DNA of 63,406 bases, the filler included. It is 13 parts of 13 records of this genome, joined end to end, with 100 filler letters (N's around TTAATTAATTAA, not from the genome) between each part and the next. Parts side by side here need not be neighbours in the genome. Positions count along the whole stretch, not along the records: positions 53,340 to 57,723 come from SRR7504441_24207; 12 more parts are not named here. One strand, written 5' to 3'. Shown piece by piece: positions 1 to 63,406 of the stretch; the first letter of the stretch is position 1; the number at the start of each line of letters is the position of its first letter. The notes beneath the pieces are model-generated. The model was given only the letters and a program-made list of their open reading frames with translations. It had not been told where the DNA came from and did no database searches. The position numbers were made by a program, and so were the translations under genes.

Positions 1-2
1 AC

Positions 3-2280
3 TGGGCGCTGGTGCACCCGGAGCAGCCCAACTTGTACCGGCCGGTCCAGTCCGGCGAGCTGGTGGCCTTTCGCAACCCGACCACGGGCCAATACCTCGG
101 CTACTCGAGCTTCCAGGACGACGTGCCCCCCCCCCCCACGCCGTTCGGCTCAGCTAGGACAGGTGCCGTTCACACCGCAGTCCGAGATATCGCGATCGGC
201 CCAGTTCCGGCTGCTCACCACTGAGGACGCCAGGAACGAGTTTGAGAGCACCGCCAGAGTCAAGATCCAGCCTGGGCTCGGGCCTGTGGACCCTGGCGAC
301 CTGGTGCTGCTGATGCCGCAGACCGACGGATCGGCCCTGCGCAAGGTGGACGCGTACTCGGTGTACAGCAAGTCGTCGGCCGGCCTGTTGTTTGTGACAG
401 ACTCTAGCTTTGTCGGGTGGCAGCTGGCGCTCTCTGAGCACAACACGTGCGCCCGGACTGAGCAGACCGACGGGATCGACTGCTGCAGCTGGCGGGCGGT
501 CCAGGGCGCCAACCGGGGGGTGGCCCGGTCGGAGCAGCTGCACTGCTGCGCCCGCACGCTCGTCTCTGAGTGCTCGAGCTCGGTGCGTCGGATCCGTGAG
601 TGCTCCGCAGGGTTTGAGCCCAATGACCAGCTCAGACAGTCGCTGACCGCGCGCGAACAGTGGGAACGGGCCAAGGCGGTGGCGGCTCCGGTGCAGGCTC
701 AGCTGCTCGAGAAGCAGGCCTCGCATGAGCAGGCGCTCGCAGCGGTGAGCGCGGCTGAGACCCGTCGGAGCGACAACGAGCAGAAGGCCAGCGAGTGGTG
801 GCTCAAGGCCAACACCACGGCCGGACTGCTCGAGCGACAGCCGCACCGGCGGAGCGAGCTCGAGGCTAAGATCAGCGCCCAGCAGGCAAGTGCAGTTGAG
901 CACCAGCTGAAGCGAGAAGAGGCAGAACGGCAGCTTGAAACAGTGCGACTGGGGCTTAGCGGCTGGATGACCGGGCGGGCAGGCGCAAGCCCAGAAGAGT
1001 CAGACCGGCCAGCAGCTGCAGGTGGCGTTGGGTGCGGCGAACAACGCGCAGGCGGAGGCCGACAGACAGAAGGAGGCTTACGTGAGCACTCTCGAGGGCG
1101 GGCAATGCTGTGGGCGGGTGGAGACTTCGCCGGCGGGCAGCAACCCGAAGGTCACCGAGTTGGAGTGTTGCGACGCCAGCGGCTGCCGCTACAGAGCGCC
1201 AGAGCACACTGAGATCAGCCACAAGGCAGCCCACCCCAGCTGGGGTGGCTGAGCTGGGGGCAGGAGTGTAGCTACAGCGGTCAGCTGACTGCTGCCGGCT
1301 GCCGGTGCAAGCAAGGCCGAGCCGGGGTGGACTGCAGCATCGAGAGCAGCGACCAGTGCTTCGGGGGCGAGCGAAGCAACGGGGAGCGGCCGGAAGGTCT
1401 GGCTGGGTGTAAGACATGCTACAAGTGCCGGTCGGGCCCACCGCGGGTTCAAGACGGCAAAGTGGTCGAGGCTGGGGACGACCAGTGCCTGCTTCCGCGC
1501 GGGCCGGAGCAGATGTGCCTCTCGTGCCCCGAGGGCGCCGGGCTGATCAGATTGGGCGACTCAGCGGCCGGGTGGGACCGTGGATACCACCAGCTGGGAG
1601 AGTGCAGATTGCCGCCTAAGCTGTCGATAAAACTGGCCACGACCGACGCCAAGCAACCGATCAAGTGCGAGGCGCTGGTAGCTCGGCCGGGCCGGGCGCC
1701 CGATGAGCCTGTCGGCAGTGCCATCCAGGTCGCGCGGCCAACTTCCGGGAGAGCCGACTATTCTGGTGCAACAAGGCAAGAACTGACCAAACCGACCGGC
1801 CGTGATCGGGCCTGGCAGGTGTGCTCGGGCTGGAACAGACTGAGTCTGACGCGGGACGGGGCTTTGGTCAAGGCAGCCGCGCTGTGCAACGCTGTCCGGG
1901 ACACGAGCTGCCATGTGGACAGCTCAGCCACCGAAGCAAGCCCGTTGGCGGTGGTCGGCTCCGCGAACAGCACAGCGCCGTCCACGTGCTTCTCGCGGGA
2001 GAATGTGCAAATGCGAGGGCTGTGCGTGGCCAAGCAAGCCGGCGAGCCGTGCACCCAGCCACCGGTGCAGGAGATGCCGTGGCTGGTGAGCAAGGTCCAG
2101 CCGGTGGCCGCGGGTGGTGGGTTGACAGCGATGCAGGTGACTGACACAGATAGCAGCGAGGCAGCCGGCTGGTGCTGCTACCAGAATGAGAACGACGGGC
2201 TGCCAGACTGGGTCGATCATTTCGAATCGGCGACCAAGGCGGGCTCGTTCTGGTGCGCTGGAATTGCCATGCAGCTTTAG
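3..2280 (+). CDS. 5'-truncated Cys-rich protein with coiled coil and EGF-like motif, function unknown
   Basis: ORFs 12..224, 163..1212, 1022..1252 and 1327..2280 join through introns 123-162, about 943-982 and GC-AG 1226-1263. Splicing yields the EGF-like motif ECSYSGQLTAAGCRCKQGRAGVDCS. Confidence 0.65.
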
Positions 2281-2444
2281 GTCAATAACGTCCCACGGTC
2301 AACTCGGCTTGTAAACTCGAGTTACTCGACACACGTACTTACACGCATGACGCATCCGTAACGCATCCGTCAGCTGAGTAAATTTGATTATATGTACAGG
2401 ATGACTAGACCGTTCATTTATAAACATGCGTGTACATAGTAAAT

Positions 2445-3320
2445 CTAAATATTCAGGAGTGAATTGCGCCGCAACCGAGACGTAATTGGTAAGCTTGTGC
2501 TACGCATGCTCGTCGCGAGCTCCGCCTCGGCTTCTAGCTCGGCCACCTTGGCCTCTAGCTCCACTACCCTGGCCTCGGCATCAAGTGCCCTATGCCGCAT
2601 CCTGAGAGATTCTTTCACTTTGGCCTCCATCTCAGCTACCTTAGCCTCTGCTTTGGCAGCCCGTCTTTCAGCGCCCTCCAGCTCATACGCTTGTCGCTGT
2701 GCCTGGCGGTCTAACCCAGATGCCCTTGTCTCGGCCGTTTTTACTCTATTCTCCGCATTGCTGCATGCATTTTCCAGTTCACGGGTGATGTGATATACGG
2801 CCCTGCTGTCCTCTTCACTTAGCAGGCCATTCAGCTGAATCTCTGTGGTTTGTGCGAACTGCCAGCTGCTGGGTGCCATGATCACTCGCTCTACATTGCC
2901 GTCTTCAGCACCGCTCTCCATGCATGGACCGCAGATTCGGGCATCATCGCTGGCCTCTCGTCGTGGGCCACAGTCGTCACACAGCACTCTGGTGCAAACG
3001 CTGCAGGTGTGCTTCCAACGAAGCAACCCAAACTCCTTCTGGCACCCCTCGCACTTCTCTTGTGCTTTCTTGTGCCTTTTATGCGCATTCCTGGAGATCA
3101 GGTAGGACTGCAGGAGGAACGCCTGGTGGAGCGTATAGGCCTCGTCGGTGCCTGCGCTGGAGTGGCGCCGCTGCCTCCAGGTGGCCTGGAACGCTGCCAC
3201 TTTCTGCTGCACCTCGTCAGCGCTCGCTCTGCGACTGCGCTGGCTAGCAACTGCGGTGTGCATCTGGCCTGCGCTGCAGCTGCTGCCGCCATTCGGAGAG
3301 GCAGATCGGGGAGGGCTCAT
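2445..3320 (-). CDS. FYVE-like zinc finger + coiled-coil protein
   Basis: CEGCQKEFGLLRWKHTCSVCTRVLCDDC...RICGPC matches the FYVE pattern, followed by a heptad-rich C-terminus. Start codon uncertain. Confidence 0.75.
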   Translation of the reverse strand: MSPPRSASPNGGSSCSAGQMHTAVASQRSRRASADEVQQKVAAFQATWRQRRHSSAGTDEAYTLHQAFLLQSYLISRNAHKRHKKAQEKCEGCQKEFGLLRWKHTCSVCTRVLCDDCGPRREASDDARICGPCMESGAEDGNVERVIMAPSSWQFAQTTEIQLNGLLSEEDSRAVYHITRELENACSNAENRVKTAETRASGLDRQAQRQAYELEGAERRAAKAEAKVAEMEAKVKESLRMRHRALDAEARVVELEAKVAELEAEAELATSMRSTSLPITSRLRRNSLLNI

Positions 3321-3500
3321 CGTGTGTTCTCTCCGCCGAACAGGTCCCGCGCTTTTTTTAGTGGACTCTATTTTTGGAACTGAAACGACAGACACAATCG
3401 ACACCGGTGCACGTCGACACGCGCACATGTAGGATAATCGGCGCGTCAAATCCTCGAGAGCGCGTCATGTCTAGCTCGTGATGTAGTTTTATACAAATAT

Positions 3501-4697
3501 TTATTCATTGATGTTGCGGATAATCGCATGACAGACAGGTCGGTAGTTGCCCGCCGGGCCCTTCTCGTCCGTAATTCCTGTCCACAACACAGAGTAGCAG
3601 CCTCGACACCGCTCCGGCTCGGGTGCCAGCCCAAGAGGAGTGCGCACTTGCCCGCAGGGCCGTCGGTCGTCGCCTTGCACCGCCAGGAGCGCACTATGCT
3701 CCCAAGTGACTCCGTCCTCCGAAGCTGCCATCCCGATCCGGTCACACCCTGTGCGGCTGGAGCAGACCCCGGCCGAGTTGTCGGGCGGCGGCTGCTCGAG
3801 CGCGTCGTACACCGCCAGATAGTGCTTGCCGTCGGTCGACATGGTGGTCACTACCGGATTCTCCGGCGCAAAGCACAACCCGGCCGAGCAGTTTGAGCCA
3901 GAGGCCAGGTTGGGGCCCACGCCCTTCCAGGCGCCGCCCGGGAGATGCGGGTCCACAGGCGCAATCAACCCAGCGCTAAAGCTGCTTGCACCCGGGATAT
4001 TATTCCGGAAGCCGGCCCAGCTGCCGTTCCGGAGCCGCCAGGCCGAGAACGCGTGAGAGTCATTGACAGCGACGTTGCTCACACCCTCGCCGCCAGGAGG
4101 GAGCCGGCTGCCCGGCTGGCCAGGCACGTCGACGAATGGCCCGAGCATCGAGTCAGTAATGCTCACAGCCCAGGTGATGCCGTTGAAAGCTCGGTCGCCG
4201 AAGTGGCTGTTCTGGTTGCTGCTGTAGAACAAGTTCCAGACCGGCCGGCTCCCGTTGACTGCCGACCGCCCGAACAGCAGCGTGGGGGCCCAGGTGACGA
4301 AGCTCGGCGCGTCCGGGGTGCCCGAGCAGCACGACGGGCCGCACGGGGCTCGGCAGCTCGCTCGGCCGCACAGCGTCTCAATGTGCGAGCCATTCATCAG
4401 CGTCCCGAGCCGGCGCCAGGGCCCGGTGCTATTGGGCGCCTTCCACAGCGCGGCGCGAGTGACCAGGTCCCACACCACCCCGGGGCACAGCCCGAGCTCA
4501 TTGGCCGTGTAGTAGAACCCGTCGCTCCGCCGGGCGAACTGGCCGGTCTCGAAGCCGGCCAGGACCCGGTGCGCTCGCACGTCCGGGTGGCCAGACCCGA
4601 TCACTGGCGATGCGGAGGTCTCCACCAGCTGCCACTCGGGCCATCCCGCGGCCCAGCACAGGGGCGCCAGTAGCCCGGCCCAGACCAACCGGTGCAT
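3501..4697 (-). CDS. Secreted protein, possibly a beta-propeller glycoside hydrolase-like fold
   Basis: Intronless 398 aa with an N-terminal signal peptide. Segments such as TWAPTL, WNLFYS, ITWAVS..MLGPF, PENPVV and RIGMAASEDGVTW resemble GH43/GH32-clan blades. Confidence 0.5.
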   Translation of the reverse strand: MHRLVWAGLLAPLCWAAGWPEWQLVETSASPVIGSGHPDVRAHRVLAGFETGQFARRSDGFYYTANELGLCPGVVWDLVTRAALWKAPNSTGPWRRLGTLMNGSHIETLCGRASCRAPCGPSCCSGTPDAPSFVTWAPTLLFGRSAVNGSRPVWNLFYSSNQNSHFGDRAFNGITWAVSITDSMLGPFVDVPGQPGSRLPPGGEGVSNVAVNDSHAFSAWRLRNGSWAGFRNNIPGASSFSAGLIAPVDPHLPGGAWKGVGPNLASGSNCSAGLCFAPENPVVTTMSTDGKHYLAVYDALEQPPPDNSAGVCSSRTGCDRIGMAASEDGVTWEHSALLAVQGDDRRPCGQVRTPLGLAPEPERCRGCYSVLWTGITDEKGPAGNYRPVCHAIIRNINE

Positions 4698-4804
4698 CTT
4701 CTGAGGCGGGTGGCTGCCGTTGGCGCCACCAAATGGAGAGGGCCCGCGGCAAGAGGGCGGAGTCGGCCCGCTTGGAGGTCGAGCGGATCGTGGCCCGGCG
4801 GGAG

Positions 4805-4904
4805 NNNNNNNNNNNNNNNNNNNNNNNNNNNNNNNNNNNNNNNNNNNNTTAATTAATTAANNNNNNNNNNNNNNNNNNNNNNNNNNNNNNNNNNNNNNNN
4901 NNNN
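4805..4904. other. Artificial contig-joining spacer (first of 12)
   Basis: 44 N + TTAATTAATTAA (stops in all six frames) + 44 N. Identical spacers at 9181, 16965, 22374, 25968, 30069, 36218, 40004, 43523, 47761, 53240 and 57724. Adjacency across these spacers is not biological. Confidence 0.98.
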
Positions 4905-6928
4905 GCCGGCGGCTTCTGCCCTGGGGTGAACCCACAGGGTTGGGAGGCGGGGCTGGCCAGGCTGGACGGAGTGCGGGCCCAGATGCGCGGCGCACCAAAC
5001 TGCCAGCCAGACTCGGCCAGGGGCGACCGGTGCTGGAACATGAGCGCTCGGACTGGACACGGGCTGACCCGCGACATGCTCGAACGCAGCCGCAAGCACG
5101 TCGGCAACGTCCACAGGCTCAGGCGGGCGCTCTGCCGGCTGTTCCAAGGTCGGCCGCTCCGTGTGATGATACTCGGGGGCTCCAACTGCGCCGGGGGGCA
5201 ACGTGTGGCGCCGTACAACACCTTCCCGCACCGGCTTGAGCGGTTGCTTAACGCGGCGTTCCCTGTTTCCGGCGGGAGCGACCACACAGTGCTTGACAAG
5301 TGCATCCCTGGCACCGGTATCGCATCGCGGGCTGCTGCTCTTGTGAACCTTGTGTATGCTTACGAGCTGGTGTCTAACCTGCTGGTTGCCAGGGAGCTGT
5401 GCGGCGGTGCAGATGGTTGGTCCACAGCTCGATCTGCACCCCGAGATTGACTTGCTGATCGGTGAGTTCGCAGTAAACGACGGTCTGGAGCACGACCCGG
5501 TGCCGCACCCGTACAGCGGTGCCCTGACGCAAGTGCCAGTTTTACGTGTCGCCTCCTCAGTCCGAGCTGTATGAGCCGGTGAGAGGCTGCGTCGAGCTGC
5601 TCATCCGACGAGTGCTGTGCGGGCCCGCTGTGTCGAGGCTGCTCACCGGATGGCAGGGAGCGGAGCGATTCACTAGCGCTGGTGATGCTCGAGCTCTCGA
5701 GCTTCCACACCAGGTTTGCCGGGAGCGGCACACAGCAACACATAACTGACTTCTACGCCATTCCTCACCTGTCGTGGCGCGACGCTGTCGTGCCGGCAAT
5801 GCGCAGCCCCGCCGGTCGGTTCACTGACTACCAGCCGGTGGGTTAACAAGAAACCACAACCGATAGCTGTTGTGAAATGCAGGTTGAGCTGCTCCCGTGC
5901 AAGTGGCAAGCCCCAGTGCCTTGGGGCCTCGATCTGCACAACATCAAGATTCCGCCCGGGCACCCTCGCCCGTGCCGCAGTGTGTGGCAGATCGACGCGG
6001 TGCACATGGATGCGTGGGGGCATATGGTCGTCACAGATATCATTGCTCAGATGATCACTACAGAGGCCTCGGCGCCTCGGCGAGCTCACATAGTACCACC
6101 GGACCGTTTGATTAGTAACTGGACGTTGCACGAGAACATCATATTCGACAACGGTCTACCAGGGGCTCCTGCCGAGCCACAGGCCGGTGCAGGCGAGAGA
6201 GGCTCTGGGGCTCTCTCGATGCCAGGAAATGTGTTTGCCCAGTACAGCCGGTTGCCGGTGTACGCTAGTGGCGTAACGTCAGGTGCTGGCCGGCAGACTG
6301 GCACTGGTCAGCACTCTGGATGCCCAAATGTGGCCGCAATCTTCCGGTCCGGCCCTGAAGCGGGGGCAGGGGCTGGACCATTGGTCAGTCAAGAATATTC
6401 ATCCGGATCTGTACAAGCACTACACCCAGAGCAAGACAGACGACGAAGTCGAACGGTCCTATCTCTGCCTGGCTGCTGCTGTACGAGTGGGCCAGCATGT
6501 GTAAATTCAAGCCATTAGATAGTAGCGGGTTCAAGCTGACAGAGGACCGCCCAAAGAAGCCTGGCTGGATAAGTGACGCGAGCAATAGCAGCTCAATCAC
6601 ATTCGAGATTGTGGTTCCGCCTGAACAGCAATACCAGGTTTCTTTAGCGCAAGAGTGGCCTAAGGTAGCACTTGCTGTGCAGGTGTACCTTTCGTTTCTC
6701 AAATCATACGAGGGAATGGGCGAGTTTGAAGTTGTCATTACCCAAAATGAAACAGAGATGAGCCGCAAGTTGGTCAACGGTGCATGGGAGCGTAAGAGGT
6801 CAACTGTAGAAGAAGAACTTGTCGGTAAATGCACAGGCCGAGCTAAGATGACGATCAAAACGCGTCCAAGACCAAATAATAGCAAAGTCAAACTCGTGGC
6901 GTTTCGAGTGATACACTCACTCACATGA
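4905..6928 (+). CDS. SGNH/GDSL hydrolase-family protein (5'-truncated, multi-exon)
   Basis: Block I VMILGGSNCAG, block II PGTG, block III DLLIGEFAVND and block V DAVHMDAWGH are distributed over ORFs separated by short GT-AG introns. Confidence 0.7.
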
Positions 6929-7143
6929 CGCATCGATCGTCTCATTCATAAATGAAATAAATAGTAGTCCGCACTTTGACTGCACCATTGATTTCAATCT
7001 GAATTGTTCAAATGGCAAATGTTACGTGCATTGCAAGATTCCGTTCAGTATTTATTAATTACCTCTACATGAATTGTATCGCAATCGCAATCTTCATCTC
7101 GTGACCAAGACAAGCTATATATATAATGTCCTTGTGTGTGCAA

Positions 7144-8841
7144 TTAAACTGGTACTGGGGCGCCATACTTCTGTTTCAGCTTTTTGAATAAGTCCTCCTC
7201 CTTGCCCTTGTATGATGCCAGCAACTTGTCTATTTTGCTAATATTGTCCGGGTTGTGCTCCTCAAAGAAGCTTACTAACCTCTCCTTTGGTGTTCTGTCA
7301 CTCTTGGGCGCAGGCTTGCGAGTCTTCTTCTTCTCTGGTTTGGGAGCCTCAGCCTTCACCTCCGCTGGCTTGGCCTCCTCTGCAGCTGGGGCCGGGGCTG
7401 GGGCCGGCTCAGGCTCAGCTTTAGGTGCTGCTGCAGCAGGCGCTTTTGCTGCAGGCGCAGGCGCAGGCTTGCTCTTGTTGGAAGCCCCTGCGGTGCACGG
7501 CATCAGCACTGCCCCAAGCTCGGCTAGACCTGCTGTGGCTTTCGCAACTGCCTTCGCCACCAACGCCTGTGCATCCTCCACTGCTCCCAAGAACTGACCC
7601 CGGCCTCGTACAGCCCCCAGGACACACGCCCACCTCGTCCTTGCTCTCCATCGTCTTCTCCTTCAGATCCTCCAGCTGGAACTTGAGCACTTTCATCTGC
7701 GCCCTATTCGCGCCCTGCTAACCACTCGGGAGCCACACCTGCTTTGTCACTTGCTTCACAGCAGATGGATCAATGTTCGAGCCTCCAGATGCCCGGATCT
7801 TCTTCATCTGCGCCAGCTCGCGCCCCGGGCAGCTGGCCTGGCACCTGCTGCTCCAGCGTGAGGATCGTTGAGGCTTCCTGCTCCCACTTTGTCCTCCAGC
7901 TCTCACACTCAGCCTGCCCATGCTCAGCACACTGAGCTCCGCATCCAGCCGGCACCTTCCAGTAATCATCGCCAGCCGTGACCGGGAGCTCTTGCTTCCC
8001 GCCGCTGGGCATCGACGCCTGCCTGCAGTCGACGGCCGGGGTACGCAGTGCTATACCTTCTCTGCTGTCGACGGGGCTTTGTCACCACCAGAAGAGTTGG
8101 ACACTGACGAAGTCATCGTCTTCTTCTTGGACTTAGCCTCCGGCGCCGTCAGCCCTGGACCCAACAGCGTGAGGGCAGGCGCTGGCAGCCAGCACCAGTT
8201 TTCTCCAGGTCTCGGACACCTTGCGCGAAGACGTCGCCCCACGACTCGAATTTGAACTCGTCGCGCCAGTCTGTGACGCACTCCATGATCAAGTTCTTCA
8301 GCACCATATCCTGCCCAGCCGCTCGCCGCCTGGCCAGTGGCCGCTGGGCACCGCTTTGACCGCCACTTTATTGAACCGGCTCATCCACTCCTTGGTGGCC
8401 ACTTGCGACTGGAACTCGGTGCAGCTGTTCTGCATCAGCTCCTTCAACACCTGGCCCGGCCCGATCGGCACCCGCGCCAGCACCGCTGCCCACCCGGAGC
8501 GCTGCCACCGCTTCTTGCGTCTTGCCCTTCACGTAGGCCTTGAGGCAATCTAGTGCCATCGCCACGCCTGGTAGCCCGACGCCGTGATCAGGAGGCGGGC
8601 CGCGGCGGGTGTGTGTTGGGGGGGAGGCGGGCACCCTGGCTGTCGCTGGCCTGGATCAGGTGCCGGAGCTCGACGATGGCGGTGGGGTCCTGCAGTCGGT
8701 CAGGCTGCAGGCCGGACCCCGCGCTGAACGCACCTTGCCGCCCGCGTCGATGCACATGGTCGTGAGGTTCTCAAACAGCTGCAGATCAGACCAGCGTCAA
8801 CCGGGGCTCTCCGGCCGGCCCACCTTCTTGTCATTCGACAT
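7144..8841 (-). CDS. VHS-domain protein with coiled coil and C-terminal helical domain (about 11 micro-introns)
   Basis: The spliced N-terminus MSNDKKLFENLTT...DPTAIVELRHLIQ...ALRVLKELMQNSCTEFQSQVATKEWM...LKNLIMECVTDW follows the VHS consensus. C-terminus is RLVSFFEEHNPDNISKIDKLLASYKGKEEDLFKKLKQKYG. Confidence 0.65.
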
Positions 8842-9563
8842 GCTGGCTGCCAACCCGGGTGCTCTCGCCGCTCCCCTGGTCTCCCTGGTGCGCTCTGCCG
8901 CTCTCCAACGGCAGAGCAACGTCAAGTTTGTTTCGCTAGCAGTGCGTCACAGGGTGTGCCTCCTGACCAAGCCGGCACCGCCTCGCGCTGATGTTGGCCA
9001 GCGAGGTCCCAGCCGCGGCCAGCAATCAGCATCCTGATGCTGGGGGGGCAGGACGGGGCTGCGGCAGGGCACGCCGGGCGGCCTTGACTGCGGCTGCCCC
9101 AATGCAAAAACGGTGCAGGCACACGAAATCCGATTACAGTACGTAGAATTTAACACTTGATAACTATATAGATCAGGGCTNNNNNNNNNNNNNNNNNNNN
9201 NNNNNNNNNNNNNNNNNNNNNNNNTTAATTAATTAANNNNNNNNNNNNNNNNNNNNNNNNNNNNNNNNNNNNNNNNNNNNAATGGAATGGGAGGGACAAT
9301 TCTGTTGAATGAATCCTCTATCCCCGAACTCGAAGACACACCCGAGTGTAAGTCGGATGAAGGTCAAGGACACAGCAAGCGATGCGATGCAATCGAATTG
9401 CCGTGTACCTGCTGCAGCAGCACTCCCCAATCATTGCTAGCTCGAGAGAAGTGAGGCACTATTAATTTTGTTGTGGCTTCAGTTCCTTGGAAGTCTCCCA
9501 AGCGAGCACATGTTAACATGCATTGCATCAAATAGCGAGGTCAGCATGGTGGGCGGTTGAGGA

Positions 9564-11812
9564 ATGGATCAGCTCCCCTGGAAACGGCGCAACCGCCGGA
9601 GCAGTGCGGAGTCCAATGCGTCCGTGAGCAGCTGCGCCTGGCGGATTGATCAGCTCGACCGATGCGGGGCACTCTGCCGCCGTTGGTCCCAGGGCAGTGG
9701 GGCCCAGCTTAACGCGGATTCCAGCCCCGCCAGCTACTGCGACTACAGCAACAACCCGCTCTCGGGCAGCAGCCAACGGGCGCTGGCGCTCTACCACGGC
9801 GAACTCGACGTGCTGCTCAGTCACCGCCGGCACGAGCCCGGGCTGACCGTGTGGGCCGACCCGATCTTACGCGAGTTGATCGTAGCCCCCGACTCGGGCG
9901 AGGCCGGCGTGATCGCCGAGGCCAACCAGGCGGTGGCCAGGCGGGTGCTCCGGGCGTTTGTATGCCGCAATCACCAGCTGGGGTACGCGGCCGAGCTGAC
10001 GGATCTGGCGCTGGCGCTGGCGGTGATGACCAGTGAGGCGGAAGCGTTCTGGTTGCTCTGCACCACAGTTGAGGTCCTGCGAGGGTCTGACATATATGAA
10101 CGGCCGCCGTACATGGGCCGCTCCCGGACGGGGGTGCCGCTCCCGACCGGGTTGCTGGTGGAGGCCCAGCTTCTAGTGGAGCTCGTCGACGCACAATGGG
10201 ATAAAGATCAATACCCAATAGTAGAATGGCAGGCGCTTGAGGCCGACGGGCTCCAGATGACGATCGAGAGCACCGTGCTGCACACGATCGGCCGGTTGTG
10301 CCTGGACGCGGTGCCGTTTGAGACGATGCTCGGCATATGGAGCCTCTTCTTCAGCTGCACGTGTGAAGAGACGAGCGCGGATTGCATGCTTCAGGTCAAC
10401 CTGGCCATGCTCAAGTGCCGCGAGGCCATGATCAGCCAGACCATGCGGGAGAGCCCTCAGTTGTGCTGCGAGGCCATGCTGCTCGCCATACAAGACGTCC
10501 AGGTCCTCCCCATCCCCAAGCCTTGGCCTAACAATCAAGCTGCAGGAGCCCGAGCTAACTGAGGCCCTGGCGGCGGTTCGGCAGCGCTGGGACCCCGGCG
10601 CGGTCAGCCGAATGCGCGAGGCCGCCAGGAGCCGGGTGGTGCGGGAATGGACCAACGGTGGGCGGCGGTCGGTATCGTTGTGCTGAGAGCGGTTGAAGGT
10701 GCCAAGCGCGAGTCGCTGGCGGCAAGCACACACTTTACAAAGGACGAAATGGACCGGCTGGTCGAGTGGTTCGCCTTGCAAGAGTTTAGCCCCAGGCACT
10801 ATGGGATGTCAAAGCCCGACTTTGCAGACGCCGTGGCAACGGTGCTGCACACTCGGCTAGCCCCCGAGTCGAGGCGGCAGGTGCTACCCGAAATGTCGGC
10901 CGACTCGGACAAACCTCCGTTCCTGCGCGCCGACCGAGATGAGTCGGGTAGCATCGATTTCAAGGAGTTGGCCGGGATACTCTCGGTGCTGTCCACGGGC
11001 TCTTTTGACGAAAAGGTCAGCCCATGAGTGGCCAGGCAGTCACTGCGTCATGCCAGGTGCTGCTGTGGTTTGACGCCCACGACGTGGACAACTCGGGGTT
11101 TCTAGACTCGGACCAGATGTGCGAGCTGGTCACAACCTTGCTCAGCCACAGGGAAAGCACCGCCCGCCGGGAGCTCGAGGCCACCAATCCAGACCAGCGT
11201 CACAGGCTGGCAGTTGAGCTGGAGCTGTTGGCAAAACAGAGCCTGTTGAGCTCTGCTCGGAACTTGACCGAGCAGATGGACCCTAATAAGGACGGCCTGG
11301 TCAGCCTGCTTGAGTTCCAGCAGTTTGCGGCGGTCAATCCGTTGCTAATCGGCTGCTTTGGGATGAGTGCGGCCGACGAGCTCGGTGTGATGGACCAGAA
11401 ACCAAAGCCTGGGCGCCGGCAGAGTCAACCGAGATATTGGAAGCTGAGCCGTGAGCGCGGGAGTGCTGATCCACAGGGGAGTGAGCGAGTGCTGGAGGCG
11501 AAGGAGAGCGGGCCTGGGTGCGCAATTGCCCCACCGTCCACACCCTCCATGGCCAGAGAGGAAGAGCGCTTGGGCTCGTTCCCCGCGGCCACCTCGTTGG
11601 ACAGCGCGTTGGATGAACAGGAGCAAGGCCACACGGTCAGCCCGGGCTCGTATCTGGGCCGATTGGCCTACCTCGAGGGGATGATGACCGGTTCGGCATC
11701 GCCGAGGCTGCCGTTGGTGCAGCGGATTGCGTCACTAGAAGATGCAATGCTCGGCGAGCCGCAAGAGGGCAAGTATGGCGACCGCCTAGCGCAGCTCGAG
11801 AATCTAATTTAA
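9564..11812 (+). CDS. TBC (Rab-GAP-like) domain + EF-hand protein, degenerate catalytic motifs
   Basis: RRVLRAF..RN..LGY and SEAEAFWLL are TBC motifs. EF-hand loops DRDESGSIDFKE, DVDNSGFLDSDQ and DPNKDGLVSLLE. Three short introns join ORFs 9564, 10647 and 11024. Confidence 0.8.
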
Positions 11813-12185
11813 TTAGATCTACGGTACAACAAGATTACGCACAGACATGTCAAGATGTACTCGTACAATCGGAGTTAATTATTGATAAATTGTTGATCGA
11901 TATCAGTAGTATTCTAGTAACATGTAGTAACACTGATTACTGAGATCAGATGCCATGCCGGGTAGATGCTAGTGTTGCTCAAGCATAGCGTTGAGTACCA
12001 GTAGACCGACGCAGTAGATGACCACTTCACACCCTGGAAACTAGGCAAAGCCAGGCGAGGCGGCTCGAGGGCGGCTTCTGGCGAGTATGACTTGGAACGG
12101 CCCTGCTGGGCCTGAACGTGGCCTGAAGCAACCTTTCTCAACCACCTATCGGCCGTTGTTGCAAGAGTTCATTACAGCTACCGTC

Positions 12186-13198
12186 ATGGTCATGGACGAC
12201 AGTGCGGCGAGCAGCGAGCCCAGCGCAAGGCCCGAGGAGCAGCCCGAGGAGCCGCCGGCCGACGAAAGGCCGAAGGTCCGGTCGGTGGACAACCTTCTGC
12301 ACTGGGCCTGCAACAACGGCCACCTGCCCATGTGCCGCCGGCACGTGTCGAACGGCGCCGAGGTCACCGCCCAAGTCATGGTGCGGCGCCCCCCTCGCCC
12401 CCGGCCAGCCGGGCGCAGGGATCCTACCCGGTCCACCGGCTGGCCGCGTCGCACGCTGACTATCCGGAGATCTTAGAGTATCTGCTAGAGGAGCGGGCCG
12501 ACCCGTCCGCCCGCAACACGGTGAAGCCTCGGCGCGGCCGGCGGCCAGCCGGGGCGGCAGCCCGGGAACGAGACCGCGCTCCACTTCGCGGCGCTGCAGG
12601 GCAACCTGGAGGTGGCGAAGATGCTGGTGCAAGCTGGGGCCGACCCGAATGCCGTGGATGACGTGCCTTGGCTCCCCCGGCGCTCGGCTGATGGGTGTGG
12701 GCTCCAGGCGGGCAACAAGCCGGTCGACTATACCGACCGTCAGATGTCCGGGTTCGAATATGTGCGCCGGCTGCCGGTCGGCTGGCCTCTCAAGTGGCGC
12801 AGGTGGTCGAGCCTAGGAGGACCAGGGTGTTGGAGGGTCAGCGCAGCATCGCAGAGTACCTCGAAGGTCTGGCCAGCGGTCTGCCCATCGGAAAGCCCCA
12901 TGCGGCCGACCAGTCCCCCGAGCCACCGGCCTTGGTGCCGCCGGAGGAGCCTGAGGAGGAGGTGCCGGTCACGCCTCCTCCAGCGGCAGCGGCCGCGGCA
13001 TCGCCCAAATCGCCCATGACACCGCTCATGCGCTTATCCTTCCTGGAGGAGACGATCGGGCTGGAGGAAGGCAAGGGTGGGATGCAGGAGCGCCTAGCCG
13101 AACTTGAGCATTCGGTGTTTTCGCGAAGCTATGTGGGTGAAGGCCCGTTGCCGAAGAGGATCAAAGAACTAGAGGAGGCGATGGGCCTTGAGATGTAG
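12186..13198 (+). CDS. Ankyrin-repeat protein with C-terminal RLxxLE repeat tail
   Basis: Spliced (4 introns of 38-45 nt): LLHWACNNGHL, ETALHFAALQGNLEVAKMLVQAGADPNAVD, GNKPVDY. Confidence 0.8.
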
Positions 13199-13382
13199 TG
13201 TTATGGGGCACCCAATAACTGCTTCGATTGTTAGTATGTATGTTAAAAATGACGATAATTTCCTCAGTTAATCATTCTTAGTACCTGTATGTACGTAGTT
13301 AATATTAATACGTGTTCTGCTTGCTCATGATTGTTCATCATGCCAGGCTCGACCCATCTCAGTTTCGAAGAGGCACCGGGAC

Positions 13383-14952
13383 ATGAAGACCTGCGGTGTT
13401 TTGTCAGTGGCTCTGGTCGTGCTTGCTGTGGGGCTCCCGGTGGCTGAGCCGCAGAGCGGCATCTGGCCCAAGCCCGACACCTCCCTTCAGGCCTGAGAAG
13501 AAGTGTTGGGCCGCCCCTGACCGGCCGCAGGAATTCCTCTCAAGCTTCGCGTCGCCCTACCCCTTGGAGAACCACTATGTCACCACCGACGACGGCTACA
13601 TCCTGTAGCTCGCGCCCACAGCCCCGCGTTGAGCTGGTCGGCCAGCCACCTGCACCGGCTTGGGCGCCCCGGCGCCCCTGTCGTCTTCCTGCAGCACGGG
13701 GTGCGCTCGCTGCCCTATAGCTTTAAAAACCGGCAGGTGTTGGCGAGCTCCTGGTGCTGGCTGATTAACAACGAGTCGGCCGCCCCGGGGCTGGCGCTGT
13801 ACCGGCTCGGGTACGACGTGTGGATGGGCAACTCGCGTGGGAATCGATTCTCCCGGAACCATACCAGTCTACCAGTGGAATCCCAGGGCTTCTGGAATTA
13901 CACCTTCGCCGACATGGGCCGTCACGACCTGCCGGCGGCGATCAACTACACGCTGACGCACACTGGGGCCCACACGCTCTCGCTGGTGGCCTGGTCGCAG
14001 GGTGCGGACACAGCCAGCATGGGATCGGTGAGCGTGCGAGTGCAGGCACAACACAGACCTGGATAGCTGGTGTACAGCCCGGGCTAAAGGACTGGCTGGC
14101 CGCACGGATCAATTTCTTCGGGGCGCTGAGTCCCGTCTCATTCATGTACCACTCGTCATCCTCACTGCTCACTGTGTGCTCTCGGTTCAACCTGGGTGCC
14201 CGCTTGTTAATCTCGGGACTCAGACTGAGGACAGGCGCGGCGATTGAGGATCTATACCCGTACTGCCCGGCCGCTGGGTTGGTGCGAGCGGATCGGGCAG
14301 GTATGGTTTCCTGGACGGAGGGGCTACCATGGATTCCCTTGAGCAATACCTCTGGTGACGCGCGTGTTTTTCAACTGACGGAGGTGCAGCAAGCTCACGT
14401 TTGGCGAGCTGTGCAAGATCACTGTGCAAGTGATTTGCGGCGAGTCCGGCCTGGACGACAAGCAACGGATCGAGGACTTGACGAGTCACTTCCCGGCCGG
14501 AACTTCTGTCAAGGACCTGTCGCATTACGAGCAGTTTATTGGAGAGTGGGGTAAGTCCGCTCGAGAGTTCTTCGGCGAGTACGACTATGGCACATCCGGG
14601 AATAACGCCCAGTACGGCCAGCCCAACCCGCCTGCCTATGACATGAAAGACTTTGCGATCAAGTACGTTTTGTGTGCTGTGGCTTTAGCTGACTGGTGGC
14701 ACAGGCCAACTGCCATGTTCTTGGCTGGCAACGACGACTTGGTGGCGGCAGCCGACTACGCGGCGCTTCAAAAGCAGCTGCCCCCCGAGGTGCTGAGCAG
14801 TTGTGGGGTGCGGGCGGAGGCTAGAGCAGGTGATACGGTTCAACAAGACTTATCACGGCTTCTCGCACATGACCTGGGTCGTGGGCGTCGAGCAGTCCTG
14901 GACCTGGCTGGATGACCTGACCCAGCTCCTCGCCAAGTTCAACCCGGTATGA
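13383..14952 (+). CDS. LIPA: Lysosomal acid lipase / gastric lipase family alpha/beta hydrolase
   Basis: Signal peptide, ENHYVTTDDGYILHLHR, VVFLQHGVLASS, GYDVWMGNSRGN, nucleophile AWSQGTT, PAGTSVK, NDDL and FSHMTW. Introns include 13491-13530 (GC-AG), 13605-13645, 13701-13736 and 14002-14045. Confidence 0.92.
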
Positions 14953-15209
14953 TCGTCCCAAGAGTTGAACGGCGGTGCCGATCGCCGGAATCTCCGAGAA
15001 AATCATGCTTTTACGTACGAGTAGGTACTCATGAGTACGAGTCACGTACAGTACGAGTACGGTGCCAGCAGCCTTACAGCAACCTAATGTAATCTGCATT
15101 ATTTAAACCCAGATACAGATAGAATTTTCCGGTTACATGTATAATTGTGTTATTGTGATCATGTCTAAAGTCGCTTGACGAGTGCGAGTGCACGAGTACT
15201 GTACACGAC

Positions 15210-15826
15210 TCATAGTAACTGCTGTGCGAACCCGATCTGCACGAGCAATGCCAACAGTGCGGCCCAAACGGCCAGTTGGACTCTGCCCGCCGCGCAGGTG
15301 AGGTCGCAGCTAACCTTGTAGAACGCCGAGCAGCTGCCCCTGGCTCAGCCCGCCCGCACGGCAGCTCACTCAATCCAGTCGCTGTCTGCCCGCGGCTCCG
15401 TGAACGGCCCCTTGAGCCCGCAGACACAGGTGTCACAGGGCCACTCCCACTCCGTACACCGGTCGGTGCAAATCGCGTTCAGGCACATTTTGGCCGAGAT
15501 CACCCGATCTGCCCCGATTGTGCCCCGCATGCCATACTTGCAGTTACTAGTGGTGCACGGCTGCCAGCCAGCGGTGGGCAGCCAGCCTGGGACGGCGGCA
15601 CCTGGCCCAGCACAGTGCAGGCGTCTCCGTTCGCCTCAAACCCGCCGTACCACTCCCGCTCTGTGGTGCAGGTCGGGTCTAGGTCCCACAGTGTGCCGAA
15701 CTTCTCCATGCAGACCCATCCCGGCTTGTACGTGTAGGTCGGCTTGGCATCGAATGCGAGGCTTACACGACACAAGCACAGCAGCACAAGCCACCGCAGG
15801 CAATCCTGACTGGCGCGGCCTTGCAT
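15210..15826 (-). CDS. Small Cys-rich secreted, possibly GPI-anchored protein
   Basis: Signal-like WLVLLCLCRVSLA and many Cys. Removing two short introns gives a hydrophobic C-terminal tail (VQLAVWAALLALLVQIGFAQQLL*). Confidence 0.55.
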
Positions 15827-16144
15827 CAAGGTCAACACCACACCCGCCCCTGCCTGGGCTTCATTCTGATTGCGAACACGGACCTCAGAGGTTTCTACCC
15901 CACTCAAGAGTCTCAGATTGCCCTCATATTCACCCTTCGATCAGATTCGAGATGATTATACGAGTTTGGTCAAATTGTGATTCCATTTAAATACTGATTA
16001 CGCGAGGCACAAGGTTTGCCAACTATAAAGTAAGTACTACTCGTATGAGTAATTACTTGACTAGTGCTCAAGGATTAATCAATCGCGATTTGACAATTCG
16101 ACTACGTAGATTTGGCGCACTAAACGCGCGTGCTTCACTTGCAG

Positions 16145-16964
16145 CTATCGCTTGTTCTGTAGATTCCACTTTTTCATCACATTGCTGCCTTGCGTCTTCA
16201 TCACATCGGCCCCGTGACTGTTGGACGCCCATGCTGAGCTGCTACTTGCCGGCTTATTCGATGGCAGGTATCCCGACAGCTTCTTGAGCGCCTGCCAGCG
16301 CCGCTAACCCGCCGCCCAGCCCCGCAGCCGCACCGCCATTGCTCGCTCTTTGGCTGTCATCGGCTTCGGTGGCGGTGCCGCTGGCTCTGGCTCGGCCTTT
16401 GGCGGCTCCACGGCAGCTGGGGCGGCCAGCTCCGGCTTCTTGGGCTCCTTTGCACCCTCTGGTGCACTTTCCGCCTCCCGCTTCCTGCCCCCGGGATTCA
16501 GGCCGGCTGCCTGGCCCGTTCAGACCGTTGAGGCTCGTCCCTCCGGTCGTCCCTGCGGTCGTCCCTCCGGTCGTCCCTCCGGTCCCTATCGCCCCGCCTG
16601 TCATCTCGCCTGTCGTCCCTTCGCTCGTCCCTTCGCTCGTCCCTGCGGTCATCCCTGCGGTCATCCCTGCGGCTGTCCCTGCGGTCGTCCCGCCTATCCC
16701 GCGACCTGTAGCTGTCCTCCCGTCTGTCCCTGTCACGGTTGCTGTCCCTTCGGTCGTCCCGCTTGGATTCTCTGTCGTCTCGCCTGTCTCGTCCCGGCTC
16801 GCGCCCATCTCTGTTGTCCCTGTTATAATCCCGATCGTAGCCCCGGTTGTTACCATCTCCTTTGCCATAGTCCCTCTCTTGCCCACCCCGCTGGTTATTG
16901 TACCCACCATATGAGGCCTGCCCGCCCTGACCCGGCGCATCCAGGTCCCGGTAGCTGCCGCCCT
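16145..16964 (-). CDS. 3' part of an Arg/Asp-rich low-complexity protein (RD-repeat, RNA-processing-factor-like)
   Basis: A minus frame without ATG reads RDRRDDRRDSRRDDRRDDRRDERRDE..., from 12-nt repeats at about 16540-16760. One intron precedes the last exon. Truncated by the contig end. Confidence 0.6.
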
Positions 16965-17402
16965 NNNNNNNNNNNNNNNNNNNNNNNNNNNNNNNNNNNN
17001 NNNNNNNNTTAATTAATTAANNNNNNNNNNNNNNNNNNNNNNNNNNNNNNNNNNNNNNNNNNNNGTCGAGAGGAGCACCAGCAATAGTAGACGCCGTGGA
17101 GCCATCGGAATGTTAAGCCACCGCCTCAAAAGGAAAGACCCTTCCAGCTTGTGATTCCAGTCAGTTGTCATCAACTGTCAGCTCAGCTACGCTTGCTACT
17201 AGCTTGATTAATGCATCTAATCTTCTCATATCGAGTTTAAAATTAATGTGTTACAAGTATGAGAAATTTACAAGACTTAGTCCATTGTAAGCCTACTGAA
17301 CTGCATGGAATCCCATGGATGACTAACAACGACATTGGCATCGGTTCTACTCGCCAATTTTGGGGTTCAGTTGCTATTTGATTTTAGCGGACGCAAAGCA
17401 GA

Positions 17403-19738
17403 TCACACACACGTCTCCGGGATGGCTGCGCATGCAGCGATTCGTGAGTAGGAATTGATGCCTTCAAAGTGCTCATAAAAGTCTCCCGCCTCAATCCAAA
17501 ACCCGCCAGCGCACCCGTCGGCCTCAGGTCCAACACACTCCCTCAGTTGAGAAGTCCAACTAGTCTGGTCAGCCGGGCAGAATCTGCCGGACCAAGTGGA
17601 GTGTCCCCATGGGTTCCTCAACTGAATCAAGCACAATTTGGGACTGGCCCGCACTAGCCGCAGCACACTGTAATCGTGCCCTCGCACAATCCCGGATTGC
17701 TCTTTGAATCCACTCACACAACAGATGTCACCTTGTAACTGCCAGCCCTCGAGCATCTCGACGCAGGCTGCCGTGTCCGCAGGTCGGACTTCTGTTCTGT
17801 CCGGGCCCTGCCAGCTCATGTGCAGCCCTCGAGCGTTCAGCGGCTCAAACCCCATGCACCGATACGGATAGACATCAGCAAAGCACTCCTCGTCATCCTG
17901 CTCCGGCTCCTCGCCTCCATCCTCGTCCTGGTCCGAGCTACTTCCGCTATCCGAGTCGTCACCGGCCAGCTTCACGAACCCACCGGCCACTTTTGCCCAG
18001 CTCTTCTCGAGCAGGGTGTACTGATGCAACCCAGGTGTGCCAGACCTACCGAGCAACCTGCACGGCACTCTATCGTCTGTCACCACAAATCGCCACCCGG
18101 ACACCGGCGCGCACCACAGCCTGAGCACCACGATCCCGTGCTCCAGTAGCGCAGGGCTGATCGGACTTAGCATGTGCTGCAGTAGCTCACTATGCACTGG
18201 GTGGCTCGAGAGCGCCGACACAAATGAAGTTAATTTACAGCTCCCCCACTCGCCTTGAAGCAGTTCGCCCAGCGGGTTGCCCTGCTCCGACATCGCGCAC
18301 AGCGGGATCATCCCAAGCCGCCGATAGCTGCGCTGCTCTGCTCCGGCTTCCTCGGACGGTTCACGGCCGAAAAAGTCTGAAAAAAGCGGATCTGTGAACT
18401 GAACACCTGCAGCTTGACAAAGAGCAACAAGCTTTGCACTCGGGTCGTGGGTAAGGAAGGTGCCAACTGGTGCGTGCGGGAAGCTGGCTTTGATTGCAGC
18501 CAGGCCCTCAGGCCCGTCGGCGTGCTCTGTCAGTACCGCGAGCAGTCGTGCTTGCAGTTCATCGCTCGGTGCGGCCTCCTCTCGTTGGCCGAACTGATTC
18601 AACCGCCTCATCGTCTCAGCCGAAGGCGGACAGAGAGTCGGAAGCACGGTCCGTGTGTAGAGCTCCCACGCAGTTGGTAGCTTGGCCCTACACGGCAGGG
18701 CTCAGAGCAGGGGCCGAGGCTAGGGTCTCACCGGAGCTCGTCGGACCTGCGAACTGTCCACTCAGCCTCTGGCGCTCCTGTCGATTGATTGAATGGGCCA
18801 AACTCAGCCTGCAGGTCCCAGGCGGTGGTAATCAGCCAATAACCAAACTCCTGGAGCTCGACGCGGAGCAGTTCGGCCGGGTTCCCCACCACCTCCTCCT
18901 CATAGTCTGATACATCGTACAGCCCAGCTGCTATCGCTTGCTTCATGCACGCATTAAGGGCCGAGTTCTCATCCAGGCCCCAGTCGGCAGGGTAGGCGTG
19001 GTGCATCCCGACGTCGGTGATGTGGTGCAGCACGTGCTCTAGAACCTCCATAGGCTGGCTCTCCACCCCCTGTCCTATCCGATCGCAAACCGACCAGCTC
19101 CCGGCTCCCGTCGGCTCAGGCGCCGATTCGTCCTCGCCGTACGACACTGGGCAGAGCGCCTGGTACCTGTGACAGCACTGGATCACCCGCAACTGTGCCT
19201 CGGTGTCGATCTGCTCGGACGGGCGGAGTATCTCCGCCGTGACCGCCGCCACAGCTTCAAGGAAGCTGGGAGTCGTGTCCGGGCAGCCGAGGTACTCGAC
19301 CCCACACGCCGCCACCCGCTGCGTGAAGTCCGGTCCGAACGCGGAAGTTGGCTCGACCGCACCCACCCGGTAAGGGGTTTGGGTGGCAGGCCGCTGCGGC
19401 TCCCTCTGCACGCATCCGCCCAGCAGACAGGCGCTGTCGCAGGAGCCCTCATCGTCGCTGCTTCCACTGTCCGCAGGCCTCAGGTCGCCCGCAGGGAGGT
19501 GGTCCTGCGGGCAGCTTTCCAACAAGCTGGCCACGTGCTCGATTGCGGCCAGTGCTGCGGCCGGGCCGTCTCGGGCCGCCTTGCGCACCCGGCGTTCGAG
19601 CTTGTCCAGGGCGCGCTCCTGCTTGGACGAGGGCCTGAGTTGGTCCAGGCACTGGCCCACCGCCGCGCCCCGCCCGTCCACGTACTCAGCCCGCAGTGCG
19701 GCCAGGAAGGCCCGCTTTGCCGGCTCGAAAGTTGCCAT
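17403..19738 (-). CDS. Fusion of an uncharacterised EHxxH-containing domain with a calpain (C2) catalytic domain
   Basis: GT-AG intron 18688-18731 joins ORF 18728..19738 in frame to ORF 17403..18647. Calpain motifs FTDPLF, QGEWGSC, VVTDDRVP, LLEKSWAK, GHDYSV, LRNPWG and GGFWI. Confidence 0.75.
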
Positions 19739-19863
19739 TCTGTCTGCAGCTTCAGCTGCAGATCAGCTGCAGAACTCACTCTTGAGCACTCACTGGAGGG
19801 CTTGTGTGCGGATTCCGCCTCCCGAGCGCCGACCGACAAACATGGCCGGCAGACGGAACAAAA

Positions 19864-20613
19864 ATGGGCGAGGCTTGCGTTAGGGACTACGTCTTGGCAG
19901 TGCTCGCTTTCGGGCTGATGCACCGCATGCACGGCTGGCTGCTGGCCCGCGCTTGCCCAAGCCGGTTCGCCTGCGATCGAAAGGCCCGCTGGTTTGGGGC
20001 CGAGTGCTGCAACGCGTTTGTGCACAGCTCCGTGGTGACGCTCCTGTGCGGGAGCGGACTGTGCCGGAGCTGGGCACGCCACGGCTGGTTCACATACGAT
20101 GGGCCGAACGCGCCGGAGCTGGAGCTCGCGCTCGTGATCATGCTCGGCTACTTCACCATCGACCTCATGTCGATGAACGCCAACTGGATCCTGAACGGTG
20201 CGCGGTTCCCAGCCGTCTGGAATCTCCACCACGGCGCTTGTGCGGTTTATCTTGTGGCCTGCCTGGCGCTCGGCATCGGCGCGGAGACGGCAGCGGTCGG
20301 GGCTTTTATGGCCGAAATCACCAACCCAGTCCAGAGCGCCTGGACGCTGGCGAAGGCGGCGGGCCGGTCTGATGTTCACGCAGCCCTCACGCCGGTGTTT
20401 GCATATTCCTTCACGGTCATGCGCTGCGTGGTGTCCCCGGTGTGGTCAGCGGACGTGGTGTGGTTTTGCCTGTTCACAGATAATAAGTTTGGGCGATGGG
20501 GCTGGCTGTTCGCATTTTTGTGCATCGCCGTCAATGTCGGGGGGTTTGCTTGGACTTACCAGCTCTGGCGTGCAATACGCAAGCGGCGCACGTTTTTGAC
20601 CGATAACATGTAG
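19864..20613 (+). CDS. TLC (TRAM/LAG1/CLN8) domain membrane protein
   Basis: Multiple TM helices with NAFVHS, GYFTIDL, LHHG, AEITNP and FTVMR motifs. Confidence 0.8.
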   Translation: MGEACVRDYVLAVLAFGLMHRMHGWLLARACPSRFACDRKARWFGAECCNAFVHSSVVTLLCGSGLCRSWARHGWFTYDGPNAPELELALVIMLGYFTIDLMSMNANWILNGARFPAVWNLHHGACAVYLVACLALGIGAETAAVGAFMAEITNPVQSAWTLAKAAGRSDVHAALTPVFAYSFTVMRCVVSPVWSADVVWFCLFTDNKFGRWGWLFAFLCIAVNVGGFAWTYQLWRAIRKRRTFLTDNM

Positions 20614-20982
20614 GATGCTTTTCAACACGCGAGGGGAGCCTCATGTTTGCCTAACCCTAACCTTTGCTGTTTTATTGCGTTGAGCGGGCTGTGAGCATGC
20701 AGCCATGGAGCCTTATGTCGCGATGGATGAGGACGCTCATGACAATATACGGCGTATTCATATTCGCCGTATTATTTTTATCATAATGACAAAGTATACG
20801 GCGAATATTAATGTCACAGCACGTGCCTACAATCAATTAAATTAAGCCCACTAAGCCCACTATTGTGGCTTAGATGTTTAATAATTATGTCCATCTATAT
20901 ATGCCATTCCGCTTTCAGTCTTCACTGGTCATGGTCCTCTTCTTCATGAATCTTCAAACCCTTCGCCAACAATGCGCCATCA

Positions 20983-22296
20983 TCAAATTTCATCACCTTC
21001 GCCATCATCAAATTGCATCATTGGATCAAAACCAATCGGCTCAAAGTCCCCGTCCTCGTCCTCGTCCCCAAAGTCATCAAACGCCACATGCTCCTCCCCG
21101 TCGCTGTAGTCAATCGAGGTATAGTCTGTCCAGCTATCATCACTTGGACTCAATTCTTCCTGGTCTTTCTCAAACTGTTCTGCACCGGCACTAGGCTCAC
21201 GCCCGCCCACCAGCCCTCTCACCCTTCACTGTAGCAGCTGCTTGCACAATATACCGCCGTAGCGCCGTCCGGCCCCTCGCTGCCGCCCGGCTCCCGTCTA
21301 CCGGCAGCCATCCGTACCTCCAGGCTGCGGCCACGGGATCGGCTCGGGTGGGCACATCAGCGCGTCGGCCTCGTAACTTGCGATATCAAACGCAAACGCT
21401 GATCTGCCGAAGTTAAACTCGATCACCTGCCGACGCAACCGAATCTGCCCCGCCCGCACACCCCAGGCTACCGAGAACGTGTCCAGTCCGGCCGCGGGGT
21501 GCAAGTGAGACAGCATGGCCCGAGCGTCAGTCTGGTAAGCCGGGCCAAGCCAGTCGCCATTCTTCGTAAAAAACACAAGACCGCGTCGGAAGTCTATCCC
21601 AGCCCCAATCGTGTCGCCACAGCCATAGGTCGGCCCGTACACATCGCCCGTCATCCCGTTTTCTCCATTGAAAATGTGGCCGTCGTCGCCGTGGTACCCG
21701 AAACTGCCGGGTATCCACCCGGGCTGGTGATCAACGCTCGGGAAATGACGATCGACCAGACCTATTGAGACCATCTCCGGCGGGGTCCACGAGCGGGCTT
21801 GCCCGTCGGCGCCCTCCGGCAGGATCCGGATCTCAAAGTAAGCCACGCAGCTCACCCCGACCTCCACCTCATTCCGTTGCCACCGGGCTGCAGTGTGCGC
21901 CATCCCGCACCGCCAGCCCGGGAACCGGGTCCGGGCCCGCACCACCCGGTCACCCCCGAGGGTCTCGACCGGTCCAGTGTACACGCACCGATGGGCGCTC
22001 AGGAGCACCAGGTCCTCACACGGCCCACCGGGCGGTGCAGGGTCGAGCGATATGGGCATCGGGTGGGTCAGCCGGATCAGCGCCGGCCACGGGGCCGCCC
22101 CGCGCTGCGAGTGCCGTTGGACCAGCCGGTGATGGTCGGCGCCCCACAGCCGGGCCAGGTGCCGCCGCCAGAGCAGCCCCTCGCGCCCGGCGGTGTGCGC
22201 GTGCCAGGCGCGGCAGCTGGCGCCGGCGAGGGCCAGGCTGGGGGCGGGCAGGCAGGCCAGCACCTCCCAGGTCAGCTCGGGCGTCAGCTGATCCAT
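20983..22296 (-). CDS. F-box + SPRY (RanBP9/10-type) protein with acidic tail
   Basis: MDQLTPELTWEVLACLPAPSLALAGASCRAW (F-box). SPRY motifs YFEIRI, QPGW..SFGYHGDDG, YGPTYGCGDTIGAG, VFFTKNG and FNFG. Three short introns. Confidence 0.88.
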
Positions 22297-22797
22297 CCTG
22301 GACAGATCGGCAAACCCAGCCCTGGAAGCGCCTCACCCAACAAATAAAATTGTTTTAGCCAGGATGGCTCAAGNNNNNNNNNNNNNNNNNNNNNNNNNNN
22401 NNNNNNNNNNNNNNNNNTTAATTAATTAANNNNNNNNNNNNNNNNNNNNNNNNNNNNNNNNNNNNNNNNNNNNAAGAGTTTGGAGCTTGCCTGAGCGCTG
22501 CGGCGGAGGAGGACACATGAAGGAGGTGTTCATCTCTCGGTATTCTCTCGGCATCCCCGGGCTTGTCTAGCCGGGCTTCTGCCAAAGCGCCTTGTGAGCA
22601 TGTACAGATGTACAATACATCACAACTTCAGCTATAGCCAGCCCCGGTTACTGCTATACAGTCAGCCCTGGTTACAATTCGTACTACAAAACGCTCGTTA
22701 TATATCTGGTTGCGGTTGGCCGGTTGCGTACTGGTATATACTCGTACCAACCCTTCGATGAGTTCGTCTCGAGATACAACGTATTTATTGACTTATG

Positions 22798-23733
22798 CTA
22801 TAGTGCTGTATCAGGCCACAACTCATTGACAGGACGAAAATGTATGACTTGAATCGGGTCGTCCGGCTGAACGCCCGGGTAGAACTCGCCGAGCACTCGC
22901 TGCAATGCAGCTGCATCTGCCATCCCCTCGACCTCCGCCAACGCATCGTCGACCTGGTCAAACCTCCGCCACTCTATCCGCACAACAGACAGCACTTGCA
23001 CCGCCTTGCCCTTGCCCACAACTGCCAGGCACGGCCGGCCCTCCTGCCCGGGCTCAGCCCACAGCACAGCCTCCGCACACACCTGCAGCACATCGAGCTC
23101 GGAGCCGCGGTCGGTATCCCGCTCGCCGCGCACCCTGGTGGTCGCCAGCTTGCTGCCCGACCGAAGGACCTCCACAAACCGCGGCGCAAAGTGCACCCGC
23201 GGCAGCCAGCGCAGAACGCTCCCGTCTACAGGCTCCGGCGGCCCGCCCGCTACTTGGGCCACCGCGGCCGCAAGCTCGGCCTGGCAGCCTTCGAGCTGGC
23301 TGACGAACCCGCTGTTGGGCGCCACCCACGGCCGTGTCTGCTGGATCAGTTCCACCGCCGCTCCGGCCGTCCGGCCCTCCCGGTGGACCAACCAGCCGGC
23401 CAGCACCGCCGCGCTCCGCGACCGGCCGGCCACGCAGTAGACAAACACGGGCCGACCGCGCGCGGCGTGGATGAAGTCGAGCGCCCGGTGCAGGCCCTCC
23501 CGGATCGGCTGGTCCGGCTCGTCCCTCCAATCGAGCTCCAAGCCGACCGGCGGGCCATCCGGCTCCGCGAAGCAGCGCACCGCGTTCTCGATCCCGTGCG
23601 CGGCCAGCTTGTGCGGAGCGGCGGCGTCCACCGGCCCGATGAACAGCCCCGGGGCCACCTGCATCGGCTCGTCGTCCAGGAGCTCCACCACCACCTCCTC
23701 CTCCTCCTCCTCTGACTCGTCGACCTCAATCAT
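22798..23733 (-). CDS. Dual-specificity phosphatase fused to a C-terminal ASCH domain
   Basis: DSP: QVAPGLFIG, VFVYCVAGRSRS, RPWVAPNSGFVSQL. ASCH: VHFAPRFVEVLRSGSKLATTR...FDQVDDALAEVEG...LGEFYP...VIHF. Probable 39-nt in-frame intron within the ASCH domain. Confidence 0.82.
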   Translation of the reverse strand: MIEVDESEEEEEEVVVELLDDEPMQVAPGLFIGPVDAAAPHKLAAHGIENAVRCFAEPDGPPVGLELDWRDEPDQPIREGLHRALDFIHAARGRPVFVYCVAGRSRSAAVLAGWLVHREGRTAGAAVELIQQTRPWVAPNSGFVSQLEGCQAELAAAVAQVAGGPPEPVDGSVLRWLPRVHFAPRFVEVLRSGSKLATTRVRGERDTDRGSELDVLQVCAEAVLWAEPGQEGRPCLAVVGKGKAVQVLSVVRIEWRRFDQVDDALAEVEGMADAAALQRVLGEFYPGVQPDDPIQVIHFRPVNELWPDTAL

Positions 23734-23763
23734 TGCACCGATCAAAGAATCCGTTACTCATCA

Positions 23764-24912
23764 ATGGGCTTCTTCGCTCTGAGCTTCGGCTGGCTCATGC
23801 TGGGCGTCGCTGCCTCGACCAAGAACACGCCCAAGTGCAGCATCGCACCGGGCTACAACGGCGTCGTGCTGAACGTGAGCGACGGCGTGTACGACCGTTG
23901 CGCGTCGTTGGTGCTCCCCTCCAGCATGTCCGCTCCGGCGGCCGGGCTGCCCTTTCTCTTGTTCCACCACGGCGCAGGCGGCAGTGGCGCCTCTTGCGGG
24001 GGCGGGGCGCGAGACGACTTCGGGCTTTCTCTGGGCGACTACGCGGACAAGTATGGGTTCGGGCTAGTCTGCGGGGAGGCGGTGCAGGACCTGTTCGGAC
24101 ACGGCGGCCAGTGGCAGATTCCGGAGATCATGACCAACCGCACCGGCACGCCCTGCAGCGAGAGCGACTCGGTGGAGATTGCTTACCTGAAGAACGTGAT
24201 CGGGGCGCTCGGCTCGGTGGACGCGGCGGGCCGGAAGGTGGACACGTCACGCATCCTGAGCAGCGGCTGCAGCATGGGCTCGGCGTTCAGTGAGTACAGC
24301 GCGGCCTGCATGCACCAGCTCTACGGCGCCGAGCGGGTGCCGGCCTTCGCGACGCACTCGACCGGGCTCAAGATCAAGGGCGATGGAAACATCTTTCCGC
24401 CGGATAACTACAACACTTCCACCACCTGGGGCGAGTGCGACCGATGCCAGTACTTTCCTGTCGTGCCCAGAGCGCACGGCCCGAAGGCGTGCCTGAACGA
24501 CAACAAGCAGGATCCGAGTCCGAGTGACCCATTCTTCTACCGATCGACTGTCCAGATGGCACAGGTCTACGGAGCCTTGCCCGGAAACAGAGTCGAAACC
24601 TTTTACGGCAGCGGCCACCACTGCCAGATCCACTCGTTTTGGGACATTGCCAACTGCCTCGATGACGGCACCGGGTGGCTGACTCAGAACAAGAGCAAGC
24701 CAGTTGGCCCCAGCCCTGGCCCACCCCCAGGCCCCAGCCCGCCACCAAAGGCCTGCCAGGAGGCCACGGCCAAAGCGTGTGCGGCTGCCAAGAGCTCCGG
24801 CGGCAAGGCTGCGTGCAAGGCCTGCCTCACCCGCAACTTTGGGCCGCTCAGCGGTCCTTGCAAGGCGTGGGGTCCTTTCCCTAAGCTCGTGCAGTGGTAC
24901 TGCAACGCTTAG
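23764..24912 (+). CDS. Secreted alpha/beta-hydrolase esterase (LpqC / PHB-depolymerase / CE1-like)
   Basis: Signal peptide, oxyanion motif LLFHHGAGGSG, VDTSRILSSGCSMGS (GxSxG), Pro-rich linker and Cys-rich tail. Intronless. Confidence 0.7.
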   Translation: MGFFALSFGWLMLGVAASTKNTPKCSIAPGYNGVVLNVSDGVYDRCASLVLPSSMSAPAAGLPFLLFHHGAGGSGASCGGGARDDFGLSLGDYADKYGFGLVCGEAVQDLFGHGGQWQIPEIMTNRTGTPCSESDSVEIAYLKNVIGALGSVDAAGRKVDTSRILSSGCSMGSAFSEYSAACMHQLYGAERVPAFATHSTGLKIKGDGNIFPPDNYNTSTTWGECDRCQYFPVVPRAHGPKACLNDNKQDPSPSDPFFYRSTVQMAQVYGALPGNRVETFYGSGHHCQIHSFWDIANCLDDGTGWLTQNKSKPVGPSPGPPPGPSPPPKACQEATAKACAAAKSSGGKAACKACLTRNFGPLSGPCKAWGPFPKLVQWYCNA

Positions 24913-25047
24913 ACAGGTCTCGCCGCGGCAAAAGGCTAATCATTTCGAAAATTTAATTGCTCTGCATCCAATGTATGTCATCCGTCTCTAAACTATAAAA
25001 CCACACGGTTTGGTTGATTATACTTGGCTATAATGCCTCTTTGCTGC

Positions 25048-25668
25048 TTAGACTGCATGCTCCACCTCTTCTCTCAACGCCGTCTTCTCGTCCCGCTTGG
25101 CACAGTCGCGCAGACTGGCGTGCGCCGCCACCGCCAGCACCCCGAGCGACGCCCCGATCATCAGCATAACGCTCGCCCCGCAGATCCAATTCGCCGCCAT
25201 CGCCGCTGCCCCCACCGCTCGCTCGCCGGCCGGGCGGGATCTCACTGGCGCCCAGCATGATCCGCTTATCGGTGTGCGTGAGCTCGTACCCGCGGACCAC
25301 GATCAATGTGCTCGCGGCGTACCTGTAGGCGACTGCCATCAGCGCCGAGCACAGTAAGAACAGCGGGTTGCTGATCCTGCCCGCCGGTTCGCGCGGCCGG
25401 CCCGGGCTGTTACACGACGAGCGCGATGCAGCTGAGCAACAGCACCACGTAGTTCTTGAAGTACCGGCGCAGGTTGTCTGCCGGCCACGGTGGGCGGCTG
25501 CGGGCGGCGTGGGCCACCGTTAATTCGGTGCGAGAGCTGGTCAGCGTCGGAGGGCATGGCCAGCTCGTTCAGGAAGCCGCTCCACTCAGCCGTCCGAGCG
25601 ATCTGGCTCAAGTTGTCCATCGTGCGCGCCGCCTCCGCCAGCGACTTGTCGGCCATTGCCGACGACAT
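25048..25668 (-). CDS. PRA1: PRA1 (prenylated Rab acceptor) family protein
   Basis: Removing three short introns gives EWSGFL..P....RINDNLRRYFKNYVVLL...NPLFLL...AAHASLR, the PRA1 consensus. Confidence 0.75.
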
Positions 25669-25727
25669 CGCGCCTGTCTGCGTGCGAGCGGTGCCAATTT
25701 AATAACGGCAAAACGGCTTGTCAAAAA

Positions 25728-25967
25728 ATGCAGGCCGGTGCGGCGCCAGTGTGGGGCGGCGCCCCAGCTGGGGGTGTCGGACCGTATCTTCGTGGTGCAC
25801 TGCTGCTGGTGCTGCTGTGCGCCGCGCTGGCCGGCGACCCGTGCGAGGGCGGGGGGCACTCGCAGTCGCTGTGGGAGGGGTTCGGCTGGCGGGACGGGCT
25901 CGGGCTCGGACTGGCGGCGGTGGGGCTGATGGTGGCCGCGGGGGGCGGGATCGGGGGCGGCGGGATC
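25728..25967 (+). CDS. TauE/SafE (TSUP) sulfite-exporter family protein, N-terminal fragment
   Basis: Hydrophobic helix ending AAGGGIGGGGI, typical of eukaryotic TSUP proteins. Truncated by the contig end. Confidence 0.7.
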
Positions 25968-26069
25968 NNNNNNNNNNNNNNNNNNNNNNNNNNNNNNNNN
26001 NNNNNNNNNNNTTAATTAATTAANNNNNNNNNNNNNNNNNNNNNNNNNNNNNNNNNNNNNNNNNNNNTG

Positions 26070-29000
26070 GCTGGAGCGTCGGTTCAGCTGCCGTTGGTGT
26101 TTCAATCAGCAGATGGTGGAGAGATGGCCCAGTGGCTGGCTACGCTCTCTCCGTCAGGTAGTATGCGACCTTTTGATGTTGAAGCTGATGGGATGGTACG
26201 TGGTGAAGCCAGTGGCGCCCTTGTGTTGCTTCAGCAACCTGATGACTGCAAGCTGGTGGGCTCAGGGGCCAACTGCAACAATGCCCTCTCTCCGAGCGGG
26301 TTTGTGGACCTAGCCATGATCCAACAGGCGGCAATCGAGGCATTGGGAAATGCAGCAAGTAGGTCGGATCAGGTGGGAACATGTCACCCACATGCAATGG
26401 GCAACCCGGCTTCGGACCTGCCCGAATTGGCTGGGCTGGTCAAGGCATTTGGCGAGGCTGACACACCGAGCTTGGTAGTGTTAGCAGGGCACAAGGCAAA
26501 CTTCGGACACTCGCTGAACGCCGCAGGGCTGATCTCAGTGGTGGTGACTTCATTGGTGTTACAGCATGCCATGGTGCCTGTGCACCTCAAGGTTGCAACT
26601 CCTGTGCCATTTATAGCGCAAACAAAGTCGCTTTTGCTACCAGTCGAAGAGGCTGGAGTGCTGCAGCCCAGTGTCAGTGGAGTACAGCTTGGATCCATCA
26701 GTGGGACATCAGCCTCGGGCGACAATGTACACTTGGTCATGCAGCATGCGGGAGTCGAAGTAGGCAGATGCAGCTGGGCCACGGAATCCCTGAGGCGTGC
26801 ACAGCCAGAACCGGATCAGCAAGCGAGCTGTCCACAGGCACCAGCAAGCTTAGTCCATAACACCGCCAGCATGGATGACACATTAACGCAGAGGAAGACG
26901 ACACTCAGCAGAACCAACTTTGACATGGTGGTTGGTGTTGAAACCGAGGTCGTACAGCAAACCTCTTCTGGATCGGAGACGACGCATCGGGGGGCACTTG
27001 TAGACCAGATTCATAGAATTGTACAAGAGGTTGCATGTCTGTCCAACGATACTGCAGACGACGACAACCTCTTTGAGTTGGGGCTCACAAGTCAGCAGGG
27101 AGCACAGATCTTGAGCTCAATCAAATCCAAGACTGGGGTGGCACTAGAGATGTCTGACCTGTTTGTTGCACGAACAGTGCATGGACTTGTAGATGCAGTT
27201 GGTGACACCATGCACGTTCCAGTGGAGAGAGGGGACGCCAGCAGGGTCAAAGTGGACGTGAGGGACGTGCGTGCAGAAAACAACTGGTCAACCATCAAGC
27301 ACTCTGACGAGACAAATAGCTTCAAAGACTCCAAACTCACAGATGGCTGTGTGGACGTTGTAATCATTGGTGCTGGTGCATGTGGTGTGTTCCTTGCGCG
27401 TGATCTTGCAGAGTGTGGTGTCAACGCGATTATTGTAGAACAAGAGCGGCACATTGGAGGTGTCTGGTATTACAACAATTATTTTGGACTCCGCCTTCAT
27501 CAATTTGGGGCACCCTACCGCTGTGGCTCTGTTGCACCGTCGTGGATGGAATCCGAACACAATTTATTCCGACCGTCAAGAGACATGATTCTGCAATATC
27601 TACAGTCTTGCCTGTTACATCACCGAATTTCTGTACTGACTGGTATCCAGGCACACTCATGGTCATTGGTTGGCAACCTCTGGGCAACAGATTTGTCGGA
27701 TGGAACAAGTTTGGTCAGCAGAGTACTGGTACAAGCAACAGGCCTCGCTTCTGCATTTGGGGGGAAGATGGCGATCCCTCCTGGATGTACGCTCGACGCC
27801 CAAACAATCCACTCTAAGGATGCCACACTGGAAAGATTAGTAGTCAATGATCCTCAGAAGTCACAATTGTGCATCATCGGTGCTGGTAAGACTGCAGTTG
27901 ACCTGCTGAATAGTCTGAACATGTTGGGCTTTACAAGACTCACTTGGATGCATCGTGGTACAATTTACTTCAACAACAGACGCAAACTTCTAAATCCGGG
28001 AAGTTCATTTCAAGCAATTGGTGAGCGTCTGGAACTAGCATTGCGATTAGACAGACACAGTGCCTGGGAGAAGCTGGTAGACGATGGAATTCTGATCCGA
28101 CCTCGGTGTTCAACGATGAGTGACCGACCATTCAGGGGTGGTGTGTGCTCTCCAGAAGAACTGGCTGTGGCCGATCGTGCAACAACGCTTCTGGTGGAAG
28201 AAATACACCAAGTGGAGAGGGGGCAGATAACCTACAGCAAACGAGGTGCTGTTGGAAGGTCGACATTGGCCTTCGATCTTGTAGTACTGTGCACTGGTCA
28301 AAAGCGTCTCAACTTCACAACAGCAAGCCCGCCTCATGATGGACAAGGCAACTTCAAGCTGTATCCGTTTGGCCTTACAACTGTTTCACTTTGCTACATA
28401 CCCTACGTAAGTCGCGTACTTCGCTACCTTCGACACGGAGATAGCGAACCCATTCGCCTGGAAGGCATGGATGAAACACTGCCACCACCGTTTGATATCA
28501 TAAGTGCGATGCAAAACAAACTGGATTGCTTCTGTCTGTCATCAAAGCGGGAACACGACTTCAAGAACGGGGACAACGGTGCGACAGTAGAATATTACCA
28601 CGGATGGTTCAACAAAAAAATACCAGTTGCTGACCTTCTGGGCTGGGATGTGCATTTAATATCACCACCACAGCATGCGCCAACAACAACTGTAGGACCA
28701 GCTGTAGACTGCAGCATGAATGTCAGAATTGCAGGGATAGCATGCGAATTTTCTCCTTCAATCACAAATCAAACATACTTATGGAATCTTCTCATGTCGG
28801 CCGACTGTTGCATAACAGATATGCCCCCCGATAGATTTCGTCAAGCATGCAATCAAGTCGATGCACCCAGGGCAGTGCGCACAGGATCATTTATCACCTT
28901 GAGGGAAACAAATCAACAACTAGACGCTCATCTAATACAGCTTCAAGCTGCAATAGAGAGAGCCATACGTGATGCAAGCCTGCATCTCAAGGACACCAAT

Positions 29001-30068
29001 GCCAGTTCACAATGCGGCTTATTCAGCGGTATAGAGGCCTCTGATTTCATTGTCCCTGCACCATCATTTTTGGTGAGTCGCATTTTGGCATCGGCAGCAG
29101 GTATGACCGGCCCACATCTCAACTTTGCTTCAGGGTGCGCTACAGGTTACCTTGCCATGCACAACGCTGCAGCGCACATGAACAAAGGTCAGATCGACAC
29201 AGCAATTGTGGCATGCTGTGGCCTGCGGCTTAAAGCAGAAGTAGGGCAAGCTAGAATCCTGGTTAGCAGATTAGGAGTGCTGCGTCCATTAGATATGAGT
29301 TCGGATGGGACAATCTTCAGTGAAGGGTGCTGCAGCATGGTCCTGGCAACATCATCGGAGTCGACGCTCTCACGATCGTGTGCGACACTGGTAGGGTCCG
29401 CAGTTGAGTCTGTTGATGTCAAATATCCATTGGGCTTTGCTGATCCTGTAAGCATGAAAGAGGTAGCACTTAGAGCACTGGAGATTTCTCGAGTGCCACT
29501 GGACGCTGTTGGTTTCATTATTTGTCATGCAATGGGGAACCCTAGTTCAGATGCCCCTGAGTGTAAAGCAATGGTAGATGTGTACGACAAGCCGGCTGTG
29601 GGTAACAACAGAACGATGGTGAATTACAAGGCAGCATACGGTCATTGTCCCTCAAACTCTGGGATGGTTTCTGCCCTGTTGACAGGCTTAGTACTTCAGC
29701 ATAGCTGCTCACCTCGAATGCAGAGGGTGATTTCACCACTGAGGGTTTTGAAGCAAGCTCGGGTGCTGGTGCTACCACTAAAATCACCAAAATTGTTTGA
29801 TGTTGCGATCACAGAAAGAGTTGGATGTATAAACGGGACGTCTGCCTCCGGTGAGAACGTGCACTTAGTGCTTCAATGTGATGATAATTCCAGCTTACGG
29901 CCTGAAATCTCATCCTGCTGGCAAGCATCGCTACGAGCCTCTAACAGCCCAGGGTTCCGAGGCCCGCCGCCGTCGCAGGTGTTCCAAACTGCTGCCGCAA
30001 CGGATTTAGCACCCTCCTTGGGGATGGATGAGCTCCATACAGCGCTCTTTGAGCTGCACAGCGAGCTT
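26070..30068 (+). CDS. Modular type I polyketide synthase fragment: KS(partial)-ACP-flavin monooxygenase-KS-(ACP start), no AT domain
   Basis: Open across the whole contig. KS motifs RPFD..ADG.VRGE, HAMGN, KANFGH. ACP LFELGLTS. FMO motifs VVIIGAGACG, GGVWYYN.Y.GL, IHSKD, IIGAGKTAVD and DLVVLCTG. The second KS has SGCATG/HAMGN/KAAYGH. Confidence 0.9.
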
Positions 30069-30403
30069 NNNNNNNNNNNNNNNNNNNNNNNNNNNNNNNN
30101 NNNNNNNNNNNNTTAATTAATTAANNNNNNNNNNNNNNNNNNNNNNNNNNNNNNNNNNNNNNNNNNNNTACCGGCCCGCCGTCCGCAATCCCACGCGCTG
30201 CATCGCCGTGCCGTAGCCTGTTCCGAGCCGGTCTCGAGAGCAAGGCTACGAAACGACGAAACAAGGCTACGAAACAAGGCCATAATTTCTTTTTAATTTC
30301 TCGATGCAGCAGCGGGTCGTCATATTTCCCTCCTTGGAAGGCATTTGTTACTGAGTTGTTACGCGCCACCGGCTTGAGATCATCACATGGCGTCTTGAAA
30401 AGC

Positions 30404-30811
30404 ATGGCAACGCCGGGCGGTACCGAGACATGCTGCGCCTACCCCAGCGGGGCGGACCCGCTTACCGAGTTGTTTGCCGAGCCGTCCAAGATGCCGGCCG
30501 AATTGGAGCCCGGCCCCGAGTTGCTCGCTTACCTCCGGGTCCGTCGCGAGCGCGAGCAGCAGCTCCGACGGCGGGCACGCCAAAACCTGCCCGAGTACTA
30601 CGCCGGCCGAGTTGCCGAGCGACTCGCGGACAACCGGGCCGATAGGAAGCGACGACGCGAACGAGAGCCATTGGGAGGGGCGGCCAAGCGACGACGGAGT
30701 CAAACCCCCCCGGAGCCAACTGACGTTGAGCTCCTGCAACACGGCGAGCCCGAGCCGTCGGACAAGACCTGGGGCAATCTAAATCTAGCGATCGCGGTCT
30801 CGGCCAGCTGA
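30404..30811 (+). CDS. Hypothetical Arg/Glu-rich small protein
   Basis: Intronless ORF with a charged helix. No recognisable domain. Confidence 0.35.
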   Translation: MATPGGTETCCAYPSGADPLTELFAEPSKMPAELEPGPELLAYLRVRREREQQLRRRARQNLPEYYAGRVAERLADNRADRKRRREREPLGGAAKRRRSQTPPEPTDVELLQHGEPEPSDKTWGNLNLAIAVSAS

Positions 30812-31211
30812 TCTTCCGGCCCCGGCGGGAGATGCCTCCCCCCCCTCCCGGGCAGAGTCCGAAGCTTGTCAAAGCTCAAGCGACGGCACATCCACGGAAT
30901 AGTCTCTAAGTACTCTAGCAGTACGCATTAAAGCTGAAACATCAACCCTGTCCCGCGGCCATCGCACGAGCTGCGACTTGATCGACCTGGCCAGCGTTTT
31001 ATAATAAGTCCTATAATTATTGTACACAATCATTCCCCTATTGATGTCCCGTGGATTCACGTGAGACAACTGCGTACATGTAGTCGTCCAGAGTCCCCCG
31101 TCTTCGCGGGTGGGCGTGTCTAGCGGCTGCGAGGACCCCCTCGCTTCTATACGGATCAGCACTTGATCACAGCCAGGAAGTGCCTCACATCTAAACGGAA
31201 CCAGCAAGGCT

Positions 31212-32383
31212 CTAGGCGCTGCCTCGCGCCCGCAGGAACGACTTGATCTCTGGGTGCTCCTGGCAGTGGATCAGATCCCACTCGGACGAACCACAGGGAT
31301 AGCAGTCTCGCAGCTCGTGAGCCGACAGCACCGCACCAGCAAACCTGCACCCTGCTTCGAGACAGCCCCCAGCGCGAGCCCGGGCACCACTGCTCAGATG
31401 CCACCGCCGTGCGCGTCCGCTGCGGCGACCCAATTGCCGGTTGGTTCGGCTGGCTCGGCGCAGGGTTGGGTTGAGCTGGCCGCCTGTTTGGCGCCATCGG
31501 CTCTCGGCTGGCTTTGTGCCGGTGGAACACCTACCCGCCGCATGGGAGGACCGGCTGGGGCCGGTGCGCCTTGCTCAGGTAGGTCTGGGGCAGGATGCGC
31601 TCTAGAGTGCTGACCAAACTAAGAAGCCGAGACCACCAGTCGCCCTGCAGCCGGTCAGCGGCGGCAGTGCGGGACGCACCATGCTCCGCTTGCGGGCCTG
31701 GGCGCCGGCCTGACCAGAGCTGGCCATCGCTTCGAACTGGCTGAACCGCTCCTGGTCTTCATCAAGCAGATCATCCAGCTGTTTCCTGCACTGCTCCCAG
31801 TCCTTGGTACGGTCCCACTCCTGAACCCTCCAGCATGCGCCGCCGCACCGACCGACCGGCTCACCTGGAGCGCGGCGTAGGCCTTGGCCTCCTCCATGAG
31901 CATCTTGTAGGGCTGGCGCTCTTGGCGCGAGATCGAGCCGCCTACAACTTGAAGCATCCGAACCACGATCCCCCACTGGGGCGGGGTGCTGGCTTGGTTC
32001 CGTCCGATCTCCTTCAGCGCGCCCAGGTTCATCCTGTGCGCCAGCAGCTCGTTGGGCTGGACTGGGATCTGATTCCCCAGGGAGAGCGCTGCCCGACTCT
32101 CAGCGTCGCCCTGGCCCGGCGTGCCTTTCATCCCGCCCTGGTCGCCGCGGCTGGACATGAACTCGACGATCCAATTGATTACCGCCCCATCTGGCTGCCC
32201 AATCGGCCGCGGCCGCTTCTTGCCAGGCTGCGCCCGGGCCACTGCAGCACCGGTCAGTCACCCGCAGCCCCCCGAGCCACCGGCGGCCGGCTCGGGCTCG
32301 GGCTCCGAGTCCTCTATCTCCTCATCCTGCTCCTCCTCGAACTCGCCAACCGGCGGGGCCGGATTGCTTCGAGTGCGGGGCAT
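31212..32383 (-). CDS. Hypothetical multi-exon protein with NLS-like KKRPR motif
   Basis: Five short introns, including GC-AG 31531-31569, give a continuous frame from MPRTRSNP to ...KSFLRARGSA*. Confidence 0.55.
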
Positions 32384-32542
32384 CGTCTGTGACGATGGAA
32401 ACCCGCCGGCTGGTACAAGGGGCGACGGCGACGGCGCAGCCTCCTCTCCTAGCCCGGCTTGAAAAAAGTCCGTTGCCGGGCCGCGGCCGTGCACTGGCAC
32501 TGTGCGCTGCTGTCTGCTGAAGTGTAGGGGACTAGGGGTGAG

Positions 32543-35500
32543 ATGATGCCGCACCACACGCTGGCAGCGGCTCTGATGCTCCTGGCGGCAGGCCGGGCCG
32601 CGGCCAGCCCATGCCTCGGGGAGTTCGTGCTGGAGCCTGGCACAGGCGAGTGCGTTCTTGCGGCCAACAATGGCGACCCCGACGAGCCGCTGGCCTCGCA
32701 CCCGCGCTGCCCCGGCAGCTTCGCCTGTCCGGCCGGAGGGTGCGCCGACAGCCCCGCCGAGTACGCCCGGTGCGTCGGGGCCGGTTTCGTACCCGAGCGC
32801 ACGGCCCTGGGCGCGGAGGAGTCCGAGCTTCTGGACGTGCATATTGTAGCTCACACCCACGACGATACCGGCTACCTCGAGACAGTCGATGAGTATTACA
32901 ACGACAAAGTGGCGTCAATTCTGACCACTGTGACCGCCGAGCTGCAGAAAAACCCGCTCCGCAGGTTCACCTACGTTGAGACCGCCTTTCTGGCCAAGTG
33001 GTGGTCCGAGCAGTCGAACAGCACCAAGCAGGCCTTCCGCGGGCTGCTGGAGTCAGGTCAGATGGATTTCAGCAACGGAGGCTGGTGCATGCCCGACGAG
33101 GGCGCCCCGAGCTACCAAGACATGCTGGCCAATATGCAGAAAGGGCTCCGGTTTATTGTGGAACAGTTCGGACCGGAGTTCAGGCCGCGGGTTGCGTGGA
33201 GTATTGATCCTTTCGGGCACTCGTCCAGCTATGCTGTGCTCAACCGAATGTTTGGGTTTGATTTCTTTGTGGTCGGCCGGATCGACTTCCAGGAGAAGGC
33301 GGCCCGATTTGCGAGCAAGACTATGGAAACTGTGTGGAGGCCGGCCGAGGATAGCACAGGCTCGGAGATACTGACCCACGTGCTGGACCCGATACAGTTT
33401 TATAGTTACCCGCCCGGGTTTGGTTTTGAAGGCGACGCGCGCACCTGGGTCACCAGCGGGAATGTTGCGAGCCGCGCGAAGGATTTTGCGGACTTTATTC
33501 ACACCAAGGCTGCTGGGTATGCGACCAACTCTTTGCTCGTGCCGTTCGGCTCAGACTTTCAATATGCAAACGCCAGTATCAACTATGACAATATGGACCG
33601 CTTGATGGCGTTCATGAATACGCCAGAGAATCAAGCCAAGTTTGGGATGAAATTGCAATACTCGACTCCTACTCGCTACATGGAGGCGCTGAAGAGCAAG
33701 CAGGCGACTTGGCCTGTCAAGACCGACGACTTTGAGAGCTACGCCATCGGTCCGGATCAGTTCCTGGTCGGGTTCTACTCCAGCCGTCCGGACTACAAGG
33801 GCTTCATCCGACTCGCTTCGAGCCAGCTCCGGGCGGCTACTGTGGCGCTCACTGGGGCTGTGTTGCTCGATAGCTCAGGCGCACTCAGGTTGGCTGATGA
33901 ACTGGCTGCACTAGACCTGCAGCGGGACTATCTCGGGGTGGCGCAGCATCACGACGCGATCACCTCCTCGCAGCGGCGGCATGTGCATCGCGATTACATC
34001 AAACAACTTTCAATGGGTCAGGTTGCAGTGGATGGGTCGATCACCAGGACAGTGGCTGCAGCAATTGCCTCGGGAGCGGCGCCAAGATTGGTGACTTGCC
34101 CCTACTTGAACGAGAGCTCTTGCCCCTTTGCCGAGAACACCACTAGTAAAGGCCCCAATGCCAGCCTTGCTGTGGTTCTCCAGAATCCAACCGCCTTGCA
34201 AATGGAGGCTGTCACAATCAGAGTGCCCGTGGGTAGCCCAGCAGTGGTGGTCGACGGACAAGGAAATCCCGTGCCATCTCAGAACTTTCCGCCCTGGCCC
34301 ACTTCTCCGTTTGTGCACAACCAGACGCACAAAGCCCCGGCGGCTACTGTGGCGTTCCTCGCTCAAGTGCCTGCGTTGGGCTCGAGCACATATTTTGTCA
34401 AGCAAGCAGCCAATCCACCAACGCCAATTGTCCAGCCCAACCAGGGCCCAATTGTGCTGGACAACGGCATCATTCGTGCCGGGTTTGACCCATCTGGATT
34501 GTTGGCGTACATCCAGAATCTCCAGTACAACGTGACCGTGCTCTGCAATCAATCCATCAAGTACTATCGCGCCAGCACCGGTAAAAATGACTCCACCAAT
34601 CCATATTTCAGTGCTGGTGCTCAAGGCTCAGGCAATTACATCTTTCAGCCCGTTGGCTCGACTACGTATCCCTTCACAGCCTCTGGCAAGCCAGCATCAG
34701 TCGCCTATCTGAAAAGCGATGTTGTGTCGGAGGTACGGCTTGTGTGGGTAGCAGAGAGCATAGAGCAAGTGTACAGGCTTGCGAAAGGCTCCGACGTTCT
34801 CGAAGTCGAGTACCGCATCGGGCCGATCGACACCTCGGATGGTGTAGGCAAGGAGGTGATCTCGCTCTGGAGCACCGACATCGATTCTGGCGAAAAGTGG
34901 ACTTCGGACGTGAACGGCATGCTGCTCAAGACGCGCACACGCAACTCGCGGGGGCCACTGTATGTGCCCAACGGCCCCGAATATTTCAATCAGACAGACC
35001 CGGTTGCAGGCAACTATTTCGCTGTCAACACACAGGCTTATCTGACTGATGGCAAGCGCCGTTTGACGATACTGACTGATCGTTCCCAGGGAGGGACATC
35101 GCTGCAGTCTGGTGACCTGGAGCTAATGCTTCACCGGAGGCTCGTCAAGGGCTGCAGATGGGGGATGTGCGAACCCGGGCCCGACGGTAAGATGGAGGCG
35201 GCTGGGCTGAATGACGTGCTGGGGGCTCAAGTTGTGATCAAGCACTGGATCTCTGTGGACGTGCAGGCTCAAGATGGGAGCAGCCCAGCACTCACCAGAC
35301 AGCGGGCGAGGCAGCTCAACTACCCGCCGTCAGTCCTGCTGGGAGATGCCGGCTCGTCAGAGAAGTGGCCGCACAGCACTGCGACCCGACCGCTGTTGCA
35401 AGCACTGCCTCAGAACGTGGAGCTCACAACCTTCCAGCTGATGAGCGACCAAGAGGCCTTGTTGCGGCTCACACACATCCATCAGGCGAATGAGCACCCG

Positions 35501-35767
35501 ACACTCTCTCAGCCGGTGACGGTGGACATCTGCGCTGTATTCGGCTCAAAGCTGTGCTCGCGGCTCCGGAGCATGGTTGAGATGACCGCGGCTGGTGATG
35601 TACCGCTGGACACCATCACACGGCACAAGTGGAGTGCTGCCGCAGACGATGCACACAGGCCTGATGTGCCAACAACTAGAACAGCCAGCAATACGTCCAT
35701 CTCGTTGCACCCGGGAGCAATTCGCACCTTCCAGCTACTGCTCGCACCTATGCTACATGCACATTAG
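32543..35767 (+). CDS. MAN2B1: Lysosomal-type alpha-mannosidase, glycoside hydrolase family 38
   Basis: Signal peptide, VHIVAHTHDDTGYLETVDEYY, RRFTYVE, NGGWCMPDE, AWSIDPFGHS, QHHDAIT, DRSQGG and LELMLHRR. Intronless, 1074 aa. Confidence 0.95.
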   Translation: MMPHHTLAAALMLLAAGRAAASPCLGEFVLEPGTGECVLAANNGDPDEPLASHPRCPGSFACPAGGCADSPAEYARCVGAGFVPERTALGAEESELLDVHIVAHTHDDTGYLETVDEYYNDKVASILTTVTAELQKNPLRRFTYVETAFLAKWWSEQSNSTKQAFRGLLESGQMDFSNGGWCMPDEGAPSYQDMLANMQKGLRFIVEQFGPEFRPRVAWSIDPFGHSSSYAVLNRMFGFDFFVVGRIDFQEKAARFASKTMETVWRPAEDSTGSEILTHVLDPIQFYSYPPGFGFEGDARTWVTSGNVASRAKDFADFIHTKAAGYATNSLLVPFGSDFQYANASINYDNMDRLMAFMNTPENQAKFGMKLQYSTPTRYMEALKSKQATWPVKTDDFESYAIGPDQFLVGFYSSRPDYKGFIRLASSQLRAATVALTGAVLLDSSGALRLADELAALDLQRDYLGVAQHHDAITSSQRRHVHRDYIKQLSMGQVAVDGSITRTVAAAIASGAAPRLVTCPYLNESSCPFAENTTSKGPNASLAVVLQNPTALQMEAVTIRVPVGSPAVVVDGQGNPVPSQNFPPWPTSPFVHNQTHKAPAATVAFLAQVPALGSSTYFVKQAANPPTPIVQPNQGPIVLDNGIIRAGFDPSGLLAYIQNLQYNVTVLCNQSIKYYRASTGKNDSTNPYFSAGAQGSGNYIFQPVGSTTYPFTASGKPASVAYLKSDVVSEVRLVWVAESIEQVYRLAKGSDVLEVEYRIGPIDTSDGVGKEVISLWSTDIDSGEKWTSDVNGMLLKTRTRNSRGPLYVPNGPEYFNQTDPVAGNYFAVNTQAYLTDGKRRLTILTDRSQGGTSLQSGDLELMLHRRLVKGCRWGMCEPGPDGKMEAAGLNDVLGAQVVIKHWISVDVQAQDGSSPALTRQRARQLNYPPSVLLGDAGSSEKWPHSTATRPLLQALPQNVELTTFQLMSDQEALLRLTHIHQANEHPTLSQPVTVDICAVFGSKLCSRLRSMVEMTAAGDVPLDTITRHKWSAAADDAHRPDVPTTRTASNTSISLHPGAIRTFQLLLAPMLHAH

Positions 35768-36519
35768 CTCGCATAGATACATAGCTCGCACCATTGATGA
35801 TTGATCAGAAGTTTAGAACCTTTTGTGAAGCACTGAAGCTCCCGAGAGAATATCGGACAGGTCGTGTACTCGTACTGATTGTTGAATTTGAGCTATATAA
35901 AATTGAATTGAAATGCGACAAAATTTTATATAAACGACAGCTATACACTTGAGTCATGTGTAGATTATTTTCAGCTGGACGAGTATCGCGATCGATCGAT
36001 CGGTTCATTCGACCACGACTACAGTATACTCCACATGAATTAATAAGCCCAGTCTTTACGCGTAACTAGACACATTCCTGAGTGGACGGGCGCTCGCCGG
36101 CACTCAGCGGACTCAGAGGTCCGGCCGGCCCGGCTCCTGCCCGGTGTCGCGGTATAGCTTGGCCACGGCGCTTTTGACTCGATCGTACCCGCCGCCGTTG
36201 ATCACCGCGCTAAAATTNNNNNNNNNNNNNNNNNNNNNNNNNNNNNNNNNNNNNNNNNNNNTTAATTAATTAANNNNNNNNNNNNNNNNNNNNNNNNNNN
36301 NNNNNNNNNNNNNNNNNCCCCGGCCGATCCATTTTTAACGGACTCTCTCCCCGCTCAGGCGGTGTGCACATCAGTTGCATGTAAGATGCATGCCCTAGTG
36401 GCCTCAAACTACTAAAATAAATACGAGCTCTCTCACACCTCAATTCTTACAACTAGTATTTTATTAAAATTCTATAATTCCACTGAAGTCAAACAAGTAC
36501 TGATTGAACATTTTATACG

Positions 36520-39500
36520 CTACTCATACTCGGCAAAGACCCTTTGCGAGAGCAGCACTTGTTCGAGAAGTTCGGCTCTCTCAATCTCGAGCGGTGGCTT
36601 CATCATCATCTCGCTCAGCCGGGCCACGATCTGCTTGAGCAGCACCAGCTTGGTCTCGGCCAAGAACTCGTCGTTTGTACCAGGATCGAAATAAAACATA
36701 GCAATCTCGAAATTGCGCAGGTACTCGCGGCATTTATGCTGCACCGCAATCGCTTCGTTGATCAGCTCCACAATCGCGGCCTTGTCCGCTGGGTCGCCGT
36801 GCTCCATGACAATCTACGGCCGGTTGGGCTTAACGAACCGCCTATCAGGCCAGCACCTCGCAGTTTTCAGCCAGCTTGGGCTCCATCTCCTTGAGCTGCT
36901 TGGTGTCCGTGTCGTGCTCTTTCCAGGCAGTCCAACACGCCAGGTACCTGCACGCACTCAGCCTGACTGCAGAAGCTGCCAGGCTGACCGGAGCAAGTCG
37001 GCCCGCTTCTTGTCCTTGCCTGCGAGCTCTTTCATGTTCAGTTCTTTGGCCTTTCTGTTGCAGTCAAAGAAAGAATCGTGTGTATTGGTGCCACTTCTCG
37101 GGGTGCCGTTGCCACCCTTGTACATCGGTTGCAGACACACCCTGCAACAAGTTCTGAGACCGACAGACCGCTAGACTGACCAGCAAAAGTGGTATCCACA
37201 TCCTCCTGTGCTTGTGCTGTCGTAGGGCCCTCCTGAGCCACACTTAATGTGGTTACAGCCGCCGTTCTTGGAGATCGCGTTGCCACATCTGGGGCAAGAC
37301 TTGGTGTTCGATTCGATCCAAGTCATCGTGGCGTTTCCTCCCTCATCAACGCTTCGCTTGTTCCAATCCTTCATATCGGTGCCTGCCAAACAGCAGGCGT
37401 CAGGCCTTGTGGTTAGGCCAACTCACAGCTGACGGGCTTGTGCCCCACTGGGCCCTGATGCAGGCACCAGAAGCAGAACGTATGCTGATTGCCGCAAGTG
37501 AAGGGCAAACACTCAACCGTGCTAGTAGCCTGTGTGACTTGTCTGGACTTGCTGCCGTCGATCGCCATCGTGCAGCCAGGCGCTGGGCACCATTTGATGA
37601 GTGGAGCTTGTCCCACAAAGTTCTGCAATCCAGCCAGTCAGCATCACTCAGCAGCCAGTCTCGTGCCTGGAGCAGGAAGCGCTGGTACCGGTCATATGTA
37701 TCCTCATCCACTAGCCTTTTGATCATGGACTCGGGCACGTGAGGGCACCCGCCGCTTTCGGGGGGATTTGCGGCGCAGATGGGGCACCGGATCACCAGTT
37801 TGTTCTCAGCGATGCTCCTGGAGATGTTCTCCCGCCAGCAAGGCACGCCTGCCCGGGTCCAGTCAGCCCCAAAGCGCTAGGGGTCGCGCACAGATCTCGT
37901 GACCGCACATGAGCATCGCATAGTGCGGCGACAGATCGTCAGGAGGAGGGTCCTTCACAGGAGAGTCGTCGTCGCCCCAGTATGCCACGCAGTCATCCGC
38001 GATCCCGAGAGGACAGCAGTTCCAACTCGGCTCGCATTTGGCCTCTGTGGGGGGCGCCATTTGCAGCCCGCATTTGTTGAGCAGGGCCTCGACGCCACCA
38101 AATGCAAAGAAGTCGTTCCTGCCAGCAGCCTCAGATATCACACACTGGAGCGACTCACATGAGATTGCCTTGACTCCAGTTGTAGTACGGCAGCAGCACG
38201 GCCACCAACGCGGTGTCTATCCCGAGCATCTCCTGCGCTTTCAGGATCCGCTCCGATCGGGCTGCTGCAATCTCATCCGACGACATAGCACAGGGCATGC
38301 ATTGCACTTCCTCCACCACCTCCCCGCCCCAGCCATCGCTGCTGCCTCCCGAGGGCCAGCTGTCGCTGTCGCTCCCATCGTGGTGCCAGCAGTCGTCGTC
38401 GTCGTCCTCGTCATCGTGCCAGCCGTCGTCCTCCTCATCATCCTGCTCTGCCTCGAGCTCAGCCGCGAGCTCCGCTGCCTCTCGAGCCTCCGCCTCCAAC
38501 CGCCGCTTCTCACGCTCCTCGCTTTCCTGCTTCTTGGCGGCCCTGGCAGCCTCAATGCTCTCCACTAGCATCTCCACACTCACCTCAATGTCAAGATTGA
38601 CAGACTGGTCGGTATGAAGCTTCAGTGCAACCGCCACCTCCCTGGCCTCATACCCTCTCTCGAGCAATGCCGTCCTGAGCAGCTCTTTGTGCACCGAGAA
38701 CTGCTCCTGCCGCTGCCTGGCCGCCGCCTCCGCCGCCAGCTCGGCCTGTCTGGCCTCGCGCTGCTGCTGCCACTCACGTTCCGCTTGATTGATCTCCACC
38801 AGCCAGTCCCTCTTCGCATCGACCACACGCATCTCCTTGAGCAGCTCAGACGGCGTGCTCCCGCCATGCGCTGTCCGGGCCCCGAGCACCACCGCCGCTG
38901 CCAGAAGCGCCTCCTTCTGGCAGCTCAGCTGCAGCGCGGTTTGGCCCTGGCTGTCAGGCCTGTCTTTGCCCTGGGCCGCCTGCATCATATCTGCCAGCAG
39001 CGCCAGGTGTGCCTCGAGCTGCGCCTCAGCCGGCTGCATGCACACCGCCGTGTGCACAGGGGTCCTGCCCGTCCCCTTCTGCGGATGCAGCGGGTTGGCC
39101 AGCCGTGTAAGCAGGCACTTCCCTGCCTCGAGTCTATAGTGCCTTACAGCAAACTGCAGCGCTGTATTCCCATCATAGTCCTGATCGTTGGCCAGCACGA
39201 ACGGAGCCTTGCTGCTCAGCTGCTCGAGCACGTCAGCTACCTGCCCGTTCTCGGATGCGGCCAGCAGCTGCATGTGTCCCTCCTGAAACGCCGCCTGCAG
39301 TTCGGCTGTGCGCTGCGCAAGCAAGCCCTGCTCCGTCTCGCCGTCAACCAGCCCAGCCAGGCAGTCGCAGCTCGCCCCGCGGGCCAGCAGTGCCTGCACC
39401 AGCTCCTCGTCCAGCGCCCGCCCGAGCAGCGACTCGGGCCCTTTACCGGGCAGCCCGTCCGGCCGTCGGGTGGAGCCGGCGGCCGCCGCTTGGCACGCCA

Positions 39501-39930
39501 CGCCGAGCGGGGTCTGGCCGTTGGCGTCGACAGCGTCCATGTCAGCCCCGAAGTTGAGCAGCAGCAGCCCGGTGAGCACCGGGGCTCGGCCGAACTCGTG
39601 CACGCCCACCGGTTCCATCTCGCTGTAGTCGACAGGCGGCAGCCCGCGGGCCGGCATGCCGCCCGGATGGCCGCAGATGTACCGGGCCGCGACGTGCAGC
39701 GGAGTCTCGCGCTCGGGGCCGCCCGGGATGCTCGGGTTGGCCCCCTTGCGGAGCAGCGCCAGCACCTGCAGCGGCTCGCCGGCGAGGACCAGCCGGTGGA
39801 GCAGCGGCAGCCCGTCGAGCTCGATCGCGTCAAGCTCCGCCGGGGAGGCGTGCCGGTTGTCGGCGAGCAGCGCGTCCACCGCCATCAGCGCCTGCGAGCT
39901 TCCTGATGGCCGGCGCCGCAGCTGGAACAT
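36520..39930 (-). CDS. Ankyrin-repeat + Ariadne-type RBR E3 ubiquitin ligase (ANKIB1-like architecture)
   Basis: ANK repeats (ETPLHVAA, GNTALQFAV), then the spliced RING1 (CGHEICVPCW), IBR (KWCPAPGC...FCFWC...HKPVSC) and RING2 (NTKSCPRCGNAISKNGGCNHIKC...FCWVC). Seven short introns. Confidence 0.88.
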
Positions 39931-40103
39931 GGACGGCGCTTCCTGAGGCCCGGCCCGGCGCTCAACGGACTTGCACGCCACTCAGAGTTTGCTCCAACGG
40001 AAGNNNNNNNNNNNNNNNNNNNNNNNNNNNNNNNNNNNNNNNNNNNNTTAATTAATTAANNNNNNNNNNNNNNNNNNNNNNNNNNNNNNNNNNNNNNNNN
40101 NNN

Positions 40104-41388
40104 GGTTCATCCAACAGAAACTTGAACAGGCTTCGGCCCAAGATAAGCATATGGTCTTCCAAGAGGTCCGACCCCAATAGTCAGCAAAGTCGAGCCATGT
40201 CTGCTCACTGTTTCTGACTTCTCAGGTGCTCTCGGACTCGGTCGCTCTATCGAAGGATGTCTTTGGCAACTACATAATACAAAAGCTGCTCCAGCACGGC
40301 GATCAGCAGATGGTGCCGCCCTGTCGGGCATGCTAGTCCCACCCTGTGCCCAGGTGTCCCAACTGACAGCCCAACTCATCCCCCAAGCACTTGAGCTCTC
40401 GTATCACACCTATGGCTGCAGGCACCGGCCAGGCTGCCCGAGTGGTCTGAGGCCGGTGTGCAGGGTGATCCAGCGGGCTATCGAAATGAGCAACGACGCT
40501 GGGCGGACTGAGATCCTGCAGCAGCTCCGTGGCGAGCAGGCAGGGCTGCTGCTCGACTCCAAGGGAAATCACGTGATCCAAAAGTGCATTCAAATGGTCT
40601 GTGGCACGCACTGCTGCCTGGGTCACCAAGCTTGGCAGGTGCGAGCTGGTTTCACGCTCGAAATCCTTCAGCTGTTCGGGACGGAGCAGGCCTGCCTCAA
40701 GTTTGTCAAGCACGAGTACGGTTGCCGGGTGGTTCAGAGGATCCTTGAGCACTGCTCAGCGCCACAGGTGCCCCTTGGCGGGGACTGGGCTCATTTTCTG
40801 AGGCCAGGTCGAGCCTATTGTGGCGTGTGTGCTCAAGAACGTGGCGCAGCTCTCGATGGACCAGTTCGGTGAACGGCCTGACTGGCCCAAAGTGATCCGC
40901 TGGTGGCAGGCAACTATGTGATTCAGCACTTGCTGCAGCACGGAGACGAGCGTATCTACAGCACAATCACTGCGCAAGTCAAGAACAAGGTGAATGAACG
41001 TCAGCAGCCAGCGATAACTCGCTGTTGTGCTGCAGGTTCTGAATATGAGCCTTCACAAGTTTGCAAGCAACGTGATAGAGAAGGCGCTCGCTGTGCCGCA
41101 ACTCTGCACTCGGCTGGTCGAAGAGGTGTGTCTAAGTGACCCTTACCACAACTGAGACTGTGCGGCGCTCAGGTGACACCAGCAACCACCGAAGGCGCAC
41201 AAGACTCGCCCTTGCTCCAAATGATGAAGGACCAGTATGGAAACTACGTGGTCCAGAAGATGATAGAGCATGCTTCGCCTGCCCAGCGCGAGACCCTGCT
41301 CAAATGCGCCCAGGAAGCGGCTGCACAGCTGCGGAACGGCTCTTACAGCAAACACATTGTCAGCTTGGTTGAGAAGCTGGCGATATGA
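40104..41388 (+). CDS. PUM: Pumilio/PUF RNA-binding protein, PUM-HD (5'-truncated)
   Basis: Eight repeats after splicing: RFIQQKL, GNYIIQK, GCRVIQR, GNHVIQK, GCRVVQR, GNYVIQH, ASNVIEK, GNYVVQK. This is the canonical UGUAnAUA-type recognition code. Confidence 0.95.
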
Positions 41389-41874
41389 TCTCAAACAGTG
41401 GTGGGCTTCCCCTGTCGAAACAGTGGTTGTACAAATATTGTAGAGGAGCTATTCATTGCAGATCGGAACAGAGTTGCAATTGCCAGTCAGACTGAGTCTG
41501 GATGTACATGTACCAGGAAATTACCAGGAAATACAGTCGTGATGTTGGGATCCGCGGATCCGGGCTAACGATACCGGATTAGCGATATAGCATACCTACG
41601 CGATGGCAGATAAAAGTAAGTGGGGGCAAAGTCACTTGAATATGAATATAAGGATCGAATCATTAAACTCAGTTTATTAATTCCAATTCGCTTTGCAATT
41701 GTTTGTTTTTCTAATTTGATACATCAATGTCTATTTGTACTAGCTAGAGGGGTATGTCTATAAATTTGTACTGGCACCAAGCAGGCACTAAAGTGAACTT
41801 ACAAGTAGTGAACCTTTACATTCATAATGATTGCACACTGTCATGTATTGTTAAGTCTGTGACACTATTGCAGA

Positions 41875-43522
41875 TTACGGATGGGATCGTTCGATGGTAA
41901 CCGAGCTACGCCCAATCAGGCCATTGTCCTCAGCTCGTGCGCCGGAGCCGTATCCAAAGTCGGGCGAATGTCGCGTGAACTGATGCCAAAGCTCATCAAA
42001 CCGGCTCAGATACGGCTCGAAGCTCGCTTGAAATTCGGGGTCGGTTCCTACCATGCGCATCAGTGACAATGCTGCAGCCCCGCTCTCCGAAAAGTCCTTT
42101 GTTACAGCGAATCGGACAATGCCAACCAGCGCCAGAGCTGCCGATGGTCGGAGGCACTGTTGCACGCAAACCCGGCCTGTCTCACAGCCCGCCAAGTGGT
42201 GGAGTGCCACACACGCCCATTTGTGCTTGTTGTACAGCGGAGAACGAGTCAAATACCCAAACACACACACATTCTCATACGAGGGCACCTCGCTCGCAGC
42301 CAAACAGTCAGCCATCAGCCGCACTAACCGGTCTAGACTGGCCGGGCCGCTCGGGCCAAACAGCTCTGTGCACAGAGGCTGGCCGATCTGATGCAGAGAG
42401 AACCCGCAGAACTTGAGCGCTGTGAACTGCAGCAGCGGATCGTCTCCACTGATAAACTGTTCGACTGCCGGCAGCGCGCTCCCAGCCAGCACCCGACTCT
42501 TGAAGCCTGCGCTGTACCCAAAGTTACCGAGCGCCCAGAGGCATTTCTCAGTAACGGCCGGCAAGGACGAGTCTTGAAGCCGGTTCTCGAGTGCTGAGAT
42601 CATCTCGCCGTTCGGGCCGGCAAGTCTGGTGAGCAGCTCGCTATCCTGCGACCTGCTGAGGGTTGCCACGAGCACCAACCCGCTCGTGGCGAGCTCCTCC
42701 GACGGGTTGCATCCGGACACCAGCGCTGTCACCCGTTCGATCAGCCCGTCGGCCTTGCCGATCACAGCGGCTGTCCTGTACTCGTTTGCCCTCCCAAAAT
42801 TGGCGAGCACATACAGCGCACGAGGCTGGTGCTCGGCCCAGGCCGGCTGGCAGGCCACGCCCATTAGCAGCTGGACCGCCCCGGCCGCCATCAGTTCGTG
42901 GATGGTCGGCTCCCAGTCCTGCTTCTTGTAAATAAGCTGGCCTGTTACCGGCAGATACTCTGGCCTTCCGGTGAGGCTTTGCATGATCGATAGCCCATCT
43001 CGTACAATCTGCCCGGCGCCACGCCTCCCGGGCCCAGCCTCTATCGCCACTGAGAGCACCGCCACCAGCTGAGCCGGCAGGTGCGCCTCCCGTAACGGGC
43101 CGCGCAGCTCCGTCCGGTGGCACAGGAACCTGAGTGCTTGAAGAGCGTCCACTTGGACTGCGGACTCCGGACTCTCCAGTTTCGCCACGAGCGCACGCAG
43201 GTCCCGGCAGTCGTGCTCGCCCGATAAGCTAGCGGCCACCAGCCGGGCCGTGGCGTTGGCGGCCAGCGTGGGCGGCGGACTGGACGGGCTGGCCAGCTGC
43301 CGCCTGATCTGACCTACCAGCGTGGCCAGGTTGGCTTCCCAGTTGTCTTCAAACCGTCCGAGTGGCGGGAGCCGGTTCCGTTGATTGAGGAAGCTCTGCA
43401 GCTTGGGCACAACCATTTGCACGTCCGGCCTGTGCGCGGTGAAGTCCTGGGGCGCCCGCATCACTTGGTCAAAAGGGTCTGAGTCGAACATCACTGGGAC
43501 CATCGGTTTAGACTTATCCCAC
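41875..43522 (-). CDS. Armadillo/HEAT-repeat protein (5'-truncated)
   Basis: Helical repeats (DALQALRFL, RALYVLANF, KCLWALGNF, WACVALHHL). The frame is open to the contig end. Confidence 0.7.
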
Positions 43523-43939
43523 NNNNNNNNNNNNNNNNNNNNNNNNNNNNNNNNNNNNNNNNNNNNTTAATTAATTAANNNNNNNNNNNNNNNNNNNNNN
43601 NNNNNNNNNNNNNNNNNNNNNNCCTGCGGCAGCTCCCACTTGCCCAGCCACATCAAGCCAGAGCTTGCAGTAGACCCCTGACCCAGAGCTTGCATTTGTT
43701 GAATGAAAATGTCGTTGTGCAACGTCCGCAGTGATGTGGCAGCAGGACTAGAGTCAAGTGCGAGTCGGAGCTCAAGCATGCTTAATTTGTGTACGTTGTG
43801 TGAGCGGTAGCTCAACGTTGGTTAGAAGCTACGTTCTTCCACGCTCGAGCATTTTCCAAATTCCAACGTATATATCCCGCAATTTTATACAGAGAGTGAC
43901 TCATTAACTTAAGTGCGCACAAGAAGCTCTTTTGTTGGC

Positions 43940-46360
43940 TCAATCGTCAGAGTCGTCGCTGTCCTCCTCCTCGGCCTCCTTGAGCCAGGTGAGGAACTTG
44001 CTGCACCACGCCACATACGTGGTCTCGCCCCCGTCGATCGCTTGCCGCTCCCACCTTAGGATGATGTCCTCCTCGACCAACTCATTATCGTACAATTGCT
44101 GCAGCAACAGCCCCATCCGCTTGCCTTGCCGCTTGGTCTCACAATATTCTTGCAGCTCATACAGCAGATCTATCTGCACCTGCCAGCGACAGTGACCCCC
44201 AGCTCCATCCAAAAGCCACCTCTTTGTCCACAATGAAAGGCTCCACAAACTTGCTCCACTGCTCCATTGCCTTCACCAGCTCTCCTGTGCCGTCGGGCAG
44301 CAGCTCAAGCAACGCGGCCAGAATCGAGCACGCGCACTCCCCGAACGACTCGTCATACGCCTGTTAACGCTCATTGCCTTATTAGGCAGGTAACTGTCAC
44401 CGGCTTGAGCGAGGAACGGATCTCGAGCACGACATTCGCCACCTCTACGCTCTCAGCGATACCCCGCTTCACAGTGTCCTTCACCTCGGCCCTGAACCCG
44501 TCTTCCTGCCCAGCTGGTGCACTCGGGTCCTCCGCGGCCTCCTCCTGGTCCTCGTCGCTGCTGTCTGAGACCGCTCCCTCTGGCGCCCTCACATCAGCCC
44601 AGCTTGCCGAACCGTCGGCCACGCCCAGCCACAGCCGGCCCACCCCGCCCTCGCCCACGGCCTTGGGCCCATCCAGCTCGCCCTCCGGCCCCTCCGCGGG
44701 CGCCGGCTCGTCCTCGTCCTCAAACTCGTCATCGTCCTCGCCCTGCACCGAGTGAGCCTCGGATGGGAGCGGCTGGGTGCCTGCTCGCAGGTAGTGACCC
44801 TTTGGCCGGGCGCCAGCAGAAACCCGGGGCCGATCCTAGTGCCAAACGACACTATGCAGCCTGCCCCCGCTCCGACCCGCCGGCCGGCCAGCCGCACCTT
44901 CACTCACTATGGCGCCGGCGCCCACAGTCGCGCCCCGCCCGCACACGACAGCTCTCCTCACCGTGCAGCCGTCCTCGAGCACTGAGCCAGCCCAGAGGAA
45001 GGCGCCGTCCACCGTGACGTTGGCGCCGATCTTACAGTTCCGTCCGATCACTGAGCCGCTGATCGATGAGTCTTGACCGATCTCAGTCCCAGATCCGATC
45101 ATCGAGTCGACCCCTAGCGAGGCATTCTGGCCGAGCAGCACGTTGGCCTCCCGGTATACCCCGCCCCGCCGGTACATATACGGCTCGCCCGGGAAGTTGC
45201 CGTCGGGCACAATCGGATACGCCCAGCGGCGGACAATGTCGCGTGTGATGGCATCGTACGACCTCAGGTTGTGCACCTGCCAGCAGGATGAGCAGCAGCC
45301 GGGCCGACCGGGTACCTGGGCGGCGTATTTGTCGGTTAGGGTGTACACGTGCACCTTGTTGTCATACAGGCAGTCGTTGAGCATGTCGAAGATGACTGCC
45401 TTCAAGAAGTCCTGCACCCCAGGGCCTCAGGGCCACAGCGGAGCCGGATCACCCGACGGATCTCCTCGTAGTCGAATTCGTCGTTGAACCTGTCGAGCAG
45501 CTCCGGCGAGCACACGAAGATCCCGCAGTCCATCAAGTCATGCCGCAGGTGCACAACTTCCCGCCCTTGCAGCACCGTCAGATCCATCGACACCTCGCCA
45601 GGCCTCGGCCCAGCCCGGCCCACGGCGCACCTGGTCGTCCTCGCCCACCTCCTCGTACCAGAGCATCTGACTCGACTCGTCCAGCGCCAGCAGCTGCCGC
45701 CCGCTCGCCGCCCGTCGGCACACGCGGCGCGCACCGTCTTATCGTTGGTCGGACGGGTTGGGTGCCGCGGCGGGGCCTCCTTGAAGACCATGGTCATAAT
45801 GCAGCTGCCCGCACCGCTCAGCCCGGCCCGGCCCGGCCGCACCGCTTGTCCCTGGCCCTGCGCTCCCTGTGATCGGCCACCACGCTGCGCAGGTTCATGT
45901 TGGAGAGAACGTCGCCCGATATCAGAATGAAGTCATTCTGGATCGTCTCGAGCTCGGCCATCTCGCGGATGGCGTCGCCCTCGGTCCAGGCCCCCTGGCT
46001 CGACACGCACTCGATCCGCACCGACTCCATCTGCGAGAACTTGGAGGCGGCGATGTGCTCTCGGACCGCCTCGGCGTGGCTCCGGCAGAAGACCTGCGCT
46101 CAGGGTGAGCCGGGCCGGGCGGGCGGGGCACGTAGATCTCCTCGACCCCGTTCCCGGCGAGCAGCTCGATCGTGTAATCTATCATCGGCACGTTGGCCAG
46201 TGGCATCAGCACCTGGCTGGCCTCGGCCGGCCCGGCGGCCGGGGGGCGCCTTGGGCATCTCGAGCGTGATGGGCCGGAACTGCGGGTTGGTGACCAGCGA
46301 GTCCGCCAGCACCACCGCCTGCAGCTTCACCTTCTCCTCCAGATCGCCCAGCTTACCCAT
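43940..46360 (-). CDS. EIF2B5: Translation initiation factor eIF2B epsilon subunit
   Basis: LQAVVLADS, FRPITLEMPK-VLMPLANVPMIDYT, DFILISGDVLSN, hexapeptide repeats (SVIGRNCKIG) and W2 domain (LYDNELVEED, FLTWLKEAEEE). Eleven introns of roughly 37-41 nt. Confidence 0.95.
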
Positions 46361-46432
46361 TCGTCTTCCTCCTGTCAGTGTCTGCCTCCGGGCCGGTGCG
46401 GCTTGTGTCCGTTGTTTTTTGTTCGCCGGTCG

Positions 46433-47760
46433 ATGGCTGCTCGAGCCGTGCTGCTGGCGGGGCTGCTGGCGGCCGGGCTGGCGGCCGGCTCGCAGGAGTT
46501 CGAAGCGCACCGGATGATCCAGGCGCCCCCTCCCCCCCCTGGCCCCGGAGCTCACCCGGCCGCAGTTCGATCGGGCCGGTCTGCGGTATGGAAGTCGGAA
46601 GACTTGGACCTCCGCGATGGCCGGCGCCCTGGGCTCGGCCGGGCTGAGCGGCAAGCTGGCCATGCTCCACCTGGAGCAGATCACCCCGCCGATGGTGGCC
46701 CAGATTGCCAACGGCAGCCTAGCGGCCGGGGTGCTGGTGGTGCTCCCCGCGGACATGGAGTCGCTCTCCCCGGAGGCCAAAGCCAGCTGGCGTGCGGCCG
46801 AGAGGGAGCTGATGCTGGCCGAGGTGGCCGTCCCGGTGTTCTTCGCCTTCCGCGGCCCGGCGGTGGACTCGATCCTCGATCGGGTGGCCGGCGGGGCGCT
46901 CGAGGGCCATCAGCTGACGGTTCACCTGCCCGAGGCTGGGCCGGTCGGGCCGGTCCAAGCGGTCAACATGCAGGGCTGGCTGGCCGGAGTGGGCGGGGAG
47001 CACGGCGGCGTGGACCAGCTCCCCACGCTGGCGGTGGTCGCCCACTATGACAGCTTTGGCATCGCTCCGAGCCTTGCCACGGGCGCCGACGACAATGCGA
47101 GCGGGGTGGTAGCCCTGCTGGAGCTAGCAAGGCTGTTCTCCAAGCTGTATGGCCGGCTGCGGACCCAGGGCAAGTACAATCTGGTGTTCTTGCTCACAGG
47201 CGCCGGAATGCTCAACTTTGGAGGCGCCAAGCACTGGCTGGAACAGGTGCGGAATGGATGTTTATTATTGATTAATTGATGGCCGCAGGCGGACGTCGGA
47301 CTGCTCGAGACGATCGAGTTCGCGCTGTGCATCGACTCGATCGGCACCGGCGACCAGCTCTACCTGCACACCTCCAAGCCGTCCAAGGATCCCGAGGCAG
47401 CGACCCTCGTCTCTCGGTCAGCAAGCCTTGTCCAGGGCCGCCGGGCGAGCCGCGGGGGGCAGCTTCAACCAGACCGCCGCCCAGATGGGAATCCCGTTCA
47501 CCCCCCTCCACCGCAAGATAGACTTGTCCGACCCTGAGGCCTTTGAACGGCTCTGGCGGCGGCTGAGCCAGTTAGTCCAGGTGTACTGGCAACATGAGCA
47601 GTTCTCCAGGAAGCGAGTGCTCGCCGGGACAATCTCCGGCCAGAAGGATGCGCTGGCCTCGACTGAGCGCGGCTCGCTGCTGGACCGACGAGTCGACATG
47701 TCTGCTCTCACAAAGAACATCAGGCTAATTGCTGAGGTGCGACCGATCACGAGGACCCCA
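46433..47760 (+). CDS. NCLN: Nicalin (M28-like ER membrane protein), 3'-truncated
   Basis: EFEAHRMIQ-FD..G..YGSR, LPTLAVVAHYDSFGIAPSLATGADDNASGVVALLELARLFSKLY, YNLVFLLTGAG and HRKI...WQHEQF. GC-AG introns at 46523-46565 and 47539-47580. Confidence 0.92.
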
Positions 47761-47860
47761 NNNNNNNNNNNNNNNNNNNNNNNNNNNNNNNNNNNNNNNN
47801 NNNNTTAATTAATTAANNNNNNNNNNNNNNNNNNNNNNNNNNNNNNNNNNNNNNNNNNNN

Positions 47861-49617
47861 CCTGGCAGTATCGGCTCAACTGCAGCCTTCATCCGTCACA
47901 CCCCAGTGGTGTGATCGCCCTCGGTGGCCGAGTCGTCCGGCTCATTGTCGTTGTAACTGTCGTTGTATGTACAGCTCAACCCAAAGTCGCCTACCGCAAA
48001 CAGTTAATTATTTGTTGGCAACATCAAGCAGTCTGCCTCTGACCTATTTTTAATTGCCCCTGGGCAAAGAACACATTGCCCGGCTTAAGATCCCTGCCCC
48101 CGCATCCGCCATCCCCATCCCCCCCGGTCGCCTATGGATGAGTCCCCGGGAATGAATGTGGCTTAGCCCTCGAGCCAGCTGGCCCAGAAAACCTCGCACC
48201 TGCGCCATCTCAGAGCAACGGCCCGGCGATCAGGCGAGCCGTGGGCAAGTCGGCCTTGGGGCTGTCCGCTCGCCGGCTGATCCAATCGGCGAGTGTGCTC
48301 TCCTCGCACCTGCCGATAACCCCGTCGCGATGACAATATTTCAACCGCCGTACAGCTGCATCTGAATGAAAAGGCAGCCAATCGTAGCCGGCCGTGTAGC
48401 CCACTGTTCCTGCCGTTATTCCCAAATTAGAAACATCTCAATATTCCCTAATTAGGCACCAGCGACAGCTCCGAGCCCGAGAACGAGCCGTCCGACGAGC
48501 CCAGCAGCACTATCGGTGCCACAGAGCTCCCACTGGCCTCGAGCCTCAGCCGGCCGACTCCGGGCAGCCGCACCCGCTGTCTGTTGAAGCTCCGCGCGAG
48601 TGCGATAGAAAGCTCGGTGGGCCACTCTCCACCTGTCACACGCCGTGTTGAGTGTCGTGAGCCCGAGGGAAGGCACCCACGAGCTGTAGTAACGAACGCA
48701 GTTCGGGTGCTCGAGCGCCGCCAGCGCGCGCACCTCGCGCCGGATTAAGTCCACCTGAATCCCAACCGACTCTGCCGTTGGCAGCCTGGTGGGCACCGAG
48801 TCGGCGGCAGTGATCGGAATCATTTTGATTGCGTACATCCCGCCATCCAATCGATGCCTGGACACCCTCCCCCCCCCCTCCGGTGTGGGGGCACCTGGCG
48901 CGATACACTGTGCCAAAACCGCCCCGGCCGATCTCTTCAAACCGTTCAAATTCAAACAAATATCTGCGGGTAACTGTCACGCCGAACCGGGTTACAACAG
49001 CCACCGCGACTCATCGCGACGAAGAGAAAGCTCCTGGCCTGCAAACAGTGAGCGCCAACGGAATTACAACGGACACCGCTGAACGGGACGATGGCGGCGC
49101 TGGGATTTCCGTTGAACGCCGCGTCTGTAAGTCGCTCCAAGTTGGCAAAGTCGAGCCGCCGCGAGTACTCGAGCGCGTCCGGAGTGACCTGCCAACGGCA
49201 ATCCAACGGAATTACAACGGCATTCACCAGGTTGGTGTCGAGCAGGAAGCGCTGGAGCTGCTCCGGAGGGGAGACGCTGCCAGCGGGGGTGGGGCGGCGC
49301 CGGGGCGGCGGGCCCACCTGTTCCGGAGCTGGGCGTTGGACCAGATGAGGTACCTGGGCCCAACGGCTGAGTAACGGCAATTAACGGACTGTCACATGAT
49401 GAACAGCTGCCGGTTCCGGTCGGCCTGTTCCGTTGGGCTGTCCTGCGGGTCCTGCGGGTGGAGCATTTCGCCCAGCTGTGCGCCCGGCGGTCATTTAACG
49501 GACAAAGCAACGGACAGTCGCCTGCGCCACCGAGTCCATGATGGCGGCCCGGCGCGGCTGGCCCAGCAGCGCCGCCAGCATCCGGCCCGCGTCCTCCCCC
49601 GCCGCCCCTGCCGGCAT
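47861..49617 (-). CDS. eIF2-alpha kinase (EIF2AK/HRI-GCN2-like), 3'-truncated
   Basis: Spliced sequence reads SRYLFEFERFEEIGRGGFGTVYRARHRLDGGMYAIK...REVRALAALEHPNCVRYYSSWVE...LFIQMQLCEESTLADWI...IHRDLKPGNVF...KIGDFGLS...HTTG. About 15 micro-introns. Start codon is 49617 or 49649. Confidence 0.88.
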
Positions 49618-50106
49618 CACCCGGCTCTCCGGTCACATTGCCAGCCCATTTCCCCGATGACAGCAAAATTTCCGTTAAGCGCCGTTGAGCTCGGCGGCAC
49701 GCAGCGAAGGCGAAGGCGGTCTAGACGACGATGAGGTGCGGACCGGGCCGGGGGGCGGGGGGAGGAGCCGGGGGGTCAGCGGGGAGCCGGCACCTGCCCG
49801 CTCGTTCTGGCGCGACGTAACCGACACGCCGTACAACGACTCAACTCCCGCCGGGACGGTGGCCCGCCGGCCGCACCGGGCAACCCGACCGGCGGCCCAG
49901 GTGTTCGCCCGCGGTTTCTGGCGGAACGTGCTGTCGCCGTTCATCCAAGGTCCGTTGGAATGTCCGTTACCGTTACTCGGCCCGGGCGCAGGGATCTGCC
50001 TGGGGATCGGCCAGTATGGGGCCAAGATGGTCTTCGACGAGTGGTCGGCCGCACGGGCCGCCCGGTGGCCGTTGGAATGTCCGTTACCGTTGAGCCCCGG
50101 GGGCAG
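48964..50106. repeat. Family of mutually similar CCGTT-repeat micro-introns in two divergent genes
   Basis: Minus-strand introns 49039-49076, 49189-49227, 49354-49395, 49476-49521 (and degenerate 48964-49004), plus plus-strand introns 49950-49991 and 50065-50106. Exact repeats: 18 bp at 49055 and 49203, and 23 bp at 49952 and 50069. Confidence 0.85.
49650..49730. promoter_or_regulatory. Putative bidirectional promoter with two CCGTT (AACGG) motifs
   Basis: About 80-110 bp between the divergent starts. CCGTT occurs at 49672 and 49682. Confidence 0.5.
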
Positions 50107-50219
50107 GCGGGCGCTGGCCAAGGCCGAGGTCAGCTCGGTCAGCTCGGGCGGGCGGTGCGCCCGGGCGGCGGGCCGGGCCGATGGGAGGCAGGTCGGACTC
50201 GGGACCGAGGGAGGCTTGA
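49731..50219 (+). CDS. Small single-TM protein (about 93 aa), Mim1/Tom13-like
   Basis: Introns 49736-49779, 49859-49900, 49950-49991, 50065-50106 and 50155-50191 give MSGEPAPARSFW...GFWRNVLSPFIQGICLGIGQYGAKMVFDEW...REA*. Confidence 0.6.
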
Positions 50220-50556
50220 GCCGGGAGGTAGGCCGGGCCGGCTAGGCTCAATACACCAGCCTGTTGGCTGCTCAACGTGCGCTGCGTCGGCGCGTGCTGG
50301 CGGTTTTTGCCGTTTGCGCGAGGCTTTAATTAATCGCCGTTCGCCTGATTTTGTTCGTCTGTTGATCCTTTTAGAAGCCCCGTAGCGTATGCGCGCCCCC
50401 GGATTCGTACCGGGCATTGACATGCGCCGAGCTACATGCGGCTGTACAATACTTTATCTATCTAGTAACATCATGTCTGATCAACTTTGAACGTTGTTGT
50501 AGCTCACATTGAACTGCAAGGTCCGTTGGCGATCTCACCACCCACCGGGCGGTACG

Positions 50557-53076
50557 ATGGATCGTCTGCCTGAGCCGTTGCTCTCGGACTGGATCGCGGC
50601 CCGGCTGGTCACCGCCCCGCGCAGCCTGGCCGACGCCGCCCTGGCCAGCCGCCGGCTCCGCGCCGCAGTCACCGCCGCGCGAGCCGACCTGTCGGCCGTG
50701 CTTTGCCCCCAGCTCCAGTGCGACGACTGCACCGGGCCGGCCGCAGGGCGCTGCCTGGTCCAGCTGTGCTGCGCCGGGTGCGAGCAGGGCGGCATGGTTC
50801 GGTTGTGCGGGTGGACGATACCCTACCGCCGCTGGAGGCGAGTGCCCGGTAGGGATCGGCCAGTTGCGATCCTCGCCGAGGTGAGCATCCGCCCCGAGGA
50901 GCGGGCAGAGACGGCGCTCCGCCTGATATCAGCCCGTGCCCCGGTAGGGTACCATTCCACGGACTGCCTGCCCGAGCCATGGTGCGATTACGACCAGCTC
51001 CCTCAAGTGACCGCTCTGATGATGGCGGCGTACAGTGGCTACACAGACATCGTCCAGGCGTTGGCAGCCGTCACGGCCCCCAAGGCCGCTCTAGAGCTCG
51101 GGGCCGGCCAATGCGGGACAGCACTCGGGATAGCGGCGAACGAGGGCCACGCGGGTGCCGTCCAGGCGCTGGCGCAGGCTCGGGCGGGTCTTGACGCCAC
51201 GGACGCCGACGGGGTCACCCCATTGATCGCTGCTGCTTCTTCTCCCCCTCCATGCGGCGGTCATCTTCGTGCGATCGAGGTACTGATCGAGGCTGGTGCC
51301 GGGTTGGACCTGCAGGACGCGTGCGGGGAGTCGGCCCTCGCTACTGCGGCCACGGCGGGGAGGGTAGATATGGTGCGAGCACTGGCCAGCGCAGGGGCAG
51401 CGCTAGACCTTAGGAATAATTCCGAGGATTCTGTGGAATACGGATTCACCGCGCTGATGTCTGCCGCCCGAAGCGGCCAGGCCGCGGTTGTGAGGGAACT
51501 GGCGGCTGCCAATGCGGACCTGGACCTGCAGAGTTGGGTTAGAGCCGGCGAGCCGGGTGACACGGCGTTGATGATAGCTGCGTACAATTCCGGGCTTGTT
51601 GATTCAGGTGCCACAGTGTACATCTCCGGGCTTGTTGAAAATGCTCTGGCGGTGGCCACAGCGCTGGTTGATTCAGGCGCGGCGCTGGATGTTCGAAATA
51701 GCGTGAGTGGCCAGACGGCATTGCTGCTGGCAGCGTCGGGGGGTCGAATGAACGAGGACAGAAGAGCGCTGATTGATCTGCTTGTGGATTCGGGAGCAGA
51801 TCTGGACCTTCAGGACAACGACGGGCAGTCGGCACTGGTGGCTGCCACAGCGAGGGGGCACAGCGAGGTGGCTCACCGATTGGTCCGAGCGGGCGCCGAC
51901 CCCAATCTCCGAGGGCAGAGGGGTATATCCGCTCTCATGAACACAGCTCAACGAGGAGACGCTGGGTTGGTAACTGCTTTGATAACCGCAGGAGCCGACA
52001 TGAATCTTCAGAGCCAAGATGGGAACACGGCGCTGCTTTTTGCCACCACCCTCGGGCACACCGAGGCCGCCGAGCGCCTGATTGCGGCTGGGGCTGAGCT
52101 CGAGAGAACGAATGGGATGGGTAGGCGGGCACTCCACAACGCGGCTAGGCGGGGAGCAGCGCCGATTGCTGAGGCGCTAATCAAGGCAAACGCTGGGCTC
52201 AACGGACGAGCGGAGGACGGCGAGACGGCGCTGATCTATGCAGCCCAGGAGGGGCACTGCGGGATTGTAGAGGCGTTGGTCGGGGCGAGCGCGGCGCTGG
52301 AATTGAAAGACCACCGGGAGAGAACAGCGCTAGCCTGGGCTGTACGCAACTGCCGGTTGTTGGCGGTAAAAGCGCTGGTGGCCGCCGGTGCCGCGCTGGA
52401 TGTGCGGATTTCGAGTCAGTTGGTTGATGCGAGAGATGAGAAGATTACAATGCTGATGTTTGCTTCATTTCAGGGCCACCACAAGATAGTGGAGTGGTTG
52501 GTGTCTGCCAGTGCTGCGTTGGATGAACTGAGTTCGCACGGCTCCGCGCTCACGCTGGCAACACGTGAGGGCCATGTAGGCGTGGTTCAGACGCTGGTGG
52601 ATGCCAGGGCTGCGTTGGACCTGCAGGATGAGTTGGGCAACACCGCACTGACGGTGGCAGCTGAATCGGGCCGGGTCCAGATGGCAACGGTGCTGATCGA
52701 GGCGGGGGCGTGCCTGGACCGCCAGGACGAAGAGCTGGGCTGGAGTGCGCTGATGAAGGCAGCTGTTTTGGGCCGGATCGAGATGGCCACAGCGTTGATT
52801 GGAGGCAGGGCAGGGCTCGACCTGAAGAGTCACGAAGGCTTCACTGCGCTGATACTTGCAGCTCGTGCCAACCGCATGGAGATGGTAAGGGTGCTGGTAG
52901 AAGCTGGGGCTGGGCTGGACCTCCAGGACGAAAGGGGGCAGACAGCACTGATCTGGGCAGCAAGGAACGGTCACAGTGCGATGGTGGAGGCGCTTATTGA
53001 TGCGGGTGCGGGTCTAGACGTTCGAGATCGGAATGGAGAAAACTATTTGATGGTAGACAGTCCCATCTGGTTCTAG
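50557..53076 (+). CDS. F-box-like N-terminus + long ankyrin-repeat protein
   Basis: MDRLPEPLLSDWIAARL...LADAALASRRLR, then roughly 20 repeats of the GxTALxxAAxxGHxxxVxxLxxAGAxLDLQD type. Intronless. Confidence 0.9.
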   Translation: MDRLPEPLLSDWIAARLVTAPRSLADAALASRRLRAAVTAARADLSAVLCPQLQCDDCTGPAAGRCLVQLCCAGCEQGGMVRLCGWTIPYRRWRRVPGRDRPVAILAEVSIRPEERAETALRLISARAPVGYHSTDCLPEPWCDYDQLPQVTALMMAAYSGYTDIVQALAAVTAPKAALELGAGQCGTALGIAANEGHAGAVQALAQARAGLDATDADGVTPLIAAASSPPPCGGHLRAIEVLIEAGAGLDLQDACGESALATAATAGRVDMVRALASAGAALDLRNNSEDSVEYGFTALMSAARSGQAAVVRELAAANADLDLQSWVRAGEPGDTALMIAAYNSGLVDSGATVYISGLVENALAVATALVDSGAALDVRNSVSGQTALLLAASGGRMNEDRRALIDLLVDSGADLDLQDNDGQSALVAATARGHSEVAHRLVRAGADPNLRGQRGISALMNTAQRGDAGLVTALITAGADMNLQSQDGNTALLFATTLGHTEAAERLIAAGAELERTNGMGRRALHNAARRGAAPIAEALIKANAGLNGRAEDGETALIYAAQEGHCGIVEALVGASAALELKDHRERTALAWAVRNCRLLAVKALVAAGAALDVRISSQLVDARDEKITMLMFASFQGHHKIVEWLVSASAALDELSSHGSALTLATREGHVGVVQTLVDARAALDLQDELGNTALTVAAESGRVQMATVLIEAGACLDRQDEELGWSALMKAAVLGRIEMATALIGGRAGLDLKSHEGFTALILAARANRMEMVRVLVEAGAGLDLQDERGQTALIWAARNGHSAMVEALIDAGAGLDVRDRNGENYLMVDSPIWF

Positions 53077-53339
53077 GTGACTGAATCGTGGGTTTATCGT
53101 CGGGTTTGACCCGTGCGACCGTTGAGTAAATTGATTGTGGTTAACGCGAACAATGCCGGCCAGTTGTGCACAACCGCGTGATCTAACTAAGTCTTTAGAT
53201 GGCACACCGGGTCGTAACCTGCGTCTCTCTGATTGCGTCNNNNNNNNNNNNNNNNNNNNNNNNNNNNNNNNNNNNNNNNNNNNTTAATTAATTAANNNNN
53301 NNNNNNNNNNNNNNNNNNNNNNNNNNNNNNNNNNNNNNN

Positions 53340-54320
53340 GCTGGCGGGGCTGGCGCGTCGGCTGGCTGATGGCGATCCTGTATGGTTTGTGGGCAACGAG
53401 GCGCAGGGCGTGCACTCGGCCCGCGGCTGGCTCGAACAGTTCGCCATGCTCGAGCCGACGCAATACACGGACAAAGGTGCGCCGGCGCTCAGGGGGGGGG
53501 GGTGAGCTCCGGCAGGTGTGACAGTGCTTCAAGGGCGGCTGCGTGTGCAGGGGCCGTCGGTTGGGCTTGATAGCTTTGAGGAGGCCGGATGCCTCGAGCT
53601 ACCGTGCGGCCGGCAGATCGAGCCGTGGTGCACGCTGCCCGGGCTGTTCAACGCAGGTGCGGCGGCTTGTGGCCGGCGCCGGCCAGCCCGGGCAGGCAAG
53701 CTGGACGGAATGAGCGCCATGCTGCTCGGTCAGCTCACAGGGCTGGCGGATCGGGCCCGAGTGCTTGACTTTGCTTGCGGCTCCGGGGCGATCTCGGCCG
53801 GACTGCTGACGGCGCATCCGGGGCTCCAGCTTCACATGCTCGACGCCGGTGCGGATGGTGGCCTGCTGGGTGTGAGGTCGGGTCAGATGCGGCTGCTGTG
53901 CACGTGGCGGCTAGGAACGTGCCCGGGGCAGTGGAGTGCCAGCTGTCCGACTGCTGGGCAAGCCCACCGGACTGCAAGTTTGATCATATTGTTAGCAACC
54001 CGCCGGTGTGCTGCTGGCTGGCCTGCGGGGGTGAGGCGGGGCAGGTGCATTGCGGGACTGCGTCGGACTTGACTGTGCTGAGTAAGCTGGTGCTGGGCGC
54101 CGGGCGGATGCTCGCTGGACGAGGGCAGCTCTGGATTGTGGCCCAAGTGTACGTGCCTGTCGGACTGATGATAGCCAACGCGAGCGATCTGGAGCCAGCT
54201 GAGGCCGTGATCGACGATGGACAGTTCGTGGTGTGGCGGGCTAGTAAGAGAAAGAAGAAGGAGGCCAAGGGGGATAAACGAGCAAAGAAGCAAAGCTCCT
54301 CCAAACGAAAGCGAGAGTAG
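53340..54320 (+). CDS. RsmC-like (MTS family) SAM-dependent methyltransferase, 5'-truncated, with introns
   Basis: WFVGNEAQGVHSA, TLPGLF..GKLDGMSAMLL, RVLDFACGSGAI, FDHIVSNPPVHCG and GQLWIVA, followed by a Lys-rich tail. Confidence 0.78.
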
Positions 54321-54458
54321 CGTAAGAGTAGCGTACATAGCTAGTAAACTAGCTAGTAATGGATAGTACGTACTATTATAGAGACATTACTCTACATTAC
54401 TCGACTGGTAATCGACGTAGAATGTTGATTATTTTCGATTTACAAATGCCACTAGGTG

Positions 54459-57400
54459 CTAGCTACAACTAAACCCTCCGACTTTCGCCTTAAGATTGGA
54501 CGCTAAGAGTGTGGGGTCTATCTCAAACACCAAGTTGTGACCGCCTGCTCCGCACAAAATGTTGCGAGGGCGTTGTTCCGCTCCGCTCGCCCTGAGCAGA
54601 GACTCTTCGATCAGAACAATCGTATCCGACTGGTGCCGCAGCCCAACTGGGCCTAAGGTACCCGGTTCGAAACCAAACATTTCGACGAGACCCCGAGGAG
54701 TTGGCATTGACAAGCAAGACCTTCGCACTCCGATCAGTTGGGCCAGACTGGCCATGTCAAGACGGTCTGAAGCGCCCAAAACACACACCAATAATCTTGC
54801 AGACAGGGCATCGTTGTCCCGCAGCTCTAGCCCTATTGATTTGACAAGGTGGCAGCTCTTGAGATCCGCCTCATGCACCGGAAAAACGGGCACTGATTCC
54901 CCAAAGATCTCGTCCAATGCACTTCGCACATCGTCAGGCAGCAATGTTGGTACCGAAGCGTCGCTCAGATCCTTTTCAAAATGCCTCTTTGAGCAGATCG
55001 GTGCAGCATTTATCGAGTGGCCAAAGTTCAGGTGGCATTCAGCCGCCGGTAACCCCCATTGCGACTGAAGTGCAGACGACAACACATCAAAAATGTAAAG
55101 GAGGACACGTGCATCGAGTGCAGCATAGATCTTCTGGCCCTCAGACAGCGGTCTGGTCTGCCAATCGCTGCATTGGAAGGTCTTGTCCAAGGAGCGCCCC
55201 AGGCAGGTTTGAGCGAGCAACGACAAGCTACCATGAGATTCTGACGGCAAAACTAGATCTGACAGGCTAGCTAAGTCTATGGCGGAATGTGCCAAGTTCT
55301 CTGTGGCTGAGGCTCGCCAGTTCAATGTGTTTGCCAGTCTGCAAAGATCGCCGTCCAGTGCAAACCCAAGACAAATCACCTGTAACGGCGTGCACAGCAG
55401 CAATCGCAACAGAGTCCCTAGCAGCGGGATCGCGTCATCATCCCGTCGAAGGCTCTGGATATCGAGTATGATATTGTACTCCGCGAAAGCAAGCTGGAGC
55501 AGACTCACCGGTGCGTCGGCTACTGCAGGCTGCCATTCGCAGTCAAGCCCGACAGGTGTCGGATTCTGGGATTCTGCTGTCACTGTTTGTAACGTGGATA
55601 ATGCCGATTTCAACATGCTCACTGAGTCTACCAGCACTACATTTGCCTCCAAGGACAGTGAGCACGGCTGAGGGACGATGCGCAAGCTGAGCTCCAAGCG
55701 CTGAACAAGCTTGCGTGCCACTTTGGGCCTGCCCGAGCTGAGGCTGTGCATCACAGCTGACACCTGCCAAGGAAATGCACAGGCAGCTTCGCCCTCAGCC
55801 TCTTGGCTTACTCTGCCCTGCAACACGGCTGATAATCGCTCAACAGCTGAGGTAGACCCATCGTCGAGCAACGTCGCAACAAGTTGTTTGGCCTCGTGGC
55901 CAGTCAGCGTGTGTGCTGGGAATAGCTCCAGCAGCTCGGGAACCACCTCGCTGCATTCGCTCCGCAGCCGCTCGATGTAAGCGCTCAGAGCCGCTGGTGC
56001 GATCGACTGACCAGAGAATCGCAACACCTTTGCTGCCTTAATCAACAGCCTGGGGCACAGCTCGACGTGCCCGTTGATCGCGCAAAGGAAGAACTCGACT
56101 CCAGTGCGAGGGCAGGTCTGCAGGACGGCTCCTTTCGAGTACGCATCCACTATGAGATGGCCGAGCATCTTCTGGTGATGCACAGGCTTTTCTGCGAGCG
56201 TCTGCAGCGCCTCGACGACAAGCTCGGGCGGCACACTCGATTGAAAATAGTGATTCGCCAAGTCTGCGACGGCGTGCTTTCCTGGCTCGGCAGTATTTAA
56301 CCGTATTCTGCACCGGACCTTTCTGCTGGATGGCACTCGCAGAGTGACTCTGATCGCAAACTTTGCCCCAGCCCGGGATTCCGAGTAAACTTCACTGAGC
56401 ATACCAACCAGACCGGCCCCGGTCTGAGGCAGCTCTGAGGGCCACTCACGGTCCGAAACCTGAGCAGCACGCAGGTGCAGGTCTGGTCGGAGCGGCAGCG
56501 GCTGGTCTGTGATGCCAGCCTCGAGGATGGCGCGGCTCAGGAACCTAGAGTCCACGTCAGTGCCAGCCACCGTCTCTGCAGGGTCCCAGTCAGGAGGGAG
56601 CACGAACCCTCTCGAGGCCTCCACCCACGCCTGGCTGTCCGCATCCCAGCACAGCTCGGCCAGCATCACAGCGGAGTCCTGGCTGCTGCGCCGGCCGCAC
56701 TGCTTCCGAGAGCTGTTGTACGTGGCCACTGCTTGGATCATCTCCACCCCAGACAGCACCGGTAACGGCAGGATCTCCAATTCGGGCTGGCCCGGGATGA
56801 CATGCGCGCCCGCCTCGCGCGCCACAGCCCTGTAACGGTGTCCGCCCTCCCCTCCAGTAGCTGGCTCGGCTACCAGAGCCTCAGCCTCGACACTCGAGAC
56901 CGGTGAGAGCCAGAAAAGCTTCGAAAGCAACGCCCACCGCCGCTCGGGCATTGCGGCCAGCTGGCCGGGGTCAGTAGTCCACCAGCCGGCCAGCGCAGTC
57001 GGGCTGACGCCAGGTATGGCAGGTTTGGTCCATCTGCAGCCGTTTTTAGAGGCCTCGAGAGGGTAGCACAGCCGGCCCCGGAAGAGAACCTCAGACTCGA
57101 TCCGGTGCTCGTACCCGAGCTTACGGAGCCAGTCGGCCACCGCCGGCGCCTGGCACAGCCCTAGCTTGCGCCGGGTCTCGGCCACGCGCCATGCGAGGTT
57201 CTCGTGCAGCTGAGGGCCCACTAGCCCAGCCAGGCCGGCCCCAGACGCCTGAGGCCCGGTCCAGCAGAAGTACTTGGCAGAGCACTCCAGGTGCACCGTC
57301 CGCTCCCGGGCCGGGTCGGCGAACACAAACTTGAGCTGGCCAGCCACGTTCCGCTGCTTGTCGCCGGACCGGACTTGCAGCCCGCTCTCCAGCCGCCGGG

Positions 57401-57723
57401 CTGGGCAGCCAGGGAGTCGGCTCAGCCCGAACCCAACCAGGGCCGCGAAGTAGAATCCAAGCATCGGAAGCTTCCGGCTGCCCTTCTGGCCGTTGGCCGC
57501 CAGCCAGTCGAGCAGCTCGGTCGGGTCCTCGTCCAGCGCGGCCAGCCCGGCCGCCGGGATGGCCAGCCAGCCGTCCGGGGTGCACGGGAGAGCAGGCAGG
57601 GCGTCGGGCTGGAGCAGGTGCGGCGCGCCCAGGCACCACTCCAGGTCCCGCACCACCTTGCAGCGCCACCGCATCCGCTACACAGCCCCATCCGCCAGCC
57701 CCAGCAACTGGAGCCCTGGCCGC
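54459..57723 (-). CDS. DUF1853-like + DEDDy 3'-5' exonuclease + YbaK/tRNA-editing domain fusion (5' end incomplete)
   Basis: DUF1853-like: RDLEWCL, LGFYF, HLECSAKYF, GPQLHENL, RGRLCYP, RGFVLPPDW. Exonuclease: VGLDCEW, LLQLA, QCSDWQTRPLS..QKIYAALDA. YbaK: LVKSI, GFEPGTLGPVG, ILCGAG. Confidence 0.82.
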
Positions 57724-58142
57724 NNNNNNNNNNNNNNNNNNNNNNNNNNNNNNNNNNNNNNNNNNNNTTAATTAATTAANNNNNNNNNNNNNNNNNNNNN
57801 NNNNNNNNNNNNNNNNNNNNNNNGAACTTTACGACGAATAAATTTTAATACGAGTATGGCACTACGCTAACTATAATACTTACTATGTTTCGGACTTGCA
57901 TCACCAATCTCTACGAGTTGTGAATGAAGTGATTGGTACGGAACTGAATATAAAACAGTTACATGTAACCGAGAGTGAGATGATTGATGAGATCGTGACG
58001 AGTCAGACTGTCAATGTAGCAAGAGTCAGGAAAGAGCGTCACTCTGCGAAATAAGTTCAGCATCTCTGCAACATTAACAGAGCTTTGGCGATGTCTAGGA
58101 AGAGATCGGTTGTACACTCCAAGTACACTCAAAGATCGGTTG

Positions 58143-60948
58143 TCATACGCTCAAGAAGCGATGAGCGAGCACTTGCTCATAGTTCATCAAGTGCCTGAGA
58201 CACAGGCTGGTGAGCCCACCCTAGATAAACACACCATTGCTTCTTGCCATCCGGTGCTGTGAAGGACACATCGAACTTCTCCTTGTTTGGCAGATAGTCG
58301 CCCACTACACCGACCCTCTTCTCTGCAGAGCTGCAGCCCAGCTCTCAGCCAAGTGGCAGCCAGCTGCTCTCACCCCTTGAACGGCACCAGCACTCTAGTG
58401 TTGATAAGATCCTGCGTGCTAGGCCGCGGAGCGACAGGGGCGGCCAAGCGCTGTGGAGGCGGCGGTGGAGCTTTCTGTGATGGAGCGGCAGTTTTGGGCT
58501 TCTTTTTCTTCGGAGGGGCAATACCAAGCAGCTTATCGATCTCGCAGTCCGGAAGCTCCTGTCCCAGCAGTCAGCTCGCTCCAGCCCAGCGCTGTTGCCT
58601 GCCGCAACGCACAGCTGTTGAACCGCTTGTCCGAGTTGTCTTTGCAGTAGAATGGTCGCCCTTCAAAGCTGGCGAATTCGGTAGCAGTGATACGCCTGAG
58701 CCCAGCTAAGGCCTTGGCCGAACACAGGCTGCACCGCCATTTGTTGCAGTTCCTATCCTCACACTGCACCCACTCACTTCTCTCCTCCTCGCCTTGCTCG
58801 TCTGATGGAGGCCGCGCGCGCTTCGCCTTTTTAGCTGCCGGCGCTGGCTGTGCGCCTTCTTCGCCAGTGGCCTCCTGTCGCGCCCTGTCCAGGTCCTTGT
58901 ACGTGATGCTCTTTGCCACCTGGATCACACTCACTCACTGGCCGCGCGCTGACGGGCCGCCTGTGCAGACTCGGCATCGGAACCCTCGCGGATCTGGTCT
59001 AGAATCCGCTTATTCCTGATCGCTTGTGCCTGGTTATTGGTCTGATTCACGTTTCCGGTAGCCAGCTCCTTGAGCTCGCCGAGCGAGAAGACCCCGGAGG
59101 GAGTCTCGCACTCAATGTTCTCATACTGACACCACCCGCATCTCATCAACACGCACAGCCAGAGGCGCCAGACCGGTCGCTTGGCCTTGTTCTCTGCACA
59201 CTCAAGCGCGAAGTCAGCGCAAGCAATTTCGGTCTTGTGGCAGTCGCACAGGATTTTGCCTGCCGCCTCATGAGCCACCCGCTGCAAGGCCTAACGCTCG
59301 TTCTAACCCTAGCCGTGAGGGATCTCTTGCCTGAAACCTGGTACAGCCCAGTAGCTGTCTTTCGCTTGGACTTGCCTGAGCCCCAAGATAAGCACTTTGG
59401 CACGCAAGCTCCGCACAGATAACGCGGCAACCCACAGCGCAGCTGATCACGGGGATGTGCGCTCTGTACGGCCGATTTCTCATCTGGGCTCTGACTCTGC
59501 GGGCGCTTTCGTTGGCTGGGCATGCGTGTCAGGCTGTGCCGGGGAGTGGCAACTACACCTTGGGTAGGAGTGCTGGCCTTCGAGATCATAAAGTCGTTCT
59601 CATATGGCACCTTGTGCTTCAGATGCGACCTGCACGCCTGTCAACCGGGCGGCTCAGCTATCGCACCAAGGCCCCATCCACGAGATGTGAAGGAACTCAT
59701 CCGAGTGCTTGATGACTTTGGCCTCAGACCACTGGCCCCTGTTGTCGGCCACGCAAAGCTCGGTCCCGATCTCGATCTCCCGGGCCTCTTCGGCAGAATA
59801 GAACATCTCATCGCACATCTTGTCCACCAGCTTCTCTCTCGCTTCGGGATCCGGCTCATGAACCACAACCTCAGGCGCCTTGGCCAGCCCAGAATCGGCC
59901 AAGTTCAGCTTGGCCGCCTCCCGGCCGACCAATGCCTTGGCTAGCTCCGTCCGCTCCTGCTCGAGCTTGTGCAGCTGGGCTGCCCTCTCGGCCTGAAACT
60001 TTTGGGCCGCCTCCTGGCGAGCTTTTCTCTGCTCTGCGAGAAACTCTGAGCGGATCTTGTGGGCGGCCTCGTTGGCCAGGGTGGGGGTGGTGCACTTGGA
60101 GAGCCTGAGCTTGTCCGTATCGTCCAGCTCCACCTTGTAAGTCATTTTGCTCCACTCCTTCTGAGTCCACCGCACAAGCAACCAGTCCGGTCCCACTTGC
60201 TCCACCCTCGCACTCGCCCACTGGCCGCGGTCGTCTGCCACCATCAGCTTGGTGCCCACCGCCAGTTTGACCGCCTCCTCGTTGCTGTAGAACGCCTCGA
60301 GGGCCAGCGCCTCCAGATCGGCAGACATAGGCAAACCCGCCGTCCCTGTCTCGCGCCGGGGCGATTTGGCCGATGCCGGCTTGGGCGGCTCCGGATTGGG
60401 CGGCTTGGTAGGCTCTGACTTGGCTGCCTTGGCTGCCTTGGCTGCCCGCATCGCACTCACCACGTCTACCCGAGGCTTCTGGGGAACGGACGACTCAGGG
60501 GCGGCTGGCTTCGGGCGCGGGGCCGGCTTGTCCTTCACGGGGGGCTCGCCGGCGCGCAACTTCTGCAGCGCGTCGAGCAGCTGGCTGGCCTGGCTCTCGG
60601 GCAGCCCCATTTGCTTGAGCCGGCCGGCGGTCAAACCAGTGAGCTGCCCAGCCGGTCAGTGCACACCCATGCGCGGGGCGCACCTCGGTGGTGTCCTCAA
60701 TGATCCAATCCAGATCGTCGTAGCCCTCCGCGTCCAATTTCTCGGCGCACTGCGCCAGCCCTGCCCGAACGAGCCAGCCGCGTACTGTGCCGGCCGCCCC
60801 GTCGGGTTTCAGCCACTCGCCGGCCGCCGGGTCCCAGGTACAGCCCAACGGCGCCCGGCCTGCACCGGACGGTCAGCACGCCGGCGCCTGGGCTCGGCTG
60901 GCCTCGGGGCCTCGCGTGCGTGTCCACAGCCTCTTCCTGCTCGGCCAT
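58143..60948 (-). CDS. Multi-domain chromatin reader (AT-hook-like RPRGRAP, SAM, Tudor-like repeats, CW-type zinc finger)
   Basis: VRGWLVRAGLAQCAEKLDAEGYDDL (SAM). Two DxRGQWxxAxV Tudor/agenet-like units. EWVQCEDRNCNKWR...FYCKDN...FNSC (zf-CW). The exon structure of the middle region is unresolved and it may be two genes. Confidence 0.65.
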
Positions 60949-61086
60949 GCGCTTGTACCCTCTGCCCGACCTTGAGACGAGAGACACGACCCGTGGTTTG
61001 TCGTGTTGCTCCCGCGGTGAAAAATTCTTGTCAATCGTCGAAGCACCGAACACGGGCGCTGCTCTGTCCGGCGCTGTGTTGGTGCC

Positions 61087-63379
61087 ATGGGGCAGTGCAA
61101 CCCGTACCACGCCATGGGGCGATGCTGCCACAAGCTGAAGGCCCCGTATGACGAGGTGGACATCCAAGAGCTCGCCGCTCGCGACCGGCTGTCGGTCACG
61201 GGACAGGCCACCGCACCGGGAGGCACGCCGCGCGAGCGAACCCGGTCGGAGGACTACGGGCTGACCAGCCCGGCCGAGCAGGAGTGCGTGCGGCTCCGCG
61301 CACGGGTGCGCGAGCTGGAGCTCGAGCTGGAGCGGAGCCAGGGGCTCCGGGGCGACGGGATGAGCGCGCTGGTGGAGCCGACAGGGCAGCTGCGCAGCCT
61401 GGCGCTCCTGCCGCGGGCTCAGATGGCCTCCGAGCCGGTGCAGCGGCTGCTGCGCGAGATGCTGACGGCACACCTGGCGCGGCTGGCCGAGCAGTACCGG
61501 GAGCTCGACACCGGCGGCGAGGGGCAGCTGGGGGATAAGGCGCTGCGCCGGTGGGTAAAGCAGGTGGACGACGAGGAGCTGGAGCAGGTGCCGGCCGACC
61601 GCCGGCCGGGCTAAGTCGGTGCAGGCGATGGGCGTGATCAGCCCCGGATGGAAGCCCGGCCAGCGGGTGCCCCAGTGGCTCTGTCGATGTCTGATCACTG
61701 CTGTGCTGCAGCTGGGTTTCGTCGAATGGGCCGAGTGTTGCACCGGAGTGCAAGCCATGTCGGAGCACGCTGTGCCGAGCGCGGCGCTGGCACTGGTGCG
61801 CCGCGGCGGGGTGCGTGGCTCAGCTGCGGGGGCAGTGGCGCGCAGAGAAGCAGAGGCTGGCCGAGGAGTTCGAGGAGCTTTGGAAGCCCGGCTGTGAAGG
61901 GCTGGCGGACAGCCGGCGAATCGACCAGATGATGCAGCAGCAGGGGCTGGCCGCTGTGAACATCCCGGACGGCACCGCCGAGCTGTTGCAGCAGCTGGGC
62001 TGCGAGGGCTCTGGCACTGTCGATCCTGATGCATGGCTCAAGCTGATCAGCCAGATAGAGTTTAAGCAAGCCCCCGACCAGCCGAGGGAAGGGAACCCTG
62101 TTCCCGTCTCCGCCAGTGCAGGTCGGCTGACCCCTGCTATTTGCCGCTCTCTCGGGGCAGTTGCCCGATGACTGGCTGGCTGCAGGATGCGAGCTGCCCC
62201 CCGCTGATTTAATGTCCGCCGAAGACCTCCGGGGCGTGTTCGGCGTGGGAGCGGACGTGGCGGCGGACGAAAGTGCAGAGGTGCCTGCGCGGTCGGCCGA
62301 TCGGTCGAGGCTTGGTCGCAGGTCAAGGTGATGCGAAACAGCCTGGCCGTAGCTCAGGCTCGGTGCGAGGGCTCGGGTGGTGGCCTGCTGACGGACTGAC
62401 AGGAATACCAGCTGCTGGACCTTTCAGAAGGAGAAGGTGGCCTCGAGCATGGTTTGTGCCGACCTTTGAGTGCAGGGTGGGATCACGCTGTCCACAAAAG
62501 ACATGCCAGAACCCACCAGCAAGAAGGACAGGGCAGCGGGCGTCAGGATCGAGCACAAGGTACCCCTTTCTGTATTCGGATCCAGACCGCCGGCCCAGGT
62601 GGAACTGCCAGCGCGGCTACTGTACGAAGTGATGATAGACCCCGATCTGAATGCTGCCGGCTCCGATTCTCAATACACGGTCAGGGCCCCTACCCGCTCC
62701 GTGTATGCCCCAGCCTGTCCACTGAAGAGCGATTTAAGCCTGCCGAACGAGTGGCGACACTCGACTGGGGCTGTAATATACATTTGAATATTTTCTGAGG
62801 GCTCAATGCCTGGGGCTGGGAGCTGGCTGCAGCAGGCTTGAGAGTGAGTGTGGGGTGTGCAGGTGGTGGCACAATGTTGCGACACTGCCAATGGACGCAT
62901 TCATCTGGCCCACTCTAAGGTGTGCACCTCAGCTCTGTACTGACGCATTCCGCTGAACCCGGAGGCAGATCAAGATCCCTTTGTTTGCCGACCAGGATTT
63001 TGCACTGGGTGAATACTTTGGGCACGTGCACGACTCTTGGGTCTACTCTTTTGTTTCGGTATGCCTTTTATCCTGCTTTCACCCAACCAACCCTGTGCGC
63101 TCTCAGGTGACAGACCCTCGGATACCAGCACCCAAGGGCCGTTGTATCCGGGGGGACGCACAGCTGGGCGGCTGGGCATTCTTCCCACTTGGACCATCGG
63201 AGACCCAGGTCACGTTTGTGTCGGTAATCGATCCGAACCGAAACGTGCCAAAGGCAATGGTCAATCAGGGGCACGACCGGTCAGCCAAGGCGATGAAGGT
63301 GTTTGTTAAAAATGCATACAGCTATGTCAAGAAGAACCAGATCAATCTAGCAAGCTACCACTCAGATCTCAGCCACTAA
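61087..63379 (+). CDS. START-domain lipid-binding protein with coiled coil and EF-hand-like segments
   Basis: C-terminal DPRIPAPKGRCIRG...GGWAFFPLG..TQVTFVSVIDP..NVPKAMVN (START). Upstream LDTGGEGQLG and GSGTVDPDAW loops. Multi-exon, with the internal structure only partly resolved. Confidence 0.7.
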
Positions 63380-63406
63380 ATCCCAGGCTGCTTTGAATCG
63401 CCAAGT

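Follow-up and report, generated by a model that had tools for sequence, protein, structure and literature searches.

Introduction

In the available passages of PMC6174933, the bacterial monooxygenases OocK and PedG act on beta-keto thioesters from KS-(inactive DH)-ACP modules of polyketide synthases (PKSs), and the next ketosynthase (KS) forms a clade of its own. Oxygenase (Ox) domains integrated into bacterial trans-AT PKSs show several chemistries, LbmC-Ox being glycolyl-forming, LbmA-Ox forming an oxime with a KS0 (PDB 8odw) and spliceostatin Ox forming an epoxide (excerpts of PMC7586987). For dinoflagellate polyethers, labelling points to Baeyer–Villiger insertion and C1 deletions during chain assembly, according to the portions of PMC2866473 available to us.

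The contig analysed here resembles the dinoflagellate, haptophyte and algal AT-less PKSs in its modular organization, its lack of an acyltransferase (AT) and its environmental marine origin, but the KSs described in the accessible parts of those reports have normal active-site motifs, whereas the KSs of the contig are of a HAMGN type (PMC5725682; PMC4661987; PMC10366177). Passages and term searches of the same three reports yielded no mention of a class B monooxygenase domain, and no description of such a domain in algal PKSs was found in the freely accessible literature that was searched.

Results

The window, i.e., the whole stretch of DNA that was analysed (63,406 nt, filler included), consists of 13 contigs joined by N44-TTAATTAATTAA-N44 linkers. 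One of these contigs carries a single open frame, which comes from the interior of a longer megasynthase gene and contains the following features.

26068-30068 (4001 nt): stand-alone metagenome contig, with linkers at 25968-26067 and 30069-30168 on either side
26070-30068, + strand: single open frame of 1333 codons, no stop, open at both ends, no intron in 4 kb
26070-26777 (aa 1-236), + strand: KS1, C-terminal half, HAMGN-type (Pfam, alignment)
26391-26408, 26493-26510 and 26715-26732, + strand: KS1 motifs HAMGNP, KANFGH (Lys and second His) and SGDNVH
26778-27002, + strand: linker between KS1 and the acyl carrier protein (ACP), 75 aa, S/T/Q/P-rich, no family match in Pfam
27003-27200 (aa 312-377), + strand: ACP domain (PP-binding, PF00550, 41.5 bits, 1.7e-10)
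27342-28679 (aa ~425-870), + strand: predicted class B flavoprotein monooxygenase domain (Pfam, AF2 model, fold matches, subfamily alignment and tree)
27369-27386 and 27879-27896, + strand: oxygenase dinucleotide motifs, GAGACG (FAD) and GAGKTA (NADPH)
27456-27500, 27804-27824 and 27945-27962, + strand: other oxygenase motifs, GGVWYYNNYFGLRLH, the conserved His and WMHRGT
28131-28142 and 28287-28304, + strand: distal oxygenase motifs, FRGG and LCTGQK
28722-29924 (aa ~885-1285), + strand: KS2, complete HAMGN-type ketosynthase (Pfam, alignment)
29130-29147, 29526-29543, 29628-29645 and 29847-29864, + strand: KS2 motifs SGCATG (active-site Cys), HAMGNP, KAAYGH and SGENVH
29925-30068, + strand: tail after KS2, 48 aa, cut by the contig end, no Pfam match

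Pfam families occur along the 1333-aa frame in the order KS1 C-terminal half (Ketoacyl-synt_C, aa 62-174), ACP, two-Rossmann flavoprotein monooxygenase (Pyr_redox_2, Pyr_redox_3 and NAD_binding_8, aa 429-631) and KS2 (ketoacyl-synt N, aa 885-1097, then a second Ketoacyl-synt_C). No AT family was present among the 19 Pfam families with E<=0.1 on the frame, an absence that covers the single visible module of the 4-kb contig, and the linker between KS1 and ACP is too short to leave room for one. The KS-ACP-FMO-KS order without an AT, which an earlier note had read from this DNA, is thus borne out in one frame, and the motifs that it quoted (HAMGNP twice, SGCATG, GLTS and both Rossmann motifs) were all found at their sites in the translation. 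The synthase may be of the trans-AT kind and may belong to a large or even giant assembly line. Within the contig DNA no long repeat occurs; the longest direct one is the 26-nt stretch that encodes HAMGNP (81% identity). An Rfam search of the contig gave no match.

The phosphopantetheine Ser of the ACP lies within GLTS (27081-27092; context LGLTSQ), in which Thr replaces the Asp usual before this Ser. The site varies in relatives too, reading GINS in protein P0273 and GSSS in P0123.

Standard PKS ketosynthases carry the signature motifs TACSSS, HGTGT and GFGGTNAH. These are not matched in the contig, where the KS domains read SGCATG, HAMGNP and GTSASG(D/E)NVH, with SGDNVH of KS1 standing in place of GGTNAH. 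Across 282 KS domains from 147 proteins compared, HGTGT occurs in 231 and HAMGN in only three, namely KS1, KS2 and one KS of P0273. In the alignment, neither the threonines of HGTGT nor the FGF stretch is present in the HAMGN ketosynthases, and in the clade member from P0273, its first KS, the second His is a Leu; these losses suggest that HAMGN domains may not condense at all. The catalytic residues of KS2 are in place, its Cys, first His, Lys and second His corresponding to C164, H304, K336 and H341 of Escherichia coli FabF (MAFFT alignment, numbering with Met), which agrees with the earlier claim of a retained Cys-His-His set. KS1 keeps the His, Lys and His relative to FabF, and its Cys region lies off the contig.

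The Pfam scores (69.3 bits for ketoacyl-synt, PF00109, and 89.7 bits for Ketoacyl-synt_C, PF02801, against a gathering cut-off of 20.8) are low for PKS ketosynthases, relatives reaching 180-260 bits, and with a canonical KS query the HAMGN ketosynthases reach 21-23 bits, less than the 47 bits of E. coli FabF. Many clade-specific conserved positions are nevertheless common to KS1, KS2 and the first KS of P0273. In a 50-row KS tree, KS1, KS2 and the one environmental protein form a clade with SH-aLRT 100 and a stem of 2.2, placed outside all 46 other PKS KS rows, a position to which a long-branch warning applies; the divergent KS clade of the earlier note is supported, with both ketosynthases in a strongly supported and very long-branched group. 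Joining this long-branched clade to a protist-like KS clade was not rejected (AU p 0.155). A separate clade of the KS tree unites the second KS of P0273 with the KSs of the oxygenase-carrying relatives. An AF2 model of KS2 built from a three-row alignment was unusable (pLDDT 38, pTM 0.34). We propose that the HAMGN domains evolve rapidly on a side branch of the PKS ketosynthases and that they may be specialised to accept oxidised intermediates or to act as gatekeepers for them; elongation and mere transacylation appear equally probable for them.

For the oxygenase, the AF2 model (pLDDT 75.9, pTM 0.79) was matched by Foldseek to DiatB, CHMO, OTEMO, PAMO, SMFMO and the LbmA Ox-ACP didomain, all with probability 1.00. 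The VIA Z-scores of these structures run from 22.6 to 18.5, an effective tie within which BVMO, FMO, NMO, DiatB and thioredoxin-reductase-like folds are not separable. The model thus predicts a two-Rossmann class B flavoprotein monooxygenase fold. The LbmA Ox-ACP didomain ranks with the best structural matches (Foldseek TMq 0.57; VIA Z 21.1 over 387 aligned residues), and LbmA-Ox, LbmC-Ox and spliceostatin Ox are likewise monooxygenases built into a module, but in sequence the query is only weakly related to the integrated bacterial Ox domains (N-terminal stretch only, 38.6 bits to the subfamily profile) and their domain order is not that of the contig. An in-line FMO-like domain in the bacterial PksL-like protein P0009 gave no phmmer match to the oxygenase.

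By sequence, the nearest solved relatives are type I BVMOs, with similarity over the N-terminal part only (OTEMO at 6.7e-10 with the single sequence, and at 2e-16 with a subfamily-only profile over profile positions 13-157). A profile from alignment A1, which reached PAMO at 2.7e-79 in the PDB, was set aside since A1 contains BVMO-like rows. At E<=1e-3, 788 library proteins match the oxygenase. In a 43-row tree, a subfamily clade of 22 rows (SH-aLRT 99, stem 1.24) was recovered, with the consensus elements ARDxAxCG, GGVWxxNxYPGLRLH, YRC, HSS, GxxKAAxD, WxHRGH, RGG and CTGQR, and the query keeps the FAD, NADPH, GGVW, YRC, His, HRG, RGG and CTGQ elements. On these sequence features, the oxygenase is assigned to a distinct, conserved and undescribed subfamily.

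The oxygenase resembles PAMO, CHMO and OTEMO in its two-Rossmann fold, in a stretch similar to GGxWxxNxYPG, in the ATG-like CTGQ motif and in retaining the His of the fingerprint. It differs from them in its separate long-stem clade and in its active site. The BVMO fingerprint FxGxxxHxxxW[P/D] is replaced by LDAQTIHSKDAT, in which only the His is kept and the W/P is lost, and PAMO W177 is absent in 13 of 13 subfamily rows, the query included. Asp66 and Arg337 of PAMO, which we take to be the catalytic residues of type I BVMOs, become His and Thr in the query when it is aligned with Thermobifida fusca PAMO. The other 12 subfamily rows have His (seven), Gln (four) or a gap (one) at position 66, and Gln (nine), Glu (two) or Leu (one) at position 337. 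Around the latter position the alignment is weak, and an Arg ~14 residues upstream (RGG) is invariant. Asp and Arg are kept in PAMO and in four of four BVMO-like rows. Much of the BVMO helical insert is also missing from the subfamily in the alignment. The earlier note had named the domain a Baeyer–Villiger/flavin monooxygenase; an in-line flavin monooxygenase of class B fold stands, while the Baeyer–Villiger part loses its footing with the fingerprint, Asp66 and Arg337 of T. fusca PAMO. Its placement among BVMO and FMO enzymes, which the note had called for, gave a class B fold in a clade (SH-aLRT 99) separate from the type I BVMOs.

Elsewhere, KS, ACP, thioesterase and adenylation domains occur as fusion partners of the subfamily. 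The oxygenase stands directly after a KS in four of 16 scanned matches (P0124, P0128, P0137 and P0138), none of which has an AT, and behind the last of four KS domains in P0147 (6005 aa). The C-terminal half of a HAMGN-like KS in P0164 leads directly into an oxygenase N-terminus 65% identical to that of the query. P0149 has an ACP and then the oxygenase, and P0123, 40% identical across the oxygenase, continues with an ACP-like stretch and a thioesterase. KS-to-FMO and ACP-to-FMO junctions thus occur in independent sequences, and among the relatives found there was no independent example of the FMO-to-KS junction. The oxygenase mostly follows a KS directly in relatives; the order ACP-oxygenase-KS was seen only in the query contig.

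A five-row subfamily alignment was searched against prokaryote genome contigs, and the best 80 of 493 relatives were inspected: the subfamily motifs occur in none of these 80 loci, whereas all 80 have Asp at PAMO position 66 and 52 carry the fingerprint FxGxxxHxxxW[P/D]. JGI metagenome searches with the whole protein and with a HAMGN-KS alignment returned pattern matches, none of them a relative, and viral contig searches with the oxygenase subfamily and HAMGN-KS alignments found no relative. A word-index protein search restricted to region 400-900 and near lengths gave none among 8000 candidates, although a representative search did find relatives. In the Protein Atlas, the oxygenase and KS2 matched only generic FAD-oxidoreductase and KS clusters; one look-alike cluster of the oxygenase is 76% Eukaryota, which we treat as a lead only.

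Discussion

Taken generally and without choosing a single chemistry, the reading of the contig as part of a modular type I PKS that is AT-less and oxygenates an ACP-bound intermediate on-line is rather probable. KS1 would extend the chain with a malonyl unit, the loading AT presumably being encoded elsewhere. Because there is no KR, DH or ER between KS1 and ACP, the ACP would carry a beta-ketoacyl thioester. In the tethered flavoenzyme, NADPH would reduce FAD, a C4a-(hydro)peroxyflavin would form and this species might oxygenate the ACP-bound beta-keto intermediate, which KS2 would afterwards receive. Oxidation of the ACP-bound beta-keto intermediate on the assembly line is the most likely role of the oxygenase. 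The chemistry proposed is read from the domain context, as no functionally characterised enzyme is known in the oxygenase subfamily or among the HAMGN ketosynthases.

A true Baeyer–Villiger module is a tentative candidate for this chemistry. Oxygen would be inserted next to the beta-keto carbon to give a malonyl-ester that KS2 accepts, as with OocK/PedG or LbmC-Ox. The substrate logic of OocK fits, with an unreduced KS-ACP module before the oxygenase and an unusual KS after it, and the contig resembles the OocK/PedG/TobD systems in having an FAD/NADPH monooxygenase for an ACP-bound beta-keto thioester of such a module, an AT-less line and a phylogenetically distinct next KS (available passages of PMC6174933). 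The subfamily also keeps most of the BVMO-typical GGxWxxNxYPG stretch, type I BVMOs are the solved structures closest to it in sequence, and dinoflagellate labelling, in the accessible portions of PMC2866473, requires such steps during chain assembly. However, W177 and an Arg at position 337 are lost in all 13 subfamily rows and His or Gln takes the place of Asp66 in the aligned rows, whereas PAMO and all four BVMO-like rows retain the three residues, and much of the BVMO helical insert is gone. OocK, as far as the available text describes it, is free-standing and bacterial, whereas the query oxygenase is fused between ACP and the next KS; it also belongs to another subfamily without the BVMO Asp/Arg pair and fingerprint, a distinction from OocK that is drawn by description.

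A hydroxylating bimodule, in which an electrophilic hydroperoxyflavin would alpha-hydroxylate the enolisable beta-keto thioester or oxygenate another carbon and the HAMGN KS2 would be a non-elongating gatekeeper that passes the product on, is an only slightly less probable candidate. Such a bimodule would be the functional counterpart of the MupA/OocM bimodule and the PKZILLA-1 FLX modules. With the fingerprint and the Asp/Arg pair of BVMOs gone, nucleophilic Criegee chemistry is less to be expected (the alignment being weak near position 337), and the relaxed second His in the HAMGN clade (first KS of P0273) and the missing HGTGT threonines and FGF stretch fit a KS that does not elongate. Carbon hydroxylation is, on the other hand, uncommon for class B flavin enzymes, and all catalytic residues that can be seen in KS1 and KS2 are intact, which is not typical of a KS0. 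Bacterial alpha-hydroxylation acts on a beta-keto-ACP and is followed by a KS0, but the PKS alpha-hydroxylases MupA and OocM have another fold, being class C TIM-barrel (luciferase-like) FMN enzymes that need a separate reductase, whereas the query would be a single-component class B enzyme (available sections of PMC10952193). In-line alpha-hydroxylase flavoprotein domains are reported in algal PKSs, and PKZILLA-1 of Prymnesium parvum belongs to an algal assembly line that is AT-less like the query (accessible parts of 10.1101/2024.01.29.577497). PKZILLA-1 FLX and MupA/OocM, in the portions of these sources available, also couple in-line oxidation to an unusual or non-elongating KS; the FLX fold is taken from papers cited in the preprint and compared by description.

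The host has to be considered separately. The earlier note had assigned the contig to a eukaryote bin, and the other 12 contigs of the window are clearly eukaryotic, but the query contig is a strong composition outlier that may come from another organism. Its GC is 0.510 (0.569-0.645 in the other 12), its GC3 is 0.488 (0.65-0.835 in 10 other ORFs of the window), and its mean tetranucleotide correlation with the others is 0.41 (0.81-0.87 among the others); the last two values make its bin membership doubtful. This composition, the 4 kb without an intron and the fact that every named PKS match is bacterial would also fit a mis-binned piece of a bacterial trans-AT PKS cluster, e.g., of a symbiont. 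We consider that origin improbable, as the named bacterial matches are just 20-33% identical, the subfamily motifs are absent from the best 80 of the 493 prokaryote relatives, no relative was found in the JGI metagenome and viral collections, and the linkers are long, S/T/Q/P-rich and of low complexity. In addition, the closest relatives (P0123, P0164, P0158, P0153 and P0273) are environmental fragments, several of them without a start codon, as exons would be. The contig most likely comes from a marine protist, not necessarily the organism of the bin.

A decaying gene, in which the flavoprotein domain would be catalytically dead or purely structural and the HAMGN domains would be degenerated ketosynthases, is very improbable. 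KS divergence is extreme (21-23 bits against 47 bits for FabF with the canonical query) and several family hallmarks are gone from KS and oxygenase, but the frame is open over 1333 codons, the oxygenase retains its two dinucleotide motifs along with the residues invariant in its subfamily, the catalytic Cys, His, Lys and His are kept, and the three HAMGN ketosynthases have many clade-specific positions in common.

With on-line oxidation of the ACP-bound beta-keto intermediate as the preferred reading, the flavin monooxygenase, built into an AT-less PKS of protist type and adjoining a KS clade seen almost nowhere else, becomes a concrete and clonable candidate for the oxygen insertions and C1 deletions of dinoflagellate polyethers, for which we know of no identified enzyme; this candidate status rests on 4 kb of sequence from an uncertain host. 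As the subfamily recurs in other environmental PKS and adenylation-domain megasynthases, a biochemical assignment would annotate the whole family, and sequence-based prediction of the structures of algal polyketides and toxins would gain a new kind of module. More speculatively, and with low probability, a protist-specific class B clade and the ultra-divergent HAMGN KS clade might together form an oxidation module of marine protists' own, which in AT-less lines would perform the on-line oxygen insertion or single-carbon excision that labelling implies for polyketides of dinoflagellates and haptophytes. The active site in such a module would be a remodelled one, with His or Gln for the BVMO Asp, no BVMO Arg and an invariant RGG.

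Contig Structure and Domain Organization

The window comprises 13 short contigs (3.4–7.7 kb) joined by artificial linker and is not one stretch of genome. Its 63,406 bases contain 24 runs of 44 N, paired around the string TTAATTAATTAA (N44-TTAATTAATTAA-N44 linkers at 4805-4904, 9181-9280, 16965-17064, 22374-22473, 25968-26067, 30069-30168, 36218-36317, 40004-40103, 43523-43622, 47761-47860, 53240-53339, and 57724-57823). Adjacency carries no synteny information, and neighbouring contigs are uninformative on the genomic context of the PKS gene. The PKS finding occupies exactly one contig (26068-30068, 4001 nt), inside which no long DNA repeat able to cause assembly collapse was identified. A plus-strand frame (26070-30068) of 1333 codons without a stop runs off both ends of this contig and encodes the following domains:

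aa 62-174, +, KS1, C-terminal half of a ketosynthase (Pfam)
aa 312-377, +, phosphopantetheine-binding domain, ACP (Pfam, 1.7e-10)
aa 429-631, +, two-dinucleotide-binding flavoprotein (Pfam Pyr_redox_2, Pyr_redox_3, NAD_binding_8)
aa 885-1097 plus its own C-terminal domain, +, KS2, complete ketosynthase (Pfam)

No acyltransferase (AT) family was detected by Pfam at E ≤ 0.1 in the 1333-aa frame, and the gap between KS1 and the ACP is 75 residues only. The ACP–oxygenase junction spans 27200-27342 and the oxygenase–KS2 junction 28679-28722. The order KS-ACP-FMO-KS without an acyltransferase, described in an earlier note, is borne out by Pfam within a single open frame, and all motifs reported there (HAMGNP twice, SGCATG, GLTS, and the two Rossmann motifs, here GAGACG and GAGKTA) were recovered in place.

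HAMGN Ketosynthases

At the sequence level, KS1 and KS2 differ widely from the usual ketosynthases of PKSs. In 147 proteins compared, which contain 282 KS domains, the motif is HGTGT in 231 domains and HAMGN in three. When the whole fragment was compared with long proteins, bacterial PKSs ranked best, at 20–33% identity, and the best solved relative of KS2 is mycocerosic acid synthase, at only 64.7 bits. A canonical KS used as a phmmer query scored 21–23 bits against KS1 and KS2, which is lower than its score against Escherichia coli FabF (47 bits).

The one real relative of these ketosynthases, P0273 (an environmental protein of 1049 aa on an ENA contig; 1.5e-42, 30% identity), contains a HAMGN-type KS followed by an ACP and a canonical KS (TACSSS, HGTGT, GHTE), so HAMGN and normal KS domains coexist in one protein. 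Its first KS carries HAMGNP and CGCSSG, and Leu replaces the second catalytic His. A similar KS C-terminal half (HVQGAPNSDLPE, KANFGH, GTSASGDNVH) is present in the 262-aa fragment P0164. Private features of the HAMGN clade include MRPFD, PLGFADP for the NQDG region, and GTSASGxNVH for SFGFGGTNAH.

In a FabF-rooted tree of 50 rows, the first KS of P0273 groups with KS1 and KS2 in one clade (SH-aLRT 100, stem 2.2 changes per site), in agreement with the divergent KS clade suggested earlier; its position outside the 46 other PKS rows comes with a warning from the program of meeting long branches. When the clade was forced in a 28-row tree to group with protist-like KS rows (KS domains from oxygenase-carrying PKSs, together with the second KS in P0273), the constraint was not rejected (AU p 0.155).

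The HAMGN ketosynthases lack the HGTGT threonines and the FGF stretch, and the catalytic residues are kept in KS1 and KS2 as far as visible: in alignment with E. coli FabF, KS2 retains the catalytic Cys (aa 1023), the Lys, and both His residues, and KS1 retains three of these four, namely those on the contig. Elongating and gatekeeping roles are equally probable for these domains.

Oxygenase Subfamily and Its Fusions

The oxygenase domain falls in a coherent, conserved subfamily. When it was compared with 1.84 billion representatives, 788 matches reached E ≤ 1e-3; 43 of them also passed E ≤ 1e-10, and two passed E ≤ 1e-30. A tree of 43 rows contains a clade of 22 rows (SH-aLRT 99, stem 1.24), within which the query and P0123 (40% identical) are sister to the remaining 20 rows (97). 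The subfamily consensus includes ARDxAxCG, GGVWxxNxYPGLRLH, YRC, HSS, GxxKAAxD, WxHRGH, RGG, and CTGQR. The FAD, NADPH, GGVW, YRC, His, HRG, RGG, and CTGQ elements are retained in the query, which argues for a working enzyme. An inactive domain, or one with some other function, is unlikely.

Members of this subfamily are found in several fusions. The oxygenase immediately follows a KS in P0124, P0128, P0137, and P0138 (four of 16 matches scanned, none with an AT), and in P0164 it follows a HAMGN-like KS. P0147 has four KS domains, with the oxygenase behind the fourth, and in P0149 the oxygenase comes after an ACP. In P0123 (840 aa), whose oxygenase is the nearest to the query, an ACP-like region (GSSS) comes next and a thioesterase after it, an order that places the oxygenase in a predicted chain-terminating module. 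Because independent sequences carry the same junctions, the KS–oxygenase and ACP–oxygenase fusions are supported as real biology; no independent example of the oxygenase-to-KS junction was identified among the relatives found. Four further proteins (P0131, P0133, P0140, and P0159; 1535–2457 aa) form their own sub-clade (SH-aLRT 99) and have the oxygenase fused to AMP-binding (adenylation/FAAL-like) domains, one of them also with an alpha/beta hydrolase and another with a hexapeptide-repeat transferase.

A GGVW-pattern scan of one genome per prokaryote species recovered at least 493 relatives. In the best 80 of these, Asp is present at the position of PAMO Asp66 in all 80 and the BVMO fingerprint in 52, and HRGH, CTGQ, and ARDxA were found in none. 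Within that scope, the subfamily looks non-prokaryotic. In the Atlas, one look-alike cluster has mainly eukaryotic members, which is a lead only.

Oxygenase Fold, Active Site, and Predicted Chemistry

The AlphaFold model of the oxygenase, built on 29 relatives, has a good core (pLDDT 75.9, pTM 0.79). Foldseek and VIA matched it to class B flavoprotein monooxygenases and related proteins, namely DiatB, CHMO, OTEMO, PAMO, SMFMO, and the Ox-ACP didomain of the lobatamide PKS LbmA, as well as to thioredoxin-reductase-like proteins, with Z values (18.5–22.6) too close for ranking families. The nearest solved proteins by sequence are type I BVMOs, over the FAD-binding N-terminal ~140–220 residues only, both with the single oxygenase sequence and with a subfamily-only profile.

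The active site was aligned across the query, Thermobifida fusca PAMO, 12 close relatives, and four BVMO-like matches. Fingerprint residue His173 of PAMO is kept in three of the four BVMO-like rows (Phe in the other), the query, and all 12 subfamily rows. The second fingerprint residue, Trp177, is kept in PAMO and all four BVMO-like rows but lost in the query and 12 of 12 subfamily rows. Asp66 and Arg337 are likewise constant in PAMO and the four BVMO-like rows; the former is replaced by His in the query and by His (7/12), Gln (4/12), or a gap (1/12) in the subfamily, and the latter, where the alignment is weak, by Thr in the query and by Gln (9/12), Glu (2/12), or Leu (1/12) in the subfamily. 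An invariant RGG (Arg at aa 689 in the query) ~14 residues upstream of the Arg337 position could bring an arginine from another position. The features tested place the domain among class B monooxygenases but outside the type I BVMOs. For the in-line Baeyer–Villiger/flavin monooxygenase of the earlier note, the structure matches support a flavin monooxygenase fold, and the loss of Trp177, Asp66, and Arg337 in the alignment speaks against a type I BVMO.

Domain order, intact cofactor motifs, and intact visible KS catalytic residues are the observed basis for a proposed series of steps. KS1 would elongate the chain with an extender unit that a separately encoded AT has loaded. The ACP would then bear a beta-keto thioester because no KR, DH, or ER precedes it; the fused NADPH/FAD enzyme may oxygenate this thioester, and KS2 would take over the product. 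The nearest parallel whose logic has been established is bacterial: OocK/PedG are described as putting oxygen into beta-keto thioesters from a KS-(dead DH)-ACP module, with the next KS in its own clade (PMC6174933).

Baeyer–Villiger insertion is a tentative reading of the chemistry, favoured by the domain context, whereas the active-site alignment is contrary to it. Alpha-hydroxylation or another oxygenation at carbon is only slightly less likely. In alpha-hydroxylation bimodules, the beta-keto-ACP is hydroxylated ahead of a KS0 (non-elongating ketosynthase) by class C enzymes (PMC10952193, in part), unlike the class B oxygenase of the PKS contig. In-line FLX alpha-hydroxylase domains are described in the PKZILLA preprint, which cites class C alpha-hydroxylation precedents (10.1101/2024.01.29.577497). 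Integrated Ox domains reportedly perform glycolyl-forming Baeyer–Villiger chemistry, oxime formation beside a KS0, or epoxidation (PMC7586987). For the present oxygenase, epoxidation or heteroatom oxygenation is unlikely.

Protist PKSs without AT domains are already well documented (PMC5725682), as are the in-line oxygenases of bacterial trans-AT lines and the in-line flavoproteins of PKZILLA. The literature searched, with subscription journals outside its scope, held no description of megasynthase domains from this class B subfamily, of the HAMGN ketosynthase clade, or of the two together, all of which appear undescribed. Oxidative steps have long been inferred in algal polyketide assembly (PMC2866473, in part), and this 4-kb fragment, with its uncertain host and predicted function, is a candidate for such steps.

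Host of the PKS Contig

The other contigs of the window encode plainly eukaryotic proteins, including ankyrin arrays and the following:

2448-3464, -, FYVE zinc-finger coiled-coil protein
9561-10559, +, RabGAP-TBC
17406-18701, -, calpain protease
21301-22296, -, SPRY-domain protein
32543-35764, +, GH38 alpha-mannosidase

GC3, computed for the last four, is 0.65–0.81. From these unremarkable eukaryotic genes or exons, the bin is GC-rich and, in agreement with the earlier note, eukaryotic; the place of the PKS contig in it is doubtful. This contig is an outlier in GC (0.51 vs. 0.57–0.65 in the 12 other contigs), GC3 (0.488 vs. 0.65–0.835 in 10 other ORFs of the window), and mean tetranucleotide correlation (0.41 vs. 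0.81–0.87 for the 12 other contigs), and probably either belongs to a different organism of the sample or has a foreign composition.

Two long ankyrin-repeat proteins are encoded in the window (50554-53073, plus strand, and 38158-39981, minus strand), the former of which (840 aa) consists of ankyrin repeats nearly throughout (Ank_2, 310.9 bits). A single open frame of 1072 aa on the minus strand (54462-57677) unusually combines DUF1853, a 3′-5′ exonuclease (DNA_pol_A_exo1), and a YbaK-like aminoacyl-tRNA editing domain.

Follow-up and report, generated by a model that had tools for sequence, protein, structure and literature searches.

On the evidence of their alignment, six introns of about 40 nt, divided between an eIF2-alpha-kinase-like gene and its divergent neighbor, are one paralogous family together with a seventh, non-intronic copy in the promoter gap. 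Each intron carries two or three copies of the pentamer CCGTT, read in the sense direction of its gene. We tentatively propose, at just below an even chance, that an element of ~40 nt has been copied or converted locally and that its CCGTTR units also act as Myb-type sites extending the promoter into the introns. The window, i.e., the whole stretch of 63,406 nt that was analyzed, consists of 13 contigs of 3.4-7.7 kb each joined by N44-TTAATTAATTAA-N44 linkers. It represents a fragmentary bin in which the family was seen at a single locus, on the contig at 47861-53239.

Gene models and intron boundaries

The spliced kinase model, built manually and independently recovered by a gene finder, forms a single open frame that starts at the ATG and runs through the kinase N-lobe. 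The predicted family assignment rests on L001, a 639-aa intron-free orthologue from a metagenome scan. L001 is colinear with the window kinase (105/293 alignment columns identical), matches Pfam Pkinase (4.1e-46), and has EIF2AK3 and EIF2AK1 as its closest named relatives; via this colinearity the window gene falls within the eIF2-alpha kinase family. A search in "longer" mode with the 60-aa kinase exon as query returned zero matches. The metagenome scan also gave L002, which was set aside; it resembles a bacterial Ser/Thr kinase locus.

For the partner protein, a search of 1.84 billion representatives found just two relatives, P0121 (E = 8.5e-15) and P0122 (E = 1.2e-11). Pfam yielded no family for the partner ORF or for either homologue, the protein atlas held no usable match to the ORF, and Rfam found nothing on the locus contig. 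We infer the partner start codon and a 44-nt first intron (49737-49780) solely from the M-S-S start of the homologues. The gene assignments of the sequence-only reading, namely a minus-strand kinase and a divergent small partner gene with start codons 114 nt apart, are thereby borne out.

Typical introns of the host genome measure ~40 nt and follow the consensus G/GTGC...GGCAG/G. All six motif introns have the GT..AG boundaries of U2-type introns (K1 alternatively GC-AG), and their GC content and folding energy lie inside the range of other introns. L001 is colinear across K2, K3, K4, K5 and later sites, and the segments P1 and P2 coincide exactly with 14-residue gaps in P0121 and P0122; removal of the introns restores frame or colinearity with L001 for K2, K4 and K5, and with P0121/P0122 for P1 and P2. 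K5 is further backed by frame logic and by the kinase motif S-R-Y-L, which is restored jointly with the next intron. As judged from these models, the six segments are genuine ~40-nt spliceosomal introns. The first kinase intron is present as had been proposed, but its GC-AG boundaries (49521-49476, 46 nt) are less good than the GT-AG pair (49515-49476, 40 nt). Both readings produce the frame shift of 1 required for joining exon 1 to exon 2; the gene finder picks GT-AG, and 40 nt is the modal length. K3 and the two partner introns closest to the promoter are motif-free (Table 1).

Table 1. Predicted features of the locus, in window coordinates
Feature	Position	Strand	Length (nt)	Sense CCGTT	Basis and remarks
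eIF2-alpha-kinase-like gene, 5' part	47861-49617	-			ATG at 49617-49615; cut at 47861 by contig end
Inter-ATG gap, shared promoter/5'UTR region	49618-49731		114		Between divergent start codons
Partner gene	49732-50243	+			Small conserved protein, ~100 aa; homologues P0121, P0122
Seventh family copy, non-intronic	about 49668-49703	+			CCGTTA/CCGTTG pair at 49672, 49682; alignment
K1	49476-49515	-	40	2	GT-AG; frame and third-codon-position GC content only, no homologue coverage
K2	49354-49395	-	42	3	L001 protein gap-free across site
K3	49277-49317	-	41	0	GC-rich; required for frame change 0 to 2; site colinear with L001
K4	49189-49227	-	39	3	3n, stop-free; gene-finder prediction; L001 without 13-residue insertion
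K5	49039-49076	-	38	2	Also a degenerate third unit, CTGTT
Motif-free kinase intron	49004-48964	-	41	0	Restores conserved eIF2-alpha-kinase motifs; L001 colinearity
Motif-free kinase intron	48894-48858	-	37	0	As above
Motif-free kinase intron	48676-48633	-	44	0	As above
Motif-free kinase intron	48353-48310	-	44	0	As above
Less certain intron, kinase insert	48625-48581	-		0	Model
Less certain intron, kinase insert	48573-48533	-		0	Model
Less certain intron, kinase insert	48459-48410	-		0	Model
Partner intron	49860-49901	+	42	0	GT-AG, 3n, stop-free; 14-residue gap in both homologues
P1	49950-49991	+	42	3	3n, stop-free; 14-residue gap in both homologues
P2	50065-50106	+	42	3	3n, stop-free; 14-residue gap in both homologues; gene-finder prediction

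Clustering and orientation of the motif

Exactly 23 CCGTT/AACGG pentamers lie in 48942-50091, as the sequence-only reading had counted, where the background outside the cluster predicts 2.1 per 1150 nt (Poisson P = 1.5e-16). Counts in 300 Markov-1 simulations peaked at 10, and each of the other 12 contigs contains 2-6 copies in its richest 1150-nt stretch. Across the whole window, 135 matches were found versus 96.6 +/- 10.1 (largest 122) in 100 shuffles. Chance clustering, or an artefact of assembly or annotation, would draw only on the fragmentary nature of the bin; it is opposed by the Poisson and simulation results and by the homologues that back the intron boundaries, and its probability is practically negligible.

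Sixteen copies reside inside the six introns, every one in the sense orientation of its host gene (binomial P = 3e-5), again in agreement with the earlier count. They are mostly 10-12 bp apart, as had been claimed, with within-intron spacings of 11, 11, 11, 10, 11, 12, 12, 6, 12 and 6. The pair in the promoter gap, which lies outside any intron, is spaced by 10, such that 9/11 neighbor spacings overall amount to 10-12 nt.

The six introns thus hold 16 occurrences of CCGTT, versus 1 in 102 others. Two or more sense copies are found in 6/16 introns on the locus contig and in 0/92 elsewhere (Fisher P = 4e-6); 91 of these 92 predicted introns have no sense copy and the remaining one has a single copy. 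On the locus contig itself, 10/15 predicted introns are motif-free. The two genes have additional introns devoid of the motif, at least eight in the kinase and two in the partner. Multi-copy clusters are thus not equally common in the introns sampled on the other contigs, and the earlier claim that other introns of the window contain no such repeats holds for clusters of two or more copies, but over a sample of just 58 kb on 12 unlinked contigs. Because the window joins short contigs, "locus-confined" signifies 0/92 predicted introns on those 58 kb. CCGTT density in the bin is 2.0 per kb for intergenic DNA; coding sequence has 1.8 and introns have 1.6.

The uniform sense orientation could also reflect an RNA-level code, in which CCGUU repeats in the pre-mRNA bind a splicing or retention factor that co-regulates the kinase and its neighbor. 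Retention would keep the frame in K4, P1 and P2, so the claim that several introns are 3n and stop-free stands for 3/6; K2, although 3n, has an in-frame TGA at its start (frame 0) and would introduce a stop codon if retained, while retained K1 or K5 would shift the frame. Other introns of ~40 nt do without the motif (10/15 on the locus contig; 91/92 on other contigs without a sense copy), indicating that CCGTT is not required for splicing. Relative to the kinase, the promoter pair lies on the antisense strand, and for paralogous copies the strand bias is a consequence of splice polarity. Of the three explanations put forward in the sequence-only reading, a splicing code is the weakest, and it is considered improbable. 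In a separate scan for CCGTTA as a branch site, YTNAY candidates occurred in 25/98 ordinary and 2/6 motif introns, which is uninformative.

Kinship of the copies

The similarity among the copies extends well outside the pentamer. An identical 23-mer, two spacers included, recurs in P1 and P2, as previously noticed, and an identical 18-mer in K4 and K5; in a comparison of all pairs among 110 introns, only these two pairs have more than 13 nt in common. K1 matches P1 at 17/20 bases counted from the GT, and K2 and P1 have CCGTTACTC[A/G]GCC in common. From GT to AG the six introns follow a common layout between unrelated exon flanks, and in alignment all seven copies fit it: GT, 0-6 nt, CCGTT, a spacer like GnAATnT, CCGTTR, ~6 nt, CCGTT, GG..CAG. 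Similarity is greatest between nearest-neighbor copies. This shared architecture, inter-motif spacers included, suggests that the copies are paralogues, the products of gene conversion or of copying within the locus. Local propagation or inter-intron conversion, one of the three alternatives raised earlier, gains direct support from the shared non-motif spacers and overall layout.

Convergence would dispense with common descent: independent old introns would each have gained CCGTTR under selection for transcription factor binding. The motif being a Myb core phased at 10-12 nt is what such an array would display, but convergence does not predict the 23-mer, the 18-mer or CCGTTACTC[AG]GCC with their spacers, nor the GT-to-AG layout, and is considered decidedly improbable.

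Under local copying, the mirrored orientation around the promoter requires no special explanation, as splice sites fix the polarity of each intronic copy. We know of no mechanism that would copy a 40-nt intron into exons in its vicinity. Neither target-site duplications nor terminal inverted repeats were found at the six junctions.

Just before the donors of K2, K5 and P1, the exons show a similarity of their own, C[CT]GTTCA[TG]C, located in homologue-conserved residues; it may reflect an insertion-site preference or chance alike.

Two larger-scale origins were rejected. Global alignment of the two 5' arms scores 120.5 versus 70.9 +/- 10.5 (maximum 103.5) for mononucleotide shuffles, a similarity that consists of the intron copies and G-rich low-complexity sequence; the homologues of the intervening exons differ, and an inverted segmental duplication of both 5' ends was discarded. 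A transposon with subterminal repeats is ruled out by the conserved host exons between copies.

CCGTTR units as candidate binding sites

A purine comes directly after CCGTT in all 18 copies of the introns and the promoter, giving CCGTTR, the reverse complement of the Myb core YAACGG; beyond the locus, a purine follows 60/112 copies. In the consulted sections of one study, the MSA element to which 3R-Myb proteins bind has AACGG as its core (PMC5405339), and in those of another, a Myb-like protein of Trichomonas binds an MRE-like core promoter element (PMC4450334). CCGTTR is better kept than the spacers and its units mostly lie one helical turn apart, which leads us to take them as candidate sites of the Myb/SANT type. 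The apparent conservation of CCGTT relative to the spacers is partly a matter of ascertainment, given that the motif was picked for being conserved.

The full plant MSA consensus YCYAACGGYYA is not enriched, with 12 matches in the window at no more than one mismatch versus 9.3 expected; the locus has one exact match (50066-50076, in P2) and two one-mismatch matches. A strict sense orientation, as in the 16/16 intronic copies, is unusual for Myb sites. The 3R-MYB study, in its consulted sections, describes MSA cores without strand difference (PMC5405339). A Myb-type array, as the sequence-only reading envisaged, gains some support from the 18/18 CCGTTR units, the 10-12 nt phasing of most copies, the non-intronic pair and two other short divergent gaps; the MSA consensus and the strand bias speak against it. 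These two gaps, with inter-ATG distances of ~32 and ~58 nt, contain CCGTTACTC and an AACGG pair.

A general promoter enrichment of the motif was evaluated and dropped. In the 120 nt upstream of 26 non-focal predicted starts, 11 copies were counted in 2890 nt (P = 0.025), a tally in which divergent gaps count twice and doubtful starts are included. The stricter count, over 100 nt upstream of 15 vetted non-focal gene starts, is weak, with 4 sense copies and 1 antisense versus 1.3 expected per strand (P = 0.046), and intergenic DNA overall is not enriched.

The CCGTT units could instead be a neutral by-product, i.e., inherited internal repeats of an introner-like element or conversion tract that spread locally without any host function. 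This would agree with the spacers and layout common to the copies, the closer similarity of immediate neighbors, the orientation accounted for by splice polarity, the decayed third units of K1 and K5, and the lack of general motif enrichment in intergenic DNA. However, the three units per element differ in their spacers yet retain CCGTT, the purine bias (18/18 versus 60/112) is specific to the locus, and a copy sits in the promoter gap, with similar motifs in two other short divergent gaps. The identity of P1 and P2 is also uneven, at 23/23 in the 5' part and clearly lower in the 3' part, which argues against simple neutral duplication. A purely neutral origin is considered rather unlikely.

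A DNA-level binding array near the promoter would be the most plausible function of the CCGTTR units. In the proposed scheme of local copying combined with binding, the ~40-nt element would have been copied, or converted in short tracts, within 1.1 kb, with the GT..AG polarity of every intronic copy matching the sense direction of its host gene, leading to the mirror-image arrangement. The CCGTTR units would be candidate sites for a Myb/SANT-type DNA-binding protein, and the introns would provide additional sites in the transcribed region near a very short bidirectional promoter. The mode of action would be comparable to intron-mediated enhancement in plants. Weighing against the scheme are the motif-free K3 and the two motif-free partner introns closest to the promoter, the decayed third units of K1 and K5, and the lack of general motif enrichment in intergenic DNA.

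Comparison with known systems

Known introners are longer, genome-dispersed and often transposon-like. Under a published criterion, in the consulted sections of its source, a family needs four or more introns whose similarity extends to both intron ends and which reside in non-paralogous genes (PMC9860276). As with the introners described in the consulted sections of reports on Micromonas, Aureococcus, fungi and many aquatic protists (PMC9860276, PMC4540971, PMC3879977), the introns here appear similar end to end; all copies are likewise sense to their host, in unrelated genes and between dissimilar flanking exons. Unlike introners, they measure ~40 nt, the six intronic copies seen are packed around one promoter over 1.1 kb, and a 5-mer phased at 11 nt makes up each element; the target-site duplications and terminal inverted repeats of some introner families were not seen. 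Dispersed copies, which typify introners, were not found in the 92 introns sampled from 58 kb on 12 other contigs. The consulted sections of the published screen apply a BLAST threshold of E <= 1e-5 between introns with 20-nt flanks (PMC9860276), a value that introns this short probably could not reach.

In Arabidopsis, a short repeated motif in promoter-proximal introns boosts expression, according to the consulted sections of the source (PMC6760150). Such intron-mediated enhancement in plants, described there and in a preprint for the motif TTNGATYTG (PMC6760150, bioRxiv 10.1101/269852), involves the same mode of action as proposed here. It differs in its motif and in introns ten times longer, and the present case is known from sequence alone. 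The arrangement around a bidirectional promoter is new relative to the consulted descriptions of plant intron-mediated enhancement.

Measured from the start codon of the respective gene, the six motif introns are situated at 100-580 nt, probably within the promoter-proximal range considered for intron-mediated enhancement.

With the MSA core (PMC5405339) and the MRE-like M3 element bound by M3BP in Trichomonas vaginalis (PMC4450334), as the consulted sections describe them, the locus shares YAACGG (18/18) and the placement of copies in very short promoter gaps. Unlike those sites, the copies here show no enrichment of the full MSA consensus, have a strict strand bias, are mostly intronic and were read from the DNA letters only.

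Homotypic clusters of transcription factor sites in enhancers comprise many copies of a short site within a few hundred bases, with helical phasing. The multiple phased copies of the present locus are similar to these, but coding exons separate them into blocks, each of them an intron that has splice sites of its own.

Implications for intron gain and promoter architecture

The locus would be a variation on introner-like and intron-enhancer themes, represented by a single locus in a fragmentary bin. It bears on two open questions, the origin of new introns and the retention of tiny introns in compact genomes. If the family is truly confined to the two sides of one promoter, it would represent a local, non-transposon route of intron gain or homogenization. 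Similarity-based introner screens may overlook families this short.

In a bolder version of the proposed scheme, which is speculative and has a low probability, a "micro-introner" of ~40 nt arose from a promoter element: a CCGTTR-repeat unit, in this lineage normally an orientation-dependent promoter element of the Myb type, would carry or easily acquire GT..AG ends and would have seeded introns in both genes beside the bidirectional promoter. If this were true, intron gain and cis-regulatory gain would be one event, and some tiny introns would originate in regulatory DNA and be retained for carrying the promoter on into the transcribed region.

The stress-responsive eIF2-alpha kinase is a plausible target of regulated expression. 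Where divergent start codons sit 32-114 nt apart, introns would, if the regulatory reading is true, be the only free DNA for regulatory sites.

A CCGTT-rich intron cluster at one locus of a 63-kb window

The CCGTT/AACGG pentamer occurs 23 times within 48942-50091, the same number that the sequence-only reading had counted, against 2.1 copies predicted from the background outside the cluster (Poisson P = 1.5e-16). Among the other 12 contigs, the highest count in any 1150-nt stretch ranges from 2 to 6 per contig, and the maximum reached in Markov-1 simulations of all contigs (n = 300) is 10. Density is 6.3 per kb on the locus contig (GC 0.63) and 0.7-2.9 per kb on the others. Given the Poisson value and a simulated maximum of 10 against 23, chance has almost no probability as an explanation.

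Sixteen of the copies lie in six introns of two divergent genes, an eIF2-alpha-kinase-like gene and its partner, always on the sense strand of the host gene (see table), and 9 of 11 spacings between neighbours are 10-12 nt. This arrangement, together with the spacing and the coordinates of cluster and introns, had been described from the sequence alone and was confirmed by recounting and by match coordinates, save for the donor of the first kinase intron (K1). Here, the proposed GC-AG form (49521-49476) fits the frame, while the gene finder favours a 40-nt GT-AG intron.

Coordinates of features at the locus and elsewhere in the window
Feature	Position	Strand	Sense CCGTT copies	Remark
Locus contig	47861-53239
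Kinase gene start codon	49617	minus
Kinase intron K1	49515-49476	minus	2	favoured GT-AG reading
Kinase intron K2	49395-49354	minus	3	multiple of three
Kinase intron K3	49317-49277	minus	0
Kinase intron K4	49227-49189	minus	3	multiple of three
Kinase intron K5	49076-49039	minus	2
Inter-ATG gap	49618-49731
Intron-like copy in the gap	~49668-49703			no GT donor
Partner gene start codon (candidate)	49732	plus
Partner intron without motif	49860-49901	plus	0	42 nt, GT-AG
Partner intron P1	49950-49991	plus	3	42 nt
Partner intron P2	50065-50106	plus	3	42 nt
Ankyrin-repeat gene	50503-53073			857 aa
Second divergent gap	23734-23765			~32 nt
Third divergent gap	25671-25728			~58 nt
Polyketide synthase contig	26068-30068			GC 0.51
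Alpha-mannosidase ORF (GH38)	32528-35764

The gene finder combined a 3-periodic Markov coding model, for which six long ORFs from the window with Pfam support served as training set, with first-pass splice-site weights. It predicted 107 introns in the window with a modal length of 40 nt and the consensus G/GTGC...GGCAG/G (slashes at the junctions); tiny introns are thus the norm in this genome. Intron density varies greatly by gene, from none in ORFs of more than 1000 aa to 12 in 1.4 kb elsewhere. On the locus contig, 5 of 15 predicted introns carry 2-3 sense CCGTT copies, or 6 of 16 when P1 is counted, which, being in frame, was read through by the gene finder. None of the 92 introns on other contigs has two or more (91 have none and one has a single copy; Fisher P = 4e-6), in line with the earlier impression that such repeats are missing from other introns of the window. 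In total, the six introns hold 16 copies of CCGTT and the 102 others a single one, and the array is unique within the 63 kb sampled.

The window comprises 13 contigs of 3.4-7.7 kb joined by N44-TTAATTAATTAA-N44 linkers (4805-4904 and 11 further sites). Adjacent contigs are unlinked in the genome, and features seemingly running across a linker are artefacts. The polyketide synthase contig, which encodes part of a modular enzyme (KS, ACP and FAD/NAD-binding domains), has a much lower GC content than the others (0.57-0.65) and may represent a different genome region or a binning contaminant. The best matches of the alpha-mannosidase ORF, at 57-62% identity, are metagenome proteins and a EukProt entry labelled COSAG02, its closest named relative (61%). 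In two papers, that label denotes a picozoan single-cell assembly. A picozoan or a relative may thus be the source of the bin, judging from one protein, the sole taxonomic clue, on a contig other than that of the locus.

Homology support for the introns

The kinase model was first built by hand from reading frames, third-position GC content and conserved motifs. The gene finder independently reproduced it, start codon included, and placed 12 introns (37-50 nt each) as far as 48310. Scanning metagenomes with a 60-aa kinase exon retrieved L001, a 2161-nt contig with one 639-aa ORF and no introns, whose protein contains a Pkinase domain and has EIF2AK3 and EIF2AK1 as best named relatives. It is colinear with the spliced kinase model (105 of 293 columns identical) and has no insertions at K2, K3, K4, K5 and the next two intron sites. 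This colinearity is what marks K2 and K4, both multiples of three, as introns rather than coding sequence; the support for K1, which falls outside the alignment on its upstream side, is frame logic. L001 may be a transcript or derive from an intron-poor relative, and it is thus uninformative on intron age. A second match (L002, 1-1603) covered only 29 residues of the exon, resembles a bacterial Ser/Thr kinase locus and was rejected as an orthologue.

The start codons of the two genes are 114 nt apart; the M-S-S start of the partner's homologues hints that its own start is at 49732, followed by a 44-nt first intron. No Pfam family was found for this small, conserved protein. In an exhaustive HMMER search, the unspliced ORF had two relatives and no others, namely P0121 (E = 8.5e-15) and P0122 (E = 1.2e-11), each gapped by 14 residues exactly at P1, P2 and the motif-free 49860-49901 segment. 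Both carry the source tag 'merc', which we take for that of a catalogue built from transcripts; they would then be spliced products. The introns are real. The three consecutive partner introns have identical lengths, all multiples of three and free of in-frame stops, so that each retention would add 14 residues.

Common descent of the six introns

P1 and P2 share the 23 identical bases given by the sequence-only reading, and these include two spacers. K4 and K5 share 18, K1 matches P1 at 17 of 20 positions from the GT onward, and K2 and P1 have CCGTTACTC[A/G]GCC in common. When 110 introns are all compared with one another, P1/P2 and K4/K5 are the sole pairs with more than 13 bases in common; the pairs that resemble each other most are neighbours, at distances of 115-151 nt. 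A single layout fits all six introns in multiple alignment, along with a seventh copy in the inter-ATG gap that is apparently not an intron. The shared spacers point to common descent via copying or gene conversion rather than independent motif gain, which leaves convergent acquisition of the sites quite improbable. By sequence comparison, the six introns and the promoter copy are paralogues, probably generated by local copying or conversion; of the three alternatives proposed earlier, local spread is the one that spacers and layout support. The reported flip of orientation at the promoter is present and needs no further explanation, since the splice polarity of a copy has to be preserved and copies in divergent genes are bound to lie in mirror image.

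There is no support for the two 5′ ends being an inverted segmental duplication: the intervening exons have different homologues, and arm-to-arm similarity falls in the intron copies and G-rich stretches. The exons just upstream of the K5, P1 and K2 donors (49082-49086, 49937-49941 and 49403-49411) read C[CT]GTTCA[TG]C, an additional CCGTT-like unit within residues kept in homologues (F-I of both proteins), which could be due to chance or to a preference for insertion sites.

With introners the family has in common its end-to-end intron similarity, sense orientation and unrelated host genes. Differences are the 40-nt size, the small number of copies (six), their local distribution, and the lack of target-site duplications and terminal inverted repeats. 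The introner screen of PMC9860276 asked for BLAST E <= 1e-5 between introns with 20-nt flanks and for families of four or more, and probably could not detect families this short.

Possible function of the array

In each of the 16 intronic copies and the two promoter copies, a purine follows CCGTT (CCGTTR, equivalent to YAACGG), compared with 60 of 112 occurrences elsewhere in the window. The three units of one element keep CCGTT while their spacers differ, and P1 and P2 diverge beyond their 23 identical bases. These patterns suggest that the units may be under constraint, a case weakened by ascertainment (the motif was picked for its conservation), by the non-independence of paralogues and by the decay of the third units in K1 and K5. 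A neutral local intron family, whose units would be repeats carried over with the element, is given some weight, albeit as an unlikely account.

A CCGUU code read at the RNA level, the second alternative proposed earlier, would account for the strict strand bias. Splice polarity explains that bias too, and the motif is absent from most introns, among them, within these two genes, K3, two partner introns and seven or more later kinase introns; CCGTT is thus not a splicing requirement. Such a code is improbable.

YAACGG is the Myb core. The proposal of a Myb/MSA array draws support from this core and from a CCGTT pair in the inter-ATG gap, outside introns; against it are the strict strand bias and the full MSA consensus, which is not enriched in the window. 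Two other divergent gene pairs also carry the motif between their start codons: CCGTTACTC at 23751 in one, two AACGG copies at 25704 and 25712 in the other. At the latter pair, the minus-strand gene is PRA1-like by eye only and the plus-strand gene starts with a signal-peptide-like N-terminus. The 9-mer CCGTTGAGC is shared by P2, the focal gap and the region upstream of an ankyrin gene start on another contig (39964). The 100 nt upstream of 15 vetted non-focal gene starts contain four sense and one antisense copies, versus 1.3 expected per strand (P = 0.046), an excess that is only suggestive; no overall intergenic enrichment was found in the window. The next gene downstream on the locus contig, a single long ankyrin-repeat ORF (Ank_2 1.9e-94), has a sense CCGTTG 34 nt upstream of its start codon.

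PMC5405339 gives AACGG as the MSA core, and in PMC4450334 a Myb-like protein of Trichomonas binds an MRE-like element that acts in the core promoter. The closest working analogue is intron-mediated enhancement in plants, where a short multi-copy motif in promoter-proximal introns raises expression (PMC6760150). We tentatively favour a combined reading, held with somewhat less than even confidence: local copying or conversion would have spread a short element to six introns and a promoter copy, and its CCGTTR units would form a putative Myb-type DNA-binding array acting like intron-mediated enhancement.

Follow-up and report, generated by a model that had tools for sequence, protein, structure and literature searches.

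A eukaryotic protein family joining degenerate DUF1853, MUT-7/Nibbler-type exonuclease and YbaK-like domains: a candidate for deacylation coupled to trimming of RNA 3′ ends

INTRODUCTION

Exonucleases of the DEDDy superfamily carry motifs known as Exo I (DxE), Exo II (D) and Exo III (Yx3D). Among the characterised enzymes, Nibbler and MUT-7 trim small RNAs, WRN and EXD2 trim DNA, and the RNase D/Rrp6 enzymes trim the 3′ ends of structured RNA. The Mut7-C domain binds RNA according to a MUT-7 paper (PMC11347159) in which a term search finds neither DUF1853 nor YbaK; the term YbaK is likewise absent from the MUT-7/exonuclease literature that we searched.

Deacylases of the INS superfamily possess a nearly universal lysine that contacts the C75-A76 phosphate (PMC10164551). 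DUF1853 is a member of the PD-(D/E)XK superfamily, and in 2010 it was noted that eukaryotic DUF1853 is housed in much longer proteins (PMC3045609). In Trypanosoma brucei, trimming of the tRNA CCA end is regulated and acts better on deacylated tRNA (PMC7897491). Our literature search returned no description of a fusion of DUF1853, exonuclease and YbaK domains. Here we describe such a fusion, the protist protein P0001, which sequence comparison places in a conserved, widespread and uncharacterised eukaryotic family, and consider how its parts may work together.

RESULTS

An intact reading frame with three recognisable domains

The window, meaning the whole stretch of DNA that was analysed (63,406 nucleotides), is made up of 13 small contigs separated by spacers of the form N44-TTAATTAATTAA-N44. 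One of these contigs (53340..57723) contains, entirely within its bounds and with no N, the complete ORF of P0001 (54459..57674, minus strand; 1071 aa plus stop), which is intronless as read, its 1071 codons running without interruption. The ATG is preceded, 2 codons upstream, by an in-frame TAG, and the N-terminus lines up with those of homologues in the alignment. The original prediction had given the span as 54459..57723; its domains hold, and its upper end needs correction, as 57723 is the end of the contig and the ORF starts at 57674.

The proposal that DUF1853, exonuclease and YbaK domains share this one frame is borne out, all three exceeding the Pfam curated cut-offs at E-values far beyond those of chance matches and at positions that agree with the domain coordinates first suggested. 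When the terminal domains were checked against profiles, both matched in Pfam, as DUF1853 and tRNA_edit. Every motif cited beforehand is present: GQLKF (aa 112-116), ECSAK (130-134), DCEW (711-714), GDL (775-777), YAALDA (850-855) and LVKSIG (943-948). The full-length AlphaFold model has a mean pLDDT of 83.2 and a pTM of 0.60.

DUF1853: a conserved domain with a remodelled centre

The N-terminal domain is a degenerate, eukaryotic form of DUF1853 (56580..57650, minus strand; aa 9 to ~365). The Pfam match (PF08907) covers aa 9-266 (E 5.7e-28; 98.7 bits against a cut-off of 25), and the C-terminal DUF1853 block SRGF, at ~aa 355 in the alignment, extends the domain to ~aa 365. Motif I, which places an acidic residue or Gln in the first core helix (LGxYFExL in bacteria), has Ala77 in P0001 in place of the canonical Glu; motif II has Lys115 (GQLKF) in place of the canonical Asp of GELDF; and motif III, ExxxK, is kept as Glu130 and Lys134 (ECSAK). 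The same pattern runs through the fused forms. Across 54 of them motif I reads Ala (26), Ser (9), Gly (8), Thr (3) or Gln (1), with 7 gaps, and motif II reads Lys (44), Arg (1) or Gly (1), with 8 gaps and never Asp, while in the 49 aligned at motif III the Glu is found in 49/49 and the Lys in 43. Bacterial-type DUF1853 proteins have both the motif-I Glu and the motif-II Asp in 14/14.

AlphaFold predicts, in this part of P0001, a helix (72-86), three strands (93-103, 109-120 and 125-138), a second helix (160-173) and a further strand (192-205). This order of secondary structure in the DUF1853 models fits an alpha-beta-beta-beta-alpha-beta core, and no PDB fold match was recovered. A profile of 14 bacterial DUF1853 proteins likewise found no match among PDB sequences at E<=10 and brought up no solved DUF1853 structure.

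Because the motif-I Glu and motif-II Asp have been lost, the fused eukaryotic domain is probably not a metal-dependent nuclease; and because other residues replace them throughout the fused forms, its job is probably unlike that of bacterial DUF1853. The near-invariance of Lys115 shows selection on this site, given which the domain may have a non-canonical catalytic role.

It had also been suggested that the fusion provides a functional clue for DUF1853 at large, and here the case is weak. The motif-II Asp is replaced in 46/46 aligned fused forms, whereas bacterial-type proteins keep both residues, and the bacterial neighbourhoods (119 flanking ORFs at 30 of 80 loci kept, out of 598 confirmed) are heterogeneous, with no conserved partner gene, whether related to tRNA, to other RNA or to neither. 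Near bacterial DUF1853, 2 of these 30 loci apiece have an NAD kinase, a MOFRL-type kinase, a phosphomethylpyrimidine kinase or a rhomboid. A single bacterial locus has RtcB, archease and exonuclease I. With the eukaryotic catalytic centre remodelled, its context should not be carried over to the bacterial family, whose function the fusion does little to illuminate.

An all-alpha middle region and a MUT-7/Nibbler-type exonuclease

Between DUF1853 and the exonuclease lies a linker followed by an all-alpha region (55599..56579, minus strand; aa 366-692), delimited from AlphaFold models that show confident helices at ~aa 483-659 and predicted disorder at 373-410 and 445-478. Pfam gave no match to aa 366-692 at E<=1, a search of the PDB by fold with the first 690 aa gave 0 matches at E<=0.001, and the ESM Atlas gave no usable match to the middle region as query. 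Identification with a particular helical repeat (PUF, TPR or designed repeats) was rejected, the PDB look-alikes being weak and generic. As modelled, the region is all-alpha and repeat-like, and we describe it no more finely than that.

The DEDDy 3′-5′ exonuclease domain (55059..55598, minus strand; aa 693-872) was delimited with Pfam, phmmer against the PDB, and Foldseek. It matches Pfam DNA_pol_A_exo1 (PF01612) over aa 693-869 (E 1.9e-18; 67.3 bits against a cut-off of 23.6). As predicted, all five catalytic-type residues are in place, Asp711 and Glu713 (DCEW), Asp776 (GDL), and Tyr850 and Asp854 (YAALDA), and they are conserved among DUF1853-type relatives (48/48 and 46/48, the latter with 2 gaps). 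The initial assignment to a MUT-7/EXD type also agrees with the top PDB matches in both sequence and fold, which are to Nibbler, deposited as "Exonuclease mut-7 homolog": 7jw6 is the best phmmer match (E 2.6e-10) and 7jw2 the best Foldseek match (E 3.9e-10, TM(target) 0.76), with 7jw2, 7jw6, 2e6l and 2fbv falling at TM(target) 0.72-0.79. The WRN exonuclease and EXD2 are also significant matches by sequence and fold, scoring below Nibbler. MUT7-C (PF01927) is absent from P0001 at E<=1 in Pfam and exists in paralogous relatives. To our knowledge, none of the characterised relatives of this exonuclease trims tRNA.

A YbaK-like domain with its lysine and glycine loop

The C-terminal domain (54471..54938, minus strand; aa 913-1068) belongs to the YbaK/ProX-like tRNA_edit group of the INS superfamily by Pfam and Foldseek, and is preceded by a predicted disordered linker (aa 879-907 in the AlphaFold model). 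Its Pfam match (PF04073) spans aa 959-1055 (E 7.9e-9; 36.1 bits against a cut-off of 25.5), a modest score beside relatives that reach 82.6 bits. The conserved YbaK lysine reported at the outset is Lys945, in LVKSIG; it is Lys in 35 of 36 DUF1853-type relatives, the remaining one having a gap. The substrate loop reads GFEPGTLGPVG (aa 1001-1011), and this glycine loop is conserved in the same group. Among Mut7-C-type relatives, 3 of the 16 aligned have Asn in place of the lysine, so that deacylase activity may not be universal across the wider family.

Foldseek matched the domain to Haemophilus influenzae YbaK (1dbx; E 1.6e-7, TM(target) 0.74) and to the ProX structures 2cx5, 2z0k, 2dxa and 1wdv, the whole set lying at TM(target) 0.74-0.78. 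Against the YbaK equivalog for Cys-tRNAPro deacylase (NCBIfam TIGR00011), P0001 scores 18.4 bits and its relatives 35-53, the cut-off being 153.25. A single-sequence search of PDB sequences with this domain had returned papillomavirus E1 at E 0.24-0.33, which is chance level and was set aside as noise; it was the later fold search that yielded YbaK and ProX.

Distribution and architectures of the family

Relatives were gathered by exhaustive phmmer, word-indexed homologue searches having given 2 and 3 relatives only. The collinear DUF1853-exonuclease-YbaK architecture is found in 36 of the 154 proteins compared (P0001 and 35 others), alongside exonuclease-YbaK-Mut7-C (22), exonuclease-YbaK (18) and YbaK-exonuclease (11). 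The exonuclease-YbaK linkage thus occurs in at least four Pfam-confirmed architectures and in both domain orders. Sister architectures carry Mut7-C, dsrm or R3H; dsrm and R3H are RNA-binding domains. Members come from oomycetes, chromerids, dinoflagellates, a pelagophyte, a diplonemid, green algae and choanoflagellates, and one Phytophthora member is labelled "Exonuclease mut-7" by its source. In relatives from transcript assemblies, too, the three domains share a single ORF, as in the TRINITY transcript P0020. In a quick tree of 113 exonuclease domains, 50 of 109 inner branches lack support and the deep branching is not resolved; the rows with DUF1853 do not come out as a single clade there, and the tree gives no reliable word on one versus several origins.

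DISCUSSION

A proposed mechanism

That exonuclease and YbaK domains are linked repeatedly, in either order and beside differing third domains, points to functional coupling of the two activities and not to an accidental joining; such coupling in turn makes a "deacylate then trim" mechanism a reasonable reading of the sequences. We tentatively take the core of P0001 to couple a MUT-7/Nibbler-type DEDDy 3′-5′ exonuclease with an aminoacyl-ester hydrolase of the YbaK type, with doubt still slightly outweighing belief. It is with similar reserve, at not quite an even chance, that we favour the 3′ end of an aminoacylated RNA, tRNA being the most plausible, as the substrate to be deacylated and then trimmed, with the helical and DUF1853 parts binding it.

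In such a mechanism the YbaK-like domain would first bind the 3′ terminal adenosine of an RNA carrying an esterified amino acid and hydrolyse the ester, the substrate most plausibly being aminoacyl-tRNA or a tRNA-derived or tRNA-like CCA end. The freed 3′-OH end would then be handed over the flexible linker to the exonuclease and trimmed 3′ to 5′; if the RNA is a tRNA, this would take off the CCA, and the tRNA would be inactivated or degraded. The all-alpha region and the N-terminal DUF1853 would serve for substrate binding or recruitment, and neither would be a second nuclease. Since CCA trimming in T. brucei favours deacylated tRNA, a deacylase built into the trimming enzyme would make sense.

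Alternative readings

Proteins of this kind could instead trim small-RNA 3′ ends in RNA silencing, as MUT-7 and Nibbler do, with the YbaK-like domain holding or sensing the 3′ nucleotide, tRNA left untouched, and DUF1853 and the helical region recruiting the enzyme to its partners. The Nibbler EXO domains, as best matches in sequence and fold, suit this reading, as do the exonuclease-YbaK-Mut7-C arrangement (22/154), the name given to the Phytophthora member, and the lysine lost from 3/16 aligned Mut7-C-type relatives. The DUF1853-type group, however, retains the lysine (35/36) and the glycine loop, as would be expected of an active hydrolase, and we know of no aminoacyl group or other ester, occurring naturally at the 3′ ends of small RNAs, that would call for a YbaK-like domain; we consider the reading unlikely, if a serious contender. 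It is harder still to believe that the two activities are tethered with no hand-over, YbaK trans-editing mischarged tRNA for translation fidelity and the exonuclease acting on unrelated RNA. A YbaK domain with the lysine and fold of free-standing editing factors, set off from the exonuclease by a predicted disordered linker at aa 879-907, is what such an arrangement would look like, but a linkage that recurs in both orders, with three different extra domains and in distant eukaryotes, is hard to account for unless the substrate is shared.

A DNA-processing or repair nuclease, pairing a WRN-exo- or EXD2-like activity with a PD-(D/E)XK endonuclease, strikes us as distinctly improbable. We know of no role for a YbaK domain on DNA; WRN and EXD2, although significant matches in sequence and fold, are outscored by Nibbler, and the sister architectures bring in the RNA-binding dsrm, R3H and Mut7-C. 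Membership of DUF1853 in the PD-(D/E)XK superfamily (PMC3045609) would lend itself to an endonuclease, but the P0001 domain has neither the motif-I Glu nor the motif-II Asp. Lastly, a window that is a patchwork of short contigs invites the thought of a chimeric contig or of read-through across separate genes. Such an artefact is very unlikely, hardly to be credited, with the ORF wholly inside one contig and free of N, the collinear architecture shared by 35 others from several lineages (some of them transcript assemblies), and a confident full-length model (mean pLDDT 83.2).

What coupled deacylation and trimming would mean

Should deacylation and trimming prove to be coupled, these proteins would be the first enzyme class to strip a charged RNA end of its amino acid so as to degrade it, offering many protists and algae a route by which charged tRNA is inactivated under regulation or kept under surveillance. 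The view of the MUT-7/Nibbler family would change as well, many of its non-animal members carrying a deacylase domain that goes unmentioned in the literature searched.

One may go further and suppose that the exonuclease-YbaK pair is an ancestral eukaryotic MUT-7 module, lost in animals, that originally attacked charged tRNA 3′ ends, and that the DUF1853 branch recruited an inactivated bacterial nuclease domain for targeting. We give this only a slim chance of being right. It draws on the presence of the pair in choanoflagellates, green algae, oomycetes, alveolates and a diplonemid. The module might have stripped and trimmed those tRNA CCA ends from which retroelements prime reverse transcription, or it might have made or cleared 3′ tRNA fragments; either would tie "mutator" transposon control directly to tRNA.

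Comparison with known systems

Shortening of the CCA tail by LCCR4 in T. brucei is a functional analogy only: there too, in a protist, bulk tRNA is trimmed at its 3′ end under regulation, with a preference for deacylated tRNA, and the work is done by a different enzyme that has no deacylase domain. RNase D and Rrp6 belong to the same DEDDy superfamily as the P0001 exonuclease, with weak NCBIfam and fold matches; P0001 scores 29.6 bits against an RNase D equivalog cut-off of 298.95, and Pfam found no HRDC domain in it.

The bacterial DUF1853 proteins (PF08907, COG3782; predicted PD-(D/E)XK) are clear homologues of the N-terminal domain over its full length and share with it both ExxxK (motif III) and, towards the C-terminal end, the SRGF block. 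They are stand-alone proteins of ~290-350 aa with GELDF, whereas the fused eukaryotic forms have Ala, Ser or Gly together with Lys (GQLKF). The YbaK/ProX/ProXp trans-editing deacylases share the conserved lysine and glycine-rich loop with the C-terminal domain of P0001; they occur on their own or within ProRS, whereas the P0001 domain is fused to an exonuclease and scores far under the YbaK equivalog cut-off. With the MUT-7/Nibbler/EXD3 exoribonucleases, P0001 has in common the signature QCSDW...RPL...YAALDA in alignments and, in the AlphaFold models, an all-alpha region ahead of the exonuclease domain; it differs from them in being without Mut7-C and in carrying DUF1853 at its N-terminus and a YbaK-like domain at its C-terminus.

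Contig, gene boundaries and neighbors

The 13 contigs of the window, each 3.4-7.7 kb long, are separated by spacers of the form N44-TTAATTAATTAA-N44 (4805-4904, 9181-9280, 16965-17064, 22374-22473, 25968-26067, 30069-30168, 36218-36317, 40004-40103, 43523-43622, 47761-47860, 53240-53339, and 57724-57823); since the contigs are concatenated, features on separate contigs are not genome neighbors. The fusion gene lies on the contig at 53340..57723, which is eukaryotic genomic DNA. Its ORF runs uninterrupted from 57674 to 54459 on the minus strand (1071 aa plus stop), in keeping with the single frame of the original prediction. Of the span proposed there, 54459..57723, the ORF end at 54459 stands, but 57723 is merely the end of the contig and no part of the ORF. 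An in-frame TAG lies two codons upstream of the ATG and the N-terminus, MRWRCKVVRDLEW, aligns with those of homologues; both ends of the protein are therefore present.

A gene for an MTS-type small-domain SAM methyltransferase (53506-54320, plus strand) is convergent with the fusion ORF, the stops lying about 140 nt apart, and its Pfam match is spread over two reading frames. Removal of one candidate GT..AG intron (53849-53886, 38 nt) mends the frame, and removal of another (54006-54044, 39 nt) yields an NPP-VHCG motif. Two such short candidate introns suggest a genome with tiny introns. Elsewhere in the window, Pfam matches include calpain, RabGAP-TBC, F-box/SPRY, GH38 mannosidase, and ankyrin proteins. 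A fragment of a multi-module polyketide synthase occupies one open frame (26068-30068, plus strand), open at both contig ends, with ketoacyl synthase, PP-binding, and flavin oxidoreductase-like segments; G+C on its contig is 0.51, against about 0.6 on others. An ORF at 22798-23745 (minus strand) pairs dual-specificity phosphatase and ASCH domains, an unusual combination.

Domain content and active sites

All three domains originally proposed scored above their Pfam cut-offs: DUF1853 (aa 9-266; E 5.7e-28, 98.7 bits, cut-off 25), DNA_pol_A_exo1 (aa 693-869; E 1.9e-18, 67.3 bits, cut-off 23.6), and tRNA_edit (aa 959-1055; E 7.9e-9, 36.1 bits, cut-off 25.5), so the terminal domains do match the DUF1853 and tRNA_edit profiles. 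In alignment, a conserved C-terminal block, EASRGFVLPPDW, near aa 355 extends DUF1853 to about aa 365. NCBIfam equivalog models for RNase D and YbaK matched below threshold only, and the domains are thus superfamily members, not orthologues of bacterial RNase D and YbaK. Built from a 63-sequence alignment, a full-length AlphaFold model is confident (mean pLDDT 83.2, pTM 0.60) and predicts disorder at aa 373-410, 445-478, and 879-907. The middle region, which gave no match in the Pfam scan, is all-alpha in the AlphaFold models (about aa 483-659), and a fold search covering it returned weak helical-repeat look-alikes only.

The exonuclease carries the predicted acidic residues and tyrosine: Asp711 and Glu713 (DCEW), Asp776 (GDL), and Tyr850 and Asp854 (YAALDA). 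Equivalents of the first three are invariant across 48 DUF1853-type relatives, and those of the last two are found in 46 of the 48, with a gap in 2. Assignment to the Mut-7/EXD type was likewise borne out. The best PDB sequence matches are the Nibbler EXO entries 7jw6 and 7jw2 (E 2.6e-10), deposited under the title "Exonuclease mut-7 homolog," then WRN exo and EXD2; by fold, 7jw2 is again best (E 3.9e-10, target-normalized TM 0.76), with WRN exo, Rrp6, EXD2, and RNase D following.

The YbaK-like domain retains the expected lysine, Lys945 (LVKSIG), and the loop GFEPGTLGPVG; its model superposes on Haemophilus influenzae YbaK 1dbx (E 1.6e-7, TM 0.74) and on ProX structures (TM 0.75-0.78). For the INS superfamily of YbaK/ProX deacylases, PMC10164551 calls this lysine "nearly universally conserved." It is found in 35 of 36 DUF1853-type relatives (1 gap); Mut7-C-type relatives have Lys (13), Asn (3), or a gap (6).

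Remodeling of the fused DUF1853 domain

Bacterial DUF1853 motifs, as described by Laganeckas et al. (PMC3045609), comprise a first-helix Glu (LGxYFExL; motif I), the GELDF Asp (motif II), and ExxxK (motif III). Bacterial proteins carrying all three are stand-alone (289-353 aa). The fusion protein has Ala77, Lys115, and Glu130/Lys134 at these positions, so that ExxxK is present and GQLKF replaces GELDF, just as first noticed. We tallied 78 DUF1853-bearing proteins, including 54 long forms and 14 of bacterial type. Among the long forms, motif II is Lys in 44, Arg in 1, Gly in 1, a gap in 8, and never Asp; motif I is Ala (26), Ser (9), Gly (8), Thr (3), Gln (1), or a gap (7). The 14 bacterial-type proteins retain both Glu and Asp, and nine short proteins with Lys resemble eukaryotic-type fragments. 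The motif III Glu is present wherever aligned (49 long and 23 short forms).

The putative catalytic site of the fused DUF1853 is thus remodeled. Because the lost motif II Asp is a metal ligand in PD-(D/E)XK enzymes, Mg-dependent nuclease activity is most likely absent from the fused domain. Invariance of the replacing lysine shows continuing selection at this position, and the domain may therefore serve in binding or use non-canonical chemistry. Secondary-structure order near the motifs (helix, three strands, helix, strand in both AlphaFold models) fits the fold; a PDB profile search and a fold search gave no confirming match for it among solved structures. At one of 30 bacterial DUF1853 loci (L027, from a Chromatiaceae MAG, 2043-7713), the gene adjoins archease, RtcB RNA ligase, and an exonuclease I-like gene, a setting not conserved at the others.

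Family and architectures

Searched exhaustively with phmmer, 1.84 billion representatives yielded 2204 matches at E<=1e-3, 20 of them at E<=1e-30. Among the first 49 matches, Pfam scans found all three domains in 22, DUF1853 plus exonuclease in 15, exonuclease plus tRNA_edit in 4, DUF1853 alone in 7, and no match in 1; one relative has R3H. With family-specific HMMs applied to 154 proteins (the query, 151 other listed proteins, and two more), the proposed three-domain form, DUF1853-exo-YbaK, was found in 36. The others were DUF1853-exo (12), exo-YbaK-Mut7-C (22), exo-YbaK (18), YbaK-exo (11), exo-Mut7-C (4), exonuclease only (19), and DUF1853 only (32). Pfam scans of a further 69 matches confirmed the Mut7-C and N-terminal-YbaK forms and found dsrm in two relatives, one of them also with tRNA_edit.

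The DUF1853 form occurs in oomycetes (Aphanomyces, Lagenidium, Pythium, Phytophthora, Plasmopara), chromerids (Chromera, Vitrella), dinoflagellates (Alexandrium, Polarella, Breviolum, Effrenium), the pelagophyte Chrysophaeum, and the diplonemid Namystynia. The exo-YbaK-Mut7-C form occurs in Cymbomonas, Chlorokybus, the choanoflagellates Monosiga and Salpingoeca, and oomycetes, which therefore hold both. The query shares only about 20-42% identity with its relatives, and this copy has no close relative in the protein collections searched. Ankyrin repeats interrupt DUF1853 in the homologues P0022 and P0040, and others add WW (P0031) or PG_binding_1 (P0049, P0092), suggesting that the N-terminal part of the family provides a platform for contacting proteins or ligands.

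Mechanism and alternatives

Judged by sequence, the catalytic motifs of the exonuclease and YbaK-like domain are both intact, and known relatives of each act on RNA 3' ends. A DNA nuclease is an improbable alternative. The two domains are linked repeatedly, in either order and with differing third domains, and it is doubtful that their activities are uncoupled. The dsrm and R3H domains bind RNA, as does Mut7-C according to PMC11347159. We infer that exonuclease and YbaK-like domain have a common substrate. Among natural RNA 3' esters, only the aminoacyl bond of charged tRNA is well known, and a 3' end carrying it is poorly suited to trimming. CCA-tail shortening by LCCR4 in Trypanosoma brucei favors deacylated tRNA (PMC7897491).

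The simplest mechanism, which we favor tentatively, is that the YbaK-like domain would deacylate a charged RNA end and the exonuclease would then trim 3'-5', while the helical region and degenerate DUF1853 might hold RNA or a partner. A small-RNA trimmer akin to MUT-7/Nibbler, in which the YbaK domain would only read the 3' end, is rather unlikely. An assembly artefact is scarcely credible. Proteins of this architecture already stand in public databases with uninformative names, so this gene is one more member of an existing, undescribed family. The three-domain fusion first noticed is confirmed. The original interpretation, deacylate-then-trim tRNA quality control with a clue to DUF1853 function, draws partial support: recurrent linkage and intact motifs speak for deacylation and trimming, and the remodeled DUF1853 speaks against the clue.

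Comparison with known systems

In the open-access literature searched, DUF1853 is named in three papers: two PD-(D/E)XK surveys (PMC3045609 among them), whose passages on the domain note for eukaryotic copies only "significantly longer sequences," and a phylogenomic study of Pseudomonadaceae. Among the open-access matches listed (20 of 84 and 10 of 45), YbaK never shares a paper with Mut-7/Nibbler/EXD3/WRN exonuclease/RNase D, and in that literature neither the tRNA_edit nor the DUF1853 Pfam accession is combined with that for DNA_pol_A_exo1; by term match, "YbaK" and "exonuclease domain" co-occur in a 2004 paper on segmentally variable genes. In the 2024 MUT-7 paper (PMC11347159), a term search found no mention of YbaK, aminoacyl, DUF1853, algae, or protist. 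Two new points are the most useful: exonuclease-YbaK coupling is widespread among eukaryotic MUT-7-type proteins, and fused eukaryotic DUF1853 is a catalytically remodeled form.

Compared with canonical DUF1853, the query departs at two of three catalytic motifs (I and II) and keeps motif III. It is not a YbaK orthologue, since it falls under the equivalog cut-off, nor MUT-7 proper, since it has no Mut7-C. In predicted mode it is nearest to MUT-7/Nibbler, with an added editing-type deacylase.
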